From: Candidatus Acidiferrales bacterium
GTDB lineage: Bacteria > Acidobacteriota > Terriglobia > Acidiferrales > UBA7541
Assembly (NCBI GenBank): GCA_963738985.1
Contig: CAVTYP010000014.1
Span: forward strand, 20,907 to 84,906
Direction of reading: 5' to 3'
DNA length: 64,000 bases
Made by a program: the position numbers and the translations under genes. Of this stretch, positions 1 to 64,000 are shown one piece after another (positions within the stretch are counted from its first letter, which is position 1; each line of letters opens with the position of its first letter). The notes under the pieces were generated by a model. That model saw only the letters and a program-made list of their open reading frames with translations, was not told the origin of the DNA and did not search any database.

Positions 1-1950
1 ACACCGACCAATACATTGACGGCGCGTTACCAATTTTTTCGCAGCACCGAGCAGAACGACGACATCGGAGGATTCGGGCTGGCGCAGGTGGCCGTGAACG
101 ACTACGACACTGAGAACACTGTGCAGGTGAGCGACACGCAAATCGTGAACGCGCACGTAATTAATGAAACTCGGTTTCAATACGTGAGAGAGCTGACACA
201 GACGGGACCTGTGAATTCCGACGTAAACGTAGATGTGCAGGGAGCTTTCAACGGGAACGGCAGCGGCGGGTTTAACGACACTGACGTGCAGAATCGCTAT
301 GAGCTGCAAAACATAACCTACATGAACTATGGCAAACACGCCTGGAAATTCGGCGGGCGTTTGCGAATCACGGACGACGCGAATTCCGCGACAACGAATT
401 TCAATGGCGCGTTTACGTTCGGAGCGCGACTGCAGCCGGGTTGCATTGTGACCGCGGTGAACAGTTGCGAGATTACTCCGATTGAGGCGTACCAGATCAC
501 CCAGCAAGGGCTTGCCAGCGGCTTGACGATTCCTGCGATTCAGGCGTTGGGCGGCGGCGCCAGCTATTATTCGCAAACCGCGGGGATACCCGAGCAGGAT
601 GTAAACCTGATTGATGCGGGATTATTTGTACAGGACGATTGGAAATTGCGGCAGAACCTGACGCTGAGTTACGGGCTGCGTTTCGAAACGCAAAGTGACT
701 TCAGTGATAAAGCGGATTTCGCGCCGCGTGTCGGCGTTGCCTGGGGTATCGGAGGAAGCGCGAAGAAAGCGCCGAAAATGATTCTACGGGCAGGTTTCGG
801 CTTGTTCTACGACCGGTTCACGGACCCCATGGTGTTGCAACAGGAGCGCTTGAACGGCATCAATCAACTGACCTATCAGGTACTGAATCCGCAGTTCTAT
901 CTGAGCGACATACCACCGGTAAGCCAGCTGCCTGCGTCCAACACCGCTCCAACGATTTATACGGTGAACAACAATCTGCACTCACCGTATACCATTCAGA
1001 CCGGGGTAACGCTGGAGCGGCAACTGACGAAATCCGCGAACATCGCCGTGACGTATCTGAATTCCCGCGGAGTTCACGTTTTCTATACAAACAACTTGAA
1101 CCCCGCCGATCCCGTTACCGGTGCGCGGCCCAATGGCATTAACGAGAACCTGTTTCAATACCAATCGGAAGGTACGTTCAAGCAGAACCAGTTGATCATC
1201 AATGGCAGCGTGCGTATGGGCACACGCCTTTCGGTGTTTGGTTATTACACCTTGAATTATGCGAACAGCGATGTTTTCGGAACCATGGAATTTCCTTCGA
1301 ATCCCTATGACCTGCAACAGGATTACGGCCGCGCGAGTTTCGACATACGTAATCGGGTGTTCCTGGGCGGCACGATTGGATTGCCGCACGGGTTTCGTCT
1401 GAGCCCGTTCATGGTTGCCAGTTCGGGCCCGCCGTTCAACATCACCACGGGCGCGGACCCCTACCAGGATTCGGTTTACAATACGCGGCCGGCCTTCGGA
1501 ACTTGCCCTCCGGACAAACTGACCACCTTCGGCTGCTTCAATTCCGTGCCTGGAGTTGGCTATTTGCCGATCCCACCTTTTTACGGAGAAGGAGCGTCAC
1601 GTTTCGCTTTGAATTTGCGATTCAGCAAAACATTTGGCTTTGGTCCGGTAATTGAACACTCATCCAGCGCGGCGCAAGGTGGCGGGATGGGCGGCGGCAC
1701 ATTCGGCCGTGGGCCGGGGCGGGGAGGACCCGGCGGTGGTCGCGGGATGGATGCGGGATCGACGAATCGGAAGTATGCATTGACGCTGGGAGTGAATGCG
1801 CGAAACGTATTCAACAACGTCAATCTGGGCATACCAATTGGGAATCTCAGTTCGCCGCAATTTGGCGAGGCCAACTCACTGGCAGGCGGACCGTACAATA
1901 ACAACACGGCGAACCGCAGGATCGATCTGCAGCTTTCGTTTGCGTTTTAG
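1..1950 (+). CDS. TonB-dependent outer-membrane receptor, C-terminal beta-barrel portion (5' end cut by window edge)
   Basis: The frame is open from nt 1. The long ORF has Gly/Asn/Tyr/Thr-rich beta-strand composition and motifs YGLRFE and GFGLFYDRF. It ends in ...LQLSFAF, a terminal aromatic residue typical of OM barrels. Confidence 0.8.
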   Translation, partial: TPTNTLTARYQFFRSTEQNDDIGGFGLAQVAVNDYDTENTVQVSDTQIVNAHVINETRFQYVRELTQTGPVNSDVNVDVQGAFNGNGSGGFNDTDVQNRYELQNITYMNYGKHAWKFGGRLRITDDANSATTNFNGAFTFGARLQPGCIVTAVNSCEITPIEAYQITQQGLASGLTIPAIQALGGGASYYSQTAGIPEQDVNLIDAGLFVQDDWKLRQNLTLSYGLRFETQSDFSDKADFAPRVGVAWGIGGSAKKAPKMILRAGFGLFYDRFTDPMVLQQERLNGINQLTYQVLNPQFYLSDIPPVSQLPASNTAPTIYTVNNNLHSPYTIQTGVTLERQLTKSANIAVTYLNSRGVHVFYTNNLNPADPVTGARPNGINENLFQYQSEGTFKQNQLIINGSVRMGTRLSVFGYYTLNYANSDVFGTMEFPSNPYDLQQDYGRASFDIRNRVFLGGTIGLPHGFRLSPFMVASSGPPFNITTGADPYQDSVYNTRPAFGTCPPDKLTTFGCFNSVPGVGYLPIPPFYGEGASRFALNLRFSKTFGFGPVIEHSSSAAQGGGMGGGTFGRGPGRGGPGGGRGMDAGSTNRKYALTLGVNARNVFNNVNLGIPIGNLSSPQFGEANSLAGGPYNNNTANRRIDLQLSFAF

Positions 1951-2017
1951 GGACTTGCCGTTAATCCTGAAGACGAGGCTTTCCCGAGCCCCTGTTATCG
2001 CTTAGCACTCAATCAGA

Positions 2018-2737
2018 CTAATGGTTCAAATCATGAGGCGCTTCGGCGGTCTTCAGGGCAGAAGCGCGCAAACTGTCGACGGTATTGAGAACCAGCATTT
2101 TGATTCGCGGATCGCGGGTGATGGAGAGATGATTCGCACCCTTTACCACCACGTTGGCGACAATCTTGGTGTGGACGGGATCTTCGGTTCGCAGATTCTT
2201 CGTGGTCATGAACATCAGGATGTCGCGCGCGTGAAAAATTGCGCCGGACTTTACATTCCGCGGCACGGTGTAATCGGTAAAGCCAACGCTGTCGATCTGG
2301 ATGGTCAGTTCGACGGGAATGTTTCTGTCGCGCAGTTCGCGGGCCACAGCGAGCATGGCCCAACCGCCGGTGCTGTGACCGACGAGAATGACGCTGGGCG
2401 CGGTGGATAGTTCTTCTGGAGTCAGAGGGCCGGGACGCGACGGAAAGTGCTTCAAGACCCAGCTGAGACCGGAATTCCAGTCAATGGGAATGAAGGATTC
2501 CGCGCAGACGTCGGAATATTCCGGGCCGCGCAGGATGTCGCGGATCTGGACGATGCCCGACCCTTTGCGACCTGCGGTCTCCAGGGCACCGACAAAACCA
2601 GCGTAAACAATTTTGCAAGGAGGGTTAGTTTCCTCAACTCGCGTGGAATTCGATGCAGATGCCGCCGGTTCGACTGCGAAATGGCGAGGGCGCGCATCAG
2701 CAAGGCATACGGTTGCGCTCAATAAAAGAGACACCAT
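2018..2737 (-). CDS. secreted alpha/beta-fold hydrolase (lipase/esterase-like)
   Basis: N-terminal signal-like MVSLLLSATVCLADA. Nucleophile elbow GxSxG in VILVGHSTGGW. 239 aa. Confidence 0.6.
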   Translation of the reverse strand: MVSLLLSATVCLADARPRHFAVEPAASASNSTRVEETNPPCKIVYAGFVGALETAGRKGSGIVQIRDILRGPEYSDVCAESFIPIDWNSGLSWVLKHFPSRPGPLTPEELSTAPSVILVGHSTGGWAMLAVARELRDRNIPVELTIQIDSVGFTDYTVPRNVKSGAIFHARDILMFMTTKNLRTEDPVHTKIVANVVVKGANHLSITRDPRIKMLVLNTVDSLRASALKTAEAPHDLNH

Positions 2738-3062
2738 GGCGATTCGCCAACCGTTGAAGCAACACTTCGAGCGGTTCGATTGAAGAATGAGGTAGCCCCT
2801 TTTTGAGTATGCTGACCGATTAACGGTGCGGAAAAGCTATAACAAACGGCTCTGACCGTCCACTGCAATGATAGCGCAAACCGCTGGAACGTGCCGGTCG
2901 ACGAAGGCCGAAAGTTCCAGGACTTTGCTAAGGCGCGCGAGTGGGCTAAGCTTTTTGTGCGTTCCTTCTTGGTGTTACTGGCTGCTGGTTGGTGGCATGA
3001 GGACCTACGGCCCTCATTGGAGATTCTGCGTGAGTCAAGATAAGCGAGATCGCGAATTGGGA

Positions 3063-4958
3063 ATGGATCGGGCCATCACGCGCCGGGATTTTCTGAACGG
3101 AGCGAGCGTTGCCATCGGAGCGTCCATGGTAGGCCCGGGGACGTTTTGGGCGGATGTGTTTGCGGGGGATGCGGCCTACGCGCCGGAGAAGGATCCCGGG
3201 TATTACCCGCCGGCGAAAACCGGAATGAGAGGAAGCCACGACGGATCGTGGGAAGTGGCGCATGCGATGCGGGATGGCAAGACATACGACAATCCCACGC
3301 GAGACGCGGATTCGTATGACTTGATTGTGGTGGGAGGCGGAATCAGCGGCCTATCTGCAGCCTATTTTTATCGCCAGCAGGCGGGACCAAACGCTCGCAT
3401 CCTGGTTCTGGACAATCACGACGATTTTGGAGGGCACGCCAAGCGGAACGAGTTCCAGAGCGACAAGCGGCTGATTATCGGATATGGGGGAACGCAGACC
3501 ATCACCGGCCCGAACCTGTACAGCTCGCAGGCAAAGCAGTTGTTCAAGGATTTGGGAATTGAAGTGAAAAAGTTCGAAAAGTATTACGACCAGAAGTTCT
3601 ATGAATCGAGAGGAATGGGCCAGGCGATTTTCTTCGACAAAGAAACGTTTGGAGAAGACCGCCTGGTGACGGGCGCGTACCAGACGCCCTGGCCGGAATT
3701 TCTGGCCAAGACGCCCCTTTCTCCCGCGGCGCAGAAGGATCTGGCGCGCCTGCATAGCGAAAAGGTGGACTACCTGGCCGGGATGAGTGCAGCGGAGAAG
3801 AAGGCATATCTCGCGAAGACCAGCTATCAGGATTACTTGCTGAAAAACGCGAAGATCACGCCGGATGCCATTCCGCTTATGTTCACGTCGATGTACGGGC
3901 TATATGGCGTGGGAATTGATGCGGTGCCGGCTGGGGATATGGCCGGTCTAGGCTACTTGCCGGGATTCGCGGGACTCGGAATTACGGACAAAGACGGGCC
4001 GGGAATGGGCCTGGAGGTTACTCGGCAAGATCATGAGCCGTACATTTACCATTTTCCGGACGGCATTGGATCCGTGCCGCGCCTGCTGGTGCGCGTCATG
4101 ATCCCCGCCGTTGCGACAGGAAACACGATGGAAGATGTGGTGACAGCGAAATTTGATTACGGGAAGCTGGACGACGATAGTTCACCGGTTCGTGTGCGAT
4201 TGAATTCCACGGTGGTCCATGCCGTGAATATCGGTGGCGCGGGCAATTCCAAGGGTGTGGAAGTGACGTATGTTCGCGGCGGCCAGGCGCGGCTGGTGCA
4301 GGGCAAGGCGTGCATTCTGGCCTGCTGGAACATGGTGATTCCGTACATGTGCCCGGAAATGCCCGAAGCGCAGAAGGACGGGCTTGCGTACAACGTGAAA
4401 GTGCCGCTGGTTTATACCAACGTGCAGCTAAAGAACTGGCAAGCGTTTCAGAAATTGCAAGTGCACAGCATCCATTGCCCCGGATCGTTTTTCTCGAGCG
4501 TGGACCTGGATTTTCCCGTGAGCATGGGCGATTACCGCTTCACGCAGCACCCCGATGAATCCTGCCTGGTGCACCTGCAGTACGTTCCGGTGGGCACCGG
4601 CGTGACAGCGCGCGACAAACAACGCGGCGGGCGAGGCCGATTGATGCGAACGAACTACGCCACGTTCGAAAGGAATGTACGCGAGCAGTTGGCGCGAGTG
4701 CTCAGCAGCGGGGGATTTGATCCGGCGAGCGACATTGAAGCGATTACCGTGAACCGCTGGCCGCACGGCTACGCCTACGAATACAATTCCTTGTTTGATC
4801 CAGTCTGGCCTCCGGGGCAGGCTCCGCATGAAATCGGCCGAAAGCCATTCGGTAATATTCACATCGCGAATTCCGATGCGGGCGCCTTCGCATATACAAA
4901 TGAGGCCATTGACCAGGGTTACCGCGCAGTGCAAGAGATCACAGCAAAGAAGAGCTGA
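3063..4958 (+). CDS. Tat-exported NAD(P)/FAD-dependent oxidoreductase (possibly spermidine-dehydrogenase-like)
   Basis: The internal ATG at 3063 gives [23 protein letters not shown], a twin-arginine signal. Dinucleotide-binding fold [17 protein letters not shown]. The upstream extension to 2868 has no signal logic. Confidence 0.7.
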
Positions 4959-4959
4959 G

Positions 4960-5115
4960 ATGAGCCGAGCGAAGAAAAAGAAACTGGATAAGGGAGTTGA
5001 GGCCCGAAGACGGGCGCGGAAGGCGGGGCTTGTCCCAGCAACGACGCGCGTTGTTCCGGACAAGCGGAAGAAGGCGGAGAAGCATAAGCGTGACCTGCTG
5101 CGCGAGGACGTTTAA
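4960..5115 (+). CDS. small (51 aa) Lys/Arg-rich hypothetical protein
   Basis: The ATG at 4960 lies 1 nt after the stop of the preceding gene. Sequence MSRAKKKKLDKGVEARRRARKAGLVPATTRVVPDKRKKAEKHKRDLLREDV. A strong terminator hairpin follows. No recognisable family. Confidence 0.35.
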   Translation: MSRAKKKKLDKGVEARRRARKAGLVPATTRVVPDKRKKAEKHKRDLLREDV

Positions 5116-5125
5116 GGTTCACTTC

Positions 5126-5207
5126 GTCATGTCGAGCGAAGTGAGGAATTTCTCTTCGACTGAGACCAGGAGAGATTCCTCACTCCGCAGACTCCGTTCG
5201 GAATGAC
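5126..5207. repeat. REP-like imperfect inverted repeat in intergenic DNA
   Basis: The left arm is gtcatgtcgagcgaagtgaggaatttctct (5126-5155). The right arm is agagattcctcactccgcagactccgttcggaatgac (5171-5207). The arms share GTCAT..CGA.CG...GTGAGGAAT in inverted orientation. Confidence 0.5.
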
Positions 5208-5251
5208 AGAGGGGTATTTCTTCGGCCCTGCAGGATGATGTTGAGTTGTTG

Positions 5252-5276
5252 TTAGGTCCGACCGGACCTAATTTTT
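5252..5276 (+). terminator. Rho-independent terminator
   Basis: Perfect palindrome ttaggtccg/cggacctaa (5252-5260 and 5263-5271) followed directly by ttttt (5272-5276). It lies downstream of the plus-strand genes ending at 4958 and 5115. Confidence 0.7.
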
Positions 5277-5282
5277 CGAGCC

Positions 5283-5825
5283 TCACCCGGGTTTGTAGTC
5301 GGGCACTACTTCATTCTGGCGGAACAGGGCCGCTGGCGTTATCGCGCGGTGCTGCGACAATTCGGTAGCAATCTTTTCCAGGTCACCCTTGCTGAAACCC
5401 ATGCACTGAACCTTGACACTGCCGTCCGGCGCAATAAGAAAAATAGTCGGGACATTCGTTAATCCATAAGCGTTCGATGCGGGATAGCCGTGCTCGTCGA
5501 TCAACGTGGGAAATTTAATGCCGTATTGTTGATTGAATTCCTTGGTATCGCGCGCATCGTCCTGCGAGACCCCGAGGAAAGAAACGCTGTCGCTGCCATA
5601 GCGCTCAAAAAGGCGCTGAAGAAAAGGAAAAGTGAACTGGCAAACCGGGCATGAGATTTTGAAGAAAGCCACAACGACCGGTCCCCGTTCCAGAAGAGGC
5701 GCGAGCGAATACTCCTTGCCGTCCAGGGCTTTCAGGGAAAAGCCGGGAGCGGATTGACCCACTTCAATCGTTGTCAAAGGTGCCTCCGAATTAATCCAGC
5801 GCGATAGCCTCTTCATCAAGGACAT
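5283..5825 (-). CDS. thioredoxin-fold thiol-disulfide oxidoreductase (AhpC/TSA / TlpA-like redoxin)
   Basis: CxxC active site in FFKISCPVCQFTFPF. Redoxin-like layout (APGFSLKALDGKEYSL ... VPTIFLIAPDG). Confidence 0.75.
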   Translation of the reverse strand: MSLMKRLSRWINSEAPLTTIEVGQSAPGFSLKALDGKEYSLAPLLERGPVVVAFFKISCPVCQFTFPFLQRLFERYGSDSVSFLGVSQDDARDTKEFNQQYGIKFPTLIDEHGYPASNAYGLTNVPTIFLIAPDGSVKVQCMGFSKGDLEKIATELSQHRAITPAALFRQNEVVPDYKPG

Positions 5826-5861
5826 GGATCTAGTTTATCGCAGGACGAGCGGCGCGGCGCG

Positions 5862-7139
5862 TTAGTGAATGGTCTTGGTTTTGCGCTGCATGTAATCCAT
5901 CAACAGATACTGGCCCAGGGTGTAAGGCGTGGTGAAGTAGGCCTTACCTTTGCACATCTGCGTAATCTTCTGGACGAATTGAACCAGGCTGTAATCGGTG
6001 GCGAGCATGAAGGTGTTGATCATGATGCCGGCGCGCTTGCACTTGTTTACTTCCTCCAGCGTTTCGCCGACCACGAAAGGGTCAAGACCGAAGGCATTTT
6101 TGTAGATGCGGCCATCATCGAGCGTTAAGGCGGACGGCTTGCCGTCCGTGATCATTACAATCTGGCGCATATCCTTGCGCTGGCGAAGAAGAATGCGTTG
6201 CGCCATGCGCAGGCCCTCGCGCGTGTTGGTGTAATACGGACCCACCTGCACGCGGGCCAGTTGGCCGAGCGGAACCTCTTCGGCGGAATCGTGAAATAGC
6301 ACCAGGCTGAGAGTGTCGCCAGGGTATTGCGTGCGGATGAGATGCGAGAGAGCCATGGCGACGCGCTTTGCGGGGGTGAAGCGATCTTCGCCATACAGAA
6401 TCATGCTGTGGCTGCAGTCGAGCAGCAGAACGGTGGCGCAGGAACTCTGGTATTCACACTGGTGGACCATCAGATCGCGATACTGCATGTCGATGGGCAC
6501 TTTGACGCCCTCGCGGCGAATGGCGTTTGAGAGCGTCTGGCTGATGTCGAGATTCAGCGTGTCGCCAAATTCATACGGCCGCGAAACGCCGCCAGACTCA
6601 ACACCGGTGGAAAGGTCACGCGTATCGTGGCGACCGAAGCTGCTGCGGCCCAGCGAGCCGAGTAGATCGCGAAGGGTTTTGAAGCCGAGGAAGTCGATGG
6701 CTTTATCGGTGATCTCGAAGCGCGCATCGGGATTGCGCTCCTGCGGATTACCCAACTGGCCGCCAGGCGTGTTTTGTGGTGGTGGAGTGATCTGCGGCGG
6801 TTGCTGGGGATTGATGAAGCCTTCCTGGGAGAGGCGTTCAACGAGCTTGTCGATGAGGTCGCGGACATCGCGACTATTCAAGGCGCCGGGATCCTGCAAC
6901 ATTTTGCGGAGTTCGTCGCTCATGGCGTCGTCGGGCAGCAGATCGCCTTCTTGCAGGGCGCGGAGAATGGCGTCGCGCAGGGCTTCCATCGATTGGTTGG
7001 AATCGAACTCAGATAGGCCGTAGTACTGCGATTCGAAGCCGCTCTGCAGAAAAAAATCGCCGAGGCGCTTCATCAGCTCGTCGAGGTCGACAACGTCGGC
7101 GGGCTCGCCCGTATATTTTCCGTATCTAACGACTTTCAT
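5862..7139 (-). CDS. von Willebrand factor type A (vWA) domain protein, partner of the upstream AAA+ ATPase
   Basis: C-terminal vWA with MIDAS DxSxS in VLLLDCSHSMILYGEDRF. Acidic and Pro/Gln-rich N-terminal half. The start lies 8 nt downstream of the ATPase stop. Confidence 0.75.
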   Translation of the reverse strand: MKVVRYGKYTGEPADVVDLDELMKRLGDFFLQSGFESQYYGLSEFDSNQSMEALRDAILRALQEGDLLPDDAMSDELRKMLQDPGALNSRDVRDLIDKLVERLSQEGFINPQQPPQITPPPQNTPGGQLGNPQERNPDARFEITDKAIDFLGFKTLRDLLGSLGRSSFGRHDTRDLSTGVESGGVSRPYEFGDTLNLDISQTLSNAIRREGVKVPIDMQYRDLMVHQCEYQSSCATVLLLDCSHSMILYGEDRFTPAKRVAMALSHLIRTQYPGDTLSLVLFHDSAEEVPLGQLARVQVGPYYTNTREGLRMAQRILLRQRKDMRQIVMITDGKPSALTLDDGRIYKNAFGLDPFVVGETLEEVNKCKRAGIMINTFMLATDYSLVQFVQKITQMCKGKAYFTTPYTLGQYLLMDYMQRKTKTIH

Positions 7140-7146
7140 GCGCGCC

Positions 7147-8655
7147 TCAATTGTAATTGCGCCGCGGCCGATTGGGCGATTCGCGTTGTTCCGGAGCGCG
7201 TTGCGGTTTCTCTGCGTAGAAGCCGCGCTCTTCGCTGCGGCCGATGCGGCGATGCGCCCACAAGCCTTCGAGAATCATCTCGGCAGCGGCGGCAGCCTGA
7301 GGCTCGTCTTTGCGGCTATGCACGCCGAGCTTGCCCACATGGTCCAGCAATCCCTGAATCCTGGCAAGCTGCTGGTACCGCTGGGGCGTGGAAATAATGT
7401 CTGGGATCTTCAGTTCGCCGCCGAGTTCAAACCATTGCGTGACCGGCTGGAAATTGACGTCGCCAAAGTGCTTGGTGAAGACGCGGCCAACCGCGGCGCG
7501 AATCAGTTCGCGAGCAATGGTTTCCGCACCCTTCAGCTCTCCTTCATATTCGAGTTCGAGCTTTCCGGTGATGGAAGGCAGAGCTGCGTAGAGATCCGCG
7601 ACGCGAGCGACGCCAAAAGATTCGCCGGTGCGTGCGGCGCGCTGTTCGGTGCTGCTGACAAGATTCTCGAGCGTGGTGATGGGCAGACGTTGGCTGACGC
7701 CGGAGCGCTTGTCGACGCGCTTGTCTTCGCGAGCCTGGAAAGCGATTTCCTCCACAACTTCGCGCAGGTAGTCAGGGACTTCAACCTTGATCGCGGAATC
7801 ACGCTGCGTCCAGGCTTCCTGCGTAGTGATGGTGATGCCTTCCTCGATGGAACTGGGATAGTGGGTGCGAATTTCCGCGCCGAGTCGATCCTTGAGCGGG
7901 GTGATGATTTTGCCGCGGGCGGTGTAATCCTCGGGATTGGCGGTGAAGACCAGCAAGACATCCAGAGGAAGTCGCAGCGGGTAACCTTTAATCTGAATGT
8001 CGCCTTCTTGCATGATGTTGAACAGTCCGACCTGGATCTTACCGGCGAGGTCAGGTAGTTCGTTAACGGCAAAAATACCGCGATTGGCGCGGGGCAGCAG
8101 GCCGTAGTGAATGGTCAACTCGTCGGAGAGGTCGCGTCCACCACGCGCAGCCCGAATCGGGTCAACGTCGCCAATAATGTCCGCGATGGTGACGTCGGGA
8201 GTAGCGAGTTTTTCCACGTAGCGCTGGTCGCGGGGAAGCCACGCGATGGGCGTGTTGTCGCCTTCAGCGGCCAGCCGTTCGCGGCACGCGCGGCAAATGG
8301 GCCGCAGCGGATGGTCATTGATCTCGCACCCTGCGATCACTGGAATTTCCGGATCCAGAAGCTGCATCAAGCCGCGCAGGATGCGGCTTTTGGCCTGACC
8401 GCGCAGCCCAAGCAGAATGAAATTGTGGCGCGACAGCAGGGCGTTTACGATCTGCGGAATGACGCTGTCGTCGTATCCATGCACGCCGGGAAATAGCGGC
8501 TGATTCCGTTCAATGCTGCACAGCAAATTGCGGCGAATTTCGTTTTTTACGGACAGCGCCGTGGTGCGCGCATCGAAATCAGGGATGCGTTTCCACTCGC
8601 CAAGCGTGCGTGGCTTGGGTTGTCCAGAGTGATGAAGGGAAGTACTCGCTGTCAT
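7147..8655 (-). CDS. ChlI/BchI-like AAA+ ATPase (Mg-chelatase subunit I family, non-chelatase context)
   Basis: P-loop-like ILLGLRGQAKSR. Walker-B-like GIFAVNELPDL. LLVFTANPEDY resembles sensor-1 of the ChlI family. 502 aa. Confidence 0.7.
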   Translation of the reverse strand: MTASTSLHHSGQPKPRTLGEWKRIPDFDARTTALSVKNEIRRNLLCSIERNQPLFPGVHGYDDSVIPQIVNALLSRHNFILLGLRGQAKSRILRGLMQLLDPEIPVIAGCEINDHPLRPICRACRERLAAEGDNTPIAWLPRDQRYVEKLATPDVTIADIIGDVDPIRAARGGRDLSDELTIHYGLLPRANRGIFAVNELPDLAGKIQVGLFNIMQEGDIQIKGYPLRLPLDVLLVFTANPEDYTARGKIITPLKDRLGAEIRTHYPSSIEEGITITTQEAWTQRDSAIKVEVPDYLREVVEEIAFQAREDKRVDKRSGVSQRLPITTLENLVSSTEQRAARTGESFGVARVADLYAALPSITGKLELEYEGELKGAETIARELIRAAVGRVFTKHFGDVNFQPVTQWFELGGELKIPDIISTPQRYQQLARIQGLLDHVGKLGVHSRKDEPQAAAAAEMILEGLWAHRRIGRSEERGFYAEKPQRAPEQRESPNRPRRNYN

Positions 8656-8698
8656 GGGGCCTCTATCCGCGAACCAAGTAAAGAAAGTTCGCCGAAGT

Positions 8699-9343
8699 TT
8701 AGTTTAAAGCTTGACCGTTGCCTTCGGCGCGATGTCGCAAGGTCTCTACTTTCTGTAGATGCGGCGCCCAGTCGCGAAGGTACGTCGAAAGCCGGTGCTG
8801 GCGTTCGGACTCGGTGCGAAGCTCCAAAAGTTGTTGCTTCCACAAGAGGTCCAAGGGAAGCGCCGATGCAATCGTGTAGGCGAGCTGGTCGGGCGGAGCG
8901 GCGTCGAAATCCTTGGGCATGCCGCTGAACAGCAAAGTATGGCAGGTCTCATAGAGTTCCACGAGCTGCTTGATGGATTGAGGCGCCGCAGCGGACTCGG
9001 TGTCTTCCAGATAGTCGACGTGGCCTTCGAGAAGGGGATCGTCGGAGAACAGTTCAACCACGCGAAAGGGATCGCGGCCAACGGTGACGATATCCATGCG
9101 GCCGTCGTCGTAACGTTTAATCACTTCCAGTATTTCCGCCGTACATCCCACGCGCACAATCCCGTCGGGAAGCGCCAGAAGCATTCCAAAGGGAGTTTTT
9201 GAATCCAAACATTCGCGTACCATTCGGCGGTAGCGCGGCTCGAAAATGTGCAGGGGAAGTTGTTCGCCGGGGAACAGCACGACGTTCAACGGAAAAAGTG
9301 GAATGCGATCTGGCTGCATGAGTCCCAGGCGGGATGATACCAA
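8699..9343 (-). CDS. LON N-terminal (substrate-binding) domain protein
   Basis: IPLFPLNVVLFPGEQLPLHIFEPRYRRMVRECL is the hallmark start of the LON substrate-binding domain. No ATPase or protease part is present. Confidence 0.75.
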   Translation of the reverse strand: MVSSRLGLMQPDRIPLFPLNVVLFPGEQLPLHIFEPRYRRMVRECLDSKTPFGMLLALPDGIVRVGCTAEILEVIKRYDDGRMDIVTVGRDPFRVVELFSDDPLLEGHVDYLEDTESAAAPQSIKQLVELYETCHTLLFSGMPKDFDAAPPDQLAYTIASALPLDLLWKQQLLELRTESERQHRLSTYLRDWAPHLQKVETLRHRAEGNGQALN

Positions 9344-9373
9344 AGTGTGCCGCTGGGAAGGAGCAGTTCCGCC

Positions 9374-11102
9374 CTATTTCGCGGCGCGATAGACGGTCTT
9401 GCCTGCGACCATGGTCCAGAGAATCTTTGCCTCACGCAACTGCTCCGGAGAAACGGTCAAAACGTCGCGGTCGATGGCGATAAGGTCGGCGCGTTTACCC
9501 GGCGCGATAGAACCGATGGTATCGAGCATGTTCATGGCGCGAGCGGAGTTGCGCGTGTAGGCGTAAAACATGGCTTGCCGCGGCATGTCTTGAGAAGCAT
9601 CCAGGACGCCCTTGGGCCCTTTGCGCGTGATGGCTTGGTAGATTCCCCAGAAAACGTTGGCGCTTGAGACGGGCCAGTCGCTGGCCCCGGAAATGATGCC
9701 GCCATTGTCGAGAATAGAGCGAGCGGGATATTGCCAATTGTAGACTTCCGGGTCCAGGTAGGGCTTTACGATGTCGATGGTGTCCACGCTGGCTTCGGCC
9801 CACAAAAGCTGCAAGCGCGCTGATTACCCCGAGTTCACGGAAACGCGGAAAATCGGGCGGGTCGACGAACTGCTCGTGCGTCAGGGTGTCGGGTAGGCCG
9901 GAGTTGCCGTTGGCTTTGCGCGCGGCCTCGATGCCATCGAGCGCGGCTTTCACGGCGCCGTCACCGAGCGCGTGAACGTGAATGATCAAGCCCTGCTTGT
10001 CGGCTGCGATGCAAAGCTCGTTAAACTTTTTCTGGTCGAACAGCAACTCACCATTTCGCCCCGTGTTTTTGTACGGCTTGGTGAGATTGGCGGTCTGCGA
10101 AGGATACTCCACAACGCCGTCGGCAAAAATCTTGATACCAGTGATGTGCAGATTGGCGATGCCTTTGTATTGTTCGCGCGTTTTCTGGACGCCGGCTAGT
10201 TCCGCGGTGGGATCCTTGGCGAGCACCCGAGGAAACGCGTCGACGATCGAGTTCAGTTCGCCGTGATCCGCGAGTAGTTTGTAAGCCTTCAGCACGTCTT
10301 CACTGGCTAAGGGATCGAGCCACGCCGTGATGCCGAGGCTGTAGTTGTATGCCAAAGCCGCGCGGGCAGACGCCAGAAGCTTTTCGTCACTGGGCTTGGG
10401 AAGTAACGGAGTAAGTTTTTTCGTGCCGGCATCGACGAGGAAACCGTTCGGTTCAGAGTTCTTACCTACTCCGTAGTAACTGCGTTCGCCTGCGGAAAGC
10501 GTCTTGACGTAGGCGCTGTCAATCCCGGCGCGCTTCAGCATTGCCGAATTCGCCCACGCGGTGTGGCCGTCCATTCCAAATAGCACGACTGGAACATTTG
10601 CGTAGGCGCCCGAGCTGAAATTTGCGTTGAGTTCACTGGTGTGGGACCAAAATTCCAGTGGCAAGCCAAAGACTTCCAGAAATTCGCCATTCATGCCCTT
10701 GCCGGACTTTCTTGCGTTCGCCGTGAATGCTACCAACTGACTCATGGTCTTGACGTTTTCGCTGGCGTCGGCGGAGATGCGATTCGTACCGCCTTCAATG
10801 GAGTGGCTGTGAGAGTCGATGAAGCCGGGAAACAGCGATTCGCCCTGCATATCGATGCGTTCGGCAGAGGCAGATGCGGCTTTGGTTACTTCAGGCAGGT
10901 TGCCAACCGCTACGATCTTGTCGCCGTGAATGGCGACCGCCGTTGCGTAAGGATTCTGCGGCTCGCCGGTAAAAACCTTGGCGTTGAAGAAAATGCGGTC
11001 GGCGGCTTCTTGTGGGAACGCGGGAGCGACAGTAAGACCAAAGATAAGAACGGCGATGAAGACGAACGAGCAACGGAAAGAAACGCGCGGAGAGAGGTTC
11101 AA
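9374..11102 (-). pseudogene. YtcJ-like metal-dependent amidohydrolase, interrupted by a frameshift near 9815-9822
   Basis: The N-terminal part starts at TTG 11102 and has signal-like FVFIAVLIFGLTVAPAFPQE, FPGFIDSHSHS and IHVHALGDGA. It reads to ...FRELGVIS. The C-terminal part (LQLLWAEAS...GKRADLIAIDRDV...) continues in another frame. The junction sits on a GCGCGC run at 9815-9820. Confidence 0.6.
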
Positions 11103-11169
11103 ACCAAAATCCTTTCTATGGAGAAAGTGGGATCGGAAATATCCCAAGTGCCGGAAGTATACATCGAAA

Positions 11170-12723
11170 TTAGTTCCACACTTTGAGCTTCGGCCACGCT
11201 TGCAAGAGCGGCATCTTGAAATCGTGGCAGACAAGGATGTCGTAGTGTTCCCAGCCCATGCCGTAATAGGGTGCGTTGCGCGGGCCGACGTCGACACTGC
11301 GGCACCAGTGCTGCGCGTCCTCGAGGTCCCATCCCAGCAAGATAATGCTTTCGCCGGTATAGTCTCGCGGGCCCCAATAATAGTAATTTTGGTGAGCGCT
11401 GATGGATTTTGGCAGGCCGTAGCGCGGTCCGAAAAAATCGATGGCGCCTGCTTCGCCATAATTTCCAGCCAGGATGGCGGTTTTGGCCCGCTGCTCGGCA
11501 GACAGGGAATTGTAAACGCCGGCAACGCTGGCCACCATTTCTTCCCAGCCAAATTGATCCGCAAAGTGCTGCGGAAGCATCCCTGTCATGGTGGTTTCGG
11601 TGCGCGTATTGGCGATGCCCAGCGCGTGCATATACGGCGAGATCTTGTCTGGCGGCAGTACGGGGAGGGCGAGAGGAACGGAAATCAAGCAGGCGGCAAC
11701 CACCGTGCACGGCAGAGCGCGACGTACCCAACGTAGCCGGGGTCGCGGTTCGGTGAGTGTTTCCCAGAACACGCCACCGGCGGCGAAAAGCACGGAATAA
11801 ATGGGAGCCAGGTAGTAGTCCTTGCCGTGCAGCGCCATCATCACACCAAGAAAAAACAGATAAGTGAAACCGAGAAAGCGAAACTGTTTCATGGAGCGAT
11901 GAAAAAGCAGAAAAGCCAAGCCAGCAATCCACACAAGGTCGGTAATGGGATTCAGCATCATGATCTGCTGCTTGATGAATGGAAGCGGCGGCAATTCGAT
12001 GTTCTTATGCGTGGCTTTGACGTTGCGCAGGTCCTCGAGGGTGGGGAAGTGGTGCGTGTATTGCCAAATGACGTTGGGCAGACAAATCGCGATGGCGATC
12101 GCCGCGGCGATCCAGAACCATTTGGTAGCGAAAAGCCTGCGCTGTGGCGTGAGAAGCAGTCCGGCAACGAGCGCGCCCAGAAAGAAGATTGTGGAGTGCT
12201 TGTTCAATAGGCCAAAACCAAGAAGCACGCCGCACCAGGCCAGCAGCTTGGGTTGTTGCCGATTGATGGCCAGCAACAAAACGTAGATGCAACCCATCCA
12301 GAAACATGGCTCCAACGGGTTCATGGCGAGGCGCGTGCCGTTGCCAAGAATGGTGGGAGCGAGCATCACGGCGGCGCAAGCCATACCGATGGCCCAGCGC
12401 CTTCCACCAAGTTCCCTGGTGATGTAACCAGTTAGAGCGACGTTGATGGCAAAACCGAATGCCGGCAGAAGGCGGATGGCATGAAGGGAATCGCCGAAGA
12501 GGTAGTGGCTGACGCGCGCCAACCACGGTGTGAGCGGAGCCATGTCGACATAGCCGAAGGCAAGATGCCGGCTGCAGGCGATGTAATAGAGTTCGTCGCG
12601 AAAATAGCCGTAGCGTCCACTGAATGCCACTTGCAGCAGAAACGCGAGAGCAGCGAACAGCCACGCGATGCGCATGGACAGGTTTGTAGCGCGTGGCGTG
12701 CTGGGAAGGGCGGCTTCCGTCAT
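11170..12723 (-). CDS. GT-C fold glycosyltransferase, family 39-like (ArnT/PMT-type)
   Basis: 517-aa polytopic membrane protein. The first-loop motif YGYFRDELYYIACSRHLAFGYVDMAPL is typical of GT39 (Asp-Glu in loop 1). Confidence 0.7.
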   Translation of the reverse strand: MTEAALPSTPRATNLSMRIAWLFAALAFLLQVAFSGRYGYFRDELYYIACSRHLAFGYVDMAPLTPWLARVSHYLFGDSLHAIRLLPAFGFAINVALTGYITRELGGRRWAIGMACAAVMLAPTILGNGTRLAMNPLEPCFWMGCIYVLLLAINRQQPKLLAWCGVLLGFGLLNKHSTIFFLGALVAGLLLTPQRRLFATKWFWIAAAIAIAICLPNVIWQYTHHFPTLEDLRNVKATHKNIELPPLPFIKQQIMMLNPITDLVWIAGLAFLLFHRSMKQFRFLGFTYLFFLGVMMALHGKDYYLAPIYSVLFAAGGVFWETLTEPRPRLRWVRRALPCTVVAACLISVPLALPVLPPDKISPYMHALGIANTRTETTMTGMLPQHFADQFGWEEMVASVAGVYNSLSAEQRAKTAILAGNYGEAGAIDFFGPRYGLPKSISAHQNYYYWGPRDYTGESIILLGWDLEDAQHWCRSVDVGPRNAPYYGMGWEHYDILVCHDFKMPLLQAWPKLKVWN

Positions 12724-12744
12724 TCGTCTGACTCCCGATTCGAA

Positions 12745-13068
12745 TCAGCTGAGTTCCGCAAGTAGGGCTTCCATTTCCGAACGAGCGTGTTGATTGCCTT
12801 GGCGAATCGCAGAATCAATGCCTTTGGACAAAGCGATCTTCGCTTCGTCGGCGCGATTATTCTGCGCGAGCATTTGCGCAAACATCTGGTAACCGGGCAC
12901 ATAGTCTGGATTCGTTTCGAGCAAGGTTCGAAAGTGGGATTCTGCGCCGGGCAGATCGCCTTCGCGGATACATTCGAGTGCGATGCCATAGCGCGAAAAA
13001 GCGTCATTAGGATTGCTGGCCAGAAACTCCTCAAGCTTTTGACGCCGGGTTTTCTTTTGGTCGGTCAT
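12745..13068 (-). CDS. small tetratricopeptide-repeat protein
   Basis: Start at the ATG at 13068 (MTDQKKTRRQKLEEF...). TPR-like helices DAFSRYGIALECIREGDLPGAESHFRTLLETNPDYVPGYQMFAQMLAQNN. Confidence 0.6.
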   Translation of the reverse strand: MTDQKKTRRQKLEEFLASNPNDAFSRYGIALECIREGDLPGAESHFRTLLETNPDYVPGYQMFAQMLAQNNRADEAKIALSKGIDSAIRQGNQHARSEMEALLAELS

Positions 13069-13199
13069 GGTGGTGTCCCGTATTATACGTGCAGTACAGT
13101 AACACCCAAAGAGGAGCGCACAGCCCTCTGCAACTGTACCCAACGATCGGACCAGAAAAGCAGACGACGAACGTTGCTACGGCGAAGAAAAGGACTGCG

Positions 13200-13715
13200 A
13201 TGAAGCGAAAAGATAGTGCGAAGACTGAACAGGCGCTAAAAGGGAAACCCGTGAGAGCGTCGGCATCTGAAATGGCAGAGGTGGTGCTCCCTGCGCAAAC
13301 TAATGCGCTGGGGAAATTGCTGGGCGGGCACGTAATGCACTTGGTCGATATTGTGGCGGCGATGGCGGCGAGCCGTCATGCGAACAGCTACATGGTGACG
13401 GCGTCGGTGGACTATATCGATTTCCAGAATCCGGTGAATTTAGGGGAGATCGTGATCCTGAAGTCGCACGTAAACCGCGTGTTCCACACCTCGCTGGAAA
13501 TCGGAGTGGAAGTTTATTCCGAGGATATTCTGACGGGCGAACGCAAGCAGACCACCACGGCGTACGTGACGTTTGTCGCCATCGATGAGCATTCTCGCTT
13601 GCCCAAACTCGTTCCTCCGTTGATTGTGAAAACGGCGGAAGAGAAACGGCGTTGGCGAGAAGCGGCAAAGCGGCGAGAGATTCGGTTGGCGCACCGGCAC
13701 AGGAAAACCCACTAG
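13200..13715 (+). CDS. hotdog-fold acyl-CoA thioesterase
   Basis: Internal ATG at 13200 preceded by aaaagga. Motif NALGKLLGGHVMHLVDIVAAMAASRH and the overall length fit YciA/BFIT-type thioesterases. Confidence 0.65.
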   Translation: MKRKDSAKTEQALKGKPVRASASEMAEVVLPAQTNALGKLLGGHVMHLVDIVAAMAASRHANSYMVTASVDYIDFQNPVNLGEIVILKSHVNRVFHTSLEIGVEVYSEDILTGERKQTTTAYVTFVAIDEHSRLPKLVPPLIVKTAEEKRRWREAAKRREIRLAHRHRKTH

Positions 13716-13727
13716 AATCGCTGGAGT

Positions 13728-15125
13728 TCAGTTGGCAAAACTGACGCGAATTTCATTGGCCACTTTTAACGCGTGCTCGACACAAGTACCAATGGCGGGT
13801 CCATTCAAAAAGTTTCCGACAATGTAGAGTCCTGGGAAATTGCCGCGCAGTTTGTCGATCGCGGCCAAGCGGGCGGTGTGGCCCAGATTGTACTGGGGAA
13901 TGGCGCGTGGCCAAATGGTGACATTCCGGAAGACAGGTTCCTTGCGCAAGCCTAAGAGCGGCGTGAGTTCGTTGTGAACTTGCGCAACGAGTTCCTCCGG
14001 TGATTGCTTCAGCGCGGCGGGATTGGTTGCGCCACCCACAAAGCTGGTGAGTAGAGCCTGACCATTGGGAGCGCGACCCGGAAAAAGCGACGAGTTCCAG
14101 ACAGACCCGAGGATCGCCAGTCCAGCGGAACGGGGCACGAGGAATCCGAAGCCATCGAGAGCATGCGCAACATCCTCTTTACGATAGCCCAGGGATACGA
14201 CGGCGATGCCGGCATAATCGATGCCGCAAAACGGTGCTTCGAAGCCGGGATTTAGTGACGCGAGAAGCTTGCCTGCCACGTTGGTGGGAACGGCAAGAAT
14301 CAGGCGCTCGGCTTCAATTACTTCTTCGCCCTTTGGTGTGCGCATCGTCGCGCGGAATCTGGGTGCGGCTGGCTCGGTGGCGGGATCGAGCGCTTCCAGA
14401 GAAACCACTTCAACATTGCAGTAAAGAGAATTGCCCAGGTGCTCGGACAGAGCGTCGATCAGCGATTCGTTGCCATCTTGAAAGGTTTGCAGCGTCGCTT
14501 TCTCACGAGGAGCGGTGCCCGCCGCAGCTTTGCGCGCCTTCATGATTTTCAAGGCACCGCGAATCACACTGCCGAAATTGTTCTCGGCCTCGTAGAGAAT
14601 AGGAAACGCAGCACGGAGGCTGAGCTTTTCCGGATCGCCGGCGTAAATGCCGGAGACAAACGGGCCGACAAGACGGTCGAGCAGTGTGGCCGAGAATTTT
14701 CTCCGCACAAACCCGGCAACGGACTCATCAGGTTCCGGAGGCGTGCTTTTGCCAAACATGTCGCGGAATAACGCGAGCCTGGTTCCCCCCGACAGCAGCG
14801 GTGAGGCGAGGATGCCCGGGCCCATGGGGACGAGTTGCAGTTTGCCGTTGATGAGGACGTATCGGGGAGCCTTCGGATCGGCAAGCAGGCGCTCGCTGAG
14901 CAGGCCAAGATCCGATGAAACAGAAGTGATAGCGGAGTTGCCGCTGAAACTCTGCGGGCCGCACTCCAGAAGGTAGCCGTCACGTTTCTCGGAATGAATC
15001 ACGCCACCGGCGCGTGCTGCCGAATCCACGACAATTGTAAGGATTCCCGATTTCTGCAAGGCAAACGCGGTGGCCAGGCCGGATATTCCGGCGCCAACGA
15101 CGAGGGCCTGGACCTGGTTGGGCAT
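13728..15125 (-). CDS. hemY: protoporphyrinogen/coproporphyrinogen oxidase (HemY family, FAD-dependent)
   Basis: N-terminal ALVVGAGISGLATAF FAD fold. 465 aa. Last gene of a hemE-hemN-hemY arrangement. Confidence 0.85.
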   Translation of the reverse strand: MPNQVQALVVGAGISGLATAFALQKSGILTIVVDSAARAGGVIHSEKRDGYLLECGPQSFSGNSAITSVSSDLGLLSERLLADPKAPRYVLINGKLQLVPMGPGILASPLLSGGTRLALFRDMFGKSTPPEPDESVAGFVRRKFSATLLDRLVGPFVSGIYAGDPEKLSLRAAFPILYEAENNFGSVIRGALKIMKARKAAAGTAPREKATLQTFQDGNESLIDALSEHLGNSLYCNVEVVSLEALDPATEPAAPRFRATMRTPKGEEVIEAERLILAVPTNVAGKLLASLNPGFEAPFCGIDYAGIAVVSLGYRKEDVAHALDGFGFLVPRSAGLAILGSVWNSSLFPGRAPNGQALLTSFVGGATNPAALKQSPEELVAQVHNELTPLLGLRKEPVFRNVTIWPRAIPQYNLGHTARLAAIDKLRGNFPGLYIVGNFLNGPAIGTCVEHALKVANEIRVSFAN

Positions 15126-15207
15126 CAGAATAATCTCCGCTCACGCAGCGCGACGGCGAAACCGGGCAGTCCGGCCCGGAGCATCTTAGGGCTTTCGCGC
15201 CGCGTAT

Positions 15208-16644
15208 TTAAAGTGTCTTCGAGAACAGCGGTTTGGAATCCAGATGCTGCTTCTCGAGATAAGGATCAAACACCATGGCGAGGTTGCGAATAAAAATTCG
15301 TCCCAGCCATGCGGTGCGGATTTCCTTGTCGTTGATCACGACCAGGCCATCGGCTTCCGGGGTTTTCAATCGCGCGAGTTCTGGAGCGAAGTACTCGTCG
15401 AAGTTTATATCGAACTGCTTGGAAATTTCATCCTTCACGATCACGGTGTGGCACAACAGGCGGCTGATGACCTCGCGGCGGATAGCGTCGTCGGGAGACA
15501 AGCGATAGCCGCGCATGGTGGCAATGCCGCGTTCCGCAACGGCTTTCTCCCAAGACGGGATGTCGCGATAGTTCTGCGCATACGTTTCCTGGATGCCGCT
15601 GATGGCGGTGATGCCCATGCCGTAGAGATCGGCTCCGGCCTTGGTGGTATAGCCCTGGAAATTGCGATGCAGGGTGCGATTCCGCTGCGAGACGGCAAGC
15701 TCGTCGTTTTCCTTGGCGAAGTGGTCCATGCCGATGTAAAGGTAGCCGGCTTCCAGAAATTTCAGCAGGCCACTGCGGAAAATGTCGAACTTCTGCATGC
15801 CTTCGGGCAAGTGCGCGACAAATGAACCTTGTTGCTTCTTCAGCCAGGGAACATGCGCATAGCTGAACATGGCGATGCGATCCGGTGACAATCCCACAAT
15901 CTGTTCCACTGTGTGCGCGAAACTGTCGGCGGTCTGATACGGCAGGCCGTAGATGAGGTCGACGTTGATGCTGTCGAATCCCAGTTGCCGTGCCGTCTGA
16001 ATCAGATCGCGGGTCTGTTCATAGGGCTGAATGCGGTGCACGGCCTTTTGAACCTCTTCCTTAAAATCCTGCACACCCATACTCAGGCGATTGAAACCCA
16101 TCCTGCGCACGGTCTCCAGATGTTCCCGGGTGGTGACCCGAGGATCGACTTCAATACCGATCTCGGCGTCGGGCGCAAACGTGAATCGTTCGCGCGTGAA
16201 ACCGAAAAGCTCCTCTATCTGTTCGGGCGAAAGATAGGTGGGTGTTCCGCCGCCCCAGTGGAATTGTGCCACTTGGCGATCGCGAGAAACGCTGCGGGCG
16301 ATGTGAGCCGTTTCTTTCTTCAGGATGTCGAGGTAAGGTGGGGTACCGCTCTTATCTTTGCGAATAATTACGTTACATGCGCAAAACAGGCAGAGGCTTT
16401 CACAGAACGGCAGATGCATGTATAGCGAAACAGGGGACTGCTTTTGGTCGGCCAAGGCGATCGCGGTTTCGAACTCGTTGGGTCCGAAAGAATCGGTCCA
16501 GACAGGCGCGGTTGGATAGCTGGTGTAGCGAGGTCCGGGCCGGTTGTAGCGATTGACGAATTCCTCGTCGACGGAAAGCTCCTGGCGCATTTCCCGCAGT
16601 GTCGGGTTGATGATGGGCACGGCGCGAACCTCCTGAGCGCTCAA
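15208..16644 (-). CDS. hemN: oxygen-independent coproporphyrinogen III oxidase (radical SAM)
   Basis: GPRYTSYPTAPVW N-terminal signature. CxxxCxxC in LPFCESLCLFCACN. HWGGGTPTYL. Confidence 0.9.
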   Translation of the reverse strand: MSAQEVRAVPIINPTLREMRQELSVDEEFVNRYNRPGPRYTSYPTAPVWTDSFGPNEFETAIALADQKQSPVSLYMHLPFCESLCLFCACNVIIRKDKSGTPPYLDILKKETAHIARSVSRDRQVAQFHWGGGTPTYLSPEQIEELFGFTRERFTFAPDAEIGIEVDPRVTTREHLETVRRMGFNRLSMGVQDFKEEVQKAVHRIQPYEQTRDLIQTARQLGFDSINVDLIYGLPYQTADSFAHTVEQIVGLSPDRIAMFSYAHVPWLKKQQGSFVAHLPEGMQKFDIFRSGLLKFLEAGYLYIGMDHFAKENDELAVSQRNRTLHRNFQGYTTKAGADLYGMGITAISGIQETYAQNYRDIPSWEKAVAERGIATMRGYRLSPDDAIRREVISRLLCHTVIVKDEISKQFDINFDEYFAPELARLKTPEADGLVVINDKEIRTAWLGRIFIRNLAMVFDPYLEKQHLDSKPLFSKTL

Positions 16645-17717
16645 AAGCGCGACTGTGCCACCTGGCTGGCATCGCTGATTGCGCCTTGCTGGCCTGTGTG
16701 GATGAACAGTTGGGCGTTTTCCACGGGCGTGTGTTGCAGAATCCCGTGGCCGAGATTGAGGATGTGGCCGATGCCAGCAAGTTCGTCGACGATGTCGAGT
16801 GTGGTCTGGCGGATCTTTTCTTTGGGTCCCAGAAGGATGGCGGGATCCAGATTACCCTGAAGCGCTACGCGAGGTCCGGCAATAGCGCGGAGTTCTTTGA
16901 GAGACACACGCCAGTCCACACTGAGGACGTTCGCGCCGGCCTTCGCAATGCCAGGCAGAAGATGATGCGAAGCTTTAGTGTAATAAATCACAGGAACAGC
17001 GCCGCCGAGCCCCGCGATGATTTCCTGCACGGCCGGCAAAACAAACTCGGTGTAATCGGCAAGGTTCAATTCGCCGCACCAGGTGTCAAACAGTTGCACC
17101 GCGCTGACACCCGCCGCGATCTGGCCCTTCAAATAAAGAGTGGTGGCTTTGGAAACCTTCTGCAACAAATCGCGAAAGACTTTGGGTTCGCGATAAAGAA
17201 AGCTCTTCACCGTGGCGAATCCTTCTTTGGTGCGGCCCTCGACCATGTAACACGCTAGGGTCCAAGGCGACGCCGCAAAACCCAACACCGGGACTTCAGG
17301 ACCGGCGTTCTTAATGGTGCGGCGCAGAGCCTCCATCAGGAAGCCCGTTTCTTTTTCAGGGTCGAAGATTCGCAGCTTTTTCACGTCCATCGCGGTACGC
17401 ACCGGATCCGGAAGATTCGGTCCCGCGTCACCTAGTTCCAGCTGAAGGCCCATGGCTTCGGCGGGAATCAGGATGTCAGAGAAAATGATGATGGCATCGA
17501 CGCCTAAGCGGCGAAATGGTTGCAGCGACACTTCCACAGCGAGGTCCGGCGTCTTGCAGACCTCCAGGAATGAGTGCTGCGCGCGGATTTCGCGGTATTC
17601 CGGAAGGTAGCGTCCCGCCTGGCGCATCATCCAAACGGGAATGCGGGGCACAGGTTCGCAGCGGCAAGCGCGCAGGAACAGTTCTTTGCGAGTCAATGAA
17701 GGGGCCTGTGTAGTCAT
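16641..17717 (-). CDS. hemE: uroporphyrinogen decarboxylase
   Basis: PVWMMRQAGRYLPEYR signature. 358 aa. 4-nt overlap with hemN. Confidence 0.9.
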   Translation of the reverse strand: MTTQAPSLTRKELFLRACRCEPVPRIPVWMMRQAGRYLPEYREIRAQHSFLEVCKTPDLAVEVSLQPFRRLGVDAIIIFSDILIPAEAMGLQLELGDAGPNLPDPVRTAMDVKKLRIFDPEKETGFLMEALRRTIKNAGPEVPVLGFAASPWTLACYMVEGRTKEGFATVKSFLYREPKVFRDLLQKVSKATTLYLKGQIAAGVSAVQLFDTWCGELNLADYTEFVLPAVQEIIAGLGGAVPVIYYTKASHHLLPGIAKAGANVLSVDWRVSLKELRAIAGPRVALQGNLDPAILLGPKEKIRQTTLDIVDELAGIGHILNLGHGILQHTPVENAQLFIHTGQQGAISDASQVAQSRF

Positions 17718-17825
17718 ATTTCTGTCTCTGCAAGGATAACAAATCTTCTGGAATCGCGCCCCGGAACCCGAACAGGGCGCAACGGGTCGTCATTGCATTC
17801 ACCGGGCTGCACGTTTCAAGAGAGA

Positions 17826-18722
17826 TCAGGCGTGATTGCTGCCGTTTTCCGGCAGTTTCGCCACGAACAGGCCAACCACGAAACTGCCGGATGCGAAGCC
17901 GGCGCGCATGGCATGGAACGCTTTCAGGGAGGAAATCAATTCGGTGGTATGTTTTGCGGCCAAAGCCCAGAACGCCTTGTCCATGATGAGATCCAAGCCG
18001 ATGTCCCAGCTCTTCGCACAATTCCGCGTGAGATCCTGGCGATGGATGACCTGCAGCCCGCTGGAAACCAGGAAGTCGTTGTACTCATTCATTCCGCGAA
18101 GTTCCACCATCATGCCTTCTTCAATTGGCTCGATGAATTTCTTTTTGTCTGCGGGTGAAATGTCTTCTTTTCGGAACCAGTCCGTGAGAGCGAAGCAGCC
18201 ACCGGGCTTCAGGAACTTCGCGGCCGAAGCAAAGAATTTGCGCGGATCATGATAGTGAGAAATCGATTCGACAGACCAAAGCAGATCAAACGGCTGCGCG
18301 AACATCATGTCCTCCGCGTCCATCAGCAAAAAGCTGGAGTCCAGGTTCAATTTGGCCGCCGCTTCCTTGGCCATTTGCACTTGGACAGGAGAAATGGTGA
18401 TGCCGGTGGTACTGGCGGAATACCTTTTTGCGAGGTATAGACTTGTGCCGCCAAAGCCGCAGCCGATGTCCAGAATGCGCAATCCGTTTTTTATGCCTGC
18501 GAGTTGCGCAAGATGTTCGATGAGCTGAATTTGCGCGGCTTCTTTCGTTTCATCGCCGCGGATCCAGTAACCATGGTGTATATGTTCGCCCCACAAGGAT
18601 TGGTAGTAGGGGCTAGTGAGATCGTAGTATTCAACAATCTTTTTTTTCTCGTTGACGCGAGGCATGACCACCGAGGGTCGCACAACGGCTTCCGAATTTG
18701 GGTTCTGAGACAGAAGAACCAT
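17826..18722 (-). CDS. class I SAM-dependent methyltransferase (gamma-tocopherol/sterol C-methyltransferase-like)
   Basis: YYDLTSPYYQSLWGEHIHHGYW pre-motif and SAM motif I LRILDIGCGFGGTS. The real start may be the internal MPRVNEKKK. Confidence 0.75.
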   Translation of the reverse strand: MVLLSQNPNSEAVVRPSVVMPRVNEKKKIVEYYDLTSPYYQSLWGEHIHHGYWIRGDETKEAAQIQLIEHLAQLAGIKNGLRILDIGCGFGGTSLYLAKRYSASTTGITISPVQVQMAKEAAAKLNLDSSFLLMDAEDMMFAQPFDLLWSVESISHYHDPRKFFASAAKFLKPGGCFALTDWFRKEDISPADKKKFIEPIEEGMMVELRGMNEYNDFLVSSGLQVIHRQDLTRNCAKSWDIGLDLIMDKAFWALAAKHTTELISSLKAFHAMRAGFASGSFVVGLFVAKLPENGSNHA

Positions 18723-18856
18723 TCTACCTCGGCAACGAGCAATGTCCAGTGCCGAAGCACGCGTCCCAGCCGATTGTATGGACTTTGCTCTCCTTGAGTG
18801 TAGAATTCTGTAGCGCTTGACGCCGCACGAATCCCGTCAATTGGGATGACGAAAAC

Positions 18857-20119
18857 ATGCAAATCGTAGACGATATAACGCCAGCGGATTTGAACGACGT
18901 GGGAACAGACGCTCGCTCCACGACAGATTCGCGTGCGGTCAGGCTTGCAACCATATCCAAACTGCTAATTCGCTGTTTGGCGGTACCCATGGGCTTGGCA
19001 AGCATGGCTGCTCTGGCGATCGAGGGCGCGCTTTCCATGGCTAGCTATGGTGCCGCCAAGCTTCTTGGACAAATTCGTCTGGTCCGCGGTGGTTACCAGT
19101 TTCTTTCCAAGACTTACGACCGATTCCTCGAACGGATCGGGCAACAAGTTCTGCGGGACCCCCGAGACATCCCGGCGCTACGAATCATGGTGTCCTTGAC
19201 GTTTACCGTGGTGCCAATTTTTTTGCTGCAGCTCTATTTAGGAAAGCCTCGACTTTTGCTGGTGATCGCTTTCTACCTTTCCTTGACCGGCCTGAAGTTC
19301 CAGAGATCGGTCAGGATGTTCAGCGCCAAACACCTGGAGGCGCACCACCCCCAAGGGTACTTTGCGGGCAAATACAATGCGGTTTTCGGCCGCTACGTTG
19401 AATTCTTTCTCGGATATTTCTACGGGGATCTTCCGGAGCTGGGTCGCACGGTTCATGTGCGGCTGCACCACAAAGAGAATGGCGGACTCGACGATAATGC
19501 CTCGACCATCCGTTACGATCGAACCAATCCTTTTCATTTCTTTCTGTATCTTTCGGACAACATTTGGACGACTCTGGGATTCGCGCCTTACGCGTATTTC
19601 AGGGCCAAAGGCGATGTAAAGAACCAGCGACGTATGCTGTGGGGAATTGTCCGGTACTTCATTTATTTCTCTGCGGTCTTTATTTACAATTGGCGTATTG
19701 GAGTCCTGTACCTGCTCGTTCCTCTCTTCACCATGAACTTCATCATGGCGATCACCTCATGGGTGCAGCACGCCTTCTGCGACCAGGAACATCCCGAGGA
19801 TTATTTTGTAAATACTGTGACCGTGTATGATGACGTGAACTTCATGAACGAAGGCTACCACCTCTGCCATCATCACCGGTCTGGCCTGCACTGGACGGAG
19901 ATGCCGGCGCATATGGAGCGGCTGCGCGACAAGATGCGGGAGTCCGGCTCGTTGGTCTTTCGCGACATGGATTTCATGGAGCTTTTCCTCGAGCTAACGC
20001 TACTGCGCAGAATGGATGTTCTGGCCGAGAAACTTGTCCCCTGGGAGCCGATGACCCACGAGCAGAGGCTGGCTTTGCTGATGAACCGGACCAAGCCAGC
20101 GGCAGCCGTTTCAACTTGA
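18857..20119 (+). CDS. membrane fatty-acid-desaturase-family di-iron enzyme
   Basis: Histidine boxes HLEAHH, HVRLHHKEN and HLCHHHRSGLH separated by hydrophobic segments. 420 aa. Confidence 0.7.
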   Translation: MQIVDDITPADLNDVGTDARSTTDSRAVRLATISKLLIRCLAVPMGLASMAALAIEGALSMASYGAAKLLGQIRLVRGGYQFLSKTYDRFLERIGQQVLRDPRDIPALRIMVSLTFTVVPIFLLQLYLGKPRLLLVIAFYLSLTGLKFQRSVRMFSAKHLEAHHPQGYFAGKYNAVFGRYVEFFLGYFYGDLPELGRTVHVRLHHKENGGLDDNASTIRYDRTNPFHFFLYLSDNIWTTLGFAPYAYFRAKGDVKNQRRMLWGIVRYFIYFSAVFIYNWRIGVLYLLVPLFTMNFIMAITSWVQHAFCDQEHPEDYFVNTVTVYDDVNFMNEGYHLCHHHRSGLHWTEMPAHMERLRDKMRESGSLVFRDMDFMELFLELTLLRRMDVLAEKLVPWEPMTHEQRLALLMNRTKPAAAVST

Positions 20120-20248
20120 GGCTTGCGCGGGAACGCCTCTGAATGTGATAGCCGACCCGACTACGCTATACTCAAAACATCAGGTGAAACGCGCAAACTA
20201 GGGAAGGGCGTGCTCCCGCATTCTCCCAAACCGGCGCGGACCAAGCCG

Positions 20249-21067
20249 ATGACCCATACTCCATTTATCTACCTCACGGTCTTAGCCTACCTGGCCAGCA
20301 TGGGCCTGTACCTGCGCTTTTTGGCGAAGGGCAAGGAACTGACTGGACGGCTGGCTACATTATTGATGTTCCTGGCTTTAGGCCTGCACTATGTGGCGCT
20401 GCTGATGCGCGCTCGCGGCACCCACACCGTTCCGTACCACGATTTGCAGGGAGCCATGTCTCTGTTCGGCTGGCTGCTGGCGGTGACCTATCTTTGCCTT
20501 GAGATCTATCACCGGCAGCGCACCGTGGGAGCTTTTGTCATCCCGATTATTCTGGCGTTCTTTTTCGCCGCGAATGCGATACCAGGCCATCCAACTGCGC
20601 CTGCACCGGCGCATGGCGTTATTTTTGCTCTGCACGTGACTTTGAGTATTCTCGGCTATGCCGCATTCGCGTTGGCATGCGTGTTGAGCCTGATGTACCT
20701 GGGAGAAGAGCGTCTGCTGCGCATTCGGCGGCTCGGGGAAGCGGTGTGGCGGTTGCCGTCCCTGGAATTACTGGAGCGGATGAGTCATACCAGCGTGCTA
20801 GTCGGGCTGGCGGCTATTACGATTGGGACGGGGCTAGGCTTTCTGGCTGTGGACCGCCACCTGGCGGATCATTCTTCCTATCTGGATCCCAAGTACTTCT
20901 TCACGCTGTTCGTGCTGCTGCTATATGCCGTCTATTTTCGGTTGGCACGGACGGCAGCGTGGCGCGGGGCGCGAGCTTCTCGATTGTGTGTGTTTAATTT
21001 TGTGTTGGTAGTTTTGAATTTTGCGGTAGTGAACCTGTTTTTCTCGCAAAGCCACCGGTTTTTTTAG
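20249..21067 (+). CDS. CcsA/HemX-like cytochrome c assembly family membrane protein
   Basis: Start at ATG 20249 (MTHTPFIYLTVLAYL). About 8 hydrophobic segments. It sits immediately upstream of hemA, the neighbourhood of Bacillus hemX. The Trp-rich WWD motif is not visible and only ..YLDPKYFF remains. Confidence 0.6.
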   Translation: MTHTPFIYLTVLAYLASMGLYLRFLAKGKELTGRLATLLMFLALGLHYVALLMRARGTHTVPYHDLQGAMSLFGWLLAVTYLCLEIYHRQRTVGAFVIPIILAFFFAANAIPGHPTAPAPAHGVIFALHVTLSILGYAAFALACVLSLMYLGEERLLRIRRLGEAVWRLPSLELLERMSHTSVLVGLAAITIGTGLGFLAVDRHLADHSSYLDPKYFFTLFVLLLYAVYFRLARTAAWRGARASRLCVFNFVLVVLNFAVVNLFFSQSHRFF

Positions 21068-21084
21068 GAGCGCGCGACTCAAGC

Positions 21085-22362
21085 ATGGAAATTGTCCTCG
21101 TCGGCCTGAATTTTCGGACAGCACCGGTCGAGGTGCGTGAAAAGGTGTCTTTCTCCGTAGACCAGGCGCGCAAGGCTGGGGAAGAACTGCGCACGCAAGG
21201 GATCCTTGAGGAGACGCTGGTTCTTTCCACCTGCAATCGGACCGAAATTTACGGCGTTCATGCCAATGCCAATCGTGAATCCGCAGGCGCGCTCTCCACG
21301 TACATCAGCGGATTTCACTCCCTGCGGCCCGACGTCGTGAATCCGTCGCTCTATCACCATTACGATCACGATGCGGTGCGCCATCTATTCCGGGTTTCCG
21401 CGGGACTCGATTCGATGCTTCTTGGCGAAGCGGAAATATTGGGGCAGGTGCGAGAGGCGTATCTGCACGCGCATGAAAGCCACGTTACCGGCCCGGTATT
21501 AAACCGGCTGTTTCAGGCGGCGCTGGAAATTGGAAAGCGTGTGCGATCCGAAACGGAGCTTGGCACACGGCCCATGGGAGTAGCTTCCGCCGGTATGAAG
21601 CTCGCCGAGCGCATTTTCGGCAAGCTGAGCGACCGCAGCGCGTTGGTGCTGGGCGCCGGAACGATCAGCGAACAGGTCGTTTCGCAATTGCACGATCGCA
21701 AGATAAAGAATCTTTATCTTTCGAATCGCTCGCGCGACAAAGCCGAGGAATTTGCCCGCCAGTACGATGGCCAAGTGATGGAGTGGGGCGAGTGGGATAC
21801 GGCGCTGAAATTGCCGGACGTAATCGTGTCTGCCGTCGGGGTTCAGGAAACATTGCTGACTCGAGCGATGATCGAACGCGCCATGAGCGCTCGCGGCAAT
21901 CGCGCGCTGTTTCTAATGGATCTGGGACTTCCGCGCAACATCGAACCCAGTACCGCTGACCTTTACAACGTGTACCTGTATACCATGGATGATCTAACGG
22001 AAATCGTAAACCAGAACCGCAGCGCGCGGCAGACCGAAGTCCCTAAAGCCGAAGCGCTGGTGGAAGAACACGTCGGAAAATTCATTTCCTGGCAGGCCAG
22101 CGTGCAATTGATTGGTGTACTGGAAACGCTGCGCGGCAGTCTGAAACAGAGGCGCGCCGCATTTCTGCATGAGAAACTTTCCGGAATGAATCATTTCAGC
22201 GTGGAAGACCGCGAGCAAATTGGCAGCATGATGGATGAGTTGATCGAAAAGTTGCTGATCGCGCCGGCGGAGCGGTTGCGCTCTGAAAAAGAACATCGCA
22301 GAAAGATTCAAAACGTGGAAGCGCTGCGAGACCTGTACCTTTCGGACCGGGAGAAACCGTGA
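21085..22362 (+). CDS. hemA: glutamyl-tRNA reductase
   Basis: LVLSTCNRTEIY catalytic-Cys motif. NADPH fold VLGAGTISEQV. Confidence 0.9.
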   Translation: MEIVLVGLNFRTAPVEVREKVSFSVDQARKAGEELRTQGILEETLVLSTCNRTEIYGVHANANRESAGALSTYISGFHSLRPDVVNPSLYHHYDHDAVRHLFRVSAGLDSMLLGEAEILGQVREAYLHAHESHVTGPVLNRLFQAALEIGKRVRSETELGTRPMGVASAGMKLAERIFGKLSDRSALVLGAGTISEQVVSQLHDRKIKNLYLSNRSRDKAEEFARQYDGQVMEWGEWDTALKLPDVIVSAVGVQETLLTRAMIERAMSARGNRALFLMDLGLPRNIEPSTADLYNVYLYTMDDLTEIVNQNRSARQTEVPKAEALVEEHVGKFISWQASVQLIGVLETLRGSLKQRRAAFLHEKLSGMNHFSVEDREQIGSMMDELIEKLLIAPAERLRSEKEHRRKIQNVEALRDLYLSDREKP

Positions 22363-23285
22363 GGCCACTGCGCATTGGCAGTCGAGGCAGCATCCTGGCG
22401 CGCTGGCAGGCGGAATTCGTGCGCAAACAATTGTTCCAGATCACCGGTGTGGAAGCGGAAATTATCATTGTCAAGACCTCTGGCGACAAGATGCAGCAAG
22501 CTCCGCTGACGCAGATTGGCGGCAAAGGAATTTTCATCAAAGAACTGGAAGAAGCGCTACTGGCGGAGAGTGTGGACCTGGCCGTTCACAGCGTGAAAGA
22601 TATTCCGACCGAAACGCCAGGGAGGCTGTTCTTTCCCGCTGTATGCCGCCGCGACGACGTGCGCGATTGCCTGATTTCGCACCGTGGCGAAACGCTCTTG
22701 AATTTGAAGCAAGGCGCGCGTGTGGGCACCAGCAGCCTTCGGCGCCAGGCGCAATTGCGGCATTTCCGTCCCGACCTGGATATTCGCGAGTTGCGCGGGA
22801 ATGTGGATACGCGGTTGCGCAAAGTGGAAGGCGGCGAGTACGACGCCATTGTGCTTTCCAAAGCTGGATTGGACCGTTTGGGTTGGAGTCAGAAAATTAC
22901 CGAACCTCTTTCTACCGACGTTTCACTTCCCGCCGTGGGGCAAGGCGCAATCGCCATTGAATCGCGCACCAAGGACACGGAAGCTGCGGAGATTTTGGGG
23001 ACGCTGGACGATGAGGAAACGCGCACGGCCATAATCTCGGAACGTGCGTTGCTCTCAAAATTGCAAGGTGGCTGTCAGGTGCCCTTGGGCGCGTGGGCGC
23101 GGCTGGAGCGCGGTGAATTGGTGATGGAAGCTGTGGTGTGTTCTGTGGACGGCGTGCAATACATTCGCCAACGAGCTACGGCTCCGCCGGACCAAGCGGC
23201 GCAACTGGGCGAGCACATGGCGCAACTACTCGCGGATGGTGGCGCGCGGAATATTCTGGAAGAGGTGCAGCGTTCTCGTGGCTGA
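22359..23285 (+). CDS. hemC: hydroxymethylbilane synthase (porphobilinogen deaminase)
   Basis: LRIGSRGSILARWQAEFV and GNVDTRLRK motifs. 4-nt overlap with hemA. Confidence 0.9.
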   Translation: MRPLRIGSRGSILARWQAEFVRKQLFQITGVEAEIIIVKTSGDKMQQAPLTQIGGKGIFIKELEEALLAESVDLAVHSVKDIPTETPGRLFFPAVCRRDDVRDCLISHRGETLLNLKQGARVGTSSLRRQAQLRHFRPDLDIRELRGNVDTRLRKVEGGEYDAIVLSKAGLDRLGWSQKITEPLSTDVSLPAVGQGAIAIESRTKDTEAAEILGTLDDEETRTAIISERALLSKLQGGCQVPLGAWARLERGELVMEAVVCSVDGVQYIRQRATAPPDQAAQLGEHMAQLLADGGARNILEEVQRSRG

Positions 23286-24105
23286 AGCAGCTGCCAAAGC
23301 GTTGGCAGGGAAGCGTGTCGTGGTGACGCGAGCGGCGGAGCAGAGCGAATCGCTGTTGATGGCATTGCGGGAACAGCAGGCGATTCCGATTGCATTACCG
23401 CTTGTGGCATTCGCGCCACCGGAGGATTTGCGGCCATTGGACGATACCATTCGGAATCTTGGAAGATACGACTGGTTGTTTCTGACCAGCCAGAACGCCC
23501 TGCGCGCTTTGCAAGAGAGAAGCGATTTCCTGGGATTGCAGTTGGCAAAAATACTGGTTGACGTTAGCGTCGCCGCCGTCGGCCCGGCAACCGCCGAATC
23601 CGCGCGGAATGCCGGACTCCAGGTCGCTTACGTTGCCACAAGGCATCAGGGTGTAGCGCTCGCAGAAGAGCTGGCGGCGCAGGTAAAGGGAAAGCGGGTG
23701 CTGCTGCCGCGAAGTGATCGAGCCAGCCGCGATATTGTGGACACGTTGAATCACCTAGGCGCGTTTGTGTCCGAAGTGACCGCATACACCACCGTGGCCA
23801 CATCAGAGCAGGAAACGCGCACCCACGAGGCTGTGCTGAAAGAAGGGGCTGATGCCGTGCTGTTTTTCAGTCCATCCGCGGTGCACCACTTTTTCGATCT
23901 GCTGGGCCGCGCGCGTTTTTTGACGTTGTCCCAGGAAGCGGCGTTCACAGCGATCGGACCCGTGACCAAGGGCGCGCTGCGCGAGGCGGGCGCGACGCGA
24001 ATCGTTGTTGCTCGAGACACTACAGTCGCTGCAATCCTTGCGGCCCTGTCGGAGTTTTTCGCCAAGCTACAGCAGAGCTTGCCTGCAGGAGTGAAACCAG
24101 AATGA
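23278..24105 (+). CDS. hemD: uroporphyrinogen-III synthase
   Basis: Position between hemC and hem[17 protein letters not shown] start of a HEM4-type fold. The start is assigned to GTG 23278, overlapping the hemC stop, and is uncertain (the ORF is open from 23236). Confidence 0.7.
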
Positions 24106-25076
24106 GCTTTCCCATCGATCGTCCCAGACGTCTGCGCCGCAGCGAGGCATTACGAGGGCTGGTGCGAGAGACGCGCCTCAGCACCGCAGGGTTCATTTAC
24201 CCCATGTTTGCCTGCCCGGGAACCAAGGTACGCAAGGAAGTCAGTTCCATGCCCGGCATTTGCCAGCAATCCGCCGATCAGATCGTGGAAGAGTGCCGGG
24301 AAGTTGAGGTGCTCGGAATTCCCGGCGTCATTCTGTTTGGATTGCCGGAGAAGAAAGATGCGCGCGGCGCCAGTTCGCTTGCAGCGGATGGCGTTGTGCA
24401 AAAGGCGATTGAGGCTATCCGCAAGGCGAAATTGAATCTGCTGGTGATTACCGACGTGTGCCTCTGTGAGTATACGGACCACGGCCACTGTGGCGTGATT
24501 GAAAACGGAGAAATTGCCAACGACCCAACGCTGGACATCCTGGCGGAGCAAGCGCTCTCCCACGTGCGTGCCGGCGCCGACGTGGTTGCTCCGTCGGACA
24601 TGATGGACGGACGAGTCGGCGCCATCCGGGCAAAACTTGATGCACACAAATTTGAAAATATCCCGATTATTTCCTACGCAGCGAAATACTGTTCGGGATT
24701 TTACGGACCGTTCCGCGAGGCGGCAGAATCGGCGCCGAAATTTGGTGATCGCCGCAGCTATCAGATGGACCCGGGAAATTCGCGCGAAGCGATGAAGGAA
24801 GTGGGGTTGGATCTGGAGGAAGGCGCGGACGTGATTATGGTCAAGCCGGCGCTGCCTTACCTGGATATTATTCGCGGTGTGCGCGATCGTTTTGATGTGC
24901 CGGTGGCGGCCTACAATGTCAGTGGCGAATACTCGATGGTGAAAGCCGCGGCGCAAAACAACTGGATTGAGGAAAAGCGGGTAGTGCTGGAAATTTTGAC
25001 GGGGATTCAGCGGGCCGGGGCGCAGATTATCCTGACGTATCACGCCAAGGATGCCGCTCGCTGGCTGAAGCCTTGA
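24102..25076 (+). CDS. hemB: porphobilinogen synthase (ALA dehydratase), Zn-type
   Basis: [12 protein letters not shown]. Cys-rich metal site [14 protein letters not shown]. Schiff-base Lys region [13 protein letters not shown]. Confidence 0.9.
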
Positions 25077-25092
25077 AGGGACAGGTGGCGAA

Positions 25093-26421
25093 ATGAGCGC
25101 GACACATACGCAAGTCAAGCCCGAGCGACGCCGCTCGCGGGAGATTTTTGAGCGAGCAGAAAAAGTGCTCGTTGGCGGCGTCAACAGCCCGGTGCGCGCG
25201 TTTCGTTCCGTTGGCGGCGAACCACTAATCATCGAAAAGGGAAGTGGCCAGAATCTTTACGACGCAGACGGCAACGTTTTGCTGGACTACGTCTGTTCGT
25301 GGGGAGCGATGCTTTTGGGCCACGCTCATCCAGCGGTCAGCGCCGCAATTGCCGATCAAGCGCAGCGCGGCACCAGCTTCGGCGTGACCACGGAACTGGA
25401 AGTGGAACTTGCCACGCTGATCACCAAAGCGGTCCCCTTTTTGGAAAAAGTTCGCTTCGTTTCCAGCGGCACGGAAGCCACCATGAGCGCGGTACGCCTG
25501 GCGCGCGGCGTAACCAAGCGAGATTTCATCCTGAAGTTTGAGGGCTGCTACCACGGCCACGCGGACAGCTTTCTCTCGCAAGCGGGCTCGGGATTGGCCA
25601 CGCTGGGAATTGCGGAGTGCCCAGGCGTTCCCGCGGCGTTGGCGGCGCTGACTCTGAACGTTCCGTACAACGATCTGGCGGCGGTCGAGCGAGTCTTCGC
25701 CGAGCATAAAGGGCAGATTGCGTGTGTAATTGTCGAGCCAGTGGCGGCGAACATGGGAGTGGTTCTGCCGAAAGAAGGATTTCTCGAGGGTTTGCGAGAA
25801 ATCACACGGAAGCACTCGGCATTATTGATTATTGACGAGGTCATTACAGGATTTCGTCTGCGCAACGGTTCTGCGCAGGAATTGCTCGGCGTTCGCGGCG
25901 ACCTGACGACCATGGGGAAAATCATTGGCGGTGGGCTGCCCGTAGCGGCCTATGGAGGCAGCGCCGAATTGATGAACAATGTGGCGCCGTCGGGGCCCGT
26001 CTACCAAGCGGGCACGCTGGCCGGGAATCCTTTGGCCATGCGCGCCGGCATCGCCACGCTGAAGGAATTGAGCAAGCCCGGGCTTTATGAAGGCATTCAC
26101 GAACTGGCTGCCCGGCTGACATCCGGCTTGGAAGATGTGCTAAGCCGTGCCGGCTTTCGCGCGCAGGTGAACAAGATCGGCTCGCTTTCCACGATATTTT
26201 TTGCGCCACAGTCGGTGGCAAATTACAGCGATGCCAAGCGGTCAGACACTAAACTATACGCGCGCTTTTTCCGCGAGATGTTGCAACGCGGCATTCTTCT
26301 GGCGCCGTCGCAGTTCGAGGCCGCTTTCGTATCCGCAGCCCACACGCCTGCAGACATCGAGCGCACCATCAAAGCAGCCGCCGAAGCGCTGCAAACAATT
26401 TCCGCACAACCATCTGTCTGA
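25093..26421 (+). CDS. hemL: glutamate-1-semialdehyde 2,1-aminomutase
   Basis: GGVNSPVRAF and the PLP-Lys region TTMGKIIGGGLPVAAYGG. Confidence 0.9.
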   Translation: MSATHTQVKPERRRSREIFERAEKVLVGGVNSPVRAFRSVGGEPLIIEKGSGQNLYDADGNVLLDYVCSWGAMLLGHAHPAVSAAIADQAQRGTSFGVTTELEVELATLITKAVPFLEKVRFVSSGTEATMSAVRLARGVTKRDFILKFEGCYHGHADSFLSQAGSGLATLGIAECPGVPAALAALTLNVPYNDLAAVERVFAEHKGQIACVIVEPVAANMGVVLPKEGFLEGLREITRKHSALLIIDEVITGFRLRNGSAQELLGVRGDLTTMGKIIGGGLPVAAYGGSAELMNNVAPSGPVYQAGTLAGNPLAMRAGIATLKELSKPGLYEGIHELAARLTSGLEDVLSRAGFRAQVNKIGSLSTIFFAPQSVANYSDAKRSDTKLYARFFREMLQRGILLAPSQFEAAFVSAAHTPADIERTIKAAAEALQTISAQPSV

Positions 26422-26445
26422 ACTCACGAAAAGGAAGACTACTCG

Positions 26446-26985
26446 ATGCACGAAGTGCTGGAAGGTCTGGAAGAGCATGGAGGACACGGCGAGAATCCAC
26501 TGATGTTGCCAGTGACGGTGACGCTATCCATCCTCGCGGTATTGGTCGCAATGGTCACGCTTCTCGGTCACCGAGCGCACACCGAGGAACTATTGCTGCA
26601 AGCGAAGGCCAGCGATCAGTGGGCGTACTTCCAGGCAAAAAACATCCGGCTTCGCGAGACACAGAGCATTGCGGACGTTCTGGGTGCGCTGGCGCCCGCG
26701 GATAAGGAAAAGACCGACGCACTGCACGAAAAGTATTTGAAGGAAGTGGAGCGCTACGAAAAAGACAAAGATCAAATCAGCGACCAAGCCAAGGACTTTG
26801 AGAAGGAAAGAGACTTAGTGCAGCGTCGCGCGGATCGCTATGACGCTGGAGAAGTGTTCCTGGAGATCGCCCTGATTATCTGTTCCTTCACGCTGCTGAC
26901 CAAAAAGAAGGGCTTCTGGTTTGCCGGAATGTTGCTAGGCGTCGCGGGCTTGATCATCGCAACCAGCGGCTTCTTGCTCCACTGA
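26446..26985 (+). CDS. DUF4337-like membrane protein
   Basis: The layout fits my recollection of DUF4337: one TM (LPVTVTLSILAVLVAMVTLL), ASDQWAYFQAKNIR, a coiled middle and two C-terminal TM segments. Confidence 0.55.
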   Translation: MHEVLEGLEEHGGHGENPLMLPVTVTLSILAVLVAMVTLLGHRAHTEELLLQAKASDQWAYFQAKNIRLRETQSIADVLGALAPADKEKTDALHEKYLKEVERYEKDKDQISDQAKDFEKERDLVQRRADRYDAGEVFLEIALIICSFTLLTKKKGFWFAGMLLGVAGLIIATSGFLLH

Positions 26986-27238
26986 CGATAAGAAGGAACT
27001 CTCTCGACTTCAACAGACAAGCAGTGGGCAAGGAAGTACCTGCCCCACAGGCCAGTCACGCATTGGAACATCCTGTGACGGCAATCATTTACGGAATCAT
27101 TTGTTTTATCTAATGTAGATGAAAGCCGTAGTGTTGCAGTCGTAAGATGACTTGCACTTTAAGCCCTCCTCTGGAGGCATTCAAAATCTTCGCCGGCAGG
27201 AGCCCCTCTGCCTCGTCGGCACGCGAAGCGACAAGCTC

Positions 27239-29650
27239 ATGGCCCAGAGAATGGTGAGTGAGCCCGGGATTCAGCTGGGGACTCAACAACTTACAACCCT
27301 GCTCGACTCCACTCGTGAATTGATCGCGATTCTCGGGCAGGACGGCACAGTTCAGTTCGTTAATTCCACATTCCAAAGCGTGCTTGGCTACCGCACCGAA
27401 GAGTTGCTGGGCCGCAGCCTGTTCGCAATCGCCCACGCCTTGGACGTTCAGCAACTGCGCGACCGGCTGAAGCAGGTGACGGAGCAACAAGGCTCTTCGC
27501 TGACGGCCAGGTGCCGCGTCCGCGCAAAAGACGGAACGTGGCGCTGGCTTGATGTCACCTATCGCGATCGCCTGAAAGAGCCCGGTCTGGAAGGCATTCA
27601 ACTGAACGCGTTGGAAGTGACGCACCTGAACCGTATGGAGTCCGAGCGGCAGGTGATTGCGGAGATCGTGCACGCGTTGAACGAGACGTCGGACCTGGAT
27701 CAGTTACTCACGCGGATTCACGCAGCTTTGAAACGAGTAGTCTCGGCCGAGAATTGCTTCGTGGCTTTGCACGTTCCGGAAGAGGACACCTTTCAATTTC
27801 CGTTTTTCGTCGACGAGTACGATGCCGCGCCACCTCCGCAGAAGGTGGGTCGCAGCTGCACCGCTTATGTCTTCCGAACGGGTCGCGCGAAACTGATTCC
27901 ACAATCCGAATTTGACAGTTTGGCGGAATCCGGTGAAGTGGAATTGGTTGGTTCGCCCTCGCCTGCCTGGCTGGGAGTGCCGTTGAAGACTCCCACCGCA
28001 ACGATTGGCGTCCTGGTGGTTCAACACTATCGCAACGAAAATGCCTTCGACGGGCGCGACCTGGAATTCCTTGACTCCGTCGGCGGGCATATCGCCTTGG
28101 CTATTGAGCGCCGCCGCGGTGAGGTCGAACTTCGCCGCAGTGAGTCGATCCTTCGGCTGCTGTTTGAACACAACCCGCTGCCAACTTGGCTGCATGAAAT
28201 CGACAGCATGAAGTTTTTGCGCGTCAATGAAGCGGCGGCCCGCCTGTATGGCTACTCGCAAGAAGAATTTGAGTCCATGAGCATTCTGCAGATCCGGCCT
28301 TCTTCGGAACAGGAAAAAGCTCGCAGCTTCATCAAGGAACTAACATCCAACACCGAAGAACACGGCATCTGGCTGCATCAGGCACGTGACGGGCGGCAGT
28401 TTGAGGTCGAAATTATTTCCCACGAATTGCTTTATGCCGGGAAACGCGTGCGCCTAGTGGTGGGCCAGGACATCAGCGAGCGTCGACAATTGGAAGGGCA
28501 GCTGCGCCAGGCAACGAAGATGGAAGCTGTGGGGCGTCTGGCCGGTGGAGTTGCGCACGACTTCAACAATATGCTGATGGTCATCAAGGGGCACACCGAG
28601 TTGCTGTTAAACGTGCTGTCTCCCTCGGATCACATCACGAGAAAAATTCAGCAGATTGACCGCGCTGCCGATCGCGCCGCCACGCTCACCCGGCAACTGC
28701 TGGCGTTCAGCCGCATGCAAGTGTTGCAGCCACAAGTGATCAATCTGAATTCGGTTGTTGAAGAGATGGGGAAACTCCTGCCGCGCTTGATTGGTGAGGA
28801 CATCGAGTTGGTCATGCGCCCGCACACGAACCTGGGCTCCATCCGCGCCGATGCCGGCCAGATGGAACAGGTGATCATGAATTTGGCGGTGAACGCGCGC
28901 GACGCGATGCCCAATGGAGGCAAGCTGCTGATTGAGACCTGCAATTCCGATCTCGAGCCGTCTTACACTTCTACCCATCCGCTCATGCAGCCGGGGTCCT
29001 ACGTGCAACTTTCTGTGAGCGACAATGGCACCGGCATGGATGCGGAAACGCAGACGCACATCTTCGAACCGTTTTTTACCACCAAAGAAAAAGGCAAGGG
29101 CACGGGCCTGGGCTTGGCAACGGTTTATGGCATTGTGAAGCAGAGCGGCGGATTCATTTGGGTGTACAGCGAATTGGGCAAGGGAACTACCTTCAAGATC
29201 TATTTGCCCTGTGTGGACCAAAAAGAAGAAGTTACTCCCGTGCAGAGGCAAGCCGCTGAAGTGCCCAGTGGCACCGAAACCGTGCTGCTCACCGAAGACG
29301 AACAAGATGTGCGCGAGATTGCCCGTCAGTTCCTGGAGTCCGGCGGCTACCGTGTGATCGAGGCGAAGGATGCCGCCGATGCCATCCGGATTGCCGCTGA
29401 CAAGAACGGCGATATCGACCTGCTAGTCACTGACATGGTTATGCCCGGACTGAGCGGGCCGGAACTTGCGCAGCGTCTGCAGCAAGAGCATCCGGGACTT
29501 AGCGTGCTTTTCATGTCGGGATATAGCGAGCACGCGGCAACTGAAATGGCCAATGCCGACCCCTCGGTGCGCCTGTTGACCAAGCCGTTCAGCCGCGCCG
29601 CCATCCTGCGGGCAGTGCGAGAGACTTTGCATAATCCTGCTCGCCCCTGA
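27239..29650 (+). CDS. hybrid sensor histidine kinase (PAS-GAF-PAS-HisKA-HATPase-REC)
   Basis: H-box [22 protein letters not shown] boxes [14 protein letters not shown] and [16 protein letters not shown]-terminal receiver [14 protein letters not shown]...LLTKPF. Confidence 0.85.
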
Positions 29651-29675
29651 ATCGATTCCTTCGGGCGCTTCCCGC

Positions 29676-31085
29676 TTAAGCAATTTTAGGGTGTTTGCGA
29701 TGCCAATCGGTGGCTTGCTGGAATGTGCGTCCCGCCTGCAGGACAGCGACGTCGTCTCCCGCGCGGGACACAAACTGAATTCCTACCGGCAGATTTTTCT
29801 CCGTGAATCCGCAAGGCACAGAGAGAGCCGGCAAGCCGCAGAGATTGCCGATTCCCCCCAGCGGGTCGGAAAAAGAGAGACCGGTGACTAGATTCAGGTC
29901 CAACGGCGTCGCGCCGACAGGCTGAGATGCCGCTACCAGAACATCGTAAGACTCAAAGAGCGCGCTCATTTTCATTTGCAGAATCTCGCGAATACGTTGT
30001 GCGGTCGTGTAGTCGGCGCCGGAAACTGTCTCGTAGACATAGCCGCCGATGCGGCCCAAAGGATCAGCCAATTCGCGGACGCGCCCGGATTGAATCAAGG
30101 GCGCAAATGCGGACGCTACTTCAGCCTTTACTGTGAGGCTTGCCGCCTGCTCCCACGGCCCCTCGGGAAGGGCAGCGTCCCTCATGCCGGGGAAACGTTT
30201 TTGTAGCACCTTACGTGCGGCTTCAATCGCACGTTGCACGCCCGGATCGAGCTTCGTCCACGCATTCGTCAGCCATCCCAGTTTGAGCGCGCGGCCGCGC
30301 AGCTCGGCGGCGGGAGAATAGGTGAAAGCTGCCTTGTCGATGCCCAGAGTGTCGCGATCCAGCGGGTCGTGACCTGCAATCGCAGCGAAAATGCGCGCGC
30401 AATCCTCCGTCGAGCGCGCCATTGGCCCAATCTTGTCCATTGAGTAGGCCAGCGCCATTGCACCGTAGCGGCTGACTCGGCCGAACGTGGGACGCAAACC
30501 GCTAACTCCACAAAAAGCGGACGGGCAGACAATGGATCCCCAGGTTTCCGTGCCAATTGCGAAGCCCGCCAACCCAGCCGCCACGATGGCTCCCGAGCCG
30601 GAAGAAGAGCCGCACGTCCAACAGGTGGTGTCCCACGGATTTTTCGTTTCGCCCTGCGGTGAGGCAGACGCGTACATGTAGTCCATGCCGCCGGCCAATT
30701 CGATCATTGCTGCTTTCCCGAGCAGGATTGCGCCGGAGTGGTTCAGATGATCGATCACCGTGGCGTTGTAATCGAAAACCTGGTCCGCGTAGGGTTTGGC
30801 GCCCCAGGTTGTGGGAATTCCTTTGACGGCGAGGAGATCCTTGGCGGCGTAGGGTATGCCGTGCAACGGTCCGCGATAGTGGCCGCTTTGAATTTCTTTT
30901 TCCGCGGCGTGCGCTTGTTGCAGCGCCAGATCTGGAGTTAGGCGTGCGTAGGCGTTCAATTTCGGGCCAAGTTTTTCACTGCGCGCAAGGTAGCTTTCCG
31001 TCAATTCAACGGGAGAAAGTTTCTTGGATTCGATTTGTTTGGCCAGCTCACTGACGGATTCGTAGAGAACCGATTCTCCGACCAT
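29676..31085 (-). CDS. amidase-signature family amidase (GatA-like)
   Basis: PYAAKDLLAVKGIPTTWG and the Gly/Ser-rich signature CGSSSGSGAIVAAG. No signal peptide. Confidence 0.8.
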   Translation of the reverse strand: MVGESVLYESVSELAKQIESKKLSPVELTESYLARSEKLGPKLNAYARLTPDLALQQAHAAEKEIQSGHYRGPLHGIPYAAKDLLAVKGIPTTWGAKPYADQVFDYNATVIDHLNHSGAILLGKAAMIELAGGMDYMYASASPQGETKNPWDTTCWTCGSSSGSGAIVAAGLAGFAIGTETWGSIVCPSAFCGVSGLRPTFGRVSRYGAMALAYSMDKIGPMARSTEDCARIFAAIAGHDPLDRDTLGIDKAAFTYSPAAELRGRALKLGWLTNAWTKLDPGVQRAIEAARKVLQKRFPGMRDAALPEGPWEQAASLTVKAEVASAFAPLIQSGRVRELADPLGRIGGYVYETVSGADYTTAQRIREILQMKMSALFESYDVLVAASQPVGATPLDLNLVTGLSFSDPLGGIGNLCGLPALSVPCGFTEKNLPVGIQFVSRAGDDVAVLQAGRTFQQATDWHRKHPKIA

Positions 31086-31099
31086 TTCGTATGCTCCAA

Positions 31100-31519
31100 T
31101 CAGGATTTGTTCGCGGAAGCCGCGGGGACCTTAGTCGGGGCAGGCTTGATTTTAGCGTCACGATCAACCAGAGGCTTCAGGAAAAGAGCAGGCACGTCTC
31201 CATTGTTGAGCGGGTAGGCGCGAACTTGCTCGAGCGTCGTTTGCAGCGAATAACAAAGGGCTTTCGTGTGCTTCTTCTCCTCATCGTTTAAACGATTGCC
31301 GTACCGACTCAGAACGATCTGAAAGCGGGCGTCGGCTTCCGTTTCGCCTTCCGCCGAAAGTTTCGGCAGGTCCGCGGCCTGCGCTGAAGCCAAAGTGTTT
31401 GGGAACGCCTCTGCCGGTAGCATTATTCCTGCAGGGACAATCGAAGCGGTGGCTGAGAGCAACGCAGCGCGCTGCGCGAACTCACGTCGAGAGAACTTGT
31501 GGTCTTTGCTTTGCTTCAT
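31100..31519 (-). CDS. small Tat-signal protein of unknown function, upstream partner of the amidase
   Basis: The ATG at 31519 gives MKQSKDHKFSRREFAQRAALLSATASIVPAG, a twin-arginine motif. It ends 14 nt before the amidase start. Confidence 0.5.
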   Translation of the reverse strand: MKQSKDHKFSRREFAQRAALLSATASIVPAGIMLPAEAFPNTLASAQAADLPKLSAEGETEADARFQIVLSRYGNRLNDEEKKHTKALCYSLQTTLEQVRAYPLNNGDVPALFLKPLVDRDAKIKPAPTKVPAASANKS

Positions 31520-31644
31520 TCCGCACCTCTCGAACCAAAGCGGTGTCGCAGGGCAGTGCAGGGTGAGGCTACTCAATTCGAATCGGAGCGTCAACTAATC
31601 GAGGCCGCGAATGTTGAAAACGGGCCCCTGAAGAATTTTGGCGG

Positions 31645-32466
31645 TTAGTCGACTTGCGTCAATGTGCGCACATGAAGCTCAAGAGCCTGGTTATATTGCC
31701 GCTCAATCTGCAGCTCCGTCTGCAGCTTCTTGATCAGCAATTCGAGATGCGCAATTTCCGCGCGCAGCTTTTGCACGTCACTTACATGCGATGTCGGCCG
31801 CGAGCCAACAGGCGGGTTTGCGGCGTGAGGCTGCTGCGATGCAGCCGAACTCTGCTGGACAAAAGCCTCTGCCAGCGCTCGTGGCCACGCCGAATCCGTG
31901 GACCTCTGCTCAGCCACATTTGGCGACGGTACGGGCACAGGCTGCATGGGCGGTCGAGGTTGAGGAACGGTGGACTGTTGTGGCGCAAAAAGACTGCTCA
32001 ACGAAGGTCCGCCAGCAGGACGCTCCGTTGCCACCAGTGGGGGCGCGGCGGTGTGACCCAGCAGATTCTTCACCCGGCCAATCAATTCCTGCGGCTGAAA
32101 CGGCTTTCTGACCAACTCGTCGGCCTGCACGGCCACGGCACGATCGGCAACGTTCTTATTCACCACGCCTGACATCAGAATCACCGGCGTCTTGCCATAC
32201 GTGGGACTCTGCTTGATCTGGCTGCACACCGAATAGCCATCCTGGTCCGGCATGATTACGTCTGTGATGACCACGTCGGGCGGATGCTCTTCGAACTGCG
32301 AGAGCGCCGAGGAAGCATCGGAGCAAGTAATCACGTGAATGTTTTCGCGGCGAAAAGCGATCTTGATGACTTCGCGCATTGTCGCGCTGTCATCAATGAA
32401 ATAGACATTGGGTGTGTGCTTCGCTTCCGCCTCGCTGAGCGGCGGCATGGCGATAGTCTCGCTCAC
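31645..32466 (-). CDS. response-regulator receiver protein with Pro-rich linker and C-terminal coiled coil
   Basis: REC motifs VYFIDDS ... VVITDVIMPDQDG ... VRKPF. The tail is VQKLRAEIAHLELLIKKLQTELQIERQYNQ. Confidence 0.75.
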   Translation of the reverse strand: MSETIAMPPLSEAEAKHTPNVYFIDDSATMREVIKIAFRRENIHVITCSDASSALSQFEEHPPDVVITDVIMPDQDGYSVCSQIKQSPTYGKTPVILMSGVVNKNVADRAVAVQADELVRKPFQPQELIGRVKNLLGHTAAPPLVATERPAGGPSLSSLFAPQQSTVPQPRPPMQPVPVPSPNVAEQRSTDSAWPRALAEAFVQQSSAASQQPHAANPPVGSRPTSHVSDVQKLRAEIAHLELLIKKLQTELQIERQYNQALELHVRTLTQVD

Positions 32467-33239
32467 AAAGCCTCCTTGTCCGCTAGTTCATTGTCGTGAA
32501 GGTTTTCGTCGAATTCGCGCATCGCATCCAGCATCAAGTCAGTCGCCGAACGCAAAACAGTTCGCTGCGCGGAACTTGCACCGTATACAAATTTGTACAC
32601 GCCGGTAGACTGCACGCAGCTTTTCAGGATGTGCAGCACGGCCTCGTCGCCAAACAAGGCGCCACACTCTGCGTGGACAATCTCGCCGGCATCAAAAAAC
32701 AGGACCGCGTCCGTTTCTCCCGCGTTGATCGTCAACGCGCCGCTCTGGTGTGCGTGCCCGAGCATTTGCATCACGCCGGTCAGGTCATGATGGGTCAAAT
32801 TGCCGCTCAGGCTGGTATCCGCTTGTCCGAGCATCTGCGTCGGTTGGAAACCGTCGACCTTGCTGATGATGATGTTCTTGATGTGTGTGGCGATGGTAGC
32901 CGGGGCCAGATGGCGATCGATGTAATCGTCGCAACCGGCTTGAAATGCCTCCATCAGGGCGCGCTGGCTTCCGTCACCCATCGCGATAATTGGCAGTAAA
33001 GCGTTTTTCGCGTCGGAGTGCACGATTTTTGCCATTTCGAGAGCGCCCATTTCGCGCATCTTGGTGGCGCAGACAATAGCGGCCGGAGGGTCATACTCCA
33101 GCGTGGTCAATGCAAATCCCGCTTGCGTGCTGATGGTGACCTCAAATCCCTCGCGCTTCAGCGCGTCGCCAAGGCGCTTGGCAAACAGCACATTGCTGTC
33201 GATCAAAAGGACTTTGGCGGCTTTGCCCGGAACGATCAT
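32463..33239 (-). CDS. receiver domain fused to a DUF4388 (PATAN-like) domain
   Basis: N-terminal REC (KVLLIDSNVLFAKRL ...). The C-terminal GNLTHHDLTGVMQMLGHAHQSGALTINAGETDAVLFFDAGEIVHAECG...GDEAVLHILK is the DUF4388 pattern. Confidence 0.65.
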   Translation of the reverse strand: MIVPGKAAKVLLIDSNVLFAKRLGDALKREGFEVTISTQAGFALTTLEYDPPAAIVCATKMREMGALEMAKIVHSDAKNALLPIIAMGDGSQRALMEAFQAGCDDYIDRHLAPATIATHIKNIIISKVDGFQPTQMLGQADTSLSGNLTHHDLTGVMQMLGHAHQSGALTINAGETDAVLFFDAGEIVHAECGALFGDEAVLHILKSCVQSTGVYKFVYGASSAQRTVLRSATDLMLDAMREFDENLHDNELADKEAL

Positions 33240-33715
33240 GCGCGCGCCTCCGGGACGGACTGCCTATTTGGTATTTCCTGCGCCGGCTGAATTCCGGGCG
33301 TCAGCGCCGCAAGATTCAGCACTTCGATTACCTCGCCATCATGAGAAAGCCATGCAGCGACATGGGGAGAATCGCTCGGCCCGGCTGGCGTCAGGTCCGC
33401 ACGGATCAGTTCGCATTCGCCGCTCACGGGCAAGGCCACCGTCTCTTTCGCGGCACCGTACGAGCGCATTGCAATCAAGTAGAAGCGTCGCGACGTCAGT
33501 TTTTTTCCAATGAGTGTTTCCGCCAGATCACATACCGGAACAGTGCGCCCGCGTCGCAAAATCACGCCATCGATTTCCGGGGTGCGATGGGGAAAACGGA
33601 AAATGCGGCTGGGCGGCACCAGTTCGGCAACCTGATCTGCGGCCAGGGCGAATCGTCGCTCGCCAAGCCGCAACAGGACGCAGGAACGCGAATCTGCTTG
33701 ATCGTTCCAGCTCAT
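33236..33715 (-). CDS. divergent CheW-like coupling protein
   Basis: CVLLRLGERRFALAADQVAELV...EIDGVILRRGRTVPVCDLAETL follows the CheW-domain pattern. 4-nt overlaps on both sides. Confidence 0.65.
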   Translation of the reverse strand: MSWNDQADSRSCVLLRLGERRFALAADQVAELVPPSRIFRFPHRTPEIDGVILRRGRTVPVCDLAETLIGKKLTSRRFYLIAMRSYGAAKETVALPVSGECELIRADLTPAGPSDSPHVAAWLSHDGEVIEVLNLAALTPGIQPAQEIPNRQSVPEARA

Positions 33716-34251
33716 GGAGCAACTCTCATTTCCGAATCCAAATTGGTTTCGTCGTTCAGCTGCGGCCCCGTGGTTGCATCGAGGAAGTCCAGTTCCTCAC
33801 CAGTCAGAAATCCTTCAGGGCTCACAACCGGAAGTACGTTCTGTTCCAGCACCGTCAATCCGCGATACCAGGTTCGTTCCTCATGGCAGAGCGAAGCGGG
33901 CAGTGCCTGCAATCGCGTCATGGTGGTCATTTTTTCGATGCCGTCAATTAACAACGCGACGCGCGACTTACGCAGTAGGAAGATCAGCGCTGGCGGCGAA
34001 GGCTTCAGTCCAAAATGAAGCGCAGTGTTCACCACGTAGATGCTGCGCTCGCCGCGTCGTAGCGCATGCCGCACTTTCGCGATGGTGGTCGAGTTCACCT
34101 CGCACGCCGCGCCCGCCAGGCTGTCTACGCTCCGCACCTCTTGCACCGATGCGGACGAGATCGCGAAAATCTGATTGCTGCAGCGGAACAGAATGATCTG
34201 CTCCGTCCGCACGGGATGGCCTCGGAGAACTGGCGCAGAACCGGGGGCCAT
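33712..34251 (-). CDS. divergent CheW-like coupling protein
   Basis: IILFRCSNQIFAISSASVQEVRSV ... RGLTVLEQNVLPVVSPEGFL has a CheW-like topology but is weaker than the other copies. Confidence 0.5.
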   Translation of the reverse strand: MAPGSAPVLRGHPVRTEQIILFRCSNQIFAISSASVQEVRSVDSLAGAACEVNSTTIAKVRHALRRGERSIYVVNTALHFGLKPSPPALIFLLRKSRVALLIDGIEKMTTMTRLQALPASLCHEERTWYRGLTVLEQNVLPVVSPEGFLTGEELDFLDATTGPQLNDETNLDSEMRVAP

Positions 34252-35381
34252 CAGCGCACTCCCACCGGCAGAGCTTTGCTCAGGCTGAGAACTCGCTTCT
34301 CGATGGCCGGATAAATATCATCGAGGGGCAGCACTTGTTCCACGCAGCCGGTCTTGATGGCTTCGTCCGGCATCCCAAAAATCACAGAAGTCGCTTCGTC
34401 TTGCGCCAACACGATGCCGCCCGCGGCTTTGATTACTCGGGATCCTCGCGCGCCGTCGCAACCCATTCCCGTCAGCACCACGCCAATGCTCATCGCACCC
34501 GCAAACGAGGCGACTGACTCCATGGTCACATCGATGTTCGGCAGGTATCCTTCGATGCGGCCGGTCGTTGCGTCCAACTGGATTCGTCCGGTAGGAGCGA
34601 CGCGAAGGTGATGGCCGCCCGGGCAGATGTACAGCACGCCCGCCTGAACCGATTCGTTGTGTTCCGCCTCTTTCACGCGAATATTCGTGAATTCCGCCAA
34701 TTGCAGCGCGTACTGTGTGGTGAAAGATGCGGGCATATGCTGCACCAGAAAAACCGCCGCAGGAAAATCGCGCGTGAAGCCCGGCGCCATGCGCATAACC
34801 GTGGCCGGTCCGCCAGTGGAAGCGGCGAGCACCACAACCGGGAATCGCATGTCATTCGAAAAATTAGTGGCGGGCGTTGTAGGCCGAGGCGTCGGAATCG
34901 TTGGCACTGGCTTGGCCGCCGGCGATTGCACCGCGTTGACCATTCGTGATGCCGTGCGCACTACGCGAACCTTCGCGGCCATGCGAACTTTCCGCAGCAA
35001 GTCTTCCTTGATGCTTTGCATGTCCAGATCGATCCCGCCCGAGGGCTTGGTCACAAACTCGATGGCGCCCAGTTCCAGCGCCTTCAGCGTGCTGGCGGCG
35101 CCTTCCCGAGTTTCTGAGCTGACCACCACGATGGGCCGCGGGTTGCTGGTCATGATGTGCGCGGTGGCTTGCAGGCCATCCAGGTGCGGCATATTCAAAT
35201 CCATGGTAATGACGTCGGGCTTTAGAGTCTCCGCCAGTGCGATTGCCTCTCGCCCGTCTCTGGCCTTGCCGACCACCTGCAGCAGGTCGTCGGCGTTAAA
35301 AATGGTTTCCAGGACCTTGCACATGAACGCGGAATCGTCCACAACGAGCACGCGAAACTTTTTTTGTGGGCTGGTTACCAT
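34251..35381 (-). CDS. cheB: protein-glutamate methylesterase CheB (REC + esterase)
   Basis: RVLVVDDSAFM...DVITMDLNMPHLDG receiver. VVLAASTGGPATV and GMGCDGARG esterase motifs. Confidence 0.9.
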   Translation of the reverse strand: MVTSPQKKFRVLVVDDSAFMCKVLETIFNADDLLQVVGKARDGREAIALAETLKPDVITMDLNMPHLDGLQATAHIMTSNPRPIVVVSSETREGAASTLKALELGAIEFVTKPSGGIDLDMQSIKEDLLRKVRMAAKVRVVRTASRMVNAVQSPAAKPVPTIPTPRPTTPATNFSNDMRFPVVVLAASTGGPATVMRMAPGFTRDFPAAVFLVQHMPASFTTQYALQLAEFTNIRVKEAEHNESVQAGVLYICPGGHHLRVAPTGRIQLDATTGRIEGYLPNIDVTMESVASFAGAMSIGVVLTGMGCDGARGSRVIKAAGGIVLAQDEATSVIFGMPDEAIKTGCVEQVLPLDDIYPAIEKRVLSLSKALPVGVR

Positions 35382-35388
35382 CGCTCGT

Positions 35389-38370
35389 CTATCCGACCGG
35401 CACGTTCGGGCGTGCCGCCTCCGTGCCCATCAATTGCTCGACCGCCGCCAATAGCTGATCTTCCTGCACCGGTTTGGTGAGGAACGCCGCCGCGCCTTCC
35501 TTCAGCGCACGGTCGCGGTGTTTTGCGCCTGCGCGCGAGGTCACCACCATCACCGGTATGCGCCGCGTCGACGGGCTCTGTCGCAGCTGCGCCATCAATT
35601 CGTAACCGGTCATGCGCGGCATCTCAAGGTCTGTGATCACCAGGTGACAGCCGTGTTGTGCCACCAGTTCGGCTGCTTCCAGACCGTCCGCGGCCAGCTT
35701 GATGCGGTAGCCATTCTTTTCCAGCATGCGGCCGACGAATTTTCTGACGCTGATGGAATCGTCTGCGATCACGATGACGCGTTCCTGCTCCACGCGATCG
35801 ATCGCGTCGGTGGGAATCGTGCCGCGAGCCACGGCTGTGGATCCGGGCGCGAACACGCGTGCGGCGCTGGCACTTGCCTGGATCGCGCGGCGGTCGTTGG
35901 GTTCGCTGGCCACCATGCGGTTCAAATCGATCAGCAGAATCAAACTGCCGTCGGGCGCGATCGTCGTACCGGGGAAAAGTTTTACGCGGCGCAGGTATTC
36001 ACCGAGATTCTTGATCACGATTTCGTCTTTGCCGAGAACCTCCTCGACTACCAGGCCGATCTGACGGCTTCCGGCATTTGCCACCACCATCCGGAAATAG
36101 CCGTTGATAGGCTCTAACGGCGGCAGGCCCAAATAGGAGTCCAGGCGCACCACTTCGGTGACTACGTCGCGGACCTTGGTGAGCAGCTTCCCGCCAACAT
36201 CTTCAATTTCATCGGCGCGGATTCGACGAATTTCCTCGACCACCGCCAGCGGCAAGGCAAAGTGGCTCGAACCGCAGCGCACGAACAGAGCGGGCGAAAT
36301 AATCAGCGTGAGTGGAACCTTCAAGGTGAACTTGGTGCCTTGTCCGCTGGTGCTCTGCACTTCAATTTCGCCATTCAGCGCGTTCAGGTTGGAGCGCACG
36401 ACATCGAGCCCGACACCGCGGCCGGCAAGTTCGGTTTTCACGGAAGCCGTGGAGAAGCCGGGGTGAAACAGCATTTCGCGCAAATCGCGTTCGGTCAATC
36501 GGCCAGCCGTCTCCTGAGATACCAACCCAGATTCGATCGCGGTTTGCTTGACGCGCTCGTAGTCGATACCGCGACCGTCGTCCTCCACCTCGATGTAAAT
36601 GTGATTGCCCCGGTGGTAGGCGCGAAGAAGTACTTTGCCCTGCTCGGATTTCCCGGCCAAGGCCCGATCTTCGACGCCCTCGATTCCGTGGGCCACCGAA
36701 TTACGCACCAGGTGGACGAGGGGATCCGAAATCTGCTGAATAATATTATTGTCGAGTTCGGTCTCGCTGCCGGAGAAGTCCAGTTCGACATGCTTCCTGG
36801 CTGATTGTGCGGCGTCGCGTACCGTGCGCGACAACAGGGAATATAGCGTTCCGATGGGAACCATTCGCGCCGCGGTGATTTCGTCTTGCAGATGGTGCGC
36901 CAACTTCGTGAATTCGTCGATGTCGCCTTCCACGCGCCCGATAAAACCTTCCAGTTGCGACAATACTTCGTTCACGTCTGCGGAAATTTCTGTCATGGAC
37001 CGCGACAGAATGTTGAAGTCGTCGTACCGGTCCATCTCCAGTTCGCCGAAATCCTCCCAGAACGCGCCATCACCGGCGGCAGCGTTGTTCAGTATTTGCT
37101 TGGTCTGTTTTGCCGCCCACGGTGTGCCTAGTTGTGTGTTGCGAATGCGGTTGAACTCATACTTATCCTGGAATTCGCTGACTTTGCCTTGCAGGCGTTC
37201 TTTGGAAAAACTGAGTGTTTCGATCAGCTTCTCGAGTTCCGCGACGCGGCCCACCATTTTGGTGCGGTTGATCACCAATTCGCCGACTGTGTTCATCATG
37301 CGGTCTAGCCGTGCAAGCGCGATGCGCACCGACTTTGCTACTGGCGTAGGTTTCTTTCCGGCGGGTTGCGGGGTCTTTGCGATCGCTTGTGTTGTCGCCG
37401 CTGCGGCCGCATCTTCTTCGGCCGTAAACTCGGGAGCAGGGACTTCGGCCGATTCTTCTTCGGCGTCTTGCGGCGCGAATTCTGCCACTCGGCCAAGCAA
37501 CGAATCCACGCCAGCGCGCATTTCGGCTTCGTCAGCCCACTCGCGGCGCAACGTCTTCTTCAGCACGTCGACCGAAGCGAGACACAGATCCACGACCGCG
37601 GGCGAAGGCTGAATTGCTCCATCGCGCAGGCGCCCAATCAAATCCTCCACGCGGTGCGCGATCGCTCCCAAACGCTTCAGGCCAACCTGCGCGGCCGAGC
37701 CTTTCACGGTATGTATCGCGCGGAACAACCGATTCACTTCTTCCGGATTGTTGTTGCCTTCCAGAGACAGCAGGCAATCGCTCACCACTTGCAGGTGTTC
37801 TTCCGCTTCCGGCTGGAAAAATTCGAGGATTTCGTCGGGAACCTCATCGTCGGCGGGAAGAGCATCGAAATACGATCCCGTTAGCCCGGTCTGAGCCGCG
37901 GGAGGTTCTTCAATCGAACTGTAGAGGCCAGTGGGTCTGTCCTGTTCCGTAGCTTCCAGATTCAGCGGCGGTGGATCGGGCGGGAACGCGAAGCGGTAGC
38001 GCTCTTTAAACGTGGCCACGTCCTCCACATTCTCCTGACCGGTATCGCTGATTTCGATCAAGCTCGTTTCCAGCAGGGAAATGCCGTCGGACAGAAATTC
38101 GGTCAGCGGCCCGTGAAGATCGTCGCCCAGCGGCGCGTTCAGTGCATATTGGAAGATGTGGGCGAGTTTTCCGGCCACTTCGGAAAATCGCGGAAAGCCG
38201 TAGCTCGCCGAAGTTCCCTTCAGCGTGTGAGCAGCGATGTATAGCCGCTCCATATCCTCTTGCCGCGGAGTGACTTCTTGTAGCACACCGACGTACTCCC
38301 GCAGATACTGCAGGTGCTCCGAAGCTTCCTGGAGGAAAAGCTCGACGGCTTCGCGATCCGGCGTACTCAC
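35389..38370 (-). CDS. cheA: hybrid chemotaxis histidine kinase CheA (2x HPt - dimerisation - HATPase - CheW - REC)
   Basis: Two HPt sites AHTLKGTSASYGF and IHTVKGSAAQVGL. N-box DPLVHLVRNSVAHGIE. GRGVGLDVV. C-terminal receiver VIADDS...LVITDLEMPRMTG...LTKP. The start is assigned to GTG 38370, overlapping the cheR stop (GTGA). Confidence 0.9.
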   Translation of the reverse strand: MSTPDREAVELFLQEASEHLQYLREYVGVLQEVTPRQEDMERLYIAAHTLKGTSASYGFPRFSEVAGKLAHIFQYALNAPLGDDLHGPLTEFLSDGISLLETSLIEISDTGQENVEDVATFKERYRFAFPPDPPPLNLEATEQDRPTGLYSSIEEPPAAQTGLTGSYFDALPADDEVPDEILEFFQPEAEEHLQVVSDCLLSLEGNNNPEEVNRLFRAIHTVKGSAAQVGLKRLGAIAHRVEDLIGRLRDGAIQPSPAVVDLCLASVDVLKKTLRREWADEAEMRAGVDSLLGRVAEFAPQDAEEESAEVPAPEFTAEEDAAAAATTQAIAKTPQPAGKKPTPVAKSVRIALARLDRMMNTVGELVINRTKMVGRVAELEKLIETLSFSKERLQGKVSEFQDKYEFNRIRNTQLGTPWAAKQTKQILNNAAAGDGAFWEDFGELEMDRYDDFNILSRSMTEISADVNEVLSQLEGFIGRVEGDIDEFTKLAHHLQDEITAARMVPIGTLYSLLSRTVRDAAQSARKHVELDFSGSETELDNNIIQQISDPLVHLVRNSVAHGIEGVEDRALAGKSEQGKVLLRAYHRGNHIYIEVEDDGRGIDYERVKQTAIESGLVSQETAGRLTERDLREMLFHPGFSTASVKTELAGRGVGLDVVRSNLNALNGEIEVQSTSGQGTKFTLKVPLTLIISPALFVRCGSSHFALPLAVVEEIRRIRADEIEDVGGKLLTKVRDVVTEVVRLDSYLGLPPLEPINGYFRMVVANAGSRQIGLVVEEVLGKDEIVIKNLGEYLRRVKLFPGTTIAPDGSLILLIDLNRMVASEPNDRRAIQASASAARVFAPGSTAVARGTIPTDAIDRVEQERVIVIADDSISVRKFVGRMLEKNGYRIKLAADGLEAAELVAQHGCHLVITDLEMPRMTGYELMAQLRQSPSTRRIPVMVVTSRAGAKHRDRALKEGAAAFLTKPVQEDQLLAAVEQLMGTEAARPNVPVG

Positions 38371-39251
38371 GCGCGTCCCTCCGCTACCAGTTCCCCCTTG
38401 AACAATTCTTCTGCCGTTGGCTTTCGGTACAAGATGCAATCGCCCAGAACGATGGCCTGGAATTTCACCGGCATTTTGGAAATGGACTCGGAGTGCCCGA
38501 GAAATAGATATCCGCCCGGCTCCAACGCTTCGTAAAAGCGCTGCACCAGGGTCTGCCGGCGTTCTTCCGTAAAGTAGATCAGCACGTTCATGCAGAAAAT
38601 AAGGTCCATGCGGCCCAGATATACCGGTGACGCCAGATTCATCTGAGCAAACGAAATCATTTTGCGTAAGCGCGGTTTTACCTGAAACCCGCCATCGACC
38701 GGCGTAAAGTGTGCGGCCAGTTGCTTCTCGCTTACGCTGCCAATGCTGCGGCCGGAATAGGTGGCGCGCTCAGCGTGACGCAGCGCTTGTCGGCCCACGT
38801 CCGTCGCAAGGATTTCCACATTCCAGGCATCGGCAAAGGAAAGGGAATCCACGATAGTGATGGCGATCGAATAAGGCTCTTCACCCGTGGAACAACCAGC
38901 GCTCCACACGCGCAGTGTTCGCGGATTGGTCCAAAATTTCTTGGTGTGTAGTTCAGGCAACACGCGCTTTTCAAATGCGTCGTATACTGCCGGATAACGG
39001 AAGAACGAGGTCTCCTGGGTTAGCAACCGCTCCAGAAGGGCCTCGTATTCTACATTCGATTTGCGAATGGTCCGCAGGAGATCACCGCCACGCTGCTGTT
39101 CCTTCGCGTGCAGATGCTCTCGCACGCGCGTGGAGAAGAATCTCTCTCGCGATTCGTCGAAGTGAATGCCCGTCCGCTCTTCAATCAGCATGCGGATCTC
39201 GCTCAATTCGTGTTCGCTCAAACCGTGTCCCGCCCCGTGGCGTTCGCTCAT
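38367..39251 (-). CDS. cheR: chemotaxis protein methyltransferase CheR
   Basis: ETSFFRYP, RVWSAGCSTGEEPYSIAI, IFCMNVLIYF. Confidence 0.9.
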   Translation of the reverse strand: MSERHGAGHGLSEHELSEIRMLIEERTGIHFDESRERFFSTRVREHLHAKEQQRGGDLLRTIRKSNVEYEALLERLLTQETSFFRYPAVYDAFEKRVLPELHTKKFWTNPRTLRVWSAGCSTGEEPYSIAITIVDSLSFADAWNVEILATDVGRQALRHAERATYSGRSIGSVSEKQLAAHFTPVDGGFQVKPRLRKMISFAQMNLASPVYLGRMDLIFCMNVLIYFTEERRQTLVQRFYEALEPGGYLFLGHSESISKMPVKFQAIVLGDCILYRKPTAEELFKGELVAEGRA

Positions 39252-39300
39252 GGCCGTCCCACTCTAGCTCCGGCGAATTCTCCGGAACTCGAACCTGTTG

Positions 39301-40722
39301 CTACCGCAAAGCACCCGCTGGGACGGGCTGGCGTGGCTCTTCCATCGCCGAAGCATTCGCCTTGGATTGCGCGCGGAATTGCGCCAGTGCTTCGTTCAGT
39401 TGATCCGACAGCTTCACGAGCTGGCTGACGGTTGCCACTGTTCCGCGTGTTCCTTGGGAAGTCTGGCGAGTAATGTTGGAAATGATTTGCATCGCGTGCG
39501 CCACGCCTTCGGTACCGCGCACCTGCTGTTTGGAAGCCAATGAGATTTCTTGTACAAGTTCGGCGGACTGACGCACCACGCTGGAAATTGCGTCCAGCGC
39601 CCGGCCCGCTTGATCGGCCAGTGTTGCGCCTGATTCCACTTCCTTGGTGCCTTCTTCCATAACCACCACGGCTTCGTTCGTCTCGGCCTGAATCGCCTTA
39701 ATGAGTGCCGCGATATCTTTCGTCGCGCTGCGAGAGTGCTCGGCCAGTTTGCGGACTTCATCGGCAACGACCGCGAAGCCTCGACCTGCTTCTCCGGCGC
39801 GTGCCGCTTCGATGGCCGCGTTCAACGCCAGCAGGTTGGTCTGCTCCGTGATGTCGTTAATCACGTTGATGATTTCCGAAATTTCCAAGGAGCGGTCGCC
39901 CAGCGACTTGATCTTTTTGGCGGTTGCCTGCACGGACGAACGGATTCGTTGCATGCCTTCCAGCGTGTCGCGCACGGCGCGGTTGCCTTGTTCGGCGGCA
40001 TCCAGCGCGCGGCGAGCTGCTTCCGCGCTGGCTTCGGCGTTGTTGGACACCTGCTTCATCGATACGGTGAGCTCTTCCACCGCGCTCGAAGTGTTGGTGA
40101 TTTCCTGGTCCTGTTGTGTGGCGCCGGCCTGCATCTCGTCGGCTGCCACAAGAATGTTGTTGGAGCATGCGGTGACTTCCATCGCGGCTTTGCGGACGCG
40201 TTCGAGCACCTTGGTGAAATTGTCGAGCATGTAGTTGATGGAGTCGGACACGTTGCCGAGCGCGTCGTTCGTCACCTTGCCGCGGAGCGTCAAATCGCCG
40301 CGCGCCACCTGATTGATGACCGCCAGCAAGTCGGTGATGCTGCGCTGCAACGCGTCGCTGGCTTCCTGATTGCTCGAAGCCTTCGAAACCTTGGCCACCG
40401 CGCGGTTCAGATTTTCCGCGATGAAGCCGAACTCATCGTTGGAGTTGACCTCCGCACGCACCTTGGCGTCACCCGCGGCCAGCCGTTCGGAGAACGCTGC
40501 CAACTCATTCACCGGGCCTAGAAACGCCGCGCCTAGTCTCCATGCCAGCACGATGCTCATGCCCAGCGCGATGACACCGGCAAAGATGAGCCCGCTGCTT
40601 TCGAACATGGACGCGCCGTTCGATTGCCGCCCCGCGCTGAAGGCGAGGCCTAGCACAGCGAACAATGCCAGGCCATTGAAGATCGTCAGCATCCAGATGG
40701 TGCCACTGAGTCGCGATTTCAT
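39301..40722 (-). CDS. methyl-accepting chemotaxis protein with minimal periplasmic loop (2 TM - HAMP - signalling domain)
   Basis: [36 protein letters not shown] signalling hairpin. Only about 20 residues separate the two N-terminal hydrophobic segments. Confidence 0.9.
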
Positions 40723-40753
40723 TACCTTCCTCCCAAACTCTTCCCTGAACTCT

Positions 40754-41284
40754 TTAAATGCTCGGCCCCGGATACACTTCCAACAACCGGTGTAGATCGA
40801 TCACCAGCGCCAGGCGATCGTCGTGACGAAGCATGCCGATGCAGTGAGGCACGTTCTCCGGCGCCTGTTCCAGCAAATCTTCCGCGTCGTTCACCGAATA
40901 AGTCCCGACAACTTCGTCTGCCGCGATGCCAATCCTTAAATCCTCGTGATGACCGCCACCGCGTAGCGAGGCGACTACGACGTGCTTCGGCAGCAGTCCC
41001 GGCCGCCGTCCCTCCGTCATCGCGATATCGATCAACGGCACAATCGCGCCACGCAAATTGAAAATGCCCAGGACGTATGCTGGGGCGAGCGGCAACTTCG
41101 TCACCAGCGGCCACTCCAGAACTTCTTCGACGTCCAGCACCGGAAAACAGAATCGTTCACGCCCGCTGCGGAATACGCAGTACTGCGATTCCGGCGGACG
41201 CTCACCAAGCGATCCCAGCGACTCGAGCAAGTCGCCCATCTCCGCGTCGGCGGGAAGCGGTGCCAGATGGAAATCTTCATTCAT
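40754..41284 (-). CDS. cheW: CheW coupling protein
   Basis: [23 protein letters not shown]...[20 protein letters not shown] is the canonical CheW pattern. Confidence 0.85.
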
Positions 41285-41302
41285 TCGCTAAGCCCTCGGC
41301 TC

Positions 41303-41665
41303 CTAAACAAAACGGCGAACTGCCCGCAGCAAATCTTCACGAGTGAAGGGCTTTGTGACGTAGCCATCCGCTCCCTGCTGCTCGCCCCAGTACTTGTCAC
41401 TCGGCGAATCTTTCGAGGTCACCAGGATCACGGGAATCGCATTGAACTCCGCGTTGCCCTTTAACTCGCGGCAAACCTGGAAGCCGTTACGCTCTGGCAT
41501 CACCACGTCCAGCAGAATTATGCTGGGCCGGTCGCTGGCCAGAAATTCTTCCACGCGTTTCGGGTCGTTCAGTCCGACCGGCGCGTAGCCCTCCGGCTCC
41601 AGAAGCCCCTGAATGAACTTCACTTGAGCCGGCGAATCATCGACAATGAGCACTTTTTTCTGCAC
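41303..41665 (-). CDS. cheY: CheY-like single-domain response regulator
   Basis: GTG start. KVLIVDDSPAQ ... IILLDVVMPERNGF ... ILVTSK ... YVTKPF. Confidence 0.85.
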   Translation of the reverse strand: MQKKVLIVDDSPAQVKFIQGLLEPEGYAPVGLNDPKRVEEFLASDRPSIILLDVVMPERNGFQVCRELKGNAEFNAIPVILVTSKDSPSDKYWGEQQGADGYVTKPFTREDLLRAVRRFV

Positions 41666-41702
41666 AAGCTTTCACTCCACATGGTTCTCCACAACGGAAA
41701 AA

Positions 41703-41718
41703 TGCACGTCAGCGGCCA
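41703..41718 (-). promoter_or_regulatory. candidate sigma-54 -24/-12 element upstream of cheY-cheW-mcp
   Basis: The minus strand reads TGGCCG-CTGAC-GTGCA. GG-N10-GC spacing is correct and 7 of 10 consensus positions of TGGCAC-N5-TTGC match. It lies about 38 nt upstream of the GTG start at 41665. Confidence 0.3.
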
Positions 41719-41798
41719 GCTTGGCGGTTCCGTGTTGAAAGTTGTCCAGTTTTGTTAACGCTATGAAAATGCGGGTGTTGCTCGCGTTCCGGCCGGCC

Positions 41799-42593
41799 CT
41801 ATCGGCGCGGAAACAGCGAAGCCGACGCTTCTTCCGTCTCAGCTTGAGAAGACGTCTCAGCCTCTCGCATCTCGCTGGCAAGCGATGAGAATCTTTGCAT
41901 GATTTCATTAATGCGCAGCGCCATGGTGTGAATGGTTTTCAGTTGCGCCAACGACTGTGCGGAAAGTTCTCCTGGTTCCAGCAGCAGCAATTCCGCATTA
42001 CCCAGCAGGGAAGTCAGCGCATTGTTCACACTGTGCTTCATATCCATCATGTAGCGCCCCAGCATGGCGTGGTTGGCATTTTGCGCCGCGCGTTGTTCGG
42101 CGTGTCTTGCCAGGCGTTGCGCTTCGGTGCGCCGAAGCGATTCGCCCGCCATCAGCAGGACCACCTGGGTCCAATCCTCGCGCAGCGGCACCTGCAACAA
42201 ACGCGGGTAGCGTTTGCGCAGCAGTCCGAATTCTTGCGGCTCGGCCGGCGCACAAAGAATCACGGCCGTGTTCGGCTCGATTCCGCGCAGCACATCGGTC
42301 AGCTTGGTTTCCTTCAGCGGCCCGACAACCAGTAAGTCGGCGCTCAGGGTCTCGCCATGCGCGCAAAAGTCGCCGGTCAAAACCGAAATCCCCGGCAGCT
42401 GACGTTCAGTCTGCCAGCAAGCTGTCAGCAAACGGGCGAATTCGCTGTCATCGGTCAGAATCAGTACGCTTGTATTTCGCAATGGAACCGGGCTCCCTGA
42501 CTGTTTTTCTTGCGCCTGCTCGCTGTGCAGCAGGGAATCAAAGTTTTTCGGCTTCGTCCAACGCGGACAGCAGGCGCTTGGTGCTGATGCCAA
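41799..42593 (-). CDS. degenerate receiver-like domain fused to an orphan HisKA/DHp domain (no ATPase domain)
   Basis: C-terminal H-box MMDMKHSVNNALTSLLGNAELLLL resembles the neighbouring kinase H-box VAHEVNNPLAAILGFTDLLL, and the protein ends about 70 aa later with no N/G boxes. The N-terminus (VLILTDDSEF...ADLLVVGP) is REC-like but lacks the conserved Lys context. An alternative TTG start at 42482 would remove the 56-nt overlap with the upstream gene. Confidence 0.55.
   Translation of the reverse strand: MASAPSACCPRWTKPKNFDSLLHSEQAQEKQSGSPVPLRNTSVLILTDDSEFARLLTACWQTERQLPGISVLTGDFCAHGETLSADLLVVGPLKETKLTDVLRGIEPNTAVILCAPAEPQEFGLLRKRYPRLLQVPLREDWTQVVLLMAGESLRRTEAQRLARHAEQRAAQNANHAMLGRYMMDMKHSVNNALTSLLGNAELLLLEPGELSAQSLAQLKTIHTMALRINEIMQRFSSLASEMREAETSSQAETEEASASLFPRR
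41834..41862. promoter_or_regulatory. GTCTCAG repeat cluster (candidate enhancer-binding sites)
   Basis: ccGTCTCAGcttgagaagacGTCTCAGcc. The two GTCTCAG copies are 18 bp apart, and the first forms TCTCA-gct-TGAGA inverted arms. The cluster lies 116-144 bp upstream of the 41703-41718 element, inside the 3' end of the preceding CDS. Confidence 0.35.
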
Positions 42594-44001
42594 GATTTAC
42601 CGCCGCCTCCGTGTCTTTTGCCTGCTTGGCAACTTCCACGCGTTCCTGCAAACGTGAAACTTCAACACGCGCGATCGTCAGCGCGCTCTCCAGTCCGTTG
42701 TTATCGCCGGATTGCTTGGCGTGTTCCAGCGCGGCTGTTACCAGCGCGCGCGCCACCACCGCGCGGCGCAAATCTTCGGCCGCCGGCCCGTCTTCGCTCA
42801 CGAATGCCGCCACTTCCCATGAGGACATCAGCAAGCGCGCCCCACCGAGGCGGACGGTGGTCATGGAGCGCCCGCGCGAGGGCGTCGCAGCAATCAACTG
42901 CTCCCAGATCTGCTCCATGCAGGTTTCAAAATCGAGCGGTGGAGTGTCGCCATCCTTTGCCGAAGACGGACCACTTCCTGCGCCTTCGCCCTTTTCCGTG
43001 CCCGCCGACGTGGTAGACGCAGCGGTTGCTGGAGATGGCGGCGCAACTTTGGGCGCTTCTACTGGCTTACCCAGTACTTTTTCCATGGTGCGTTCGACGT
43101 CTGCGCGCAACGACAGCAGCTTGTCAAAGGCCTGATTAACCGAGCGTTCCGTGTATTCCTTCTGGAACGGCTGCTTCCATTCGTCTGCCAGTTGCCGCAC
43201 TCTCGCGACAGGTTCCGCCGCGGTCAAGCCGAATGATTGGCAGTCCACCGTGCGCGTCCCTGCGGATTCCAAGTGCGTCAAGCCGGAACGAATGAAGATC
43301 AAATCGGCGTGCATCAATTCAATCAGCGTGCGCCGCAGCAAGAAGTTAAACCGCACAAAGGCCAACATCGCCGAAGGATCGTAGAACATTCCTCCCGCGC
43401 TCTCCTTCACCCTGCGCCCTTGATCGATAAAGTTGGTTTTCAGGATGTCGCGCAGGCTCTTGAAAGCGCGCAGCGACGCAATCATTTTCTCCAGCGGCTC
43501 GCACCAGGGTAGCGGGGCCGTGTCCACTTCTCCCAGCACCGGCTTCATCACGTGCGCCACGTCACCCAGTTCAATTTGCTTGTGATAGGTCTTTGCCGGA
43601 GCGCAAAGCGCGAAATACTGCACCAGCAAAAAGTCGATTTTGTCGCGGTCGGTAACGCTCTTGGAAGGTTTCTTCAAATGCCGCATGATCAACGCGCGCA
43701 ATCCGCTTTCGCTGGCGTTTAGCGTGGTCATCTGCAGCAGGTGGCGCAACTGGTGAACCAGCACGCGCTGATCCATGGAGTCCAGCCACGTGTGCACCTG
43801 GGTGAAGAGTTCAAGCTCCGCCTTTTCCGGCAGCACTCGTTTGTTCGGCGGAAAGGGAATCTCAATCTGCAGATGTTTGGCGAGCGCAAGATAGATGGGG
43901 AAAACCGAGCGATTTTCCACCCATTGCGCTTGCCGCGAGTTGTCCAGCTTCGGCGGTGCCGGTATATTCAGCGTTGTCATTTTGTTCACGGCTGCATCCA
44001 A
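42538..44001 (-). CDS. hypothetical 487-aa protein, predicted mostly helical, with a central Pro/Ala/Ser/Gly-rich linker
   Basis: Long ORF with coding-like composition, co-directional and overlapping its neighbours by 16 and 56 nt. I recognise no motif. Confidence 0.6.
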   Translation of the reverse strand: MDAAVNKMTTLNIPAPPKLDNSRQAQWVENRSVFPIYLALAKHLQIEIPFPPNKRVLPEKAELELFTQVHTWLDSMDQRVLVHQLRHLLQMTTLNASESGLRALIMRHLKKPSKSVTDRDKIDFLLVQYFALCAPAKTYHKQIELGDVAHVMKPVLGEVDTAPLPWCEPLEKMIASLRAFKSLRDILKTNFIDQGRRVKESAGGMFYDPSAMLAFVRFNFLLRRTLIELMHADLIFIRSGLTHLESAGTRTVDCQSFGLTAAEPVARVRQLADEWKQPFQKEYTERSVNQAFDKLLSLRADVERTMEKVLGKPVEAPKVAPPSPATAASTTSAGTEKGEGAGSGPSSAKDGDTPPLDFETCMEQIWEQLIAATPSRGRSMTTVRLGGARLLMSSWEVAAFVSEDGPAAEDLRRAVVARALVTAALEHAKQSGDNNGLESALTIARVEVSRLQERVEVAKQAKDTEAAVNLGISTKRLLSALDEAEKL

Positions 44002-44315
44002 TCGCAGGGGCCTTGCAGAAATCTGACGGCCACTGCCTTACGTCCTTCGTGATACTGCAGGGCGATCACCGCGGCTTCCGCCCCTCGTCCCTTGCCATCC
44101 CGAATCACACGTACGCGCTCATCGAACTCCATCGGCAGTGTCGACAGGAAAATGGCGTATTCCGACGCGCCAAATTCCACTACCGTCGACTCTTGCAATT
44201 TCGCCTGACCGGGCCGCAGCGATTGCACTCGCACGGGTATGCGCACAGCTGGGAGCGTTGGAAAGAATCGCGCAAGTTGTTCCGCACATCCCTGCTCATT
44301 CGCAAGTAATGCCAT
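43986..44315 (-). CDS. small PilZ-like beta-barrel protein (degenerate)
   Basis: RxxxR present (AVRIPVRVQ), followed by TVVEFGASEYAIFL where PilZ proteins have D/NxSxxG. The size (109 aa) fits a single PilZ domain. Confidence 0.35.
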   Translation of the reverse strand: MALLANEQGCAEQLARFFPTLPAVRIPVRVQSLRPGQAKLQESTVVEFGASEYAIFLSTLPMEFDERVRVIRDGKGRGAEAAVIALQYHEGRKAVAVRFLQGPCDWMQP

Positions 44316-44427
44316 CTTTCGCTTTACCCCGGCGCCAATGGTCTGTTCGAGCTACGAGCTTTAGCCGCAAGGAGTGTGGAAGCGCACACACGGCACGGCC
44401 AGGAACACAATGTCCCGAGGAGGGAAT

Positions 44428-44443
44428 TGCACGCAGAGCGCCA
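44428..44443 (-). promoter_or_regulatory. candidate sigma-54 -24/-12 element upstream of the PilZ-like/487-aa/DHp genes
   Basis: The minus strand reads TGGCGC-TCTGC-GTGCA. Spacing is correct and 8 of 10 consensus positions match. It lies about 113 nt upstream of the ATG at 44315. Confidence 0.3.
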
Positions 44444-44523
44444 CATGTCAGTATGAATCTTGAATTTGGAAGTAACGGAAATGAAGGGGCTTAGGAATTT
44501 CCCGTTTGGATTCGTTCGCCCAA

Positions 44524-44596
44524 TGTCTCAGGCTGAAACGCTACTGTCTCATTCCCACTTGCGACAATCGCGCTCTTTCCTTAGACACTTGAGACG
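44524..44596. promoter_or_regulatory. TGTCTCA / TGAGAC repeat cluster (candidate enhancer-binding sites)
   Basis: TGTCTCA at 44524-44530 (extended as GTCTCAGGCTGA) and again at 44545-44551, exactly 21 bp apart. An inverted TGAGACg sits at 44590-44596. The cluster lies 82-154 bp upstream of the 44428-44443 element. Confidence 0.35.
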
Positions 44597-44599
44597 GCC

Positions 44600-46027
44600 T
44601 CAGCGCCCAACTCCACGAGCTTGCTCTTCTTTTGCCGGACCTTCTGGCGTTTCGCCGCGCAGGGGAATGCTGTAGCGCTTCAGTTTTCGGTACAGCGTGG
44701 CGCGACTGATTCCCAACATTTTTCCAGCCAGGGCTTTGTCGCCATTGGCCTGTTCAAACACGCGCAGGATGGTCATTTTTTCCATTTCGGCTAGTGCCGT
44801 GGTGGAGAGGCTGGCGGCGTCTTGTGGTGTCATCGTCTGGCCTAAAGGCTGTTCGGCGCGGATAGATGGCGGCAGATCTTTCACGTCGATGATTTCCTGA
44901 TCGCCAAGCGTCACGCCTCGCGCAATACAGTTTTCCAGCTCGCGCACATTTCCTGGCCAGTCGTATTGCAGCAGGCTCTTCATGGCTGCCGCCGTCACTT
45001 GAAGGTGCGTGGCGGGTGCGTAGCGGTTCAGGAAGTGGTGCACCAGCATGGGAATGTCGGAGCGGCGTTCGCGCAGTGGGGGCAGATGAACGGTGACCAC
45101 GTTCAAGCGAAAATAGAGGTCCTTACGGAAGGTGCCTTCGCGATACGCGGACTCCAGGTCGCGGTTCGTTGCCGCAATCACTCGCACGTCCACGTTCACT
45201 TTATCGTTGCTGCCCACGGGTCGTACTTCCTTTTCCTGCAACACGCGCAGCAACTTGGTCTGCATTTCCAACGGCAATTCGCCAATCTCGTCCAGAAACA
45301 GCGTTCCGCCGTTCGCCGCCTGGAATAGGCCTGATTTCGAGCGAGTCGCGCCCGTAAATGCGCCCTTCTCGTAGCCAAACAATTCGCTCTCCATCAGCGT
45401 TGGCACCAGCGCTCCGCAATCGACGGCGACAAAGGGTTCTTGGGCCAGCGCACCCTTGAAATGGATTGCTCGCGCCACCAGTTCCTTGCCGGTGCCACTC
45501 TCTCCGGAGATCAGGACCGCAGTCCGCGTATCTTTCAGCCGCGAAATCATCCGCAGTACATCCTGCATCCCGGAAGAGGTTCCAATGATTCCGTCGAGGT
45601 TCTCTTCGGTGTTTACGCGCTCCCGCAGGAACGCATTCTCGTTCACCAGGCGCACCTTTTCCGCCATGCGCTGCAAAAGCAGGCGAAGTTTTTCCACACG
45701 AAATGGTTTTTCGATGTAGTCGTAAGCGCCCAGCTTCATTGCATCCACCGCAGACTCAATCGAGCCGTGGCCGGTCATTATGGCGATTTCCGTGCGCGGC
45801 AATATATTGCGGACCTGCTTCAGCAGTTCGACTCCCGACTGGTTGGGCAGTTTCAAGTCGGTCAGCACCAAGTCGGGCGGATCGGTTTCCAGTCGCGTAA
45901 CCGCGGATTCCGCGCTTTCGGCTTCGCTGCAGGTGAAGCCCAGGGAGGTGCCGATGGTCATGCAAAGTCGCCGGATGCTCTGCTCATCGTCCACTACCAG
46001 TAGTTTGGTTTTCAGATCTTCGCTCAT
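44600..46027 (-). CDS. NtrC-family sigma-54-dependent response regulator (REC - AAA+ - Fis-type HTH)
   Basis: Receiver LLVVDDEQS...LVLTDLKLPNQSG. Walker A GESGTGKE. Sigma-54 contact loop GAFTGA. C-terminal HTH LGISRATLYRKLKRY. Confidence 0.9.
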   Translation of the reverse strand: MSEDLKTKLLVVDDEQSIRRLCMTIGTSLGFTCSEAESAESAVTRLETDPPDLVLTDLKLPNQSGVELLKQVRNILPRTEIAIMTGHGSIESAVDAMKLGAYDYIEKPFRVEKLRLLLQRMAEKVRLVNENAFLRERVNTEENLDGIIGTSSGMQDVLRMISRLKDTRTAVLISGESGTGKELVARAIHFKGALAQEPFVAVDCGALVPTLMESELFGYEKGAFTGATRSKSGLFQAANGGTLFLDEIGELPLEMQTKLLRVLQEKEVRPVGSNDKVNVDVRVIAATNRDLESAYREGTFRKDLYFRLNVVTVHLPPLRERRSDIPMLVHHFLNRYAPATHLQVTAAAMKSLLQYDWPGNVRELENCIARGVTLGDQEIIDVKDLPPSIRAEQPLGQTMTPQDAASLSTTALAEMEKMTILRVFEQANGDKALAGKMLGISRATLYRKLKRYSIPLRGETPEGPAKEEQARGVGR

Positions 46028-46425
46028 GGTTTTCCGAATGTTGTCTCCACTATCGAAATCAGTTGTTGCACCCGAAAAGGCTTTTCAATGCAGGGTGTCG
46101 CGCTGTCTCGCAGCAACGTTTGCGTCTCACTGTTGGCGGTATCCCCGCTGATCAGAATGATTCGTCCACTCAGGTCCGGCCGGTTCTTCTTGATCCAGTG
46201 GTGCACGTCGGCGCCATTGATGCTGCCCGGCATTCGAATGTCGGAAATGACTCCTGCATAATCGCCGGCCGCGAGATGCTCCAACCCTTCCGCGCCCGAA
46301 GATGCTTGCACGACGGAATAGCCACGACGCTGCAACGCCGTGCGCACGAAGGCTCGCACCGAAGCTTCATCCTCAATTAACAGGATGGGCGAGATTGCCT
46401 TTGTCGCACTGCTGGACTCGCTCAT
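46024..46425 (-). CDS. single-domain response regulator
   Basis: ILLIEDEASV...GVISDIRMPGSINGAD...ILISGD...IEKPF. 4-nt overlaps with both neighbours. Confidence 0.85.
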   Translation of the reverse strand: MSESSSATKAISPILLIEDEASVRAFVRTALQRRGYSVVQASSGAEGLEHLAAGDYAGVISDIRMPGSINGADVHHWIKKNRPDLSGRIILISGDTANSETQTLLRDSATPCIEKPFRVQQLISIVETTFGKP

Positions 46426-48755
46426 CTACCTGCCTCTTTCGCTGCCGCTGCCGCAATCGCGTTTTCAGTGGCCTGCGGCAGGCGCACCACGAAGGTGCTG
46501 CCTCGCTCTTCCGTTTCTGGATTATTCCAGCAGAGAATCTCGCCGCCGTGAGCTCGCACAATTCCATAGCAGATGCTCAAGCCCAGCCCGGTTCCTTTTC
46601 CCGCCTGCTTGGTGGTGAAGAAGGGATCGAAAATGCGTTCAGGTTCGGAAACGCCAGTTCCATTGTCGATGAACGCCACTTCGATGGAGTCCTGCGTGCG
46701 CCGCGTGCGGATGCGGATTCTGCCGTGATTTCCGGACTCCTGGATAGCGTCGTAGGCGTTGTTCAGGACGTTCAGGAATACCTGCTGCAGTTGCTGCGAG
46801 TCCCCCAGAGTCGGACCGATTCCTTCGTCGAATTCCTCCACCACGTCTACGCCATGGCTGGAAAAATCGTAGCTTCGCAGCTTGATGGTTTGCCGCAGAA
46901 TCGCATTTACCTGCACCGGTTCGCGCTGTGTTGGCTTTTGCCGCGCAAAACTCAGCAAATCCTGCACGATCTCTTTCGTTCGCTGGGTCTCTTGCAGAAT
47001 GATCTTCAAATCCTCGCGGGCAGATTCCGGGACAGCGGGATTTTCCAGTAACAGGTCCGTGAAGCCCAAAATCGCTGCCAGTGGATTGTTCACTTCGTGC
47101 GCCACGCCGGAAACTAGCCGCCCGATCGTCGCCATTTTCTCCGAATGCGCCAGTTTCGCCTGTAACAACGCGGCATCGGTAATGTCTGTCATGACCACTA
47201 CAACATTGTTTACTTGCCGGTTCTCGTCGCGCATCGGGCTCAAGCTGATGGAAAAATGTCCCATCGAACCATCGCTGCGCCGCACTCGCAACTCCAGATT
47301 CTCCACCTGCTGCCCTTGCGCCGTGGTCTGCAGCGCTGCTTCGAAGTCTTGCCGGTGCGACGCTTCCACCCACTCTTCCAACCGGTGGCCGATCATTTCA
47401 TTTTCGTGATAGCCCGCTTCGTAGCAGCGTCGGTTCGCATAGCTGGTCAGCCCGGCCGTATCCAGCACCAGGATCATGCTCTGCGTGGTGTTTAATATTT
47501 TCTGGTTAAAGTCGCGCTCGCGCTGCAGTTGCGACTGGAACATCTTTTGTTCCGTCACGTCCAGCATCAGCCCGCGTGTCTGTACGACATGACCTTGTGT
47601 ATCCCTCACCGCGCTGATGTTCTGCATGGTGTGCAACAGGCTGCCATCTTTTCGCCGCAGTGTTTCTTCGTAATTCCGCAATGTGCCGCGTTCCGCGATG
47701 GCTTCCACAAAGCGTTTCTTTGCGGCAATTGTTGGATAGAGGTGAGGGCTGACATCGGCGCGCAGAAGCTCCTCTCGCGACTCATAACCCAGCATGCGCA
47801 CCATGGCGTCATTGACGTCAAGAAACTGACCATCAGGTGTGGCGAAAAACAAGCCTTCCTGGATGCTGTCAAAGAGCTCGCGGTAACGGCGTTCCGCTTC
47901 AAGGCGATCCGTGATGTCCTTGAGGACGTGAATCGTGCGGGCGTCTTCTTCCGTTGCTCCGCGCGTGCGCGATGTCGACACAAGAAATGTGCGGCCCTCG
48001 GCCGTCGCGGTGTACTCTTCGCGCGCTTCTGTAGTGTTCCTGCAGAATGGGCAAGGCAGCGCGCTGCCGGTTTCTGCGATGTGACGCAAGCTGGTAACTA
48101 GTTCGCCGACCAACGCAACGGGCGACACTCCCAGATGAGTTGCCAAAGAGCGATTCGTGCGCACGATCTTCCAACTCTGATCGTGTACCACGATGTAATC
48201 GCTGATTGCGTCGATGTCCTCGACCCACTGTTTTTTGGAGCGCTCCAGTTGCGAAAAGCGCCGCACCTTTTCCATGGAAAGCGCCGCGTGGCTGGCCAGT
48301 GCGGTCATCAGCTTTTCTTCCGCGGCAGAAAACTCGGCGTTCGCTCGAATCACGCACAGCGTACCCATCAGTTCGCGATCGCTGGCGTAGATCGGGAACA
48401 TCCCGCAATAAGCTGCACGCTCCGGCAAGCGCGCCACCTGCAAGCCGCTTCGCTTGGCGGCGATGTTCTCCAGCAGCCAGTCCCAATCTTCCCTACCGCC
48501 CGGGAAATCCTTCACCGGAGAGTACAGCTGTACGCGATTTCCAGAGAGTTCTCCGACGCCGCCCCACTCCCCCCCCAACATTTCTGCCGCGCGCGACGCA
48601 AATGCTGCCAGAAACGCGGGCAGCTCGCGCGAGTTGGCAGCGGCCACCGCCAAATCCATTAATTCTTCGGCATGATCGATTTTTGCGCGGTTCGACAGCT
48701 TGCGGCCCTTGGGTGCCGCACGACGACGAGCAGAGATAGACTTTCGTCCACGCAT
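46422..48755 (-). CDS. cytoplasmic GAF - 3x PAS sensor histidine kinase
   Basis: No hydrophobic segments. PAS-like repeats. H-box GVAHEVNNPLAAILGFTDLL. N-box LNVLNNAYDAI. G-box [15 protein letters not shown]. Confidence 0.85.
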   Translation of the reverse strand: MRGRKSISARRRAAPKGRKLSNRAKIDHAEELMDLAVAAANSRELPAFLAAFASRAAEMLGGEWGGVGELSGNRVQLYSPVKDFPGGREDWDWLLENIAAKRSGLQVARLPERAAYCGMFPIYASDRELMGTLCVIRANAEFSAAEEKLMTALASHAALSMEKVRRFSQLERSKKQWVEDIDAISDYIVVHDQSWKIVRTNRSLATHLGVSPVALVGELVTSLRHIAETGSALPCPFCRNTTEAREEYTATAEGRTFLVSTSRTRGATEEDARTIHVLKDITDRLEAERRYRELFDSIQEGLFFATPDGQFLDVNDAMVRMLGYESREELLRADVSPHLYPTIAAKKRFVEAIAERGTLRNYEETLRRKDGSLLHTMQNISAVRDTQGHVVQTRGLMLDVTEQKMFQSQLQRERDFNQKILNTTQSMILVLDTAGLTSYANRRCYEAGYHENEMIGHRLEEWVEASHRQDFEAALQTTAQGQQVENLELRVRRSDGSMGHFSISLSPMRDENRQVNNVVVVMTDITDAALLQAKLAHSEKMATIGRLVSGVAHEVNNPLAAILGFTDLLLENPAVPESAREDLKIILQETQRTKEIVQDLLSFARQKPTQREPVQVNAILRQTIKLRSYDFSSHGVDVVEEFDEGIGPTLGDSQQLQQVFLNVLNNAYDAIQESGNHGRIRIRTRRTQDSIEVAFIDNGTGVSEPERIFDPFFTTKQAGKGTGLGLSICYGIVRAHGGEILCWNNPETEERGSTFVVRLPQATENAIAAAAAKEAGR

Positions 48756-48776
48756 AGGGGTTAGGGGCTCTGCGTG

Positions 48777-48943
48777 TGTCTCAATTTAGGAAACCACGCA
48801 CTCCCAAACTACTGAGCAATCTCATTCTGAGTCAATCCCCGTTCCACTTCGGAGTTCGCATGCGTTACCCTGCACCCGCCGTCAGAGCCCAGCCGCGTCT
48901 CAGCCTGAGATCAAACCGATGGACCGCCCGGCGGTTTGAGACG
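48777..48943. promoter_or_regulatory. TGTCTCA / GTCTCAG-CC-TGAGA / TGAGACG repeat cluster in a divergent intergenic region
   Basis: TGTCTCA at 48777-48783. GTCTCAGCCTGAGA at 48897-48910 has palindromic arms TCTCA/TGAGA. TGAGACg at 48937-48943. The cluster lies 117-283 bp upstream of the 49060 sigma-54-like element and just upstream of the divergent kinase operon. Confidence 0.4.
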
Positions 48944-49059
48944 TTTGGTGGAACTTTCCTCGAGGTGCATCATTTTCATTTCGCTCGTATCTAATTGCAG
49001 AGTAAGCGCTTGCGACGCCAATCAGCGCTTTTGCTCTTTCTTTCCGCTACTCTTCGTCC

Positions 49060-49075
49060 TGGCATTGCACTTGCC
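49060..49075 (+). promoter_or_regulatory. candidate sigma-54 promoter (-24/-12) for the TonB_C - Che2 operon
   Basis: TGGCAT-TGCAC-TTGCC matches 9 of 10 defined positions of TGGCAC-N5-TTGC with correct spacing. It lies about 41 nt upstream of the GTG at 49116, which is preceded by AAGGAGG (49104-49110). Confidence 0.55.
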
Positions 49076-49115
49076 TTCTCTCCGTTGGGGTAATTTCCCA
49101 CCCAAGGAGGATGTG

Positions 49116-49463
49116 GTGTCCATTCATAGTGGATGGGGAAAGGCGATTCTCGCGCTGGTCGCGACGGGGGTGTTGGCCGGATCCTTTGCGCTTGCACAAC
49201 AGGCCAACGTCGAGGAAAGCAAGAGGAAGGTCAAGGTGAGGGCCAATCCAGCGTATCCGGAACTGGCTAAGCGGCTAGGTCTCGGCGGGAAGGTCCGCAT
49301 TGAGGTGGTCATTGGTACGGACGGCAAGGTGAAGAATTCGCGCGCTATCGGCGGTCATCCAGTTCTCGTGCAGGCGGCGACGGATTGTCTTCGCGAATGG
49401 CGCTTCGAGCCGGCGCAAGAGGAAACCACGCAAGTGATCGAGTTCGAATTCAAGCAGCAGTGA
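49116..49463 (+). CDS. small secreted TonB C-terminal-domain protein
   Basis: GTG start 5 nt after AAGGAGG. Signal-like KAILALVATGVLAGSFALAQQ. TonB_C pattern ANPAYPELAKRLGLGGKVRIEVVIGTDGKVKNSRAIGGHPVL...A...WRFEP. Confidence 0.7.
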   Translation: MSIHSGWGKAILALVATGVLAGSFALAQQANVEESKRKVKVRANPAYPELAKRLGLGGKVRIEVVIGTDGKVKNSRAIGGHPVLVQAATDCLREWRFEPAQEETTQVIEFEFKQQ

Positions 49464-49535
49464 GCTACGCGCGGCGAGTTGACTGAGAGGGCGGCGCTTC
49501 AACTGGTTGTTTAGGGGAGCGGAGGAAGTAACGCA

Positions 49536-51542
49536 ATGACGATCGAAAAACAGTTGTACCGGAGTTTTGGAGCGATTGGGGGCATTCTACTCATCCTGCT
49601 CATGGTGGATATCGGCACCATTTGGAAAGCCAGCCGGGCTAGCAGCGAAGCATCCGCGACGCTGGAGAGCGTGCGAACGACGGAGGCTGTGCGCTATCAG
49701 ATCATGCAGAATCGCTTGAACTTGAACAACTTTTTGCTCAGCGGCGACCCGCGCGACGAAGAGAAGGTCAATCGCGGCTTCACCGAACTCACCGATCTGG
49801 TCAAGCGAGGGCAATCTGAAACCAAGAATGACCTGATGCGCACCGCGTTGATCCAGGTGGAGAGCACCGAAGCCAGCTGGGCCGATAATTTTGGCAAGCC
49901 TTTGCTCGCCAAGCGCCACCAGGTTGATTCCGGGGATGCCACCGTCTCGGATCTGCAGATCTTCTATTTGCAGAAAGATCCCACATCGTGGTTGAACAAA
50001 TCTACTGCCGTTCTCGATGAGGCCAAGGCAGACATCGGCAAAGCGCAGGTGGATTCGCAGAAGGCCGCGGACCGCGCCAGTTTGTATAGTTATGCGGCGA
50101 TTCTGATCGGGTCGATTCTGGCCCTGCTCATGATCGGCTACACCGCCGTTAGGACCGCCCGCTCCATCACCGAACCTTTGCAGCACTTGATTACCGTTGC
50201 CCGCGAAATTGGCGATTCCGGCGACCTCGACCAGAATATTGATATCCACCGTAATGACGAAATCGGGGCACTGGCTACCACCTTCAACAATATGGTCGCC
50301 TATTTGAAGGAAATGGCCAGCGTCTCCATGGCTGTGGCCGAAGGTGACCTCACCGTTGAAGTGACGCCTCGTTCCAAGCGCGACACCCTCGGCAACGCGT
50401 TCATTCGCATGGCCCACGGCTTACAGGAAATCGTTCGTTCCACTCGCGATGGGGCCTCGCAGGTTTCGGCTGGTTCCAACCAGGTTGCGGGCGCCGCTGA
50501 CGAATCCGCGAAAGTCAGCGTGCAAGCCTCCTCCGCCATTGAAGAAGTCACCAGCACGATGCACGAAATGAGCATCAACGTGCAGAACGTAGTGAAGAAC
50601 ACCCAAGTGCAGGCTTCCAGCGTTGCTGAAACCTCTGCATCCATCGATCAGATGGTCACTTCCATCCAGCGCGTTGCGGACACCGCCAAGGTCCTGCTGG
50701 ACATTGCCAATCGCTCGCGTGAAGAGGTCGTCACCGGTATCGCGACGATGGAGAAGACCACCGACGGACTGAACCGTACCAATCGCGCCATCCAGTCTTC
50801 CGCTGAGATCATCAATATTCTCGGGCATCGCGCCGACGACATTGGCAAGATCATCGAAGTGATCGACGACCTTGCCGAACAGACCAACCTGCTGGCTTTG
50901 AACGCCGCCATCGAAGCCGCTCGTGCTGGCGAACATGGCCTCGGATTCGCCGTAGTCGCCGACGAAGTCCGCAAACTCGCCGAGAAATCCACACAATCCA
51001 CAAAGGAAATTGCCGACCTGATCCAGAGCATCCAGCGTGAAGCTCGCCAGGCTGTCGAAAACATGGAGCGCAGCACGCGAATCGTCGAAGAAGGCTTGAG
51101 CCTCGGAAACGATCTGGGCACCGCACTTCATAAAATTTCCGACGTCGTCACCGAAGTCTACAAGTTCTCTCAGGAAATCGGCGCCGCCACCAACGAACAG
51201 TCGGTCGGTTCTTCACAAATCGCCAAGGCTACCAACCGCCTGACCGAAATCACGCAGGAGATCAACTCTGCCGTCGAGGAACAAGCATCCGGCGCGCAAG
51301 CCGTCGTGCGCGCCATGGACAAAATGCGTGAACTGGTTCAGCAGTCCGCTTCCAGCTCCACCGAACTGTCTGCTGCCGCCGAACAAATGCTGAAGCTTTC
51401 CCGCAACCTTCTCGACAATATGGATCGCTTCGTCATCGACCGCGCCGGCCAGGTTCGCCATCGTCACGACAACATTCCGCAACGCCGGCAGCCCAATTCA
51501 GAATCCAGTGAATATGAATTTGCCGAAGTCGGACGCAACTGA
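49536..51542 (+). CDS. methyl-accepting chemotaxis protein (4-helix-bundle-type periplasmic domain - HAMP - signalling domain)
   Basis: Two TM segments flank a helical domain of about 150 aa. [36 protein letters not shown]. Confidence 0.9.
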   Translation: MTIEKQLYRSFGAIGGILLILLMVDIGTIWKASRASSEASATLESVRTTEAVRYQIMQNRLNLNNFLLSGDPRDEEKVNRGFTELTDLVKRGQSETKNDLMRTALIQVESTEASWADNFGKPLLAKRHQVDSGDATVSDLQIFYLQKDPTSWLNKSTAVLDEAKADIGKAQVDSQKAADRASLYSYAAILIGSILALLMIGYTAVRTARSITEPLQHLITVAREIGDSGDLDQNIDIHRNDEIGALATTFNNMVAYLKEMASVSMAVAEGDLTVEVTPRSKRDTLGNAFIRMAHGLQEIVRSTRDGASQVSAGSNQVAGAADESAKVSVQASSAIEEVTSTMHEMSINVQNVVKNTQVQASSVAETSASIDQMVTSIQRVADTAKVLLDIANRSREEVVTGIATMEKTTDGLNRTNRAIQSSAEIINILGHRADDIGKIIEVIDDLAEQTNLLALNAAIEAARAGEHGLGFAVVADEVRKLAEKSTQSTKEIADLIQSIQREARQAVENMERSTRIVEEGLSLGNDLGTALHKISDVVTEVYKFSQEIGAATNEQSVGSSQIAKATNRLTEITQEINSAVEEQASGAQAVVRAMDKMRELVQQSASSSTELSAAAEQMLKLSRNLLDNMDRFVIDRAGQVRHRHDNIPQRRQPNSESSEYEFAEVGRN

Positions 51543-51557
51543 CGCGGAGACCGCCCC

Positions 51558-52034
51558 ATGGAGAAAGACTACCAAGTTGTTGGTTTTCGCATCGGCAATG
51601 AAACGTACGGGGTTCGCATCGGATCCGTGCGCGAGATCGTTCGCGTACCCGAAATCACTTCGGTTCCTAACGCGCCGGAAGCCATCGAAGGGGTCATCAA
51701 CCTTCGTGGAAAAATCATTCCGGTGATGGACCTGCGCAAGCGCTTCGGCATCGAAGCGGTTCAGCCCGACAAGAAGAATCGCATTCTGGTGGTTGAACTG
51801 GACAACAAGCTTCTCGGCTTGATTGTCAGTTCCGCTTCCGAAGTGCTGAAAATCCCTCCCTCGGAGATCGCCGCGCCCGGCACCGTGTTTGCCGAGGGTG
51901 AGTCCAGCTATGTGACCGGCGTCGGCAAACTGAAAGGCCGGCTCATCATTCTCCTGGATATAGCCAGGCTGTTGCGTCAACCGGAATTCAAGAAACTTGA
52001 GGAGGCCGCGGAACCCGTCGCAGTCGCGCGTTAG
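51558..52034 (+). CDS. cheW: CheW coupling protein
   Basis: QVVGFRIGNETYGVRIGSVREIVRVPEITSVPNAPEAIEGVINLRGKIIPVMDL. Confidence 0.9.
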   Translation: MEKDYQVVGFRIGNETYGVRIGSVREIVRVPEITSVPNAPEAIEGVINLRGKIIPVMDLRKRFGIEAVQPDKKNRILVVELDNKLLGLIVSSASEVLKIPPSEIAAPGTVFAEGESSYVTGVGKLKGRLIILLDIARLLRQPEFKKLEEAAEPVAVAR

Positions 52035-52084
52035 TTGCTTCGTTGCTGGAGCCGCCGGCTGTACGAACGTTGCACGCACCCAGT

Positions 52085-52990
52085 ATGGGAACCATTACTG
52101 CTCAGGTTCAGCTCACGGAAGCGGAACTCAAGCTCCTGCAGACCCTTGTCTACCAGGAGTGCGGCATGTATTTTGATGAGCGCCGCGCTCATTTCCTGAA
52201 GGATCGTCTGCAGCGCCGATTGAAGGCCTGCCAGCTCGATTCTTTCTACAGCTACTATCGCTTGCTCACCAGCCGCGAGGGCCGCGCGGAACTCGCCCTG
52301 CTTCTTGAGAATCTTACCGTCAACGAAACCAGTTTCTTTCGCAACCGCCCGCAGCTCGACCTGCTGCAGAAATCGGTCCTCGAAGAAATCCTTCATCACA
52401 AGCAGGAGCGCCGCGATTGGAATCTTCGCGTGTGGTCCGCCGGTTGCTCCGCTGGTCAGGAGCCCTATTCCGTCGCCATCCTTATCTGCGACGCTCTCGC
52501 TTACTACTATCTTCGCAACCCGCTTCCGTTTGAGATGCCTTCGCCCAAGCCGCTGATTCCTCCGCCGTGGAAACTCGAAATCGTGGCTTCCGATATCAGT
52601 TACGCCAGCCTTCGCACCGGCCAGGAGGGCCTGTACACGGAAATTCAGATGGAGCCTGTCGACTACACGACCAGGCTGCGCTACTTCGAAAAAACCAGCG
52701 ATAAGTATGGCGTCAAACCTCAGCTGAAAGAACTGGTTCAGTTCGACTTCCACAACCTGAAAACCGAATTCTTGCCACGGCGCAACGACATTATCCTCTG
52801 CCGCAACGTGATGATCTATTTCGACGAGGCCGAGCAGAAGCGCCTGATTGAGAAGTTCTGGCATTGCTTGAATCCTGGGGGATATCTTTTCGTCGGCCAC
52901 GCGGAAAGCCTCTTTGGCCTCACCCAAAAATTTAAAATGGTTCATGAGAACAACGGCACCGCTTACAAGCGTATTGAGGTGAATCCGTGA
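52085..52990 (+). CDS. cheR: chemotaxis protein methyltransferase CheR
   Basis: Start at ATG 52085 (MGTITAQV). ETSFFRNRPQ, RVWSAGCSAGQEPYSVAI, IILCRNVMIYF. Confidence 0.9.
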   Translation: MGTITAQVQLTEAELKLLQTLVYQECGMYFDERRAHFLKDRLQRRLKACQLDSFYSYYRLLTSREGRAELALLLENLTVNETSFFRNRPQLDLLQKSVLEEILHHKQERRDWNLRVWSAGCSAGQEPYSVAILICDALAYYYLRNPLPFEMPSPKPLIPPPWKLEIVASDISYASLRTGQEGLYTEIQMEPVDYTTRLRYFEKTSDKYGVKPQLKELVQFDFHNLKTEFLPRRNDIILCRNVMIYFDEAEQKRLIEKFWHCLNPGGYLFVGHAESLFGLTQKFKMVHENNGTAYKRIEVNP

Positions 52991-55086
52991 GTTTTATCCC
53001 CGAGGATCGCGGATCGGAGCTTCGCGCACTTTTCTTTGAAAGTGCCGCGGAACTTCTCCAGGTCATCAACGACGCGGGGCTCGAACTTGAAAAGCGCCCC
53101 GCGGACGAAGACCTCATCCGCGGTGTGCGCCGCGCCGTGCATACCCTGAAGGGCGATTCGGCTGCATGCGGCTTCCAGAAGTTGAGCGAGATTGCTCACG
53201 AACTTGAAGACGTGCTGTCATGGCAGATCAGCCAGACGCACGGCACAAAGCTTGCCGAAGTTGTTCTTGCTGCCGTGGATACTTTTGAGAGCATGCTCAG
53301 CGCGTACCAAAAGCAAGCTGAGCCTCCTTCCACGGATTCGCTGCGCGCTCTCATCCACCACCTGCTTCAGGCGCCGGGGCAGGCTGAGTCAGCCGGTGGC
53401 TCGCCAACGGGGCAGGTTCGCGCGGCCTTTGCCTGGAGCGAATACGAGCGCTTGATGATTTCTGAGGCGCTTCTGCGCGGCGATAATGTTTACAACGTTG
53501 CCTTGCGCATCGATCCCAATAGCGTCATGCGCGCGGCCGCCTTTCAGTTGATTCGCAACGTTCTGCACACTTGCGGCACGGTCATTGCTCTGCGACCTGA
53601 AGACAATCTTGCGGCTGCGGCTGTTGAAGTGGTGGAAGCGGCCGTCGCCAGTCCTCATCCCATCGAGCATGTTTCGCATCGCTGCCACATTCCTTCGGTT
53701 GTTTCGGACGTTCGCGTTGAACCTGCGGATCACGCCGATTCCGCCGAGCATCAGCTTCTGGGCGACATCCTGGAAGCACAAGCCGCTCAAATTGCCGCGA
53801 AACCGCACGATTCTGCGGAATCGACTGCCGCCAAACATCCTGCTGGCTCTTCGGCGGTCGCCGCGGTTGCCGAAAGCACCGTCCGCGTTGATGCTTCACG
53901 CATCGATGCAGTGATGAATCTGGTGGGCGAACTGATCATCGGCAAATCCATGCTGAACCGTACCCTGGCGGAATTTGATGCCCGCCATTCGCGCGATCCC
54001 ATTCGCACGAAGCTCGCGGAAACGCTGGCATTCCAATCCAGAGTCCTCGATGAGCTGCACAAATGCGTTTTGAAGATTCGCATGGTACCGGTCGAGCAGT
54101 TGTTCCGCCGTTTCCCGCGAGTGGTCCGCGATATCGCGAAGCTTTGCGGCAAAGACATTGCTCTCGAAGTGGCCGGCGAGCACACCGATCTCGACAAAGG
54201 AATTCTCGACGCGCTGGCAGAGCCGCTCACTCACCTGGTGCGTAACGCGGTGGATCACGGCATCGAGCCCGCCAGCGAACGCCTCAGCGCAGGTAAGCAG
54301 GCGCGCGGCACTGTTTCCTTGAACGCCTATCACCAGGGCGCGCAAGTAGTGATTGAGGTGCACGACGACGGTCGTGGCATCGACCTCGATCTGATTCGCG
54401 AGCAAGCCGTTCGCAACTCGCTCATCAAGCAGGAAGACGCCGATCGCTTGACGGAACCCGATCTTCTGAATCTCATTTTCGAACCCGGCTTGAGTACCGC
54501 AACCGAAGTCACCGAAGTTTCCGGACGCGGCGTCGGCATGGACGTCGTTCGCAACGTGCTGGACCGCTTGAAAGGCACGGTGAACGTCAGCAGCGTCAAA
54601 GGGAAGGGCACTACGATTCTTCTTCGGGTGCCGCTCACTCTCGCCAGCATTCAGACGTTGCTGTTCCGCGTTGGTGGGCGTCTCTTTGCTGTGCCGCTCT
54701 CTTCCGTCGTGGAAATCACCCGCGTATCCGATTCTGAAATTCAGCGTGTCGACAAACGCGAAGTGCTTCGCCTGCGCGACCAGATCCTTACCCTGGTGCG
54801 CCTCTCCTCCCTTAAAGGTATTCATGCCGTCGAGACGGACGAACCAAAAAAGAAAAAGAGTTTCGTGATCGTCATCGGCGTAGCGGAAAAGCGCTTCGGT
54901 TTGCTAGTGGACAGCATGGTCGGTGAAGAAGAACTCGTCATCAAGGCGCTTCCCGGCGAAATCGTCTCCAGTGATCTGGTCAGCGGCGCCTCCATACTCG
55001 GCGATGGAACTGTTGTGCTGATCTTGAATGTGCCGGCGATTCTTTCGCGGTTGTCGCGGTCGCTTCCGCTGGGGGCCATCGCATGA
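52987..55086 (+). CDS. cheA: chemotaxis histidine kinase CheA (HPt - dimerisation - HATPase - CheW)
   Basis: GTG start overlapping the cheR stop (GTGA). HPt VHTLKGDSAACGF. N-box EPLTHLVRNAVDHGIE. GRGVGMDVV. C-terminal CheW-like domain. Confidence 0.9.
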   Translation: MSFIPEDRGSELRALFFESAAELLQVINDAGLELEKRPADEDLIRGVRRAVHTLKGDSAACGFQKLSEIAHELEDVLSWQISQTHGTKLAEVVLAAVDTFESMLSAYQKQAEPPSTDSLRALIHHLLQAPGQAESAGGSPTGQVRAAFAWSEYERLMISEALLRGDNVYNVALRIDPNSVMRAAAFQLIRNVLHTCGTVIALRPEDNLAAAAVEVVEAAVASPHPIEHVSHRCHIPSVVSDVRVEPADHADSAEHQLLGDILEAQAAQIAAKPHDSAESTAAKHPAGSSAVAAVAESTVRVDASRIDAVMNLVGELIIGKSMLNRTLAEFDARHSRDPIRTKLAETLAFQSRVLDELHKCVLKIRMVPVEQLFRRFPRVVRDIAKLCGKDIALEVAGEHTDLDKGILDALAEPLTHLVRNAVDHGIEPASERLSAGKQARGTVSLNAYHQGAQVVIEVHDDGRGIDLDLIREQAVRNSLIKQEDADRLTEPDLLNLIFEPGLSTATEVTEVSGRGVGMDVVRNVLDRLKGTVNVSSVKGKGTTILLRVPLTLASIQTLLFRVGGRLFAVPLSSVVEITRVSDSEIQRVDKREVLRLRDQILTLVRLSSLKGIHAVETDEPKKKKSFVIVIGVAEKRFGLLVDSMVGEEELVIKALPGEIVSSDLVSGASILGDGTVVLILNVPAILSRLSRSLPLGAIA

Positions 55087-56234
55087 ACGGGCGCATTAAA
55101 GTTCTGGTGGTCGACGACTCTGCCTTGATGCGCAAGCTCATTCCCATGATTCTTGAGCGCGATCCGGACATTGAAGTGGTAGGCACGGCCATGGACGGCG
55201 CGTTTGCCTTGCGCAAAATTGCCGAGTTGCATCCGGACGTGGTCACACTCGACCTCGAGATGCCCCGCATGGACGGCATCGAAACCTTGCGCATGATTAT
55301 GCGCAGCGCTCCGTTGCCGGTCATCGTTTTCAGCACCCATTCCAAAGAGGGCGCCTACTCTACGTTCAAGGCGCTGGCTCTAGGTGCCATCGATTTTGTC
55401 GCCAAGCCCAAAGATGCCGCGGCCGGTCATCTCGACCCGATCGCTTATCAGCTCATCGAAAAAATCAAAGTGGCCAAACGCGCTGGCGGCCCCAAATCTC
55501 TACCCAAGGTGGAAACCGAACTCCCTCCACCGGGCAAGAAACGCACGCGAAACGCTCTTCCGCCTAATCGCGTCATCGCGATTGGTATTTCTACTGGCGG
55601 CCCTAACGCTCTGCAATATCTTCTTTCGCAGATTCCACCGGATTTTCCCGCCACCTTTCTGGTCGTCCAGCACATGCCAGAGGGTTTTACCGATATGTTC
55701 GCGCACCGGTTGGACGAATGCTGCGCCCTGGATGTTCAGGAAGCCAAATCCGGCGATCTGCTGGTTGCTGGTCGCGTTCTCATCTGCCCTGGCAATCGTC
55801 ACATGATGGTCCGCCGCATGCCTCGCGGAGAAATGGTGGTTTTGTCGGACAGCCCGGCAATTAACGGCCACCGTCCGTCGGTTGACGTGCTGTTCCACTC
55901 CGTCGCGCAAGAGTTTGCCCTTACTGCGGTTGGCGTTCTGATGACTGGCATGGGCGAAGATGGTGCCGAAGGATTGGGAGCTATCAAATCCGCGGGCGGT
56001 ATGACCATCGCGCAAAGCGAAGAAACCTGCGTGGTCAGCGGAATGCCCCGTGCCGCTATTTCTAAAGGCTACGCCATGAAGATTCTGCCGTTGGAGGCGC
56101 TCGGCGCGTTTCTGATCAGCCACTACGGCAACGAGCACGGGGGCAACGAGAAATCTGACGCCCAAGAGAAATCCGACAAGGGTCAAAAAACGGAACGAAC
56201 CGAACGAACACCCGTTTCAACTCCGCGTGCCTGA
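55083..56234 (+). CDS. cheB: protein-glutamate methylesterase CheB
   Basis: KVLVVDDSALM...VVTLDLEMPRMDG. IAIGISTGGPNAL. GMGEDGAEG. Unusual basic/acidic C-terminal tail of about 35 aa. Confidence 0.9.
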   Translation: MNGRIKVLVVDDSALMRKLIPMILERDPDIEVVGTAMDGAFALRKIAELHPDVVTLDLEMPRMDGIETLRMIMRSAPLPVIVFSTHSKEGAYSTFKALALGAIDFVAKPKDAAAGHLDPIAYQLIEKIKVAKRAGGPKSLPKVETELPPPGKKRTRNALPPNRVIAIGISTGGPNALQYLLSQIPPDFPATFLVVQHMPEGFTDMFAHRLDECCALDVQEAKSGDLLVAGRVLICPGNRHMMVRRMPRGEMVVLSDSPAINGHRPSVDVLFHSVAQEFALTAVGVLMTGMGEDGAEGLGAIKSAGGMTIAQSEETCVVSGMPRAAISKGYAMKILPLEALGAFLISHYGNEHGGNEKSDAQEKSDKGQKTERTERTPVSTPRA

Positions 56235-56261
56235 TCGCACTTGGAGCTAAAGGAGAAGGTT

Positions 56262-56714
56262 ATGCCACAGTTTGCGCCGCTACTTCGGAAGGACACCCAG
56301 CCGGTCCGCTATCTTGTCGTGGACGACTCCGTCTTCGCCCGTAAGAACCTCATCAAGATGATTGAGCTGTTCGGCGGGGAAGTGGCGGGAGAAGCCGGTG
56401 ACGGACTAACGGCCATTGCGGAATTCAACCGTTCCAAGCCGGATATCGTGCTCATGGATATCACCATGCCGCAGATGGAAGGCATCGAATCCGTCGAACG
56501 CATCGTTCGCCAGCATCCCGACGCCCGCATTGTCATGGTTTCCTCTGTCGGCTATCAGGAAAACATTCTTGCCGCTCTGCAAAAGGGTGCCAAGCACTTT
56601 GTGCAAAAGCCGGTAAAGCCCGAAGTGCTGTACGAAATTCTTCGTTACGTTTTGGGAGACGATCCCAATGCCGCCAATGTGCCCGTTGAACTGGCGGGGG
56701 AGCAGCGCTCATGA
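56262..56714 (+). CDS. cheY: CheY-like response regulator
   Basis: ATG at 56262 preceded by aaggagaagg. YLVVDDSVFARK...IVLMDITMPQMEG...VMVSSVG...FVQKP. Confidence 0.85.
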   Translation: MPQFAPLLRKDTQPVRYLVVDDSVFARKNLIKMIELFGGEVAGEAGDGLTAIAEFNRSKPDIVLMDITMPQMEGIESVERIVRQHPDARIVMVSSVGYQENILAALQKGAKHFVQKPVKPEVLYEILRYVLGDDPNAANVPVELAGEQRS

Positions 56715-57214
56715 GAATGGAACTCATTCAGCCGTTCATCAACGCGGCGGATGCGGTTTTTGCGGAGTCATTGCAGGCACCGACAAAGATTGTCGACCTG
56801 ACCATGGACGAGAACACTTATCGCCGCAAAGGCATCGCCGCGCTGATTCTAATTAAGGGCGATATCGAGGGCCGCGTCATTCTCGATCTCGCTCCTGAAG
56901 TGGCCATCCGCGTTGCGGGACATCTCGCCGGTTCGCCTGTCCCTGAAAGCGAGCAGGTGATCCGCGAGACAGTCTGCGAGCTTGCGAACATGGTCATCGG
57001 AAATTCGGTTACGCTTCTGAATGATCAGGGCTTCCGCTTCAAGGTATTTCCGCCGGAAATTCATATGAGCGAAGAGGGGCTCGCCGGCAACGCCGATACC
57101 GAAGCCATGGTCCTCTGTATTGAGACACCGTGCGGCGAGATTTACATCAATATCGCCATGCACTATCTCCATCGTCGCCGTCGCGAGCAGACGCCGGTCT
57201 CCGCGCTCGATTAA
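56711..57214 (+). CDS. cheX: CheX/CheC-family CheY-P phosphatase
   Basis: N-terminal IQPFINAADAVF. Active-site-like ETVCELANMVIGN...(about 20 aa)...P, matching the E-x2-N-x(about 22)-P pattern of the CheC/CheX/FliY family. 4-nt overlap with cheY. Confidence 0.65.
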   Translation: MRMELIQPFINAADAVFAESLQAPTKIVDLTMDENTYRRKGIAALILIKGDIEGRVILDLAPEVAIRVAGHLAGSPVPESEQVIRETVCELANMVIGNSVTLLNDQGFRFKVFPPEIHMSEEGLAGNADTEAMVLCIETPCGEIYINIAMHYLHRRRREQTPVSALD

Positions 57215-57255
57215 TTGGTTCTAATCGTCTAGAGATGCGCGTCTTGCCTTTGTAG

Positions 57256-57277
57256 GGACCGCCTTCTGAGGCGGTCC
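57256..57277 (+). terminator. GC-rich stem-loop downstream of cheX (possible terminator, no U-tract)
   Basis: ggaccgcc-ttctga-ggcggtcc: a perfect 8-bp stem with a 6-nt loop, 42 nt after the cheX stop. Confidence 0.4.
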
Positions 57278-57391
57278 GCGACACAACTCCTTGGTTCGCT
57301 TTCCATTCGCCACGTCGCGCGTCGATTTCCCGATGTAGTACACTCACCTCGCTCTGCATTTCATTCATCGTTATCTCGAGGTTCGCGCCGC

Positions 57392-60205
57392 ATGCGTATT
57401 CGGTCTCTTGTGTCCTTATTCTTCTCTCTAGTTTGCTGCGCCGCCCTACTGGCGCAATCGTCGGTCGCCCCCGATGTTCCGGAATCCGGCTCGGTCGAGG
57501 AAATCTCCAAAGCTACGACCTCCTCGCAATTTCTTTCGCCATGGGTTTCCTATCTTCCGGCATCTTCCAGCGTTCCTTCTCCACGCGCGTTTTACGGACG
57601 TATTATGGGAGCACCTGGCGAACTGGTGAATTCCGCAAAAGCCTATGCCTACTGCCGCGCGCTTGCTGCCGCTTCACCACGCGTTCGCGTTTTCACAATC
57701 GGCCACTCGGAAGAAGGCCGGGAAATCATCCTGCTCGCCATCAGCGATGAGAAGGGAATTCAAGACCTCGACAGGTCGAAGGCGGCGACCGCTTCACTCG
57801 CTGATCCCCGCAAAATCGATCAGCCGGCTGCAGAAAAACTCATTGCCGACTCTCGTCCTATCTACTACTTCAATGCGGCCCTCCACTCCGACGAAACTGG
57901 CTCGACGGAATCTGTCCTTGAACTCGCCTATCGCCTTGCCGTTTCTGATCAACCGATGATTCGCCGCATCCGCGAAAACCTGGTCGTGCTGATCAATCCC
58001 GTCTCCAATCCCGATGGCCGCGACAAGCAAGTCGACTGGTTCTATCGCTATCTGAAGGGCAAAAAGGATCGCGACACCTTACCTCGTCAATCTCCTCCCT
58101 ACTGGGGCAAATATGTTTTCGTGGACATCAATCGCGACACCCACCAGCAAACTCAGGAAACCACCAAAGCGGTCCATCACATGTTCCATGACTGGCATCC
58201 CACTGTCGTTCACGATCTTCACGAAGCCGTGCCGCTGCTGATGTCCTGGAATGGCACCGGCCCCTACAATCCAAACATCGATCCCATCACCTACAGCGAG
58301 TTTCTCGCACTCAGCTTCTATGAAGTGCAAACCATGACCGGCTTAGGCATGCCCGGCGTCTCCACTTGGAATTTCGGAGAAGGTTTCGCGCACCTGTATC
58401 TCGATTCCGTCGCCATGAACCACAATGCCATCGGCCGTGGCTACGAAACATTCGGCAACGGAACTGCCGAAACACTTTCTGTGTCACTCGATCCCGAAGA
58501 AACCTCGCGCGAGTGGTACCGTCTGGTGCCTCCGCCATCGGGAACGTTCTCGTGGTCAGCTCGCGACAACGTCAACTACAACGAGACGGCTGCGCTAGCT
58601 GCGCTCGACTATGCCGCCACAAATTCCCGCACGCTGCTGCGAAATTTCTACGACAAGAGCCTGCACTCCTATCGCAAGGGTCTCGAGGAAGCGCCTTACG
58701 CCTTCCTGATCCCTGCGGATCAAGGCGATCCCACTCGCGTTGCTCAGCTTGTTGCCCGCCTCATGGGTCAACACATTGAAGTCAGCCGCGCGCAATCTCT
58801 GCTTGCTTTGAAAGATGGTTCGTATCCGGCGGGCACCTATGTGGTTCGGCTCGACCAGCCCTATCGCAACTATGCGGTGGATCTGCTCACGCCACAGCAC
58901 TACCCGAAAGATGGCGGCGAGCCATACGACGATGTTTCCTGGGAACTTCCCGCTCACTATCATTTGCAAGCGATTCCGACGGCCGATGCGGCTGTGCGTT
59001 CCGCGGATCTTGCGTTGCTCACGCAGCCTCCTCACCCGGAAGGCAAGGTCGCGGGAGCAGGGACCGTGTATCTATTAAAGGATACAGGGCAGGAGGGTTT
59101 ACTCGAAGCGCGCTACCACCTTGCGACCTTCCATCTCGATATCGCGGAGCGCGCTTTTGCTGTGGCTGGCGCTGACTATCCCGCCGGTTCCTGGATTCTT
59201 CCAGCACAGCCAGGTCTTGCCGACGCGCTTCGTGACACCTCCCTGCAACTCGGCCTCGATTTCAACAGCGCTCCGTCAGCACCCGACGTCCCTCATCATT
59301 CGGCAAAACCTCCGCGCCTCGGCGTCTGGGTTCCCTGGGCAGACACCGACACCATCGGATGGCTGCGTTATTCTCTCGACCAGCGCACGATTCCTTACAC
59401 CTACGTCCGCGATGAAGACATTCGCGCAGGCAGTCTCCACGACAAGTTCGACGTCCTGCTGTATGGCCACGTCGATCTGGAACTTGCCGAGCAGATTCAA
59501 GGCATCCCGAAAGCCTGGGGGCCGATGGCGTTTAAGAAAACTCCGCAGTTTCCCAGCCTTGGCACGCCCGCTGAGTCTGACGACATTACGGGCGGCATCG
59601 GTTGGGAAGGCCTCGCGCAGATTCAGCGTTTTGTGGAGCAGGGCGGATTGCTCGTAACTCTGGGCAGCGGCACCATGCTCGCGATTGAAGGCGGCATCAT
59701 CCGCGGAGTCCGGCGCGATTCCGGCGGCGTTCCGCGTAGCTCGCAAGGTGGCGGCTCTGAGTCCTCCGCCGCGGCCCAGCAGGCTGTCACGCGCACGCCG
59801 GGTTCGCACGTGCGAGTGACCTTCGCGAAGCCTGAACATCCGATCGCTTACGGTTATCCCTCGCGCACGTATGTGTTCCGCCAGAATTTTGCGCTCTATT
59901 CCATTCCGCGGCGTTGGTTGCGCATGGCCTACTGCACCACGTGTCTCGACGGCCCCATCGACACCAGAAGCGTTGTCCTGGAATGGGGCGACCGCGAAGG
60001 CGCGCCTTTTGTCGTAAGTGGTCAGGCCTGGGGAGAAGGGAACTTGATCGGGCGTCCCGCGATTTTAGACACGCCAGTCGGCAGCGGCCACGTCGTCACG
60101 TTCAATTTCAATCCACTGCACCGCGATCTCAATCGGGGCGACCAGCGCATGCTCTGGAACACCATCATCAACTGGCAGGCGATCCTCTCGCCGCCAAAAC
60201 CCTAG
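57392..60205 (+). CDS. secreted M14-family zinc carboxypeptidase-like protein with large C-terminal extension
   Basis: Signal peptide LVSLFFSLVCCAALLAQS. HxxE in IGHSEEGREIILLAISD. LINPVSNPDGRD. 937 aa. Confidence 0.7.
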   Translation: MRIRSLVSLFFSLVCCAALLAQSSVAPDVPESGSVEEISKATTSSQFLSPWVSYLPASSSVPSPRAFYGRIMGAPGELVNSAKAYAYCRALAAASPRVRVFTIGHSEEGREIILLAISDEKGIQDLDRSKAATASLADPRKIDQPAAEKLIADSRPIYYFNAALHSDETGSTESVLELAYRLAVSDQPMIRRIRENLVVLINPVSNPDGRDKQVDWFYRYLKGKKDRDTLPRQSPPYWGKYVFVDINRDTHQQTQETTKAVHHMFHDWHPTVVHDLHEAVPLLMSWNGTGPYNPNIDPITYSEFLALSFYEVQTMTGLGMPGVSTWNFGEGFAHLYLDSVAMNHNAIGRGYETFGNGTAETLSVSLDPEETSREWYRLVPPPSGTFSWSARDNVNYNETAALAALDYAATNSRTLLRNFYDKSLHSYRKGLEEAPYAFLIPADQGDPTRVAQLVARLMGQHIEVSRAQSLLALKDGSYPAGTYVVRLDQPYRNYAVDLLTPQHYPKDGGEPYDDVSWELPAHYHLQAIPTADAAVRSADLALLTQPPHPEGKVAGAGTVYLLKDTGQEGLLEARYHLATFHLDIAERAFAVAGADYPAGSWILPAQPGLADALRDTSLQLGLDFNSAPSAPDVPHHSAKPPRLGVWVPWADTDTIGWLRYSLDQRTIPYTYVRDEDIRAGSLHDKFDVLLYGHVDLELAEQIQGIPKAWGPMAFKKTPQFPSLGTPAESDDITGGIGWEGLAQIQRFVEQGGLLVTLGSGTMLAIEGGIIRGVRRDSGGVPRSSQGGGSESSAAAQQAVTRTPGSHVRVTFAKPEHPIAYGYPSRTYVFRQNFALYSIPRRWLRMAYCTTCLDGPIDTRSVVLEWGDREGAPFVVSGQAWGEGNLIGRPAILDTPVGSGHVVTFNFNPLHRDLNRGDQRMLWNTIINWQAILSPPKP

Positions 60206-60238
60206 CTCATTGTGTAAACGGTTATCGCGGCGAGGAAA

Positions 60239-61096
60239 CTATTCTGGCGCCTTCAAATATGCCGCTCCATGCCGGAACAACCCGACTTTTGTAATCGCCT
60301 GTGAAAACACAATTCGGATTGGCACAAAGATCGCGCCCGCTCCTGGAGTGTACGGAACAGCTACTTCCAGCCGTGTGCCTTCCGGGTACTCGTTTCGGCT
60401 GCGAAAACTGATTCCGCCCTTCGACAAGTCCTCGCACACCGCTACTTCTTCCTCAAATCCGCGCCGCCGAATGCACGCCAGCACCCTGGCCTTTACCCGG
60501 GTCCGATTCCGGCGCGGCATAACGCGCTCTTCAGGAACCGCTGCGAGCGTCACTCCGTCCTTATTCTTCGTGTCGGAATGCGCTTCGATCCAGATCGAGG
60601 GCGAATCGCAGTGCCGGCACAATCGCGCGATGCAACGCCGTATTTCGAACGACTTCAACTCCATCTCGTTCAGGTACACGACTTCGCGCCGCTGGCAAAA
60701 ACTGCATTCCATCAGCATTCTGGCCAAAGCCTCTTCGGCTTTATGCACGGCAGGGAACTCGATGTCCCAGAAATCCACTCGCGGCTCGAGAATCGCGATC
60801 GCGTAGAGGAACCCGTCACCTTCCCGATCGATCTCTGCCATGATCCGAGCGCGCGCGGACTTGCTCAGGTCGCCTTCCAATTCCCGGTGTAGCGTCAGTT
60901 CCTGCCCCGGAAACAGTTTCTCGTTCAGGCGAATTACGCCCCCATTGCGGCTCACCAGCAGGGTTTCCGCGGCCTGTTTCACGGCTGTTCCGTCGTTCCC
61001 GAACCACGACGCATCCACGTTCAGCCGCAGCGTGACCCGGTCGCTCTGACGGATTCCTTCAACGCGAGAGATCATCTGTTCTTCCAGAGGGCGCAT
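60239..61096 (-). CDS. PilZ-domain protein with N-terminal PilZ-like barrel and central Cys cluster
   Basis: C-terminal PilZ motifs RRNRTRV (RxxxR) and CEDLSKGGISF (DxSxxG). Central CSFC...(20 aa)...CIARLCRHC, five Cys in total. Confidence 0.7.
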   Translation of the reverse strand: MRPLEEQMISRVEGIRQSDRVTLRLNVDASWFGNDGTAVKQAAETLLVSRNGGVIRLNEKLFPGQELTLHRELEGDLSKSARARIMAEIDREGDGFLYAIAILEPRVDFWDIEFPAVHKAEEALARMLMECSFCQRREVVYLNEMELKSFEIRRCIARLCRHCDSPSIWIEAHSDTKNKDGVTLAAVPEERVMPRRNRTRVKARVLACIRRRGFEEEVAVCEDLSKGGISFRSRNEYPEGTRLEVAVPYTPGAGAIFVPIRIVFSQAITKVGLFRHGAAYLKAPE

Positions 61097-61328
61097 TCCT
61101 TGTCAGGCTAGCATGTTCCTGCTCCCTCCTTTGGTGCTCGGCAGCCCCATTTGTCCTTCCCACTAATAGCCAAAAGGGCCTAAAACAGGGCTTCCCAAGG
61201 CGTTACCCTTTCGCGAACTTCCGATCGTTACGCGGTTCTCATTTCACAACCTTTCCGACACACTACCTGTATAAGGGTCGCCTAACGCCTGGGGTCGCCC
61301 GACGTTTACGTCTTGCGAAGAGTGCCGT

Positions 61329-61706
61329 GTGAGCAAAATCGTGTCTATGCCTGATCGCAATGCAAACGCTGCCATACGTGTGCCTGGTGTTCGTGATCGC
61401 CGCTACACCATCCGTTACCCGTTTGCTGCCGATGCCGAACTCATCGACCTCGAGACCGGCAGGCAGGTCAATGGCATCACTTCGGACATCTCCTTCGGGG
61501 GTTGCTTTGTCTGCACCAGCAAGCCTCTCTCGATGAACGCGCGCGCCCGCATGAAGCTCACTCGTAAGGGCGAAGTGCTGGAAGCCCTGGTGGTCGTTCG
61601 CATCGTGAAACCTCGCGTGGGCATGGGCCTCGAGTTTTTTGACTTGGAGACTTCCAATAGCGAACGCCTGGTCTCTTGGATGGATTCGCTTCGCCACTCC
61701 CGTTAA
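61329..61706 (+). CDS. single-domain PilZ protein (c-di-GMP receptor type)
   Basis: RDRRYTIRYPF (RxxxR) and TSDISFGGCFV (DxSxxG). The start is GTG 61329 or ATG 61347. Confidence 0.8.
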   Translation: MSKIVSMPDRNANAAIRVPGVRDRRYTIRYPFAADAELIDLETGRQVNGITSDISFGGCFVCTSKPLSMNARARMKLTRKGEVLEALVVVRIVKPRVGMGLEFFDLETSNSERLVSWMDSLRHSR

Positions 61707-61754
61707 ATTACAGTTTCTTTGCTGGCTCTGCCTGGTGCGTTATCATGCCCTGCC

Positions 61755-62072
61755 ATGATTGCGTCTTCGAACGTGTTCGATGAGGTTTTGATCGAGGTGT
61801 GGCGCCAGGCTCTGGTGGACCGGTCTAGCAGCGTCACGATTGACGGGCGGTCCTTTCCCTCGCGCAAAACCGCCAGCAAGCGCCTTGTCGAAGTTGATTT
61901 CTACTTTGAAGGCGAATCCTACCGCGGCATCCAGCAGAATCCCAACACCAAGTCCGGCTGGGCTCATCTCGCTCGCAAGGGCGCCAAGGTTATGCAGTTT
62001 CTGCAAGCAGGGAAGTATGTCGCCGTCGTTGTCGACGGCAAGGTAACCCATTACTCCAACAAGAAGTCGTGA
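61755..62072 (+). CDS. hypothetical 105-aa protein
   Basis: ORF starting at ATG 61755 (MIASSNVFDEVLIEVWRQ...). Coding-like composition, no recognisable motif. Confidence 0.4.
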   Translation: MIASSNVFDEVLIEVWRQALVDRSSSVTIDGRSFPSRKTASKRLVEVDFYFEGESYRGIQQNPNTKSGWAHLARKGAKVMQFLQAGKYVAVVVDGKVTHYSNKKS

Positions 62073-62119
62073 GGATTTTCGCACGAATGATTTTTGGATC
62101 GTTGTAGACGCGGGTGAGC

Positions 62120-63325
62120 CTAATCGATACCGTCGGCTTGCACTGCTCCGATATTCTCTTCGTGCCAAGGAGGAAGGATCTTGATGAGCACAAAAAGAAT
62201 GACGAAGGGGAGAACGAGTAAAATGACGGCTGGCAAGAGCCCTTCACGTGTGACGAAATCCATCTTGTAGGTCGTATAGCCCAGAAAGCTTTTAGAGAAA
62301 AGCTGGCCCCCAATAACCACATTCCACCGCATGGCAAAAATGCCGATCATGGTAAGAATTCCCCCGATCGCATAAATCCACTTTCGGACTGCGTCACTGA
62401 ATCTCACGAATTGCGTTGCCGCCAGCAGACCTATGGGAACCAAGGTGCCAAGGAAGATCTGGAGAACGATCTGTGAAACGAAAAGGCGGGTGTGCACCAT
62501 GAAGTCGAGACTGCGGAAGGACTCGTCCGATTCGTAGATTCGGTGAACCAGGTCCAGCATTTCCAGCGTGAAATCAATAAGGAATGTGTACAACAGGTAT
62601 TTGGCAATCGTGTCCAGACAGCGCATATCAATCGCGGTTCGCCGGACAAATGAAGTAAGCATGTACATTAGAAGGACCAGAGCGATTCCGGAAACCATAG
62701 CGGAAAACAGAAACACCACAGGCATTAACGGCGTCGACCACCAGGGGTTTGCTTTGATCGAGCCGAAGATAAAGCCAACATAGCCATGCAACAGAAACGC
62801 CGAAGGAATTCCAATTAGAGTAATAAACCAGCCCACGCGATCGTCCACTCGCAATGCGCCAGGACTGATGTTATAAGAGCCCAGCGTCAGCAAGCGATAA
62901 AGAGGACGCTTCCAACCCCGGCTGGACTGCGCCAGCAGCACAATGTCGCGCCGGTAATCGAGCCAGATTTCCAGCACCAGTACAGCCATGAGGTACCACA
63001 GATAAACGAATCCGAACATTGCCATGGCTGAGGAACGGTGCGGCGTCAGATACATCTCAAAGGAGCGTTCCGGATGCCCGAGATGGAGTTGCAGCGGTAA
63101 CGGCGCCACGATCAAAAAAGCGAGCGCTGTCAGCAGCGCCAACCGGTACGTGGGCTTCACTTCGTCTACACGGAATACGCGCTCCAGTGAGGCGAGAATG
63201 AAAGCGCCGGCTACCAGCCCAGTGAGAAACGGATACAGAACGATCAGTACGCTCCACTGGAGTTCCACTTCGTTCGGATACATGAATCCTTCCATCAGCG
63301 TGGTCTCCTTAGCGAACCGAGCCAT
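62120..63325 (-). CDS. NrfD/PsrC-family polytopic membrane subunit of a molybdopterin-type oxidoreductase
   Basis: About 10 hydrophobic segments and a WSVLIVLYPFLTGLVAGAF start typical of NrfD-like proteins. It follows a 4Fe-4S subunit gene directly. The start may be an internal Met (63295 or 63283). Confidence 0.7.
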   Translation of the reverse strand: MARFAKETTLMEGFMYPNEVELQWSVLIVLYPFLTGLVAGAFILASLERVFRVDEVKPTYRLALLTALAFLIVAPLPLQLHLGHPERSFEMYLTPHRSSAMAMFGFVYLWYLMAVLVLEIWLDYRRDIVLLAQSSRGWKRPLYRLLTLGSYNISPGALRVDDRVGWFITLIGIPSAFLLHGYVGFIFGSIKANPWWSTPLMPVVFLFSAMVSGIALVLLMYMLTSFVRRTAIDMRCLDTIAKYLLYTFLIDFTLEMLDLVHRIYESDESFRSLDFMVHTRLFVSQIVLQIFLGTLVPIGLLAATQFVRFSDAVRKWIYAIGGILTMIGIFAMRWNVVIGGQLFSKSFLGYTTYKMDFVTREGLLPAVILLVLPFVILFVLIKILPPWHEENIGAVQADGID

Positions 63326-63938
63326 CTAGGCCGTTGTAAAACATCTTCGCTCCTGTGGCGAGATGCGGTTTCAGAACCTGCACATTGTGGGTCTTCAAAA
63401 ACGCATGGATTGGATCTTTCGGATTCTTCAGGTCAACCAATTGTCTGGCGCCGGTTGGGCACACTTCACAGCACGCGGTCGTCAGCCCTTTTGTGATTCG
63501 GTGGTAGCACAGCGTGCATTTGTCAGCGGTGTGCTTAGTGGGATGAAAGAAGCGGCAACCGTACGGACAGGCTTGGATGCAATAGCGGCATCCCAGACAA
63601 TAGTTGTAATCGATCAGCACAACACCATCAGGCGTGTGGAAAGTAGCGCCCACCGGACAGACCTGCGTGCAGGGTGAATCGCTGCAGTGGTTGCAGAGCT
63701 TGGGCACGAAAAAGTTTCTTCCATCGGTCTCACCATCCGGCGGGAATCCTTCTTTGCCGCCATCTGGTGAATCCACCAGGGGATTTTCGAGATGCCAGTC
63801 CGAAATGTGATAACGCTCTATCCAGGTTCGGAAGTAGCTATCCGGCACGTCGTTTTCCATGGCGCAGGCGCGTACACAACTGCCACACCCGATGCACTTG
63901 GAGATGTCCAGAAGCATGCCCCACCAATGTTCTGTCAT
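63309..63938 (-). CDS. 4Fe-4S ferredoxin-type subunit (DmsB/PsrB/NrfC/HybA-like)
   Basis: Four Cys clusters: CIGCGSCVRAC, CNHCSDSPCTQVCP, CLGCRYCIQACP and KCTLC...C..CP. The reading frame stays open to the window edge, so the true start (and a possible Tat signal) may lie beyond 64000. Confidence 0.8.
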   Translation of the reverse strand: MTEHWWGMLLDISKCIGCGSCVRACAMENDVPDSYFRTWIERYHISDWHLENPLVDSPDGGKEGFPPDGETDGRNFFVPKLCNHCSDSPCTQVCPVGATFHTPDGVVLIDYNYCLGCRYCIQACPYGCRFFHPTKHTADKCTLCYHRITKGLTTACCEVCPTGARQLVDLKNPKDPIHAFLKTHNVQVLKPHLATGAKMFYNGLDGSVR

Positions 63939-64000
63939 GGTGTAGTTCGGTGCGGCTTCAGGGTTCCCGGCAAGCGCGAATTCCCAGGCAACTGCAGCGG

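Follow-up and report, generated by a model that had tools for sequence, protein, structure and literature searches.

Gene content of the locus

Three co-directional genes, denoted here A, B and C, are located on the minus strand between the gene for an NtrC-like sigma-54 activator and cheY in the 64,000-nucleotide stretch of Candidatus Acidiferrales DNA analyzed in this work (hereinafter the window). The pertinent features are:

49060-49075: P3, predicted sigma-54-type -24/-12 element, precedes the divergent second che operon
44600-46027, minus strand: NtrC-like sigma-54 activator
44525-44595, minus strand: enhancer-like sites upstream of P1 (a dyad and two hexamers)
44428-44443, minus strand: P1, predicted sigma-54-type -24/-12 element TGGCGCTCTGCGTGCA, 128 nt upstream of the ATG of A
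43986-44315, minus strand: gene A, 109 aa, supported by homologues
42538-43989, minus strand: gene B, 483 aa, GTG start, supported by homologues
41799-42482, minus strand: gene C, 227 aa, TTG start (maximal ORF to 42593), supported by homologues
41836-41859, minus strand: predicted P2 enhancer inside the 3' coding region of C
41703-41718, minus strand: P2, predicted sigma-54-type -24/-12 element TGGCCGCTGACGTGCA; the start of cheY follows 53 nt downstream
41303-41665, minus strand: cheY, first gene of the predicted P2-driven che operon

The three ORFs of the original prediction are all present in the same orientation and at the positions given there, and homologues of each are numerous in a set of 5.8 billion proteins (~3975 for B, ~2770 for C and 885 for A). 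A, B and C are genuine, strongly conserved genes of soil Acidobacteria. Among the originally proposed lengths of 109, 487 and 264 aa, only that of A is retained: homologues place the start of B at GTG 43989 and that of C at TTG 42482, which is preceded by a GGGAG ribosome-binding site, giving 483 and 227 aa, respectively, the latter being the length called for most of the listed C homologues. The mutual overlap of the three genes proposed at the same time holds for the maximal ORFs only; with the homologue-supported starts, B overlaps the TGA stop of A as GTGA, whereas 55 nt separate the stop of B from the start of C.

The P2-driven operon encodes CheY, CheW, MCP, CheR, a CheA protein with two Hpt domains and a C-terminal REC domain, CheB, two further CheW proteins, a REC-PatA_N regulator and a REC-X protein. 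No Pfam match to CheZ, CheC or CheX/FliY was detected in A, B, C or the downstream cluster genes, and the 64-kb window contains neither type IV pilus genes nor other output machinery. The order CheY-CheW-MCP-CheR-CheA is shared with Pil-Chp of P. aeruginosa and Tax1 (PixG/PixH) of Synechocystis (PMC11181946). The domain make-up of CheA (two Hpt, one C-terminal REC) and the presence of a REC-PatA_N (PATAN) regulator are likewise shared with these Tfp/PatA-type systems; unlike in those systems, there are no nearby pilus genes here, and A, B and C have no counterparts there. To our knowledge, sigma-54 control is not a described feature of Tfp/PatA-type chemosensory systems.

Conservation of the gene neighborhood

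Over more than 160 loci, the trio is conserved together and in synteny with both the NtrC-like operon and the che genes, so that this check, named in the original prediction, does not refute it. Where B identity is at least 60%, A adjoins B in 122 of 122 loci, C does so in 119 of 119, and the che genes are adjacent in 111 of 111. The 11-gene order HK-REC-NtrC-A-B-C-CheY-CheW-MCP-CheR-CheA is found in all 80 species-level genome loci and is kept down to ~32% B identity in Terriglobia/Acidoferrales.

The link between A-B-C and the che genes is invariant among close relatives. The NtrC-like activator gene adjoins A in 104 of 113 close loci; insertions interrupt this link in four loci (L027, L030, L031 and L043), and in L032 the activator gene is absent within 10 kb. 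C keeps its place beside the che genes in L032 and L108, in which the two-component operon has been displaced or lies nowhere within 10 kb. A strict C-CheY pair is not supported because C is missing in some distant lineages that keep CheY (L098, L099, L101, L106 and L107) and is present where CheY is missing (L145, L161). The most distant B paralogues (L166, L082 and L081) are not accompanied by che genes.

Predicted sigma-54 promoters and their activator

We considered as a sigma-54 promoter a position-conserved GG-N10-GC element close to TGGCAC-N5-TTGCA that is accompanied by upstream activator sites and a cognate bEBP; at the sequence level, P1, P2 and P3 each have such an element and such sites, and the adjacent activator with its GAFTGA motif is the candidate bEBP. 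In the interval ~95 to 175 nt upstream of A, the best GG-N10-GC element has at most three mismatches in 111 of the 139 orthologous loci; in a distant lineage, P1 is a perfect TGGCACCCGCTTTGCA. P1 is also a conserved block in the footprint of the NtrC-A intergenic region (81 sequences), in which TGAGAC/GTCTCA hexamers are the main blocks upstream of P1 with at least 90% conservation. In the window, the enhancer-like sites upstream of P1 consist of a dyad, GTTTCAGCCTGAGAC (44539-44525), and the hexamers TGAGAC (44551-44546) and GTCTCA (44595-44590), all on the minus strand.

P2 is the most conserved block of the C-cheY gap (80 sequences) and is found with at most four mismatches in 128 of 133 distinct loci. 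Its predicted enhancer, comprising TGAGAC (41859-41854) and the dyad TCTCAAGCTGAGAC (41849-41836), lies within C, and TGAGAC is located ~120-125 nt upstream of P2 in ~120 of 130 loci. The synonymous sites of this C tail are frozen: the third base of codons 208 and 214 is almost invariably T, irrespective of the residue encoded, and E209 and E215 are encoded by GAG in 131 and 134 sequences compared to GAA in 6 and 0, respectively, whereas the other Glu codons of the tail are mixed. These frozen sites show that selection acts on the P2 enhancer as DNA, which explains the conservation of the 25-residue tail of C.

All three elements are conserved, and each has a TGAGAC/GTCTCA dyad ~85-165 nt upstream, with the form TCTCA-N3-TGAGAC common to the regions upstream of A, cheY and the divergent second che operon; 8 of the 17 such hexamers in the whole window belong to the P1, P2 and P3 clusters. 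The conserved sigma-54-type elements and the common dyad in front of these three units are new to the present analysis. The NtrC-like protein, with its REC-AAA+-HTH architecture and GAFTGA motif (Pfam Sigma54_activat, E = 3e-71), is the probable regulator of P1, P2 and P3. The original description of the trio as embedded between two systems is correct as to position, but the three genes are not merely embedded: with a conserved predicted promoter of their own and an enhancer motif common to both flanking che operons, A-B-C appear to form a sigma-54-driven operon at the head of the chemotaxis-like cluster.

A che cluster tied functionally to an NtrC-like regulator, with an additional kinase-type protein encoded among the che genes, has parallels in Che3-CrdS-CrdA of M. 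xanthus (PMC3147164) and in Che3 with CheS3 of R. centenum (PMC3868531). CrdA receives the output of Che3 in M. xanthus, whereas the sequence evidence here suggests the opposite direction, with the NtrC-like protein apparently driving transcription of the che operons. The R. centenum CheS3 is a complete REC-kinase, in contrast to C, which has neither an ATPase domain nor a phospho-acceptor Asp.

A PilZ-like barrel protein and a helical family without annotation

The AlphaFold2 (AF2) model of A (pLDDT 83, pTM 0.78) consists of one helix and six strands, in agreement with the six-stranded beta-barrel that characterizes the PilZ domain (PF07238). The top Foldseek matches of this model in the PDB are mostly PilZ domains, including those of BcsA, MotI, YcgR, Alg44, VCA0042, MrkH and PA0012, at modest E-values (2e-3 to 5e-2; TM 0.5-0.6). 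At the level of the predicted fold, A is a PilZ-like barrel, as the original prediction had guessed. The RIPVR motif that prompted this guess is indeed present in this genome (R25-IPV-R29), and DxSxxG is missing; as a cue, the motif fared less well. Across 151 orthologues, R25 is kept in 132, but position 29 is Arg in only 62 (41%), Gln in 61 and another residue in 28, so that the RxxxR c-di-GMP-binding motif is not conserved. D/NxSxxG is absent from A, the corresponding strands being E47-F-G49...A54-I-F56-x-S58. None of 23 diverse orthologues matches Pfam PilZ even at E<=10, and A has no Pfam or PDB sequence match. Given these motif and profile results, c-di-GMP binding by A is doubtful.

In these respects, A resembles non-canonical PilZ-fold proteins without c-di-GMP motifs, such as those of the PA2960/XAC1133 type and the PilZ-related domains described by Galperin and Chou (bioRxiv 10.1101/814665), that is, a stand-alone six-stranded barrel with degenerate RxxxR and D/NxSxxG motifs; the likeness to PA2960 and PlpA is by description. 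Like PlpA and other motility PilZ proteins (PMC8316039), A is tied to a motility-type signalling cluster; unlike them, it is missed by the Pfam PilZ model.

The B family comprises at least 578 clusters at 50% identity and extends to ~30% identity. As originally suggested, B is predicted to be helical with a Pro/Ala/Ser/Gly linker: the AF2 model (pLDDT 87) shows a helical N-domain (~15-305), a linker predicted to be disordered (306-353) and a C-domain (354-483) made of a helix, a beta-hairpin and three helices. The length of the linker varies across the family and is much greater in some members (proteins of 780-785 aa). No motif had been recognized in B, and in agreement with this, there is no Pfam or NCBIfam match for B and no Pfam match in 50 family members. 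No characterized family was matched, whether in sequence or in fold, and the kind of match that would have refuted the original prediction was thus not seen: the best Foldseek match in the PDB has E = 0.046 at TM 0.2, and the B profile has no PDB match outside the low-complexity linker. B is unlike any solved structure, by sequence or fold. For both A and B, the folds are the only mechanistic handle.

A histidine kinase stub

Protein C combines an N-terminal domain, predicted from sequence to be alpha/beta, with a C-terminal HisKA-type DHp domain. The HisKA (PF00512) match spans residues 142-202 (24.3 bits, E = 3e-5, compared to a gathering cut-off of 26.9), and 19 of 19 diverse orthologues match this model, with a best E of 5e-8. 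The DHp is 34% identical to that of the neighbouring kinase over 70 residues; this PAS kinase is the best match to the C DHp profile in the window (E = 2e-10, compared to 3e-4 for the other kinase), and the only natural DHp matches in the PDB are RetS and a histidine kinase. No HATPase_c catalytic domain with N/G boxes was detected in C or the 19 orthologues, and the protein ends 77 residues past His150. Thus, both the C-terminal H-box, close to that of the neighbouring kinase, and the missing ATP-binding boxes were correctly read at the outset. A CA-like alpha/beta domain of the Spo0B/ChpT type is absent as well, only the 25-residue tail following the DHp.

The phospho-acceptor His150 is kept in 139 of 141 orthologues, in line with the original reading of the H-box. 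Position H+1 is Ser in 105, Asn in 25, Gly in 7 and Asp in 4 of them, that is, the acid is missing in 137 of 141, whereas Asn154 (H+4) is kept in 138. T157, S158, G161 and N162 are invariant, and the H-box as a whole (H, N153, N154, T157, S158, G161, N162) is near-invariant in orthologues that are 33-40% identical overall. In HisKA kinases, the acid at H+1 is needed only for kinase activity, and Thr/Asn at H+4 only for phosphatase activity (Willett and Kirby, 2012, PMC3510030); compared to these determinants of CrdS and HK853, C has lost the former and kept the latter.

The interpretation of the N-domain as a degenerate receiver is not statistically established: alignment with REC profiles (hhalign) is collinear over 101-112 columns at probabilities of 0.3-9%, and none of the 19 orthologues has a Pfam receiver (PF00072) match in this domain. 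The only significant PDB match is the de novo designed protein 6xeh (E = 8e-4). In the forced REC alignment, the phospho-acceptor Asp position is occupied by Gly54 in 141 of 141 orthologues, with an Asp in the neighbouring position in only 6 distant ones; no phospho-acceptor Asp was found at the end of beta3 in any of the 141. The domain is only arguably receiver-like.

By predicted domain content, C is one of the HK-like proteins defined as 'HisKA, no HATPase', which have been proposed to be phosphoacceptors or response-regulator phosphatases and correspond to the 'possible incomplete histidine kinase' category of P2CS (Galperin et al., 2018, PMC5847659). It shares with this class an N-terminal domain, a C-terminal HisKA with the conserved His and the lack of an ATPase domain. 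The class is mainly archaeal, with PAS or GAF N-domains, and none of its members has been studied experimentally (PMC5847659); C differs in that its N-domain is predicted to be a compact alpha/beta unit that may be a pseudo-receiver, that the acid at H+1 is systematically missing, and that its gene has a fixed place heading a che operon in Terriglobia. The sequence features of C suggest a histidine kinase stub that has lost the half using ATP and whose role is probably to remove phosphate or pass it on. The DHp domain of EnvZ alone reportedly dephosphorylates OmpR~P, a finding credited to Zhu, Qin and Inouye in 2000. CrdS, HK853 and the EnvZ DHp are either full-length kinases with both activities or fragments made by engineering; C, in contrast, would be a naturally occurring DHp with phosphatase activity only.

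Predicted function and alternative interpretations

The analyses above establish that the genes are real and co-conserved, which folds are predicted for A and B, which motifs are kept in C and that the promoter and enhancer elements are conserved; from these we infer the biochemical activities and partners proposed below, as well as the link between the regulator and the promoters. The reading we tentatively prefer, at slightly below even chances, is that A-B-C are an accessory operon of one NtrC-like regulon, in which C is a DHp-only phosphatase or relay. A-B-C would be a separate sigma-54-dependent transcription unit that belongs, with the two flanking che operons, to a regulon switched on by the adjacent PAS kinase and NtrC-like activator, and the proteins would be accessory parts of the chemosensory pathway directly downstream. 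C might form a dimeric DHp four-helix bundle (the hairpin being predicted from sequence), incapable of ATP use, that docks on a receiver domain of the pathway through the conserved H-box face. Given the H+1 and H+4 residues and the lack of any CheZ, CheC or CheX homologue to fill this role, C would most likely be a dedicated phosphatase and, less likely, a His phosphotransfer station. A might be a PilZ-fold adaptor with a largely lost c-di-GMP site, translationally coupled through the GTGA overlap to B, a putative two-domain scaffold with a flexible tether, and this pair probably localizes or gates C or the pathway output. The most specific version, in which C is a natural phosphatase-only DHp tethered or gated at the array or output by B, as founder of a new and structurally unprecedented family, together with the degenerate-PilZ A, is speculative and, as a whole, unlikely.

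Because the neighbouring kinase is the nearest match to the C DHp, the target could instead be the sigma-54 two-component system. C, induced from P1 by NtrC~P, might dephosphorylate the NtrC-like activator or the single-domain REC in a feedback loop, or else form inactive DHp heterodimers with the PAS kinase, as RetS does with GacS; the presence of C in a unit apparently driven by this system and the RetS match fit such a role. However, at positions H+7/H+8/H+12, which determine kinase-regulator specificity according to EnvZ/HK853 work, C has T-S-N where the kinase has A-A-F, and C remains beside the che genes in loci with a two-component operon that has moved away or is not found within 10 kb, so that we consider feedback on this system rather unlikely. 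A phosphotransfer shuttle of the Spo0B/ChpT type between a che receiver (e.g., the C-terminal REC of CheA) and the NtrC-like activator would couple chemosensory input to sigma-54 transcription, like M. xanthus Che3 into CrdA. The conservation of His150, the co-conservation of the che cluster with the NtrC-like system and the precedents for an NtrC homologue on which a chemosensory and a classical two-component system converge (PMC3147164) and for phosphate passing between the hybrid kinases of a che cluster (PMC3868531) are consistent with a shuttle, but the missing C-terminal alpha/beta domain of Spo0B and ChpT and the conserved H+4 Asn, a phosphatase signature, make it improbable.

The trio might also be a non-catalytic localization or polarity module for the pathway output, with the DHp of C being only a dimerizing coiled coil, along the lines of the Myxococcus PilZ-like PlpA, the pseudo-receiver/coiled-coil FrzS or the cyanobacterial HmpF, which is encoded beside a Tfp-type che operon. 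Such a module would accommodate the PilZ fold of A without a conserved c-di-GMP site, the long, helical, flexibly tethered B and the REC-PatA_N regulator at the end of the operon; for regulators of this class, binding to the Synechocystis pilus motor has been reported (bioRxiv 10.1101/2021.06.11.447907), and PilZ proteins regulate motility in M. xanthus (PMC8316039). Yet a purely structural coiled coil is not expected to keep a near-invariant H-box at such low overall identity, pilus genes are absent from the window, and general homology searches produced no FrzS, HmpF or PlpA homologues among their matches; this role seems quite unlikely to us. That A, B and C are unrelated passengers between two signalling operons is disfavoured and highly improbable. 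The distant B paralogues that lack che genes would fit, but the trio and the che genes co-occur without exception in close relatives and remain together to ~32% identity, share the promoter type and the enhancer motif, and are interlocked through the P2 enhancer built into the coding sequence of C.

Implications

Chemotaxis-like pathways of the Tfp/ACF type repeatedly raise the question of how the phosphoryl signal is terminated and routed when phosphatases of the CheZ or CheC type are missing. Under the preferred interpretation of C as a phosphatase of the downstream pathway, this conserved DHp-only protein at the head of the operon, with the phosphatase but not the kinase signature, is a testable candidate for signal termination; if this is true, C would represent a new class of dedicated receiver phosphatases beside CheZ, CheC/CheX/FliY and the phosphatase domain of R. 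sphaeroides CheA3. The C family provides an abundant, well-defined example of the catalogued 'HisKA, no HATPase' proteins, with a candidate partner, B, for which there is a high-confidence AF2 model and whose family is widespread, with no fewer than 578 clusters at 50% identity, but has neither a Pfam model nor a structural neighbour. The three predicted sigma-54 promoters and the single type of dyad enhancer, one copy of which lies in a coding sequence, suggest a simple model of coordinated induction that would cover both chemosensory systems in these soil Acidobacteriota, which are uncultured and abundant worldwide.

Gene Content and Conservation of the A-B-C Module

Three genes of the window, denoted A, B and C, lie between the gene for an NtrC-like activator (44600-46027, minus strand) and cheY (41303-41665, minus strand). 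The original prediction of three co-directional minus-strand open reading frames (ORFs) at this position is borne out, and all three are real genes; their mutual overlap, also proposed, applies only to the maximal ORFs. The starts of B and C were corrected from homologue lengths together with the DNA sequence:

43986-44315, minus strand: gene A, 109 aa
42538-43989, minus strand: gene B, 483 aa, start GTG 43989, in a GTGA overlap with the stop codon of A
41799-42482, minus strand: gene C, 227 aa, start TTG 42482, with a GGGAG ribosome-binding site, 55 nt past the stop codon of B

The GTGA overlap suggests that synthesis of A and B is coupled. A natural B-C fusion was sought as Rosetta-stone evidence in 150 representatives and none was found. 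Database homologues (approximately 3975 for B, 2770 for C, and 885 for A) come from Candidatus Acidoferrum/Acidiferrales (Acidobacteriota, Terriglobia) and, where named, are annotated as 'hypothetical protein' or, in the case of C, also as 'signal transduction histidine kinase'. Literature searches returned no prior description of the trio.

Relatives of B were detected in 238 species-level genomes in the genome scan, and the gene order HK-REC-NtrC-A-B-C-CheY-CheW-MCP-CheR-CheA, where HK is the PAS domain kinase encoded at 46422-48755 and REC the product of 46024-46425, is present on a single strand in all 80 retained loci. A metagenome scan started from distant relatives of B recovered the same 11-gene order at B identity of only 32-40%, and one of these loci contains the full set on through CheB, two CheW and REC-PatA_N.

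Neighbours of B at high and low B identity
B identity at least 60%: A 122/122; C 119/119; che genes 111/111; NtrC-like gene adjacent 104/113
B identity below 40%: A 16/24; C 15/23; che genes 20/22; NtrC-like gene adjacent 12/17

For the distant relatives, the context is that of matches several of which lie on contigs of only about 2 kb. The most distant B paralogues (loci L166, L082 and L081; about 31% identity) stand alone in unrelated contexts without che genes, so the B family is wider than its che-linked clade. The L166 paralogue (10001-11443) adjoins a PHO4 transporter gene, and a PilZ-domain gene is located 2 kb away from the L082 paralogue (9800-11545). Nine loci (L002, L028, L034, L041, L042, L046, L057, L059 and L079) that encode a B protein 70-93% identical to that of the window carry the labels Alphaproteobacteria, Eisenbacteria, Verrucomicrobiia, Limnocylindrales, Limnocylindria, Eremiobacteraceae, Baltobacteraceae, Dormiibacterota or Elarobacter; the probable cause is mis-binning or mislabelling of metagenome-assembled genomes and not horizontal transfer.

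The che operon downstream of C encodes a CheA with two Hpt stretches and a C-terminal REC domain (residues 889-1001), followed by CheB, two CheW and three further products:

32463-33239, minus strand: REC-DUF4388/PatA_N regulator, within the end portion (31100-33239) of the che operon
31645-32466, minus strand: 273-aa REC protein, C-terminal 140 residues without assignment
31100-31594, minus strand: 164-aa ORF, no Pfam match

The maximal ORF of this CheA (TTG 38439) overlaps CheR by 73 nt (38367-38439); in many orthologue alignments the first aligned residue is about 27-30, which places the probable true start some 80-90 nt downstream. No CheZ, CheC or CheX is encoded in the cluster. The cluster resembles Tfp/PatA-type systems (PMC11181946; bioRxiv 10.1101/2021.06.11.447907) but, unlike these, has no pilus genes nearby; type IV pilus genes, sought as a motility output in the rest of the window, were not found there either. 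At 27152-29650 is the gene for a PAS-GAF-PAS hybrid kinase that contains a REC domain, and a haem biosynthesis set (including GlutR/hemA, porphobilinogen deaminase, HEM4, ALAD, an aminotransferase, URO-D and a HemN-like radical SAM enzyme) is located upstream of the signalling array, at 15208-26421.

Protein Families of the Module

For protein C, a HisKA domain was found in 19 of 19 diverse orthologues (best E-value 5e-8). The C protein of the window itself reaches 24.3 bits, the cut-off being 26.9, and no ATPase domain was found in C, in agreement with the original description of a C-terminal H-box without the ATP-binding half. The H-box is nearly frozen among 141 orthologues, whose identity falls to 33% in some (His150 in 139, Asn153 in 137, Asn154 in 138), and T157, S158, G161 and N162 are invariant. 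The H+1 position is occupied by Ser, Asn or Gly in 137 of the 141. In HisKA kinases, only kinase activity requires the acidic residue at H+1, and only phosphatase activity requires Thr/Asn at H+4 (PMC3510030); because the H+4 Asn is kept and the H+1 acid is missing, C bears a phosphatase signature without the kinase signature. This protein fits the 'HisKA, no HATPase' class, which is catalogued but unstudied and for which phosphatase or phosphoacceptor roles have been proposed (PMC5847659). In the N-terminal domain of C there is (beta-alpha)-type periodicity, and Asp11 is invariant. Comparison of this domain with two receiver profiles using hhalign gave probabilities of 0.3% and 9%, so that receiver homology is not established; in a forced collinear alignment Gly54 occupies the receiver phospho-acceptor position in all 141 orthologues. 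C is neither a complete kinase nor of the Spo0B/ChpT type, nor is it demonstrably a receiver.

Protein A has no Pfam, NCBIfam or PDB sequence or profile match, and the lack of a Pfam match is consistent across 23 diverse orthologues. Its AlphaFold2 (AF2) model (pLDDT 83, pTM 0.78) consists of one helix and six strands, and its nearest PDB folds are mostly PilZ domains (BcsA, MotI, YcgR, Alg44, VCA0042, MrkH and PA0012; TM 0.5-0.6, E-values 2e-3 to 5e-2 against the PDB structures). Of the two arginines of the RxxxR motif on which the PilZ-type assignment had been based, R25 is conserved in 132 of 151 orthologues, whereas position 29 is Arg in only 62 and Gln in 61; there is no D/NxSxxG motif. 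The c-di-GMP motifs are thus not features of the family. The PilZ assignment therefore holds for the modelled fold but fails by motif and profile, and because the c-di-GMP motifs are not conserved and a profile match is missing, A is PilZ in fold only. It is predicted to be similar to non-binding PilZ adaptors and not to a canonical c-di-GMP receptor.

Protein B is an uncharted protein family without known relatives. The family, which forms at least 578 clusters when grouped at 50% identity, extends down to about 30% identity and consists of two conserved blocks joined by a linker rich in Pro, Ala and Ser, whose length varies and is much greater in some members. In the AF2 model (pLDDT 87, from a 50-sequence alignment), the regions are:

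residues 15-305: N-terminal domain, all-helical
residues 306-353: disordered linker
after the linker: C-terminal domain with one helix, a beta-hairpin and three long helices

Five residues (R82, D119, K195, R219 and E392) are invariant, and K-[VLI]-D-[FY]-L-x-V-Q-Y is the signature motif. Searches of B gave no Pfam or NCBIfam match and nothing consistent in 50 orthologues scanned with Pfam; a PDB profile search matched the low-complexity linker only. These results accord with the initial view of a helical protein with a linker and no known motif. The closest folds to the B model in a Foldseek search of the PDB (designed repeats, Rap, TPR) had a best E-value of 0.046 with TM 0.2 and were rejected as neighbours. 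A distant relative, P0509 (590 aa; 'TonB family protein' at source), has only the N-terminal domain, in a fusion with a predicted transmembrane segment and a TonB C-terminal domain; in the window, a neighbouring sigma-54 operon likewise begins with a TonB_C gene, there as a separate gene.

A Predicted Sigma-54 Regulon

Three sigma-54-type elements, P1, P2 and P3, precede A, cheY and the second, classical che operon, respectively:

44443-44428, minus strand: P1, TGGCGCTCTGCGTGCA, in the 285-nt NtrC-A gap, 128 nt before the ATG of A
41718-41703, minus strand: P2, TGGCCGCTGACGTGCA, 53 nt before cheY
41849-41836, minus strand: P2 enhancer dyad, TCTCAAGCTGAGAC, within the last codons of C
41836-41859, minus strand: dual-use stretch, P2 enhancer within the last 25 codons of C
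49060-49075, plus strand: P3, TGGCATTGCACTTGCC, before the TonB_C gene and the second che operon
48897-48910 and 48937-48942: TCTCA-N3-TGAGAC dyad sites, about 124-164 nt upstream of P3
48936-49463: TonB_C gene, heading the second che operon behind P3
49536 (MCP), 51558 (CheW), 52043 (CheR), 52987 (CheA) and 55083 (CheB): second che operon

In the region equivalent to P1, the best GG-N10-GC element has at most 3 mismatches to the consensus in 111 of 139 orthologues, and is a perfect TGGCACCCGCTTTGCA in one distant lineage. P1 and the upstream hexamers GTCTCA/TGAGAC, which include the dyad GTTTCAGCCTGAGAC, are the main conserved blocks in a footprint of 81 sequences. P2 is kept in about 128 of 133 loci, with TGAGAC about 123 nt upstream in about 120 of 130, and P3, with the same dyad upstream, is kept in 91 loci. 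Only 17 TGAGAC/GTCTCA hexamers occur in the 64-kb window, 8 of them within the P1, P2 and P3 clusters. Within C, the third base of codons 208 and 214 is T regardless of the amino acid, and the codon of E209 is GAG in 131 sequences (GAA in 6) and that of E215 in 134 (GAA in 0), with mixed usage in neighbouring Glu codons. Because these synonymous sites are frozen, conservation of the 'AET..SQAET' tail is attributable, at least in part, to selection at the DNA level.

The NtrC-like activator adjoining the trio contains a Sigma54_activat domain and the GAFTGA loop, and we infer a single regulon in which the PAS kinase/NtrC-like pair activates A-B-C along with both che operons. This would be the reverse of the Che3 system of M. 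xanthus, where an NtrC homologue is the pathway output (PMC3147164). A further TGAGAC (48778-48783, minus strand) is found 23 nt upstream of the PAS kinase ATG (48755), downstream of a TTGACT-N17-TAGTTT sigma-70-like pair, and may be an autoregulatory site of the HK-REC-NtrC operon. Scans for sigma-70 promoters and terminators gave background levels only, and Rfam had no match within 41000-49500.

Possible Functions of the Module

Our tentative proposal, which as a whole we rate at slightly less than an even chance, is that A-B-C is an accessory operon serving the chemosensory pathway encoded just downstream. In this scheme, C would be a dimeric DHp (dimerisation domain) that binds to a receiver domain and serves as a dedicated phosphatase, CheZ, CheC and CheX being absent from the cluster; A, as a PilZ-fold adaptor, and B, as a tethered scaffold, would localise or gate either C or the output of the pathway. 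The A-B-C-to-che link is unbroken among close relatives. An exclusive C-CheY pair is disfavoured because the losses of the two genes are patchy relative to each other: CheY is kept and C lost in L098, L099, L101, L106 and L107, and C is kept with CheY absent in L145 and L161. The leading alternative, of low probability, is that C regulates the sigma-54 two-component system by feedback, either as a phosphatase or as a RetS-like DHp decoy. The DHp of C shares 34% identity with that of the PAS kinase, which is the best match to the C profile within the window, as the resemblance of the two H-boxes had indicated; the NtrC-to-A link is sometimes interrupted by insertions of 1-4.5 kb or missing within 10 kb.

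Somewhat less likely still is that the trio serves polarity or localisation without catalysis, a reading to which the adaptor-like A and the linker of B could be accommodated. A function of C as a His phosphotransfer shuttle, for which the retained His150 would be the acceptor, seems improbable next to the kept H+4 Asn, and it is very unlikely that the three genes are passengers only.

Under the preferred reading of an accessory chemosensory operon, what is new here are accessory components of a known kind of pathway, one of which belongs to the uncharted family B. The trio is a solid, conserved and testable finding with a specific mechanistic hypothesis, in hosts that are mostly uncultured.

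Follow-up and report, generated by a model that had tools for sequence, protein, structure and literature searches.

A 15-bp palindrome, GTCTCA-N3-TGAGAC, stands at a characteristic distance upstream of each of three sigma-54-type promoters in the window (the whole 64-kb stretch of DNA that was analysed). We consider it likely that these dyads are docking sites for the neighbouring NtrC-type activator, which would switch on two Che clusters and a trio of genes from the three promoters. The conserved promoters, the conserved distances and the co-occurrence of site and promoter bear out the claim of the initial annotation that shared activator sites lie upstream of three sigma-54-type promoters. 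It had further proposed that one activator co-regulates the trio, Che cluster 1 and Che cluster 2. The comparative evidence favours such co-regulation; that the activator is the actual binder we infer, because it is the only DNA-binding protein encoded in the conserved module, and because of its domain make-up and the geometry of the sites. The features are collected in Table 1.

Table 1. Promoters, candidate activator sites, regulatory genes and presumed target operons (positions in the window)
Feature	Position	Strand	Sequence	Remarks
P1	41703..41718	-	TGGCCGCTGACGTGCA	TGGCCG-N5-GTGCA; 39 bp ahead of CheY, the first gene of Che cluster 1
P2	44428..44443	-	TGGCGCTCTGCGTGCA	TGGCGC-N5-GTGCA; upstream of the trio
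P3	49060..49075	+	TGGCATTGCACTTGCC	TGGCAT-N5-TTGCC; upstream of the TonB_C-like gene and Che cluster 2
Dyad S1a	41836..41850		GTCTCAGCTTGAGAA; minus strand TTCTCAAGCTGAGAC	Last codons of ORF 41799-42593; centre ~138 bp upstream of the P1 -12 GC
Half-site S1b	41854..41859		GTCTCA	18 bp from the first half-site of S1a
Dyad S2a	44525..44539		GTCTCAGGCTGAAAC	Centre 102-103 bp upstream of the P2 -12 GC; 1 mismatch
Half-site S2b	44546..44551		GTCTCA	21 bp from the start of S2a
Half-site S2c	44590..44595		TGAGAC on plus strand	4 bp downstream of the activator stop codon
Site S3d	48778..48792		GTCTCAATTTAGGAA	Left half perfect, right half weak; kinase start codon 22-36 bp downstream
Degenerate dyad S3c	48819..48833		ATCTCATTCTGAGTC	247 bp upstream of P3
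Dyad S3a	48897..48911		GTCTCAGCCTGAGAT	Centre 169-170 bp upstream of the P3 -12 GC; 1 mismatch
Half-site S3b	48937..48942		TGAGAC	About 31 bp promoter-proximal to S3a
NtrC-family response regulator	44600..46027	-		REC with D57, AAA+ with GAFTGA, HTH_8; presumed dyad binder
Stand-alone receiver	46024..46425	-		Pfam Response_reg 2.6e-20; co-operonic with kinase and activator; place in gene order conserved
Sensor histidine kinase	46422..48755	-		GAF-like, two PAS, HisKA, HATPase_c (Pfam); presumed cognate kinase of the activator
Presumed operon 1 (Che cluster 1)	32463..41665	-		ORFs, translations; conserved gene order
Presumed operon 2 (trio)	41799..44315	-		ORFs 43986-44315, 42538-44001, 41799-42593
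Presumed operon 3	49116..57214	+		ORFs; Pfam TonB_C, CheX; conserved gene order

The half-sites belong to a 15-bp dyad

Every copy of the hexamer GTCTCA/TGAGAC listed in the initial annotation was found in place: at 41836 and 41854 (+) in cluster 1, at 44525 and 44546 (+) and 44590 (-) in cluster 2, and at 48778 and 48897 (+) and 48937 (-) in cluster 3. Eight of the 17 copies on both strands of the window thus fall in three short stretches, and the hexamer as a whole is rarer than dinucleotide shuffles predict (25.4 +/- 4.5). Seven pairs lie no more than 170 bp apart, where uniform placement would give 0.72 (P = 6.5e-5, the 170-bp size having been picked post hoc), and with the hexamer otherwise rare in the window, this agrees with the earlier claim that the clustering is unlikely by chance. 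Further copies, beyond those listed before, occur at 8946, 9665, 46124 and 63727; none is conserved in relatives, and that at 46124 is kept in only ~9 of 80 loci. The low count of GTCTCA elsewhere is accounted for by its sub-words (observed/expected 0.91; rank 474 of 2080).

The two hexamer words are the halves of the palindrome, with extra half-sites besides. The description as loose half-site clusters therefore gave way to one in which the unit is the 15-bp dyad with extra half-sites. When the 64 kb are ranked by match to the dyad, the top three sites coincide with the three clusters and carry 1, 1 and 2 mismatches (the 2 being those of S1a to GTCTCAGNCTGAGAC); by chance one would expect 0 sites with 1 mismatch and 0.18 with 2. 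Bases of the half-sites are 94-100% conserved, against near 40-60% for the 3-bp spacer and the sequence on either side. Every promoter is accompanied by a single strong dyad and by one to three flanking half-sites or weak dyads: at about -154 for P1, at about -121 and -165 for P2, and at about -136, -247 and -295 for P3. Such multiple, dyad-symmetric sites within ~80-200 bp upstream of a -24/-12 element are the usual form of an enhancer. Enhancer sites typically lie ~100-150 bp upstream of sigma-54 promoters (reviews; PMC7057263).

Three conserved -24/-12 elements

The three GG-N10-GC elements proposed in the initial annotation are all present, at the positions and on the strands given in Table 1. 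Each has GG and GC doublets 10 bp apart within a sequence resembling TGGCAC-N5-TTGCW, faces the downstream gene and lies 39-114 bp upstream of a gene start. At P1, TGG and TGC are 100% conserved in 80 loci; at P2, TGG and GTGCA are conserved; and at P3, TGGC and TGCC are 99-100% conserved, with a variable spacer in all three. Conservation of the -24/-12 spacer positions falls to 40-60%, while that of TGG and TGC stays at 99-100%, and the elements also occur in distant clades. Apart from P1, P2 and P3, no TGGC-N8-TGC match falls in non-coding DNA of the window. With 20 matches where 16 are expected, however, the bare pattern shows no enrichment in the window, and it is their position and conservation that support the promoter calls. 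A search of the intervals between dyads and promoters for an IHF site of the E. coli type at a conserved place found none. The same intervals contain conserved blocks of obscure role.

Conservation of sites and spacing among relatives

The comparison set consisted of 80 syntenic Candidatus Acidoferrales genome loci, 67 of them complete for all three regions. None of the related genome records found comes from an isolate; Candidatus Acidoferrales and their relatives are known mainly from metagenome-assembled genomes. Across the 80 loci, the hexamer reaches 10.9, 8.3 and 6.5 copies per kb in the three regions, against 0.15 elsewhere (~40- to 70-fold), and these are its only hot spots. The initial annotation had named general abundance of the hexamer, with neither positional bias nor conservation, as grounds against its proposal, and these densities show the opposite pattern. 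In an unbiased k-mer screen GTCTCA ranked first, being 64-fold enriched and present in all three regions of 67/67 complete loci, and it was the only hexamer common to the three regions in all of these. The dyad was found at no other conserved place in ~1.5 Mb of flanking DNA.

The distances from dyad to promoter, ~138, 102-103 and 169-170 bp, are kept within ~2 bp in the 80 genome loci. In distant clades, where the anchor protein is 33-57% identical and the activator 66-79% identical, they remain within a few bp more, with few exceptions. The sites themselves are conserved in orthologous regions both in the 80 loci and beyond them. S1a lies at -135 to -139 in all clades. For S2a the range is -102 to -104 in almost every one of the 71 Acidoferrales and 20 distant loci, and for S3a it is -159 to -171 in distant clades. 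The latter site averages 0.64 mismatches over 75 loci, several copies being perfect.

The additional sites are conserved in their own ways. S1b reads TGAGAC in closer relatives and TGAGAA in more distant Acidoferrales. S2b is 94-97% conserved per base as TGAGAC and its would-be partner half is not conserved; likewise S3b, 94-99% conserved per base, has no conserved partner half; in distant clades it lies between -126 and -138, in most of them near -137. S2c is kept in the consensus of 72 sequences, at a position more variable than that of the other sites. The left half of S3d is 94-98% conserved, the whole site having a mean of 2.75 mismatches to the dyad. S3c, a conserved dyad absent from the initial list, is kept in 75 loci, and in distant clades appears as xTCTCA-N3-TGAGTC at -226 to -256.

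Site and promoter also travel together. P1 and S1a are both present in 133 loci and both absent from 3, with no discordant locus; a single evolutionary event may be the origin of the three loci that lack promoter and dyad. Where extra genes are inserted after the activator gene, the S2a site stays beside its promoter.

Cluster 1 had been taken to be intergenic, and in fact lies within the last codons of ORF 41799-42593. In these codons the wobble bases are fixed and the amino acids vary, and in the spacer codon the first and second positions vary non-synonymously. Selection on the DNA site is thus visible within coding sequence, and S1a would be a clean case of an enhancer embedded in a gene, its enhancer role being predicted.

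The activator, its partners and the presumed targets

The initial annotation had placed a GAFTGA-containing enhancer-binding protein between the clusters, and the motif can be read, together with D57, in the translation. Pfam matches are Response_reg, Sigma54_activat (2.9e-71), AAA_lid_14 and HTH_8, so that the protein has the receiver Asp, the AAA+ GAFTGA motif and the C-terminal Fis-type HTH of the NtrC family. It is the only enhancer-binding protein of its type in the window. It scores below all NCBIfam equivalog cut-offs for named orthologue groups (NtrC, AtoC, ZraR, NtrX, PEP-CTERM regulator, FlbD, LuxO and others), the best being AtoC with 453 bits against a cut-off of 714.

Wherever a locus has enough flank, the activator gene adjoins the sites and the kinase gene occupies its usual position in the gene order. 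In 73 orthologues the HTH region of the activator is invariant to at least 97%, and only rare single-residue changes occur in the helix LGISRATLYRKLK, even in the clades with an activator 66-79% identical. Recognition helices like LGISRATLYRKLK occur in many other NtrC-family proteins, and the helix alone therefore does not single out GTCTCA-N3-TGAGAC.

Che cluster 1 encodes CheY, CheW, an MCP, CheR, CheA-REC, CheB, two CheW-like proteins and a REC-DUF4388 protein, with Pfam matches for CheY and REC-DUF4388. Presumed operon 3 encodes a small TonB_C-like protein followed by an MCP, CheW, CheR, CheA, CheB, CheY and CheX. The trio consists of a 109-aa protein, a 487-aa orphan and a 264-aa receiver-like/DHp protein; searches of its families against Pfam and NCBIfam gave no matches except a weak HisKA. 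The 487-aa family, which has no Pfam or NCBIfam match, is very conserved, with 578 clusters at 50% identity.

As the mechanism behind the preferred explanation, we infer binding by the activator, activation of transcription as a result, a role for the kinase and autoregulation. The PAS/GAF histidine kinase would phosphorylate D57 of the activator, and activator dimers, held through the Fis-type HTH on dyads and half-sites, would assemble the AAA+ ring. DNA looping would then bring the ring to the RNA polymerase-sigma-54 closed complex, and the promoter would be opened by ATP hydrolysis through the GAFTGA loop. The sites at 48819-48833 and 48778-48783, 20-80 bp upstream of the kinase start, probably serve feedback by the activator on the kinase-receiver-activator operon. 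We read S3c as overlapping a putative -35-like TTGACT of this operon (48835-48830, minus strand), an element that a strict promoter scan did not detect.

Alternative explanations

The dyads could be genuine and yet be bound by a regulator encoded elsewhere, either another enhancer-binding protein or a repressor, with the neighbouring activator using other sites. The common type of the recognition helix, which shows no co-variation with the motif, and the obscure conserved blocks between dyads and promoters fit such a reading, which we nevertheless regard as unlikely. A sigma-54 promoter requires an enhancer-binding protein, and the window encodes only this one; its gene remains linked to the sites, even at deep divergence, wherever a locus has enough flank. 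The dyad is moreover the only word common to all three regions, has no other conserved place in the ~1.5 Mb of flanking DNA, and stands at distances (100-170 bp) that suit enhancer sites.

It is very unlikely that the inverted repeats work instead as RNA or single-strand hairpins, terminating or attenuating transcription behind the activator gene and the 264-aa gene. Of the three clusters, two do lie at or just past the 3' end of a gene, and the dyads could form stems of 5-6 bp, but the predicted hairpins are weak (-2 to -7 kcal/mol), are not followed by a T-run and have no Rfam match. Nor is there compensation: GTTTCA, GTGTCA, GTATCA and GTCGCA each face an invariant TGAGAC, and half-sites with no partner are conserved as well as the dyads. 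The genes on either side of cluster 3 diverge, so that no transcript ends there, and the dyad is lost along with the downstream promoter rather than with the upstream gene end. An intrinsic terminator or structured RNA, which would show a stable stem with compensation, a T-run or membership of a known RNA family, was rejected on these grounds.

We attach still less weight to the words being a dispersed (REP- or MITE-like) repeat or restriction-modification sites. GTCTC and CGTCTC are recognition sequences of type IIS enzymes, and the hexamer is fairly rare elsewhere. Its rarity, however, follows from its sub-words (observed/expected 0.91, rank 474 of 2080), its positions are syntenic and fixed relative to promoters, and beyond the motif the regions share only sigma-54 promoter elements (with weaker words, e.g. 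ACGTGC). Finally, the hexamer is short and the initial count was not exhaustive, but its mere recurrence by chance in AT-richer non-coding DNA is refuted, with negligible probability left to it, by its being rarer than expected across the window, by its ~40- to 70-fold syntenic enrichment at the same three hot spots in 80 genomes, by the k-mer screen, by its persistence in distant clades at 33-57% protein identity and by the location of one cluster in coding DNA.

Significance and comparison with known systems

Docking of the neighbouring activator at the dyads, the reading that we prefer, would give an uncharacterized sigma-54 activator a precise, testable operator, GTCTCA-N3-TGAGAC, and a regulon of three operons, its binding being predicted. 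Two chemosensory pathways and a very conserved 487-aa family would be expressed only upon the signal of one PAS/GAF kinase. The predicted enhancers also keep a nearly constant spacing from their promoters over deep divergence. More speculatively, the module might be a self-contained behavioural switch, widespread in Terriglobia, in which kinase and activator control two complete chemosensory pathways and the trio. On this reading the near-fixed distances (~103, 138 and 170 bp) would imply a rigid nucleoprotein architecture and not free looping, and the activator may in turn receive feedback from the Che pathways or from the trio's receiver/DHp protein, much as CrdA does from Che3 in Myxococcus.

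Literature keyword searches found nothing that links GTCTCA-N3-TGAGAC or these Acidobacteria to sigma-54-dependent chemosensory operons, and no shared dyad enhancer that co-ordinates two che clusters and a third operon. Judged by sequence, the regulon is most likely new, and of a textbook kind: an NtrC-type enhancer, here in soil Acidobacteria.

NtrC (NRI) binds at glnAp2 of E. coli and Salmonella to main sites near -140 and -108, about three helical turns apart, and to weaker sites; its site is TGCACCA-N3-TGGTGCA. Like NtrC, the activator described here is a response-regulator enhancer-binding protein with REC, AAA+ and Fis-type HTH domains, and its presumed sites are dyad-symmetric with a 3-bp centre. 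The spacing is comparable (-170 and about -139 at P3, -138 at P1), and an extra site would overlap a putative promoter of its own operon, an arrangement that serves autoregulation in NtrC and may do so here. The half-sites differ from those of NtrC; the presumed targets are chemosensory operons and obscure genes instead of genes for nitrogen assimilation; a PAS/GAF protein takes the place of NtrB as kinase; and with 442 bits the activator falls short of the 558.6 bits set as the NCBIfam ntrC cut-off.

Comparative reconstructions of sigma-54 regulons, in Clostridiales and in one survey, are said to have found genes for enhancer-binding proteins beside -24/-12 promoters, with conserved palindromes 80-200 bp upstream. 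The same logic applies here, where an activator gene stands beside -24/-12 promoters with conserved upstream palindromes. Expression of cheOp3 of Rhodobacter sphaeroides is reportedly sigma-54-dependent, and there, as we propose here, a whole che operon is under a -24/-12 promoter, although in another organism and with another activator.

In Myxococcus xanthus, CrdS-CrdA adjoins the che3 cluster, and CheA3 of the Che3 pathway modulates the phosphorylation of CrdA (PMC3147164, in which no DNA site for CrdA is described). The direction of control differs: Che3 acts on CrdA, whereas the presumed sites of our activator lie upstream of che operons. In both cases, genes for a histidine kinase and an NtrC-like activator stand beside a chemosensory cluster and join sigma-54-type regulation with a Che pathway.

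Gene organization and candidate promoters

The NtrC-family activator scored under every NCBIfam equivalog cut-off and, by score, does not qualify as NtrC, AtoC, ZraR or another of the named orthologues. A 284-bp spacer separates its gene from the trio (genes for proteins of 109, 487 and 264 aa), and a 133-bp spacer separates the trio from Che cluster 1. The sigma-54-type -24/-12 promoters P1, P2 and P3 belong to Che cluster 1, the trio and Che cluster 2, respectively, and the GTCTCA/TGAGAC clusters upstream of them are referred to as regions 1, 2 and 3. The bare TGGC-N8-TGC pattern was not enriched in the window (20 matches versus 16 expected); P1, P2 and P3 are its sole matches in non-coding DNA once two spurious ORFs of the greedy gene map are discounted.

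Features of the locus, with coordinates in the window
Feature	Coordinates	Strand	Description
P1	41703-41718	-	TGGCCG-N5-GTGCA
P2	44428-44443	-	TGGCGC-N5-GTGCA
P3	49060-49075	+	TGGCAT-N5-TTGCC
Kinase	46422-48755	-	GAF/PAS histidine kinase
Receiver	46024-46425	-	Stand-alone
Activator	44600-46027	-	NtrC family; receiver (D57), AAA+ with GAFTGA, HTH_8
Trio		-	109, 487 and 264 aa (the last with a weak HisKA match); no family assignment
487-aa protein	42538-44001	-	Trio
264-aa protein	41799-42593	-	Trio
Che cluster 1	41303-41665 (CheY) through to 32463-33239 (REC-DUF4388 protein)	-	
CheA of Che cluster 1	35389-38439	-	C-terminal receiver fused
TonB_C-like gene, then Che cluster 2	from ~49116	+	TonB_C-like gene small
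S3c	48819-48833		Degenerate dyad, region 3; ATCTCATTCTGAGTC
Site at 48778	48778		Region 3; left half perfect, right half weak
Candidate sigma-70-type promoter	48835-48806	-	Kinase-receiver-activator operon; TTGACT-N18-TAGTTT; overlaps S3c; weaker reading by eye

Two mechanically called ORFs should not be annotated as coding. The first (44138-44494, +, 118 aa) spans the regulatory DNA of region 2, and the second (48936-49115, +) arises from extending the TonB_C-like gene upstream to a TTG, over regulatory DNA; the real start of this gene is a GTG near 49113-49116, preceded by AAGGAGG. In Che cluster 1, the CheA-receiver fusion and the REC-DUF4388 protein encoded by the final gene suggest a non-canonical output.

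The 487-aa protein of the trio, specific and highly conserved, served as the anchor for finding related loci. Its family comprises 3975 homologues at E<1e-5, in 578 clusters at 50% identity, and searches of Pfam and NCBIfam gave no match. AlphaFold2 predicts a largely helical structure (mean pLDDT 62), for which a PDB fold search gave no match at E<0.001. The 264-aa protein appears to combine a receiver-like N-terminus with a DHp/HisKA-like helix pair behind it (E 4e-5, under the Pfam cut-off); it has no ATPase domain, and its variable C-terminal tail harbours the predicted enhancer of the next operon.

Each region contains one strong dyad

All half-site copies reported in the initial annotation were found where it had placed them. 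Counting both strands, the 64-kb window contains 17 copies of GTCTCA, below the 25.4 +/- 4.5 of dinucleotide-preserving shuffles, and 8 of them are confined to three stretches (24, 71 and 165 bp). Seven pairs are separated by no more than 170 bp, where uniform placement predicts 0.72 (P = 6.5e-5). The remaining nine copies are solitary, eight of them within coding DNA. One GTCTCA within the stand-alone receiver gene (46124-46129) has a counterpart at the same position in only ~9 of 80 related loci, and is probably not functional.

Alignment of orthologous regions identified the hexamers as halves of a 15-bp dyad, GTCTCA-N3-TGAGAC. When the window was scanned with the query GTCTCAGNCTGAGAC against a background of mononucleotide shuffles, the top three matches were at 44525 (one mismatch), 48897 (one mismatch) and 41836 (two mismatches), where the shuffles predicted 0 matches at one mismatch and 0.18 at two. 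There is one best match per cluster, and each region is therefore composed of one strong dyad plus flanking half-sites. The originally described clusters are borne out and refined by the alignments and the dyad scan, which add the degenerate dyad S3c, overlooked in the initial annotation.

Conservation in close relatives

Scanning one genome per species with the 487-aa anchor yielded 80 loci with an anchor identity of 69-96%, mostly labelled Candidatus Acidoferrales, Acidoferrum or Acidiferrum, the rest being mainly Acidobacteriota with a few others. Gene order was identical in every locus with sufficient flank. In one MAG (CAVSDV01, MFD02134.bin.3.246) the whole locus was present twice, on separate contigs, which could reflect duplication or a strain mixture in the bin.

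Hexamer density in regions 1, 2 and 3 was 10.9, 8.3 and 6.5 per kb, compared with 0.15 per kb in the other 1.54 Mb of the 80 loci, and the positional histogram showed just these three hot spots. When all hexamers were screened without bias, GTCTCA alone was represented in every one of the three regions in 67 of 67 complete loci, with 64-fold enrichment; the top five runners-up were overlapping GTCTCA variants, and weaker ones such as ACGTGC came from the promoter -12 element. The densities, the restriction to three hot spots and the screen exclude chance or base composition as the source of the pattern. Dispersed repeats or restriction-site effects do not fit either, as the positions are syntenic and anchored to promoters, and the rarity of GTCTCA elsewhere is accounted for by its sub-words (observed over expected 0.91 once these are allowed for); genome-wide avoidance of the hexamer was rejected on the same figure.

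Half-site bases were 94-100% conserved, with a variable 3-bp centre and variable flanks. The -24 TGG and -12 TGC were 99-100% conserved while the spacers varied, as one would expect for functional sigma-54 promoters. Measured from the dyad centre to the G of the -12 GC, the dyad lay 138 bp upstream of P1, 102-104 bp upstream of P2 and 169-171 bp upstream of P3, offsets that vary by ~2 bp; P3 had additional sites near -137, -247 and -295.

Conservation in distant relatives

Searching metagenomes with an alignment built from diverse 487-aa family members added 80 further loci. Thirty-one of these were diverged (anchor 33-57% and activator 66-79% identical to the proteins of the window), one distant cluster carrying the label Terriglobales, and they retained the gene order wherever the contig extended far enough. 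The dyads persisted in these loci, with distances little changed. The P1 dyad was at -135 to -138, the P2 dyad at -102 or -103 in most loci (range -93 to -116, leaving out L084, in which the wrong promoter was picked) and the P3 dyad at -159 to -171. P3 was further accompanied by xTCTCA-N3-TGAGTC at -226 to -256 and, in most loci, by a half-site near -137 (range -126 to -138).

In two loci an extra gene separates the activator gene from the trio (L082, 8748-9635; L084, 8925-9653). In both, dyad and promoter stay together downstream of the inserted gene, with the dyad ~103 bp upstream in L082. In three others, which form one distant group (L085, L086 and L096), the gap between the 264-aa gene and the CheY gene is just 12-18 bp, and the internal -24/-12 element and its dyad are both absent; Che cluster 1 is therefore presumably transcribed from the trio promoter. 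Across all loci, internal promoter and dyad were both present in 133 and both missing in 3, with no discordant case; the three loci with neither may go back to a single evolutionary event.

Region 1 lies within a coding sequence

The region 1 dyad and half-site occupy the codons for E-T-x-S-Q-x-E-T, close to the C-terminal end of the 264-aa protein. In the 80 loci, the first two positions of the codon spanning the dyad centre vary, giving Ala, Gly, Thr, Val and others, whereas its third base, the T of TGAGAC, is 100% conserved. Codon choice is fixed (TCT for Ser, CAA for Gln), and the protein tail beyond the site varies freely. This pattern shows that selection here acts on DNA rather than protein.

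A hairpin or terminator is contradicted as an explanation of the dyads. Stem stability is low (-2 to -7 kcal/mol), T-runs are missing, Rfam gave no match, and region 3 sits between divergent genes. Lone half-sites are conserved equally to dyads, and the halves show no compensation, since GTTTCA, GTGTCA, GTATCA and GTCGCA each stand opposite an invariant TGAGAC.

The activator as the probable dyad-binding protein

A sigma-54 promoter cannot fire without an enhancer-binding protein. The activator is the sole DNA-binding protein of the conserved module and the sole enhancer-binding protein in the window, and its gene accompanies the sites in every locus with sufficient flank. A dyad of 15 bp, bearing G at -7 and C at +7, is consistent with Fis-type HTH dimer geometry. 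Among 73 orthologues the HTH region is at least 97% invariant, and the helix LGISRATLYRKLK, of a common type, shows rare single-residue changes at most, distant clades included. Motif and recognition helix were both nearly invariant across distant clades in the representative search and the metagenome scan, the near-invariant helix matching the unchanged motif. Enhancer sites 100-170 bp upstream are a typical arrangement (PMC7057263). Together, these observations make it a strong inference that the activator binds the dyads. The sole rival left is a regulator encoded elsewhere, a less likely alternative. The shared activator proposed in the initial annotation is supported by the conserved dyads, the fixed promoter distances and the promoter-dyad co-occurrence.

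In the mechanism that we propose, the kinase would phosphorylate D57 of the activator, and activator dimers on the dyad and adjacent half-sites would build the AAA+ ring. DNA looping would bring this ring to the closed complex, and ATP hydrolysis via the GAFTGA loop would open P1, P2 and P3, so that the two Che clusters and the trio would switch on jointly. Between sites and promoters, no sequence fitting the E. coli-type IHF consensus was found at a conserved place. Short conserved blocks occur between dyads and promoters, at 44488-44505 and in the spacers of regions 1 and 3 (e.g. GGCTTAGGAATTTCCCG).

S3c and the half-site at 48778-48783 precede the kinase start codon by 20-80 bp. The overlap of S3c with the candidate sigma-70-type promoter hints at autoregulation of the kinase-receiver-activator operon, a suggestion we make tentatively because a strict sigma-70 promoter scan of the kinase upstream region called nothing. 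If the candidate promoter holds, the half-site would fall in the 5' untranslated region.

Comparison with known systems

The evidence is strong that this three-operon system is a new, well-defined instance of a known system type, as such unsurprising to a specialist. Its interest lies in the regulon content (two chemosensory pathways and a large orphan family), in a predicted enhancer embedded within coding sequence, and in an enhancer-promoter spacing that is near-constant across deep divergence. Our literature search yielded nothing on this motif, nor any account of che operons under sigma-54 control in Acidobacteria. Among published kinase-activator pairs that adjoin a che cluster, M. xanthus CrdS/CrdA comes nearest; in that system the Che pathway acts on the CrdA activator and a DNA site for CrdA was not reported (PMC3147164). 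The architecture resembles that of NtrC at glnAp2 in its dyads with a 3-bp centre, in two sites about three helical turns apart plus weaker auxiliary sites, and in sites over the promoter (here a candidate) of the regulator's own operon, but the operator sequence, the kinase and the targets differ here.
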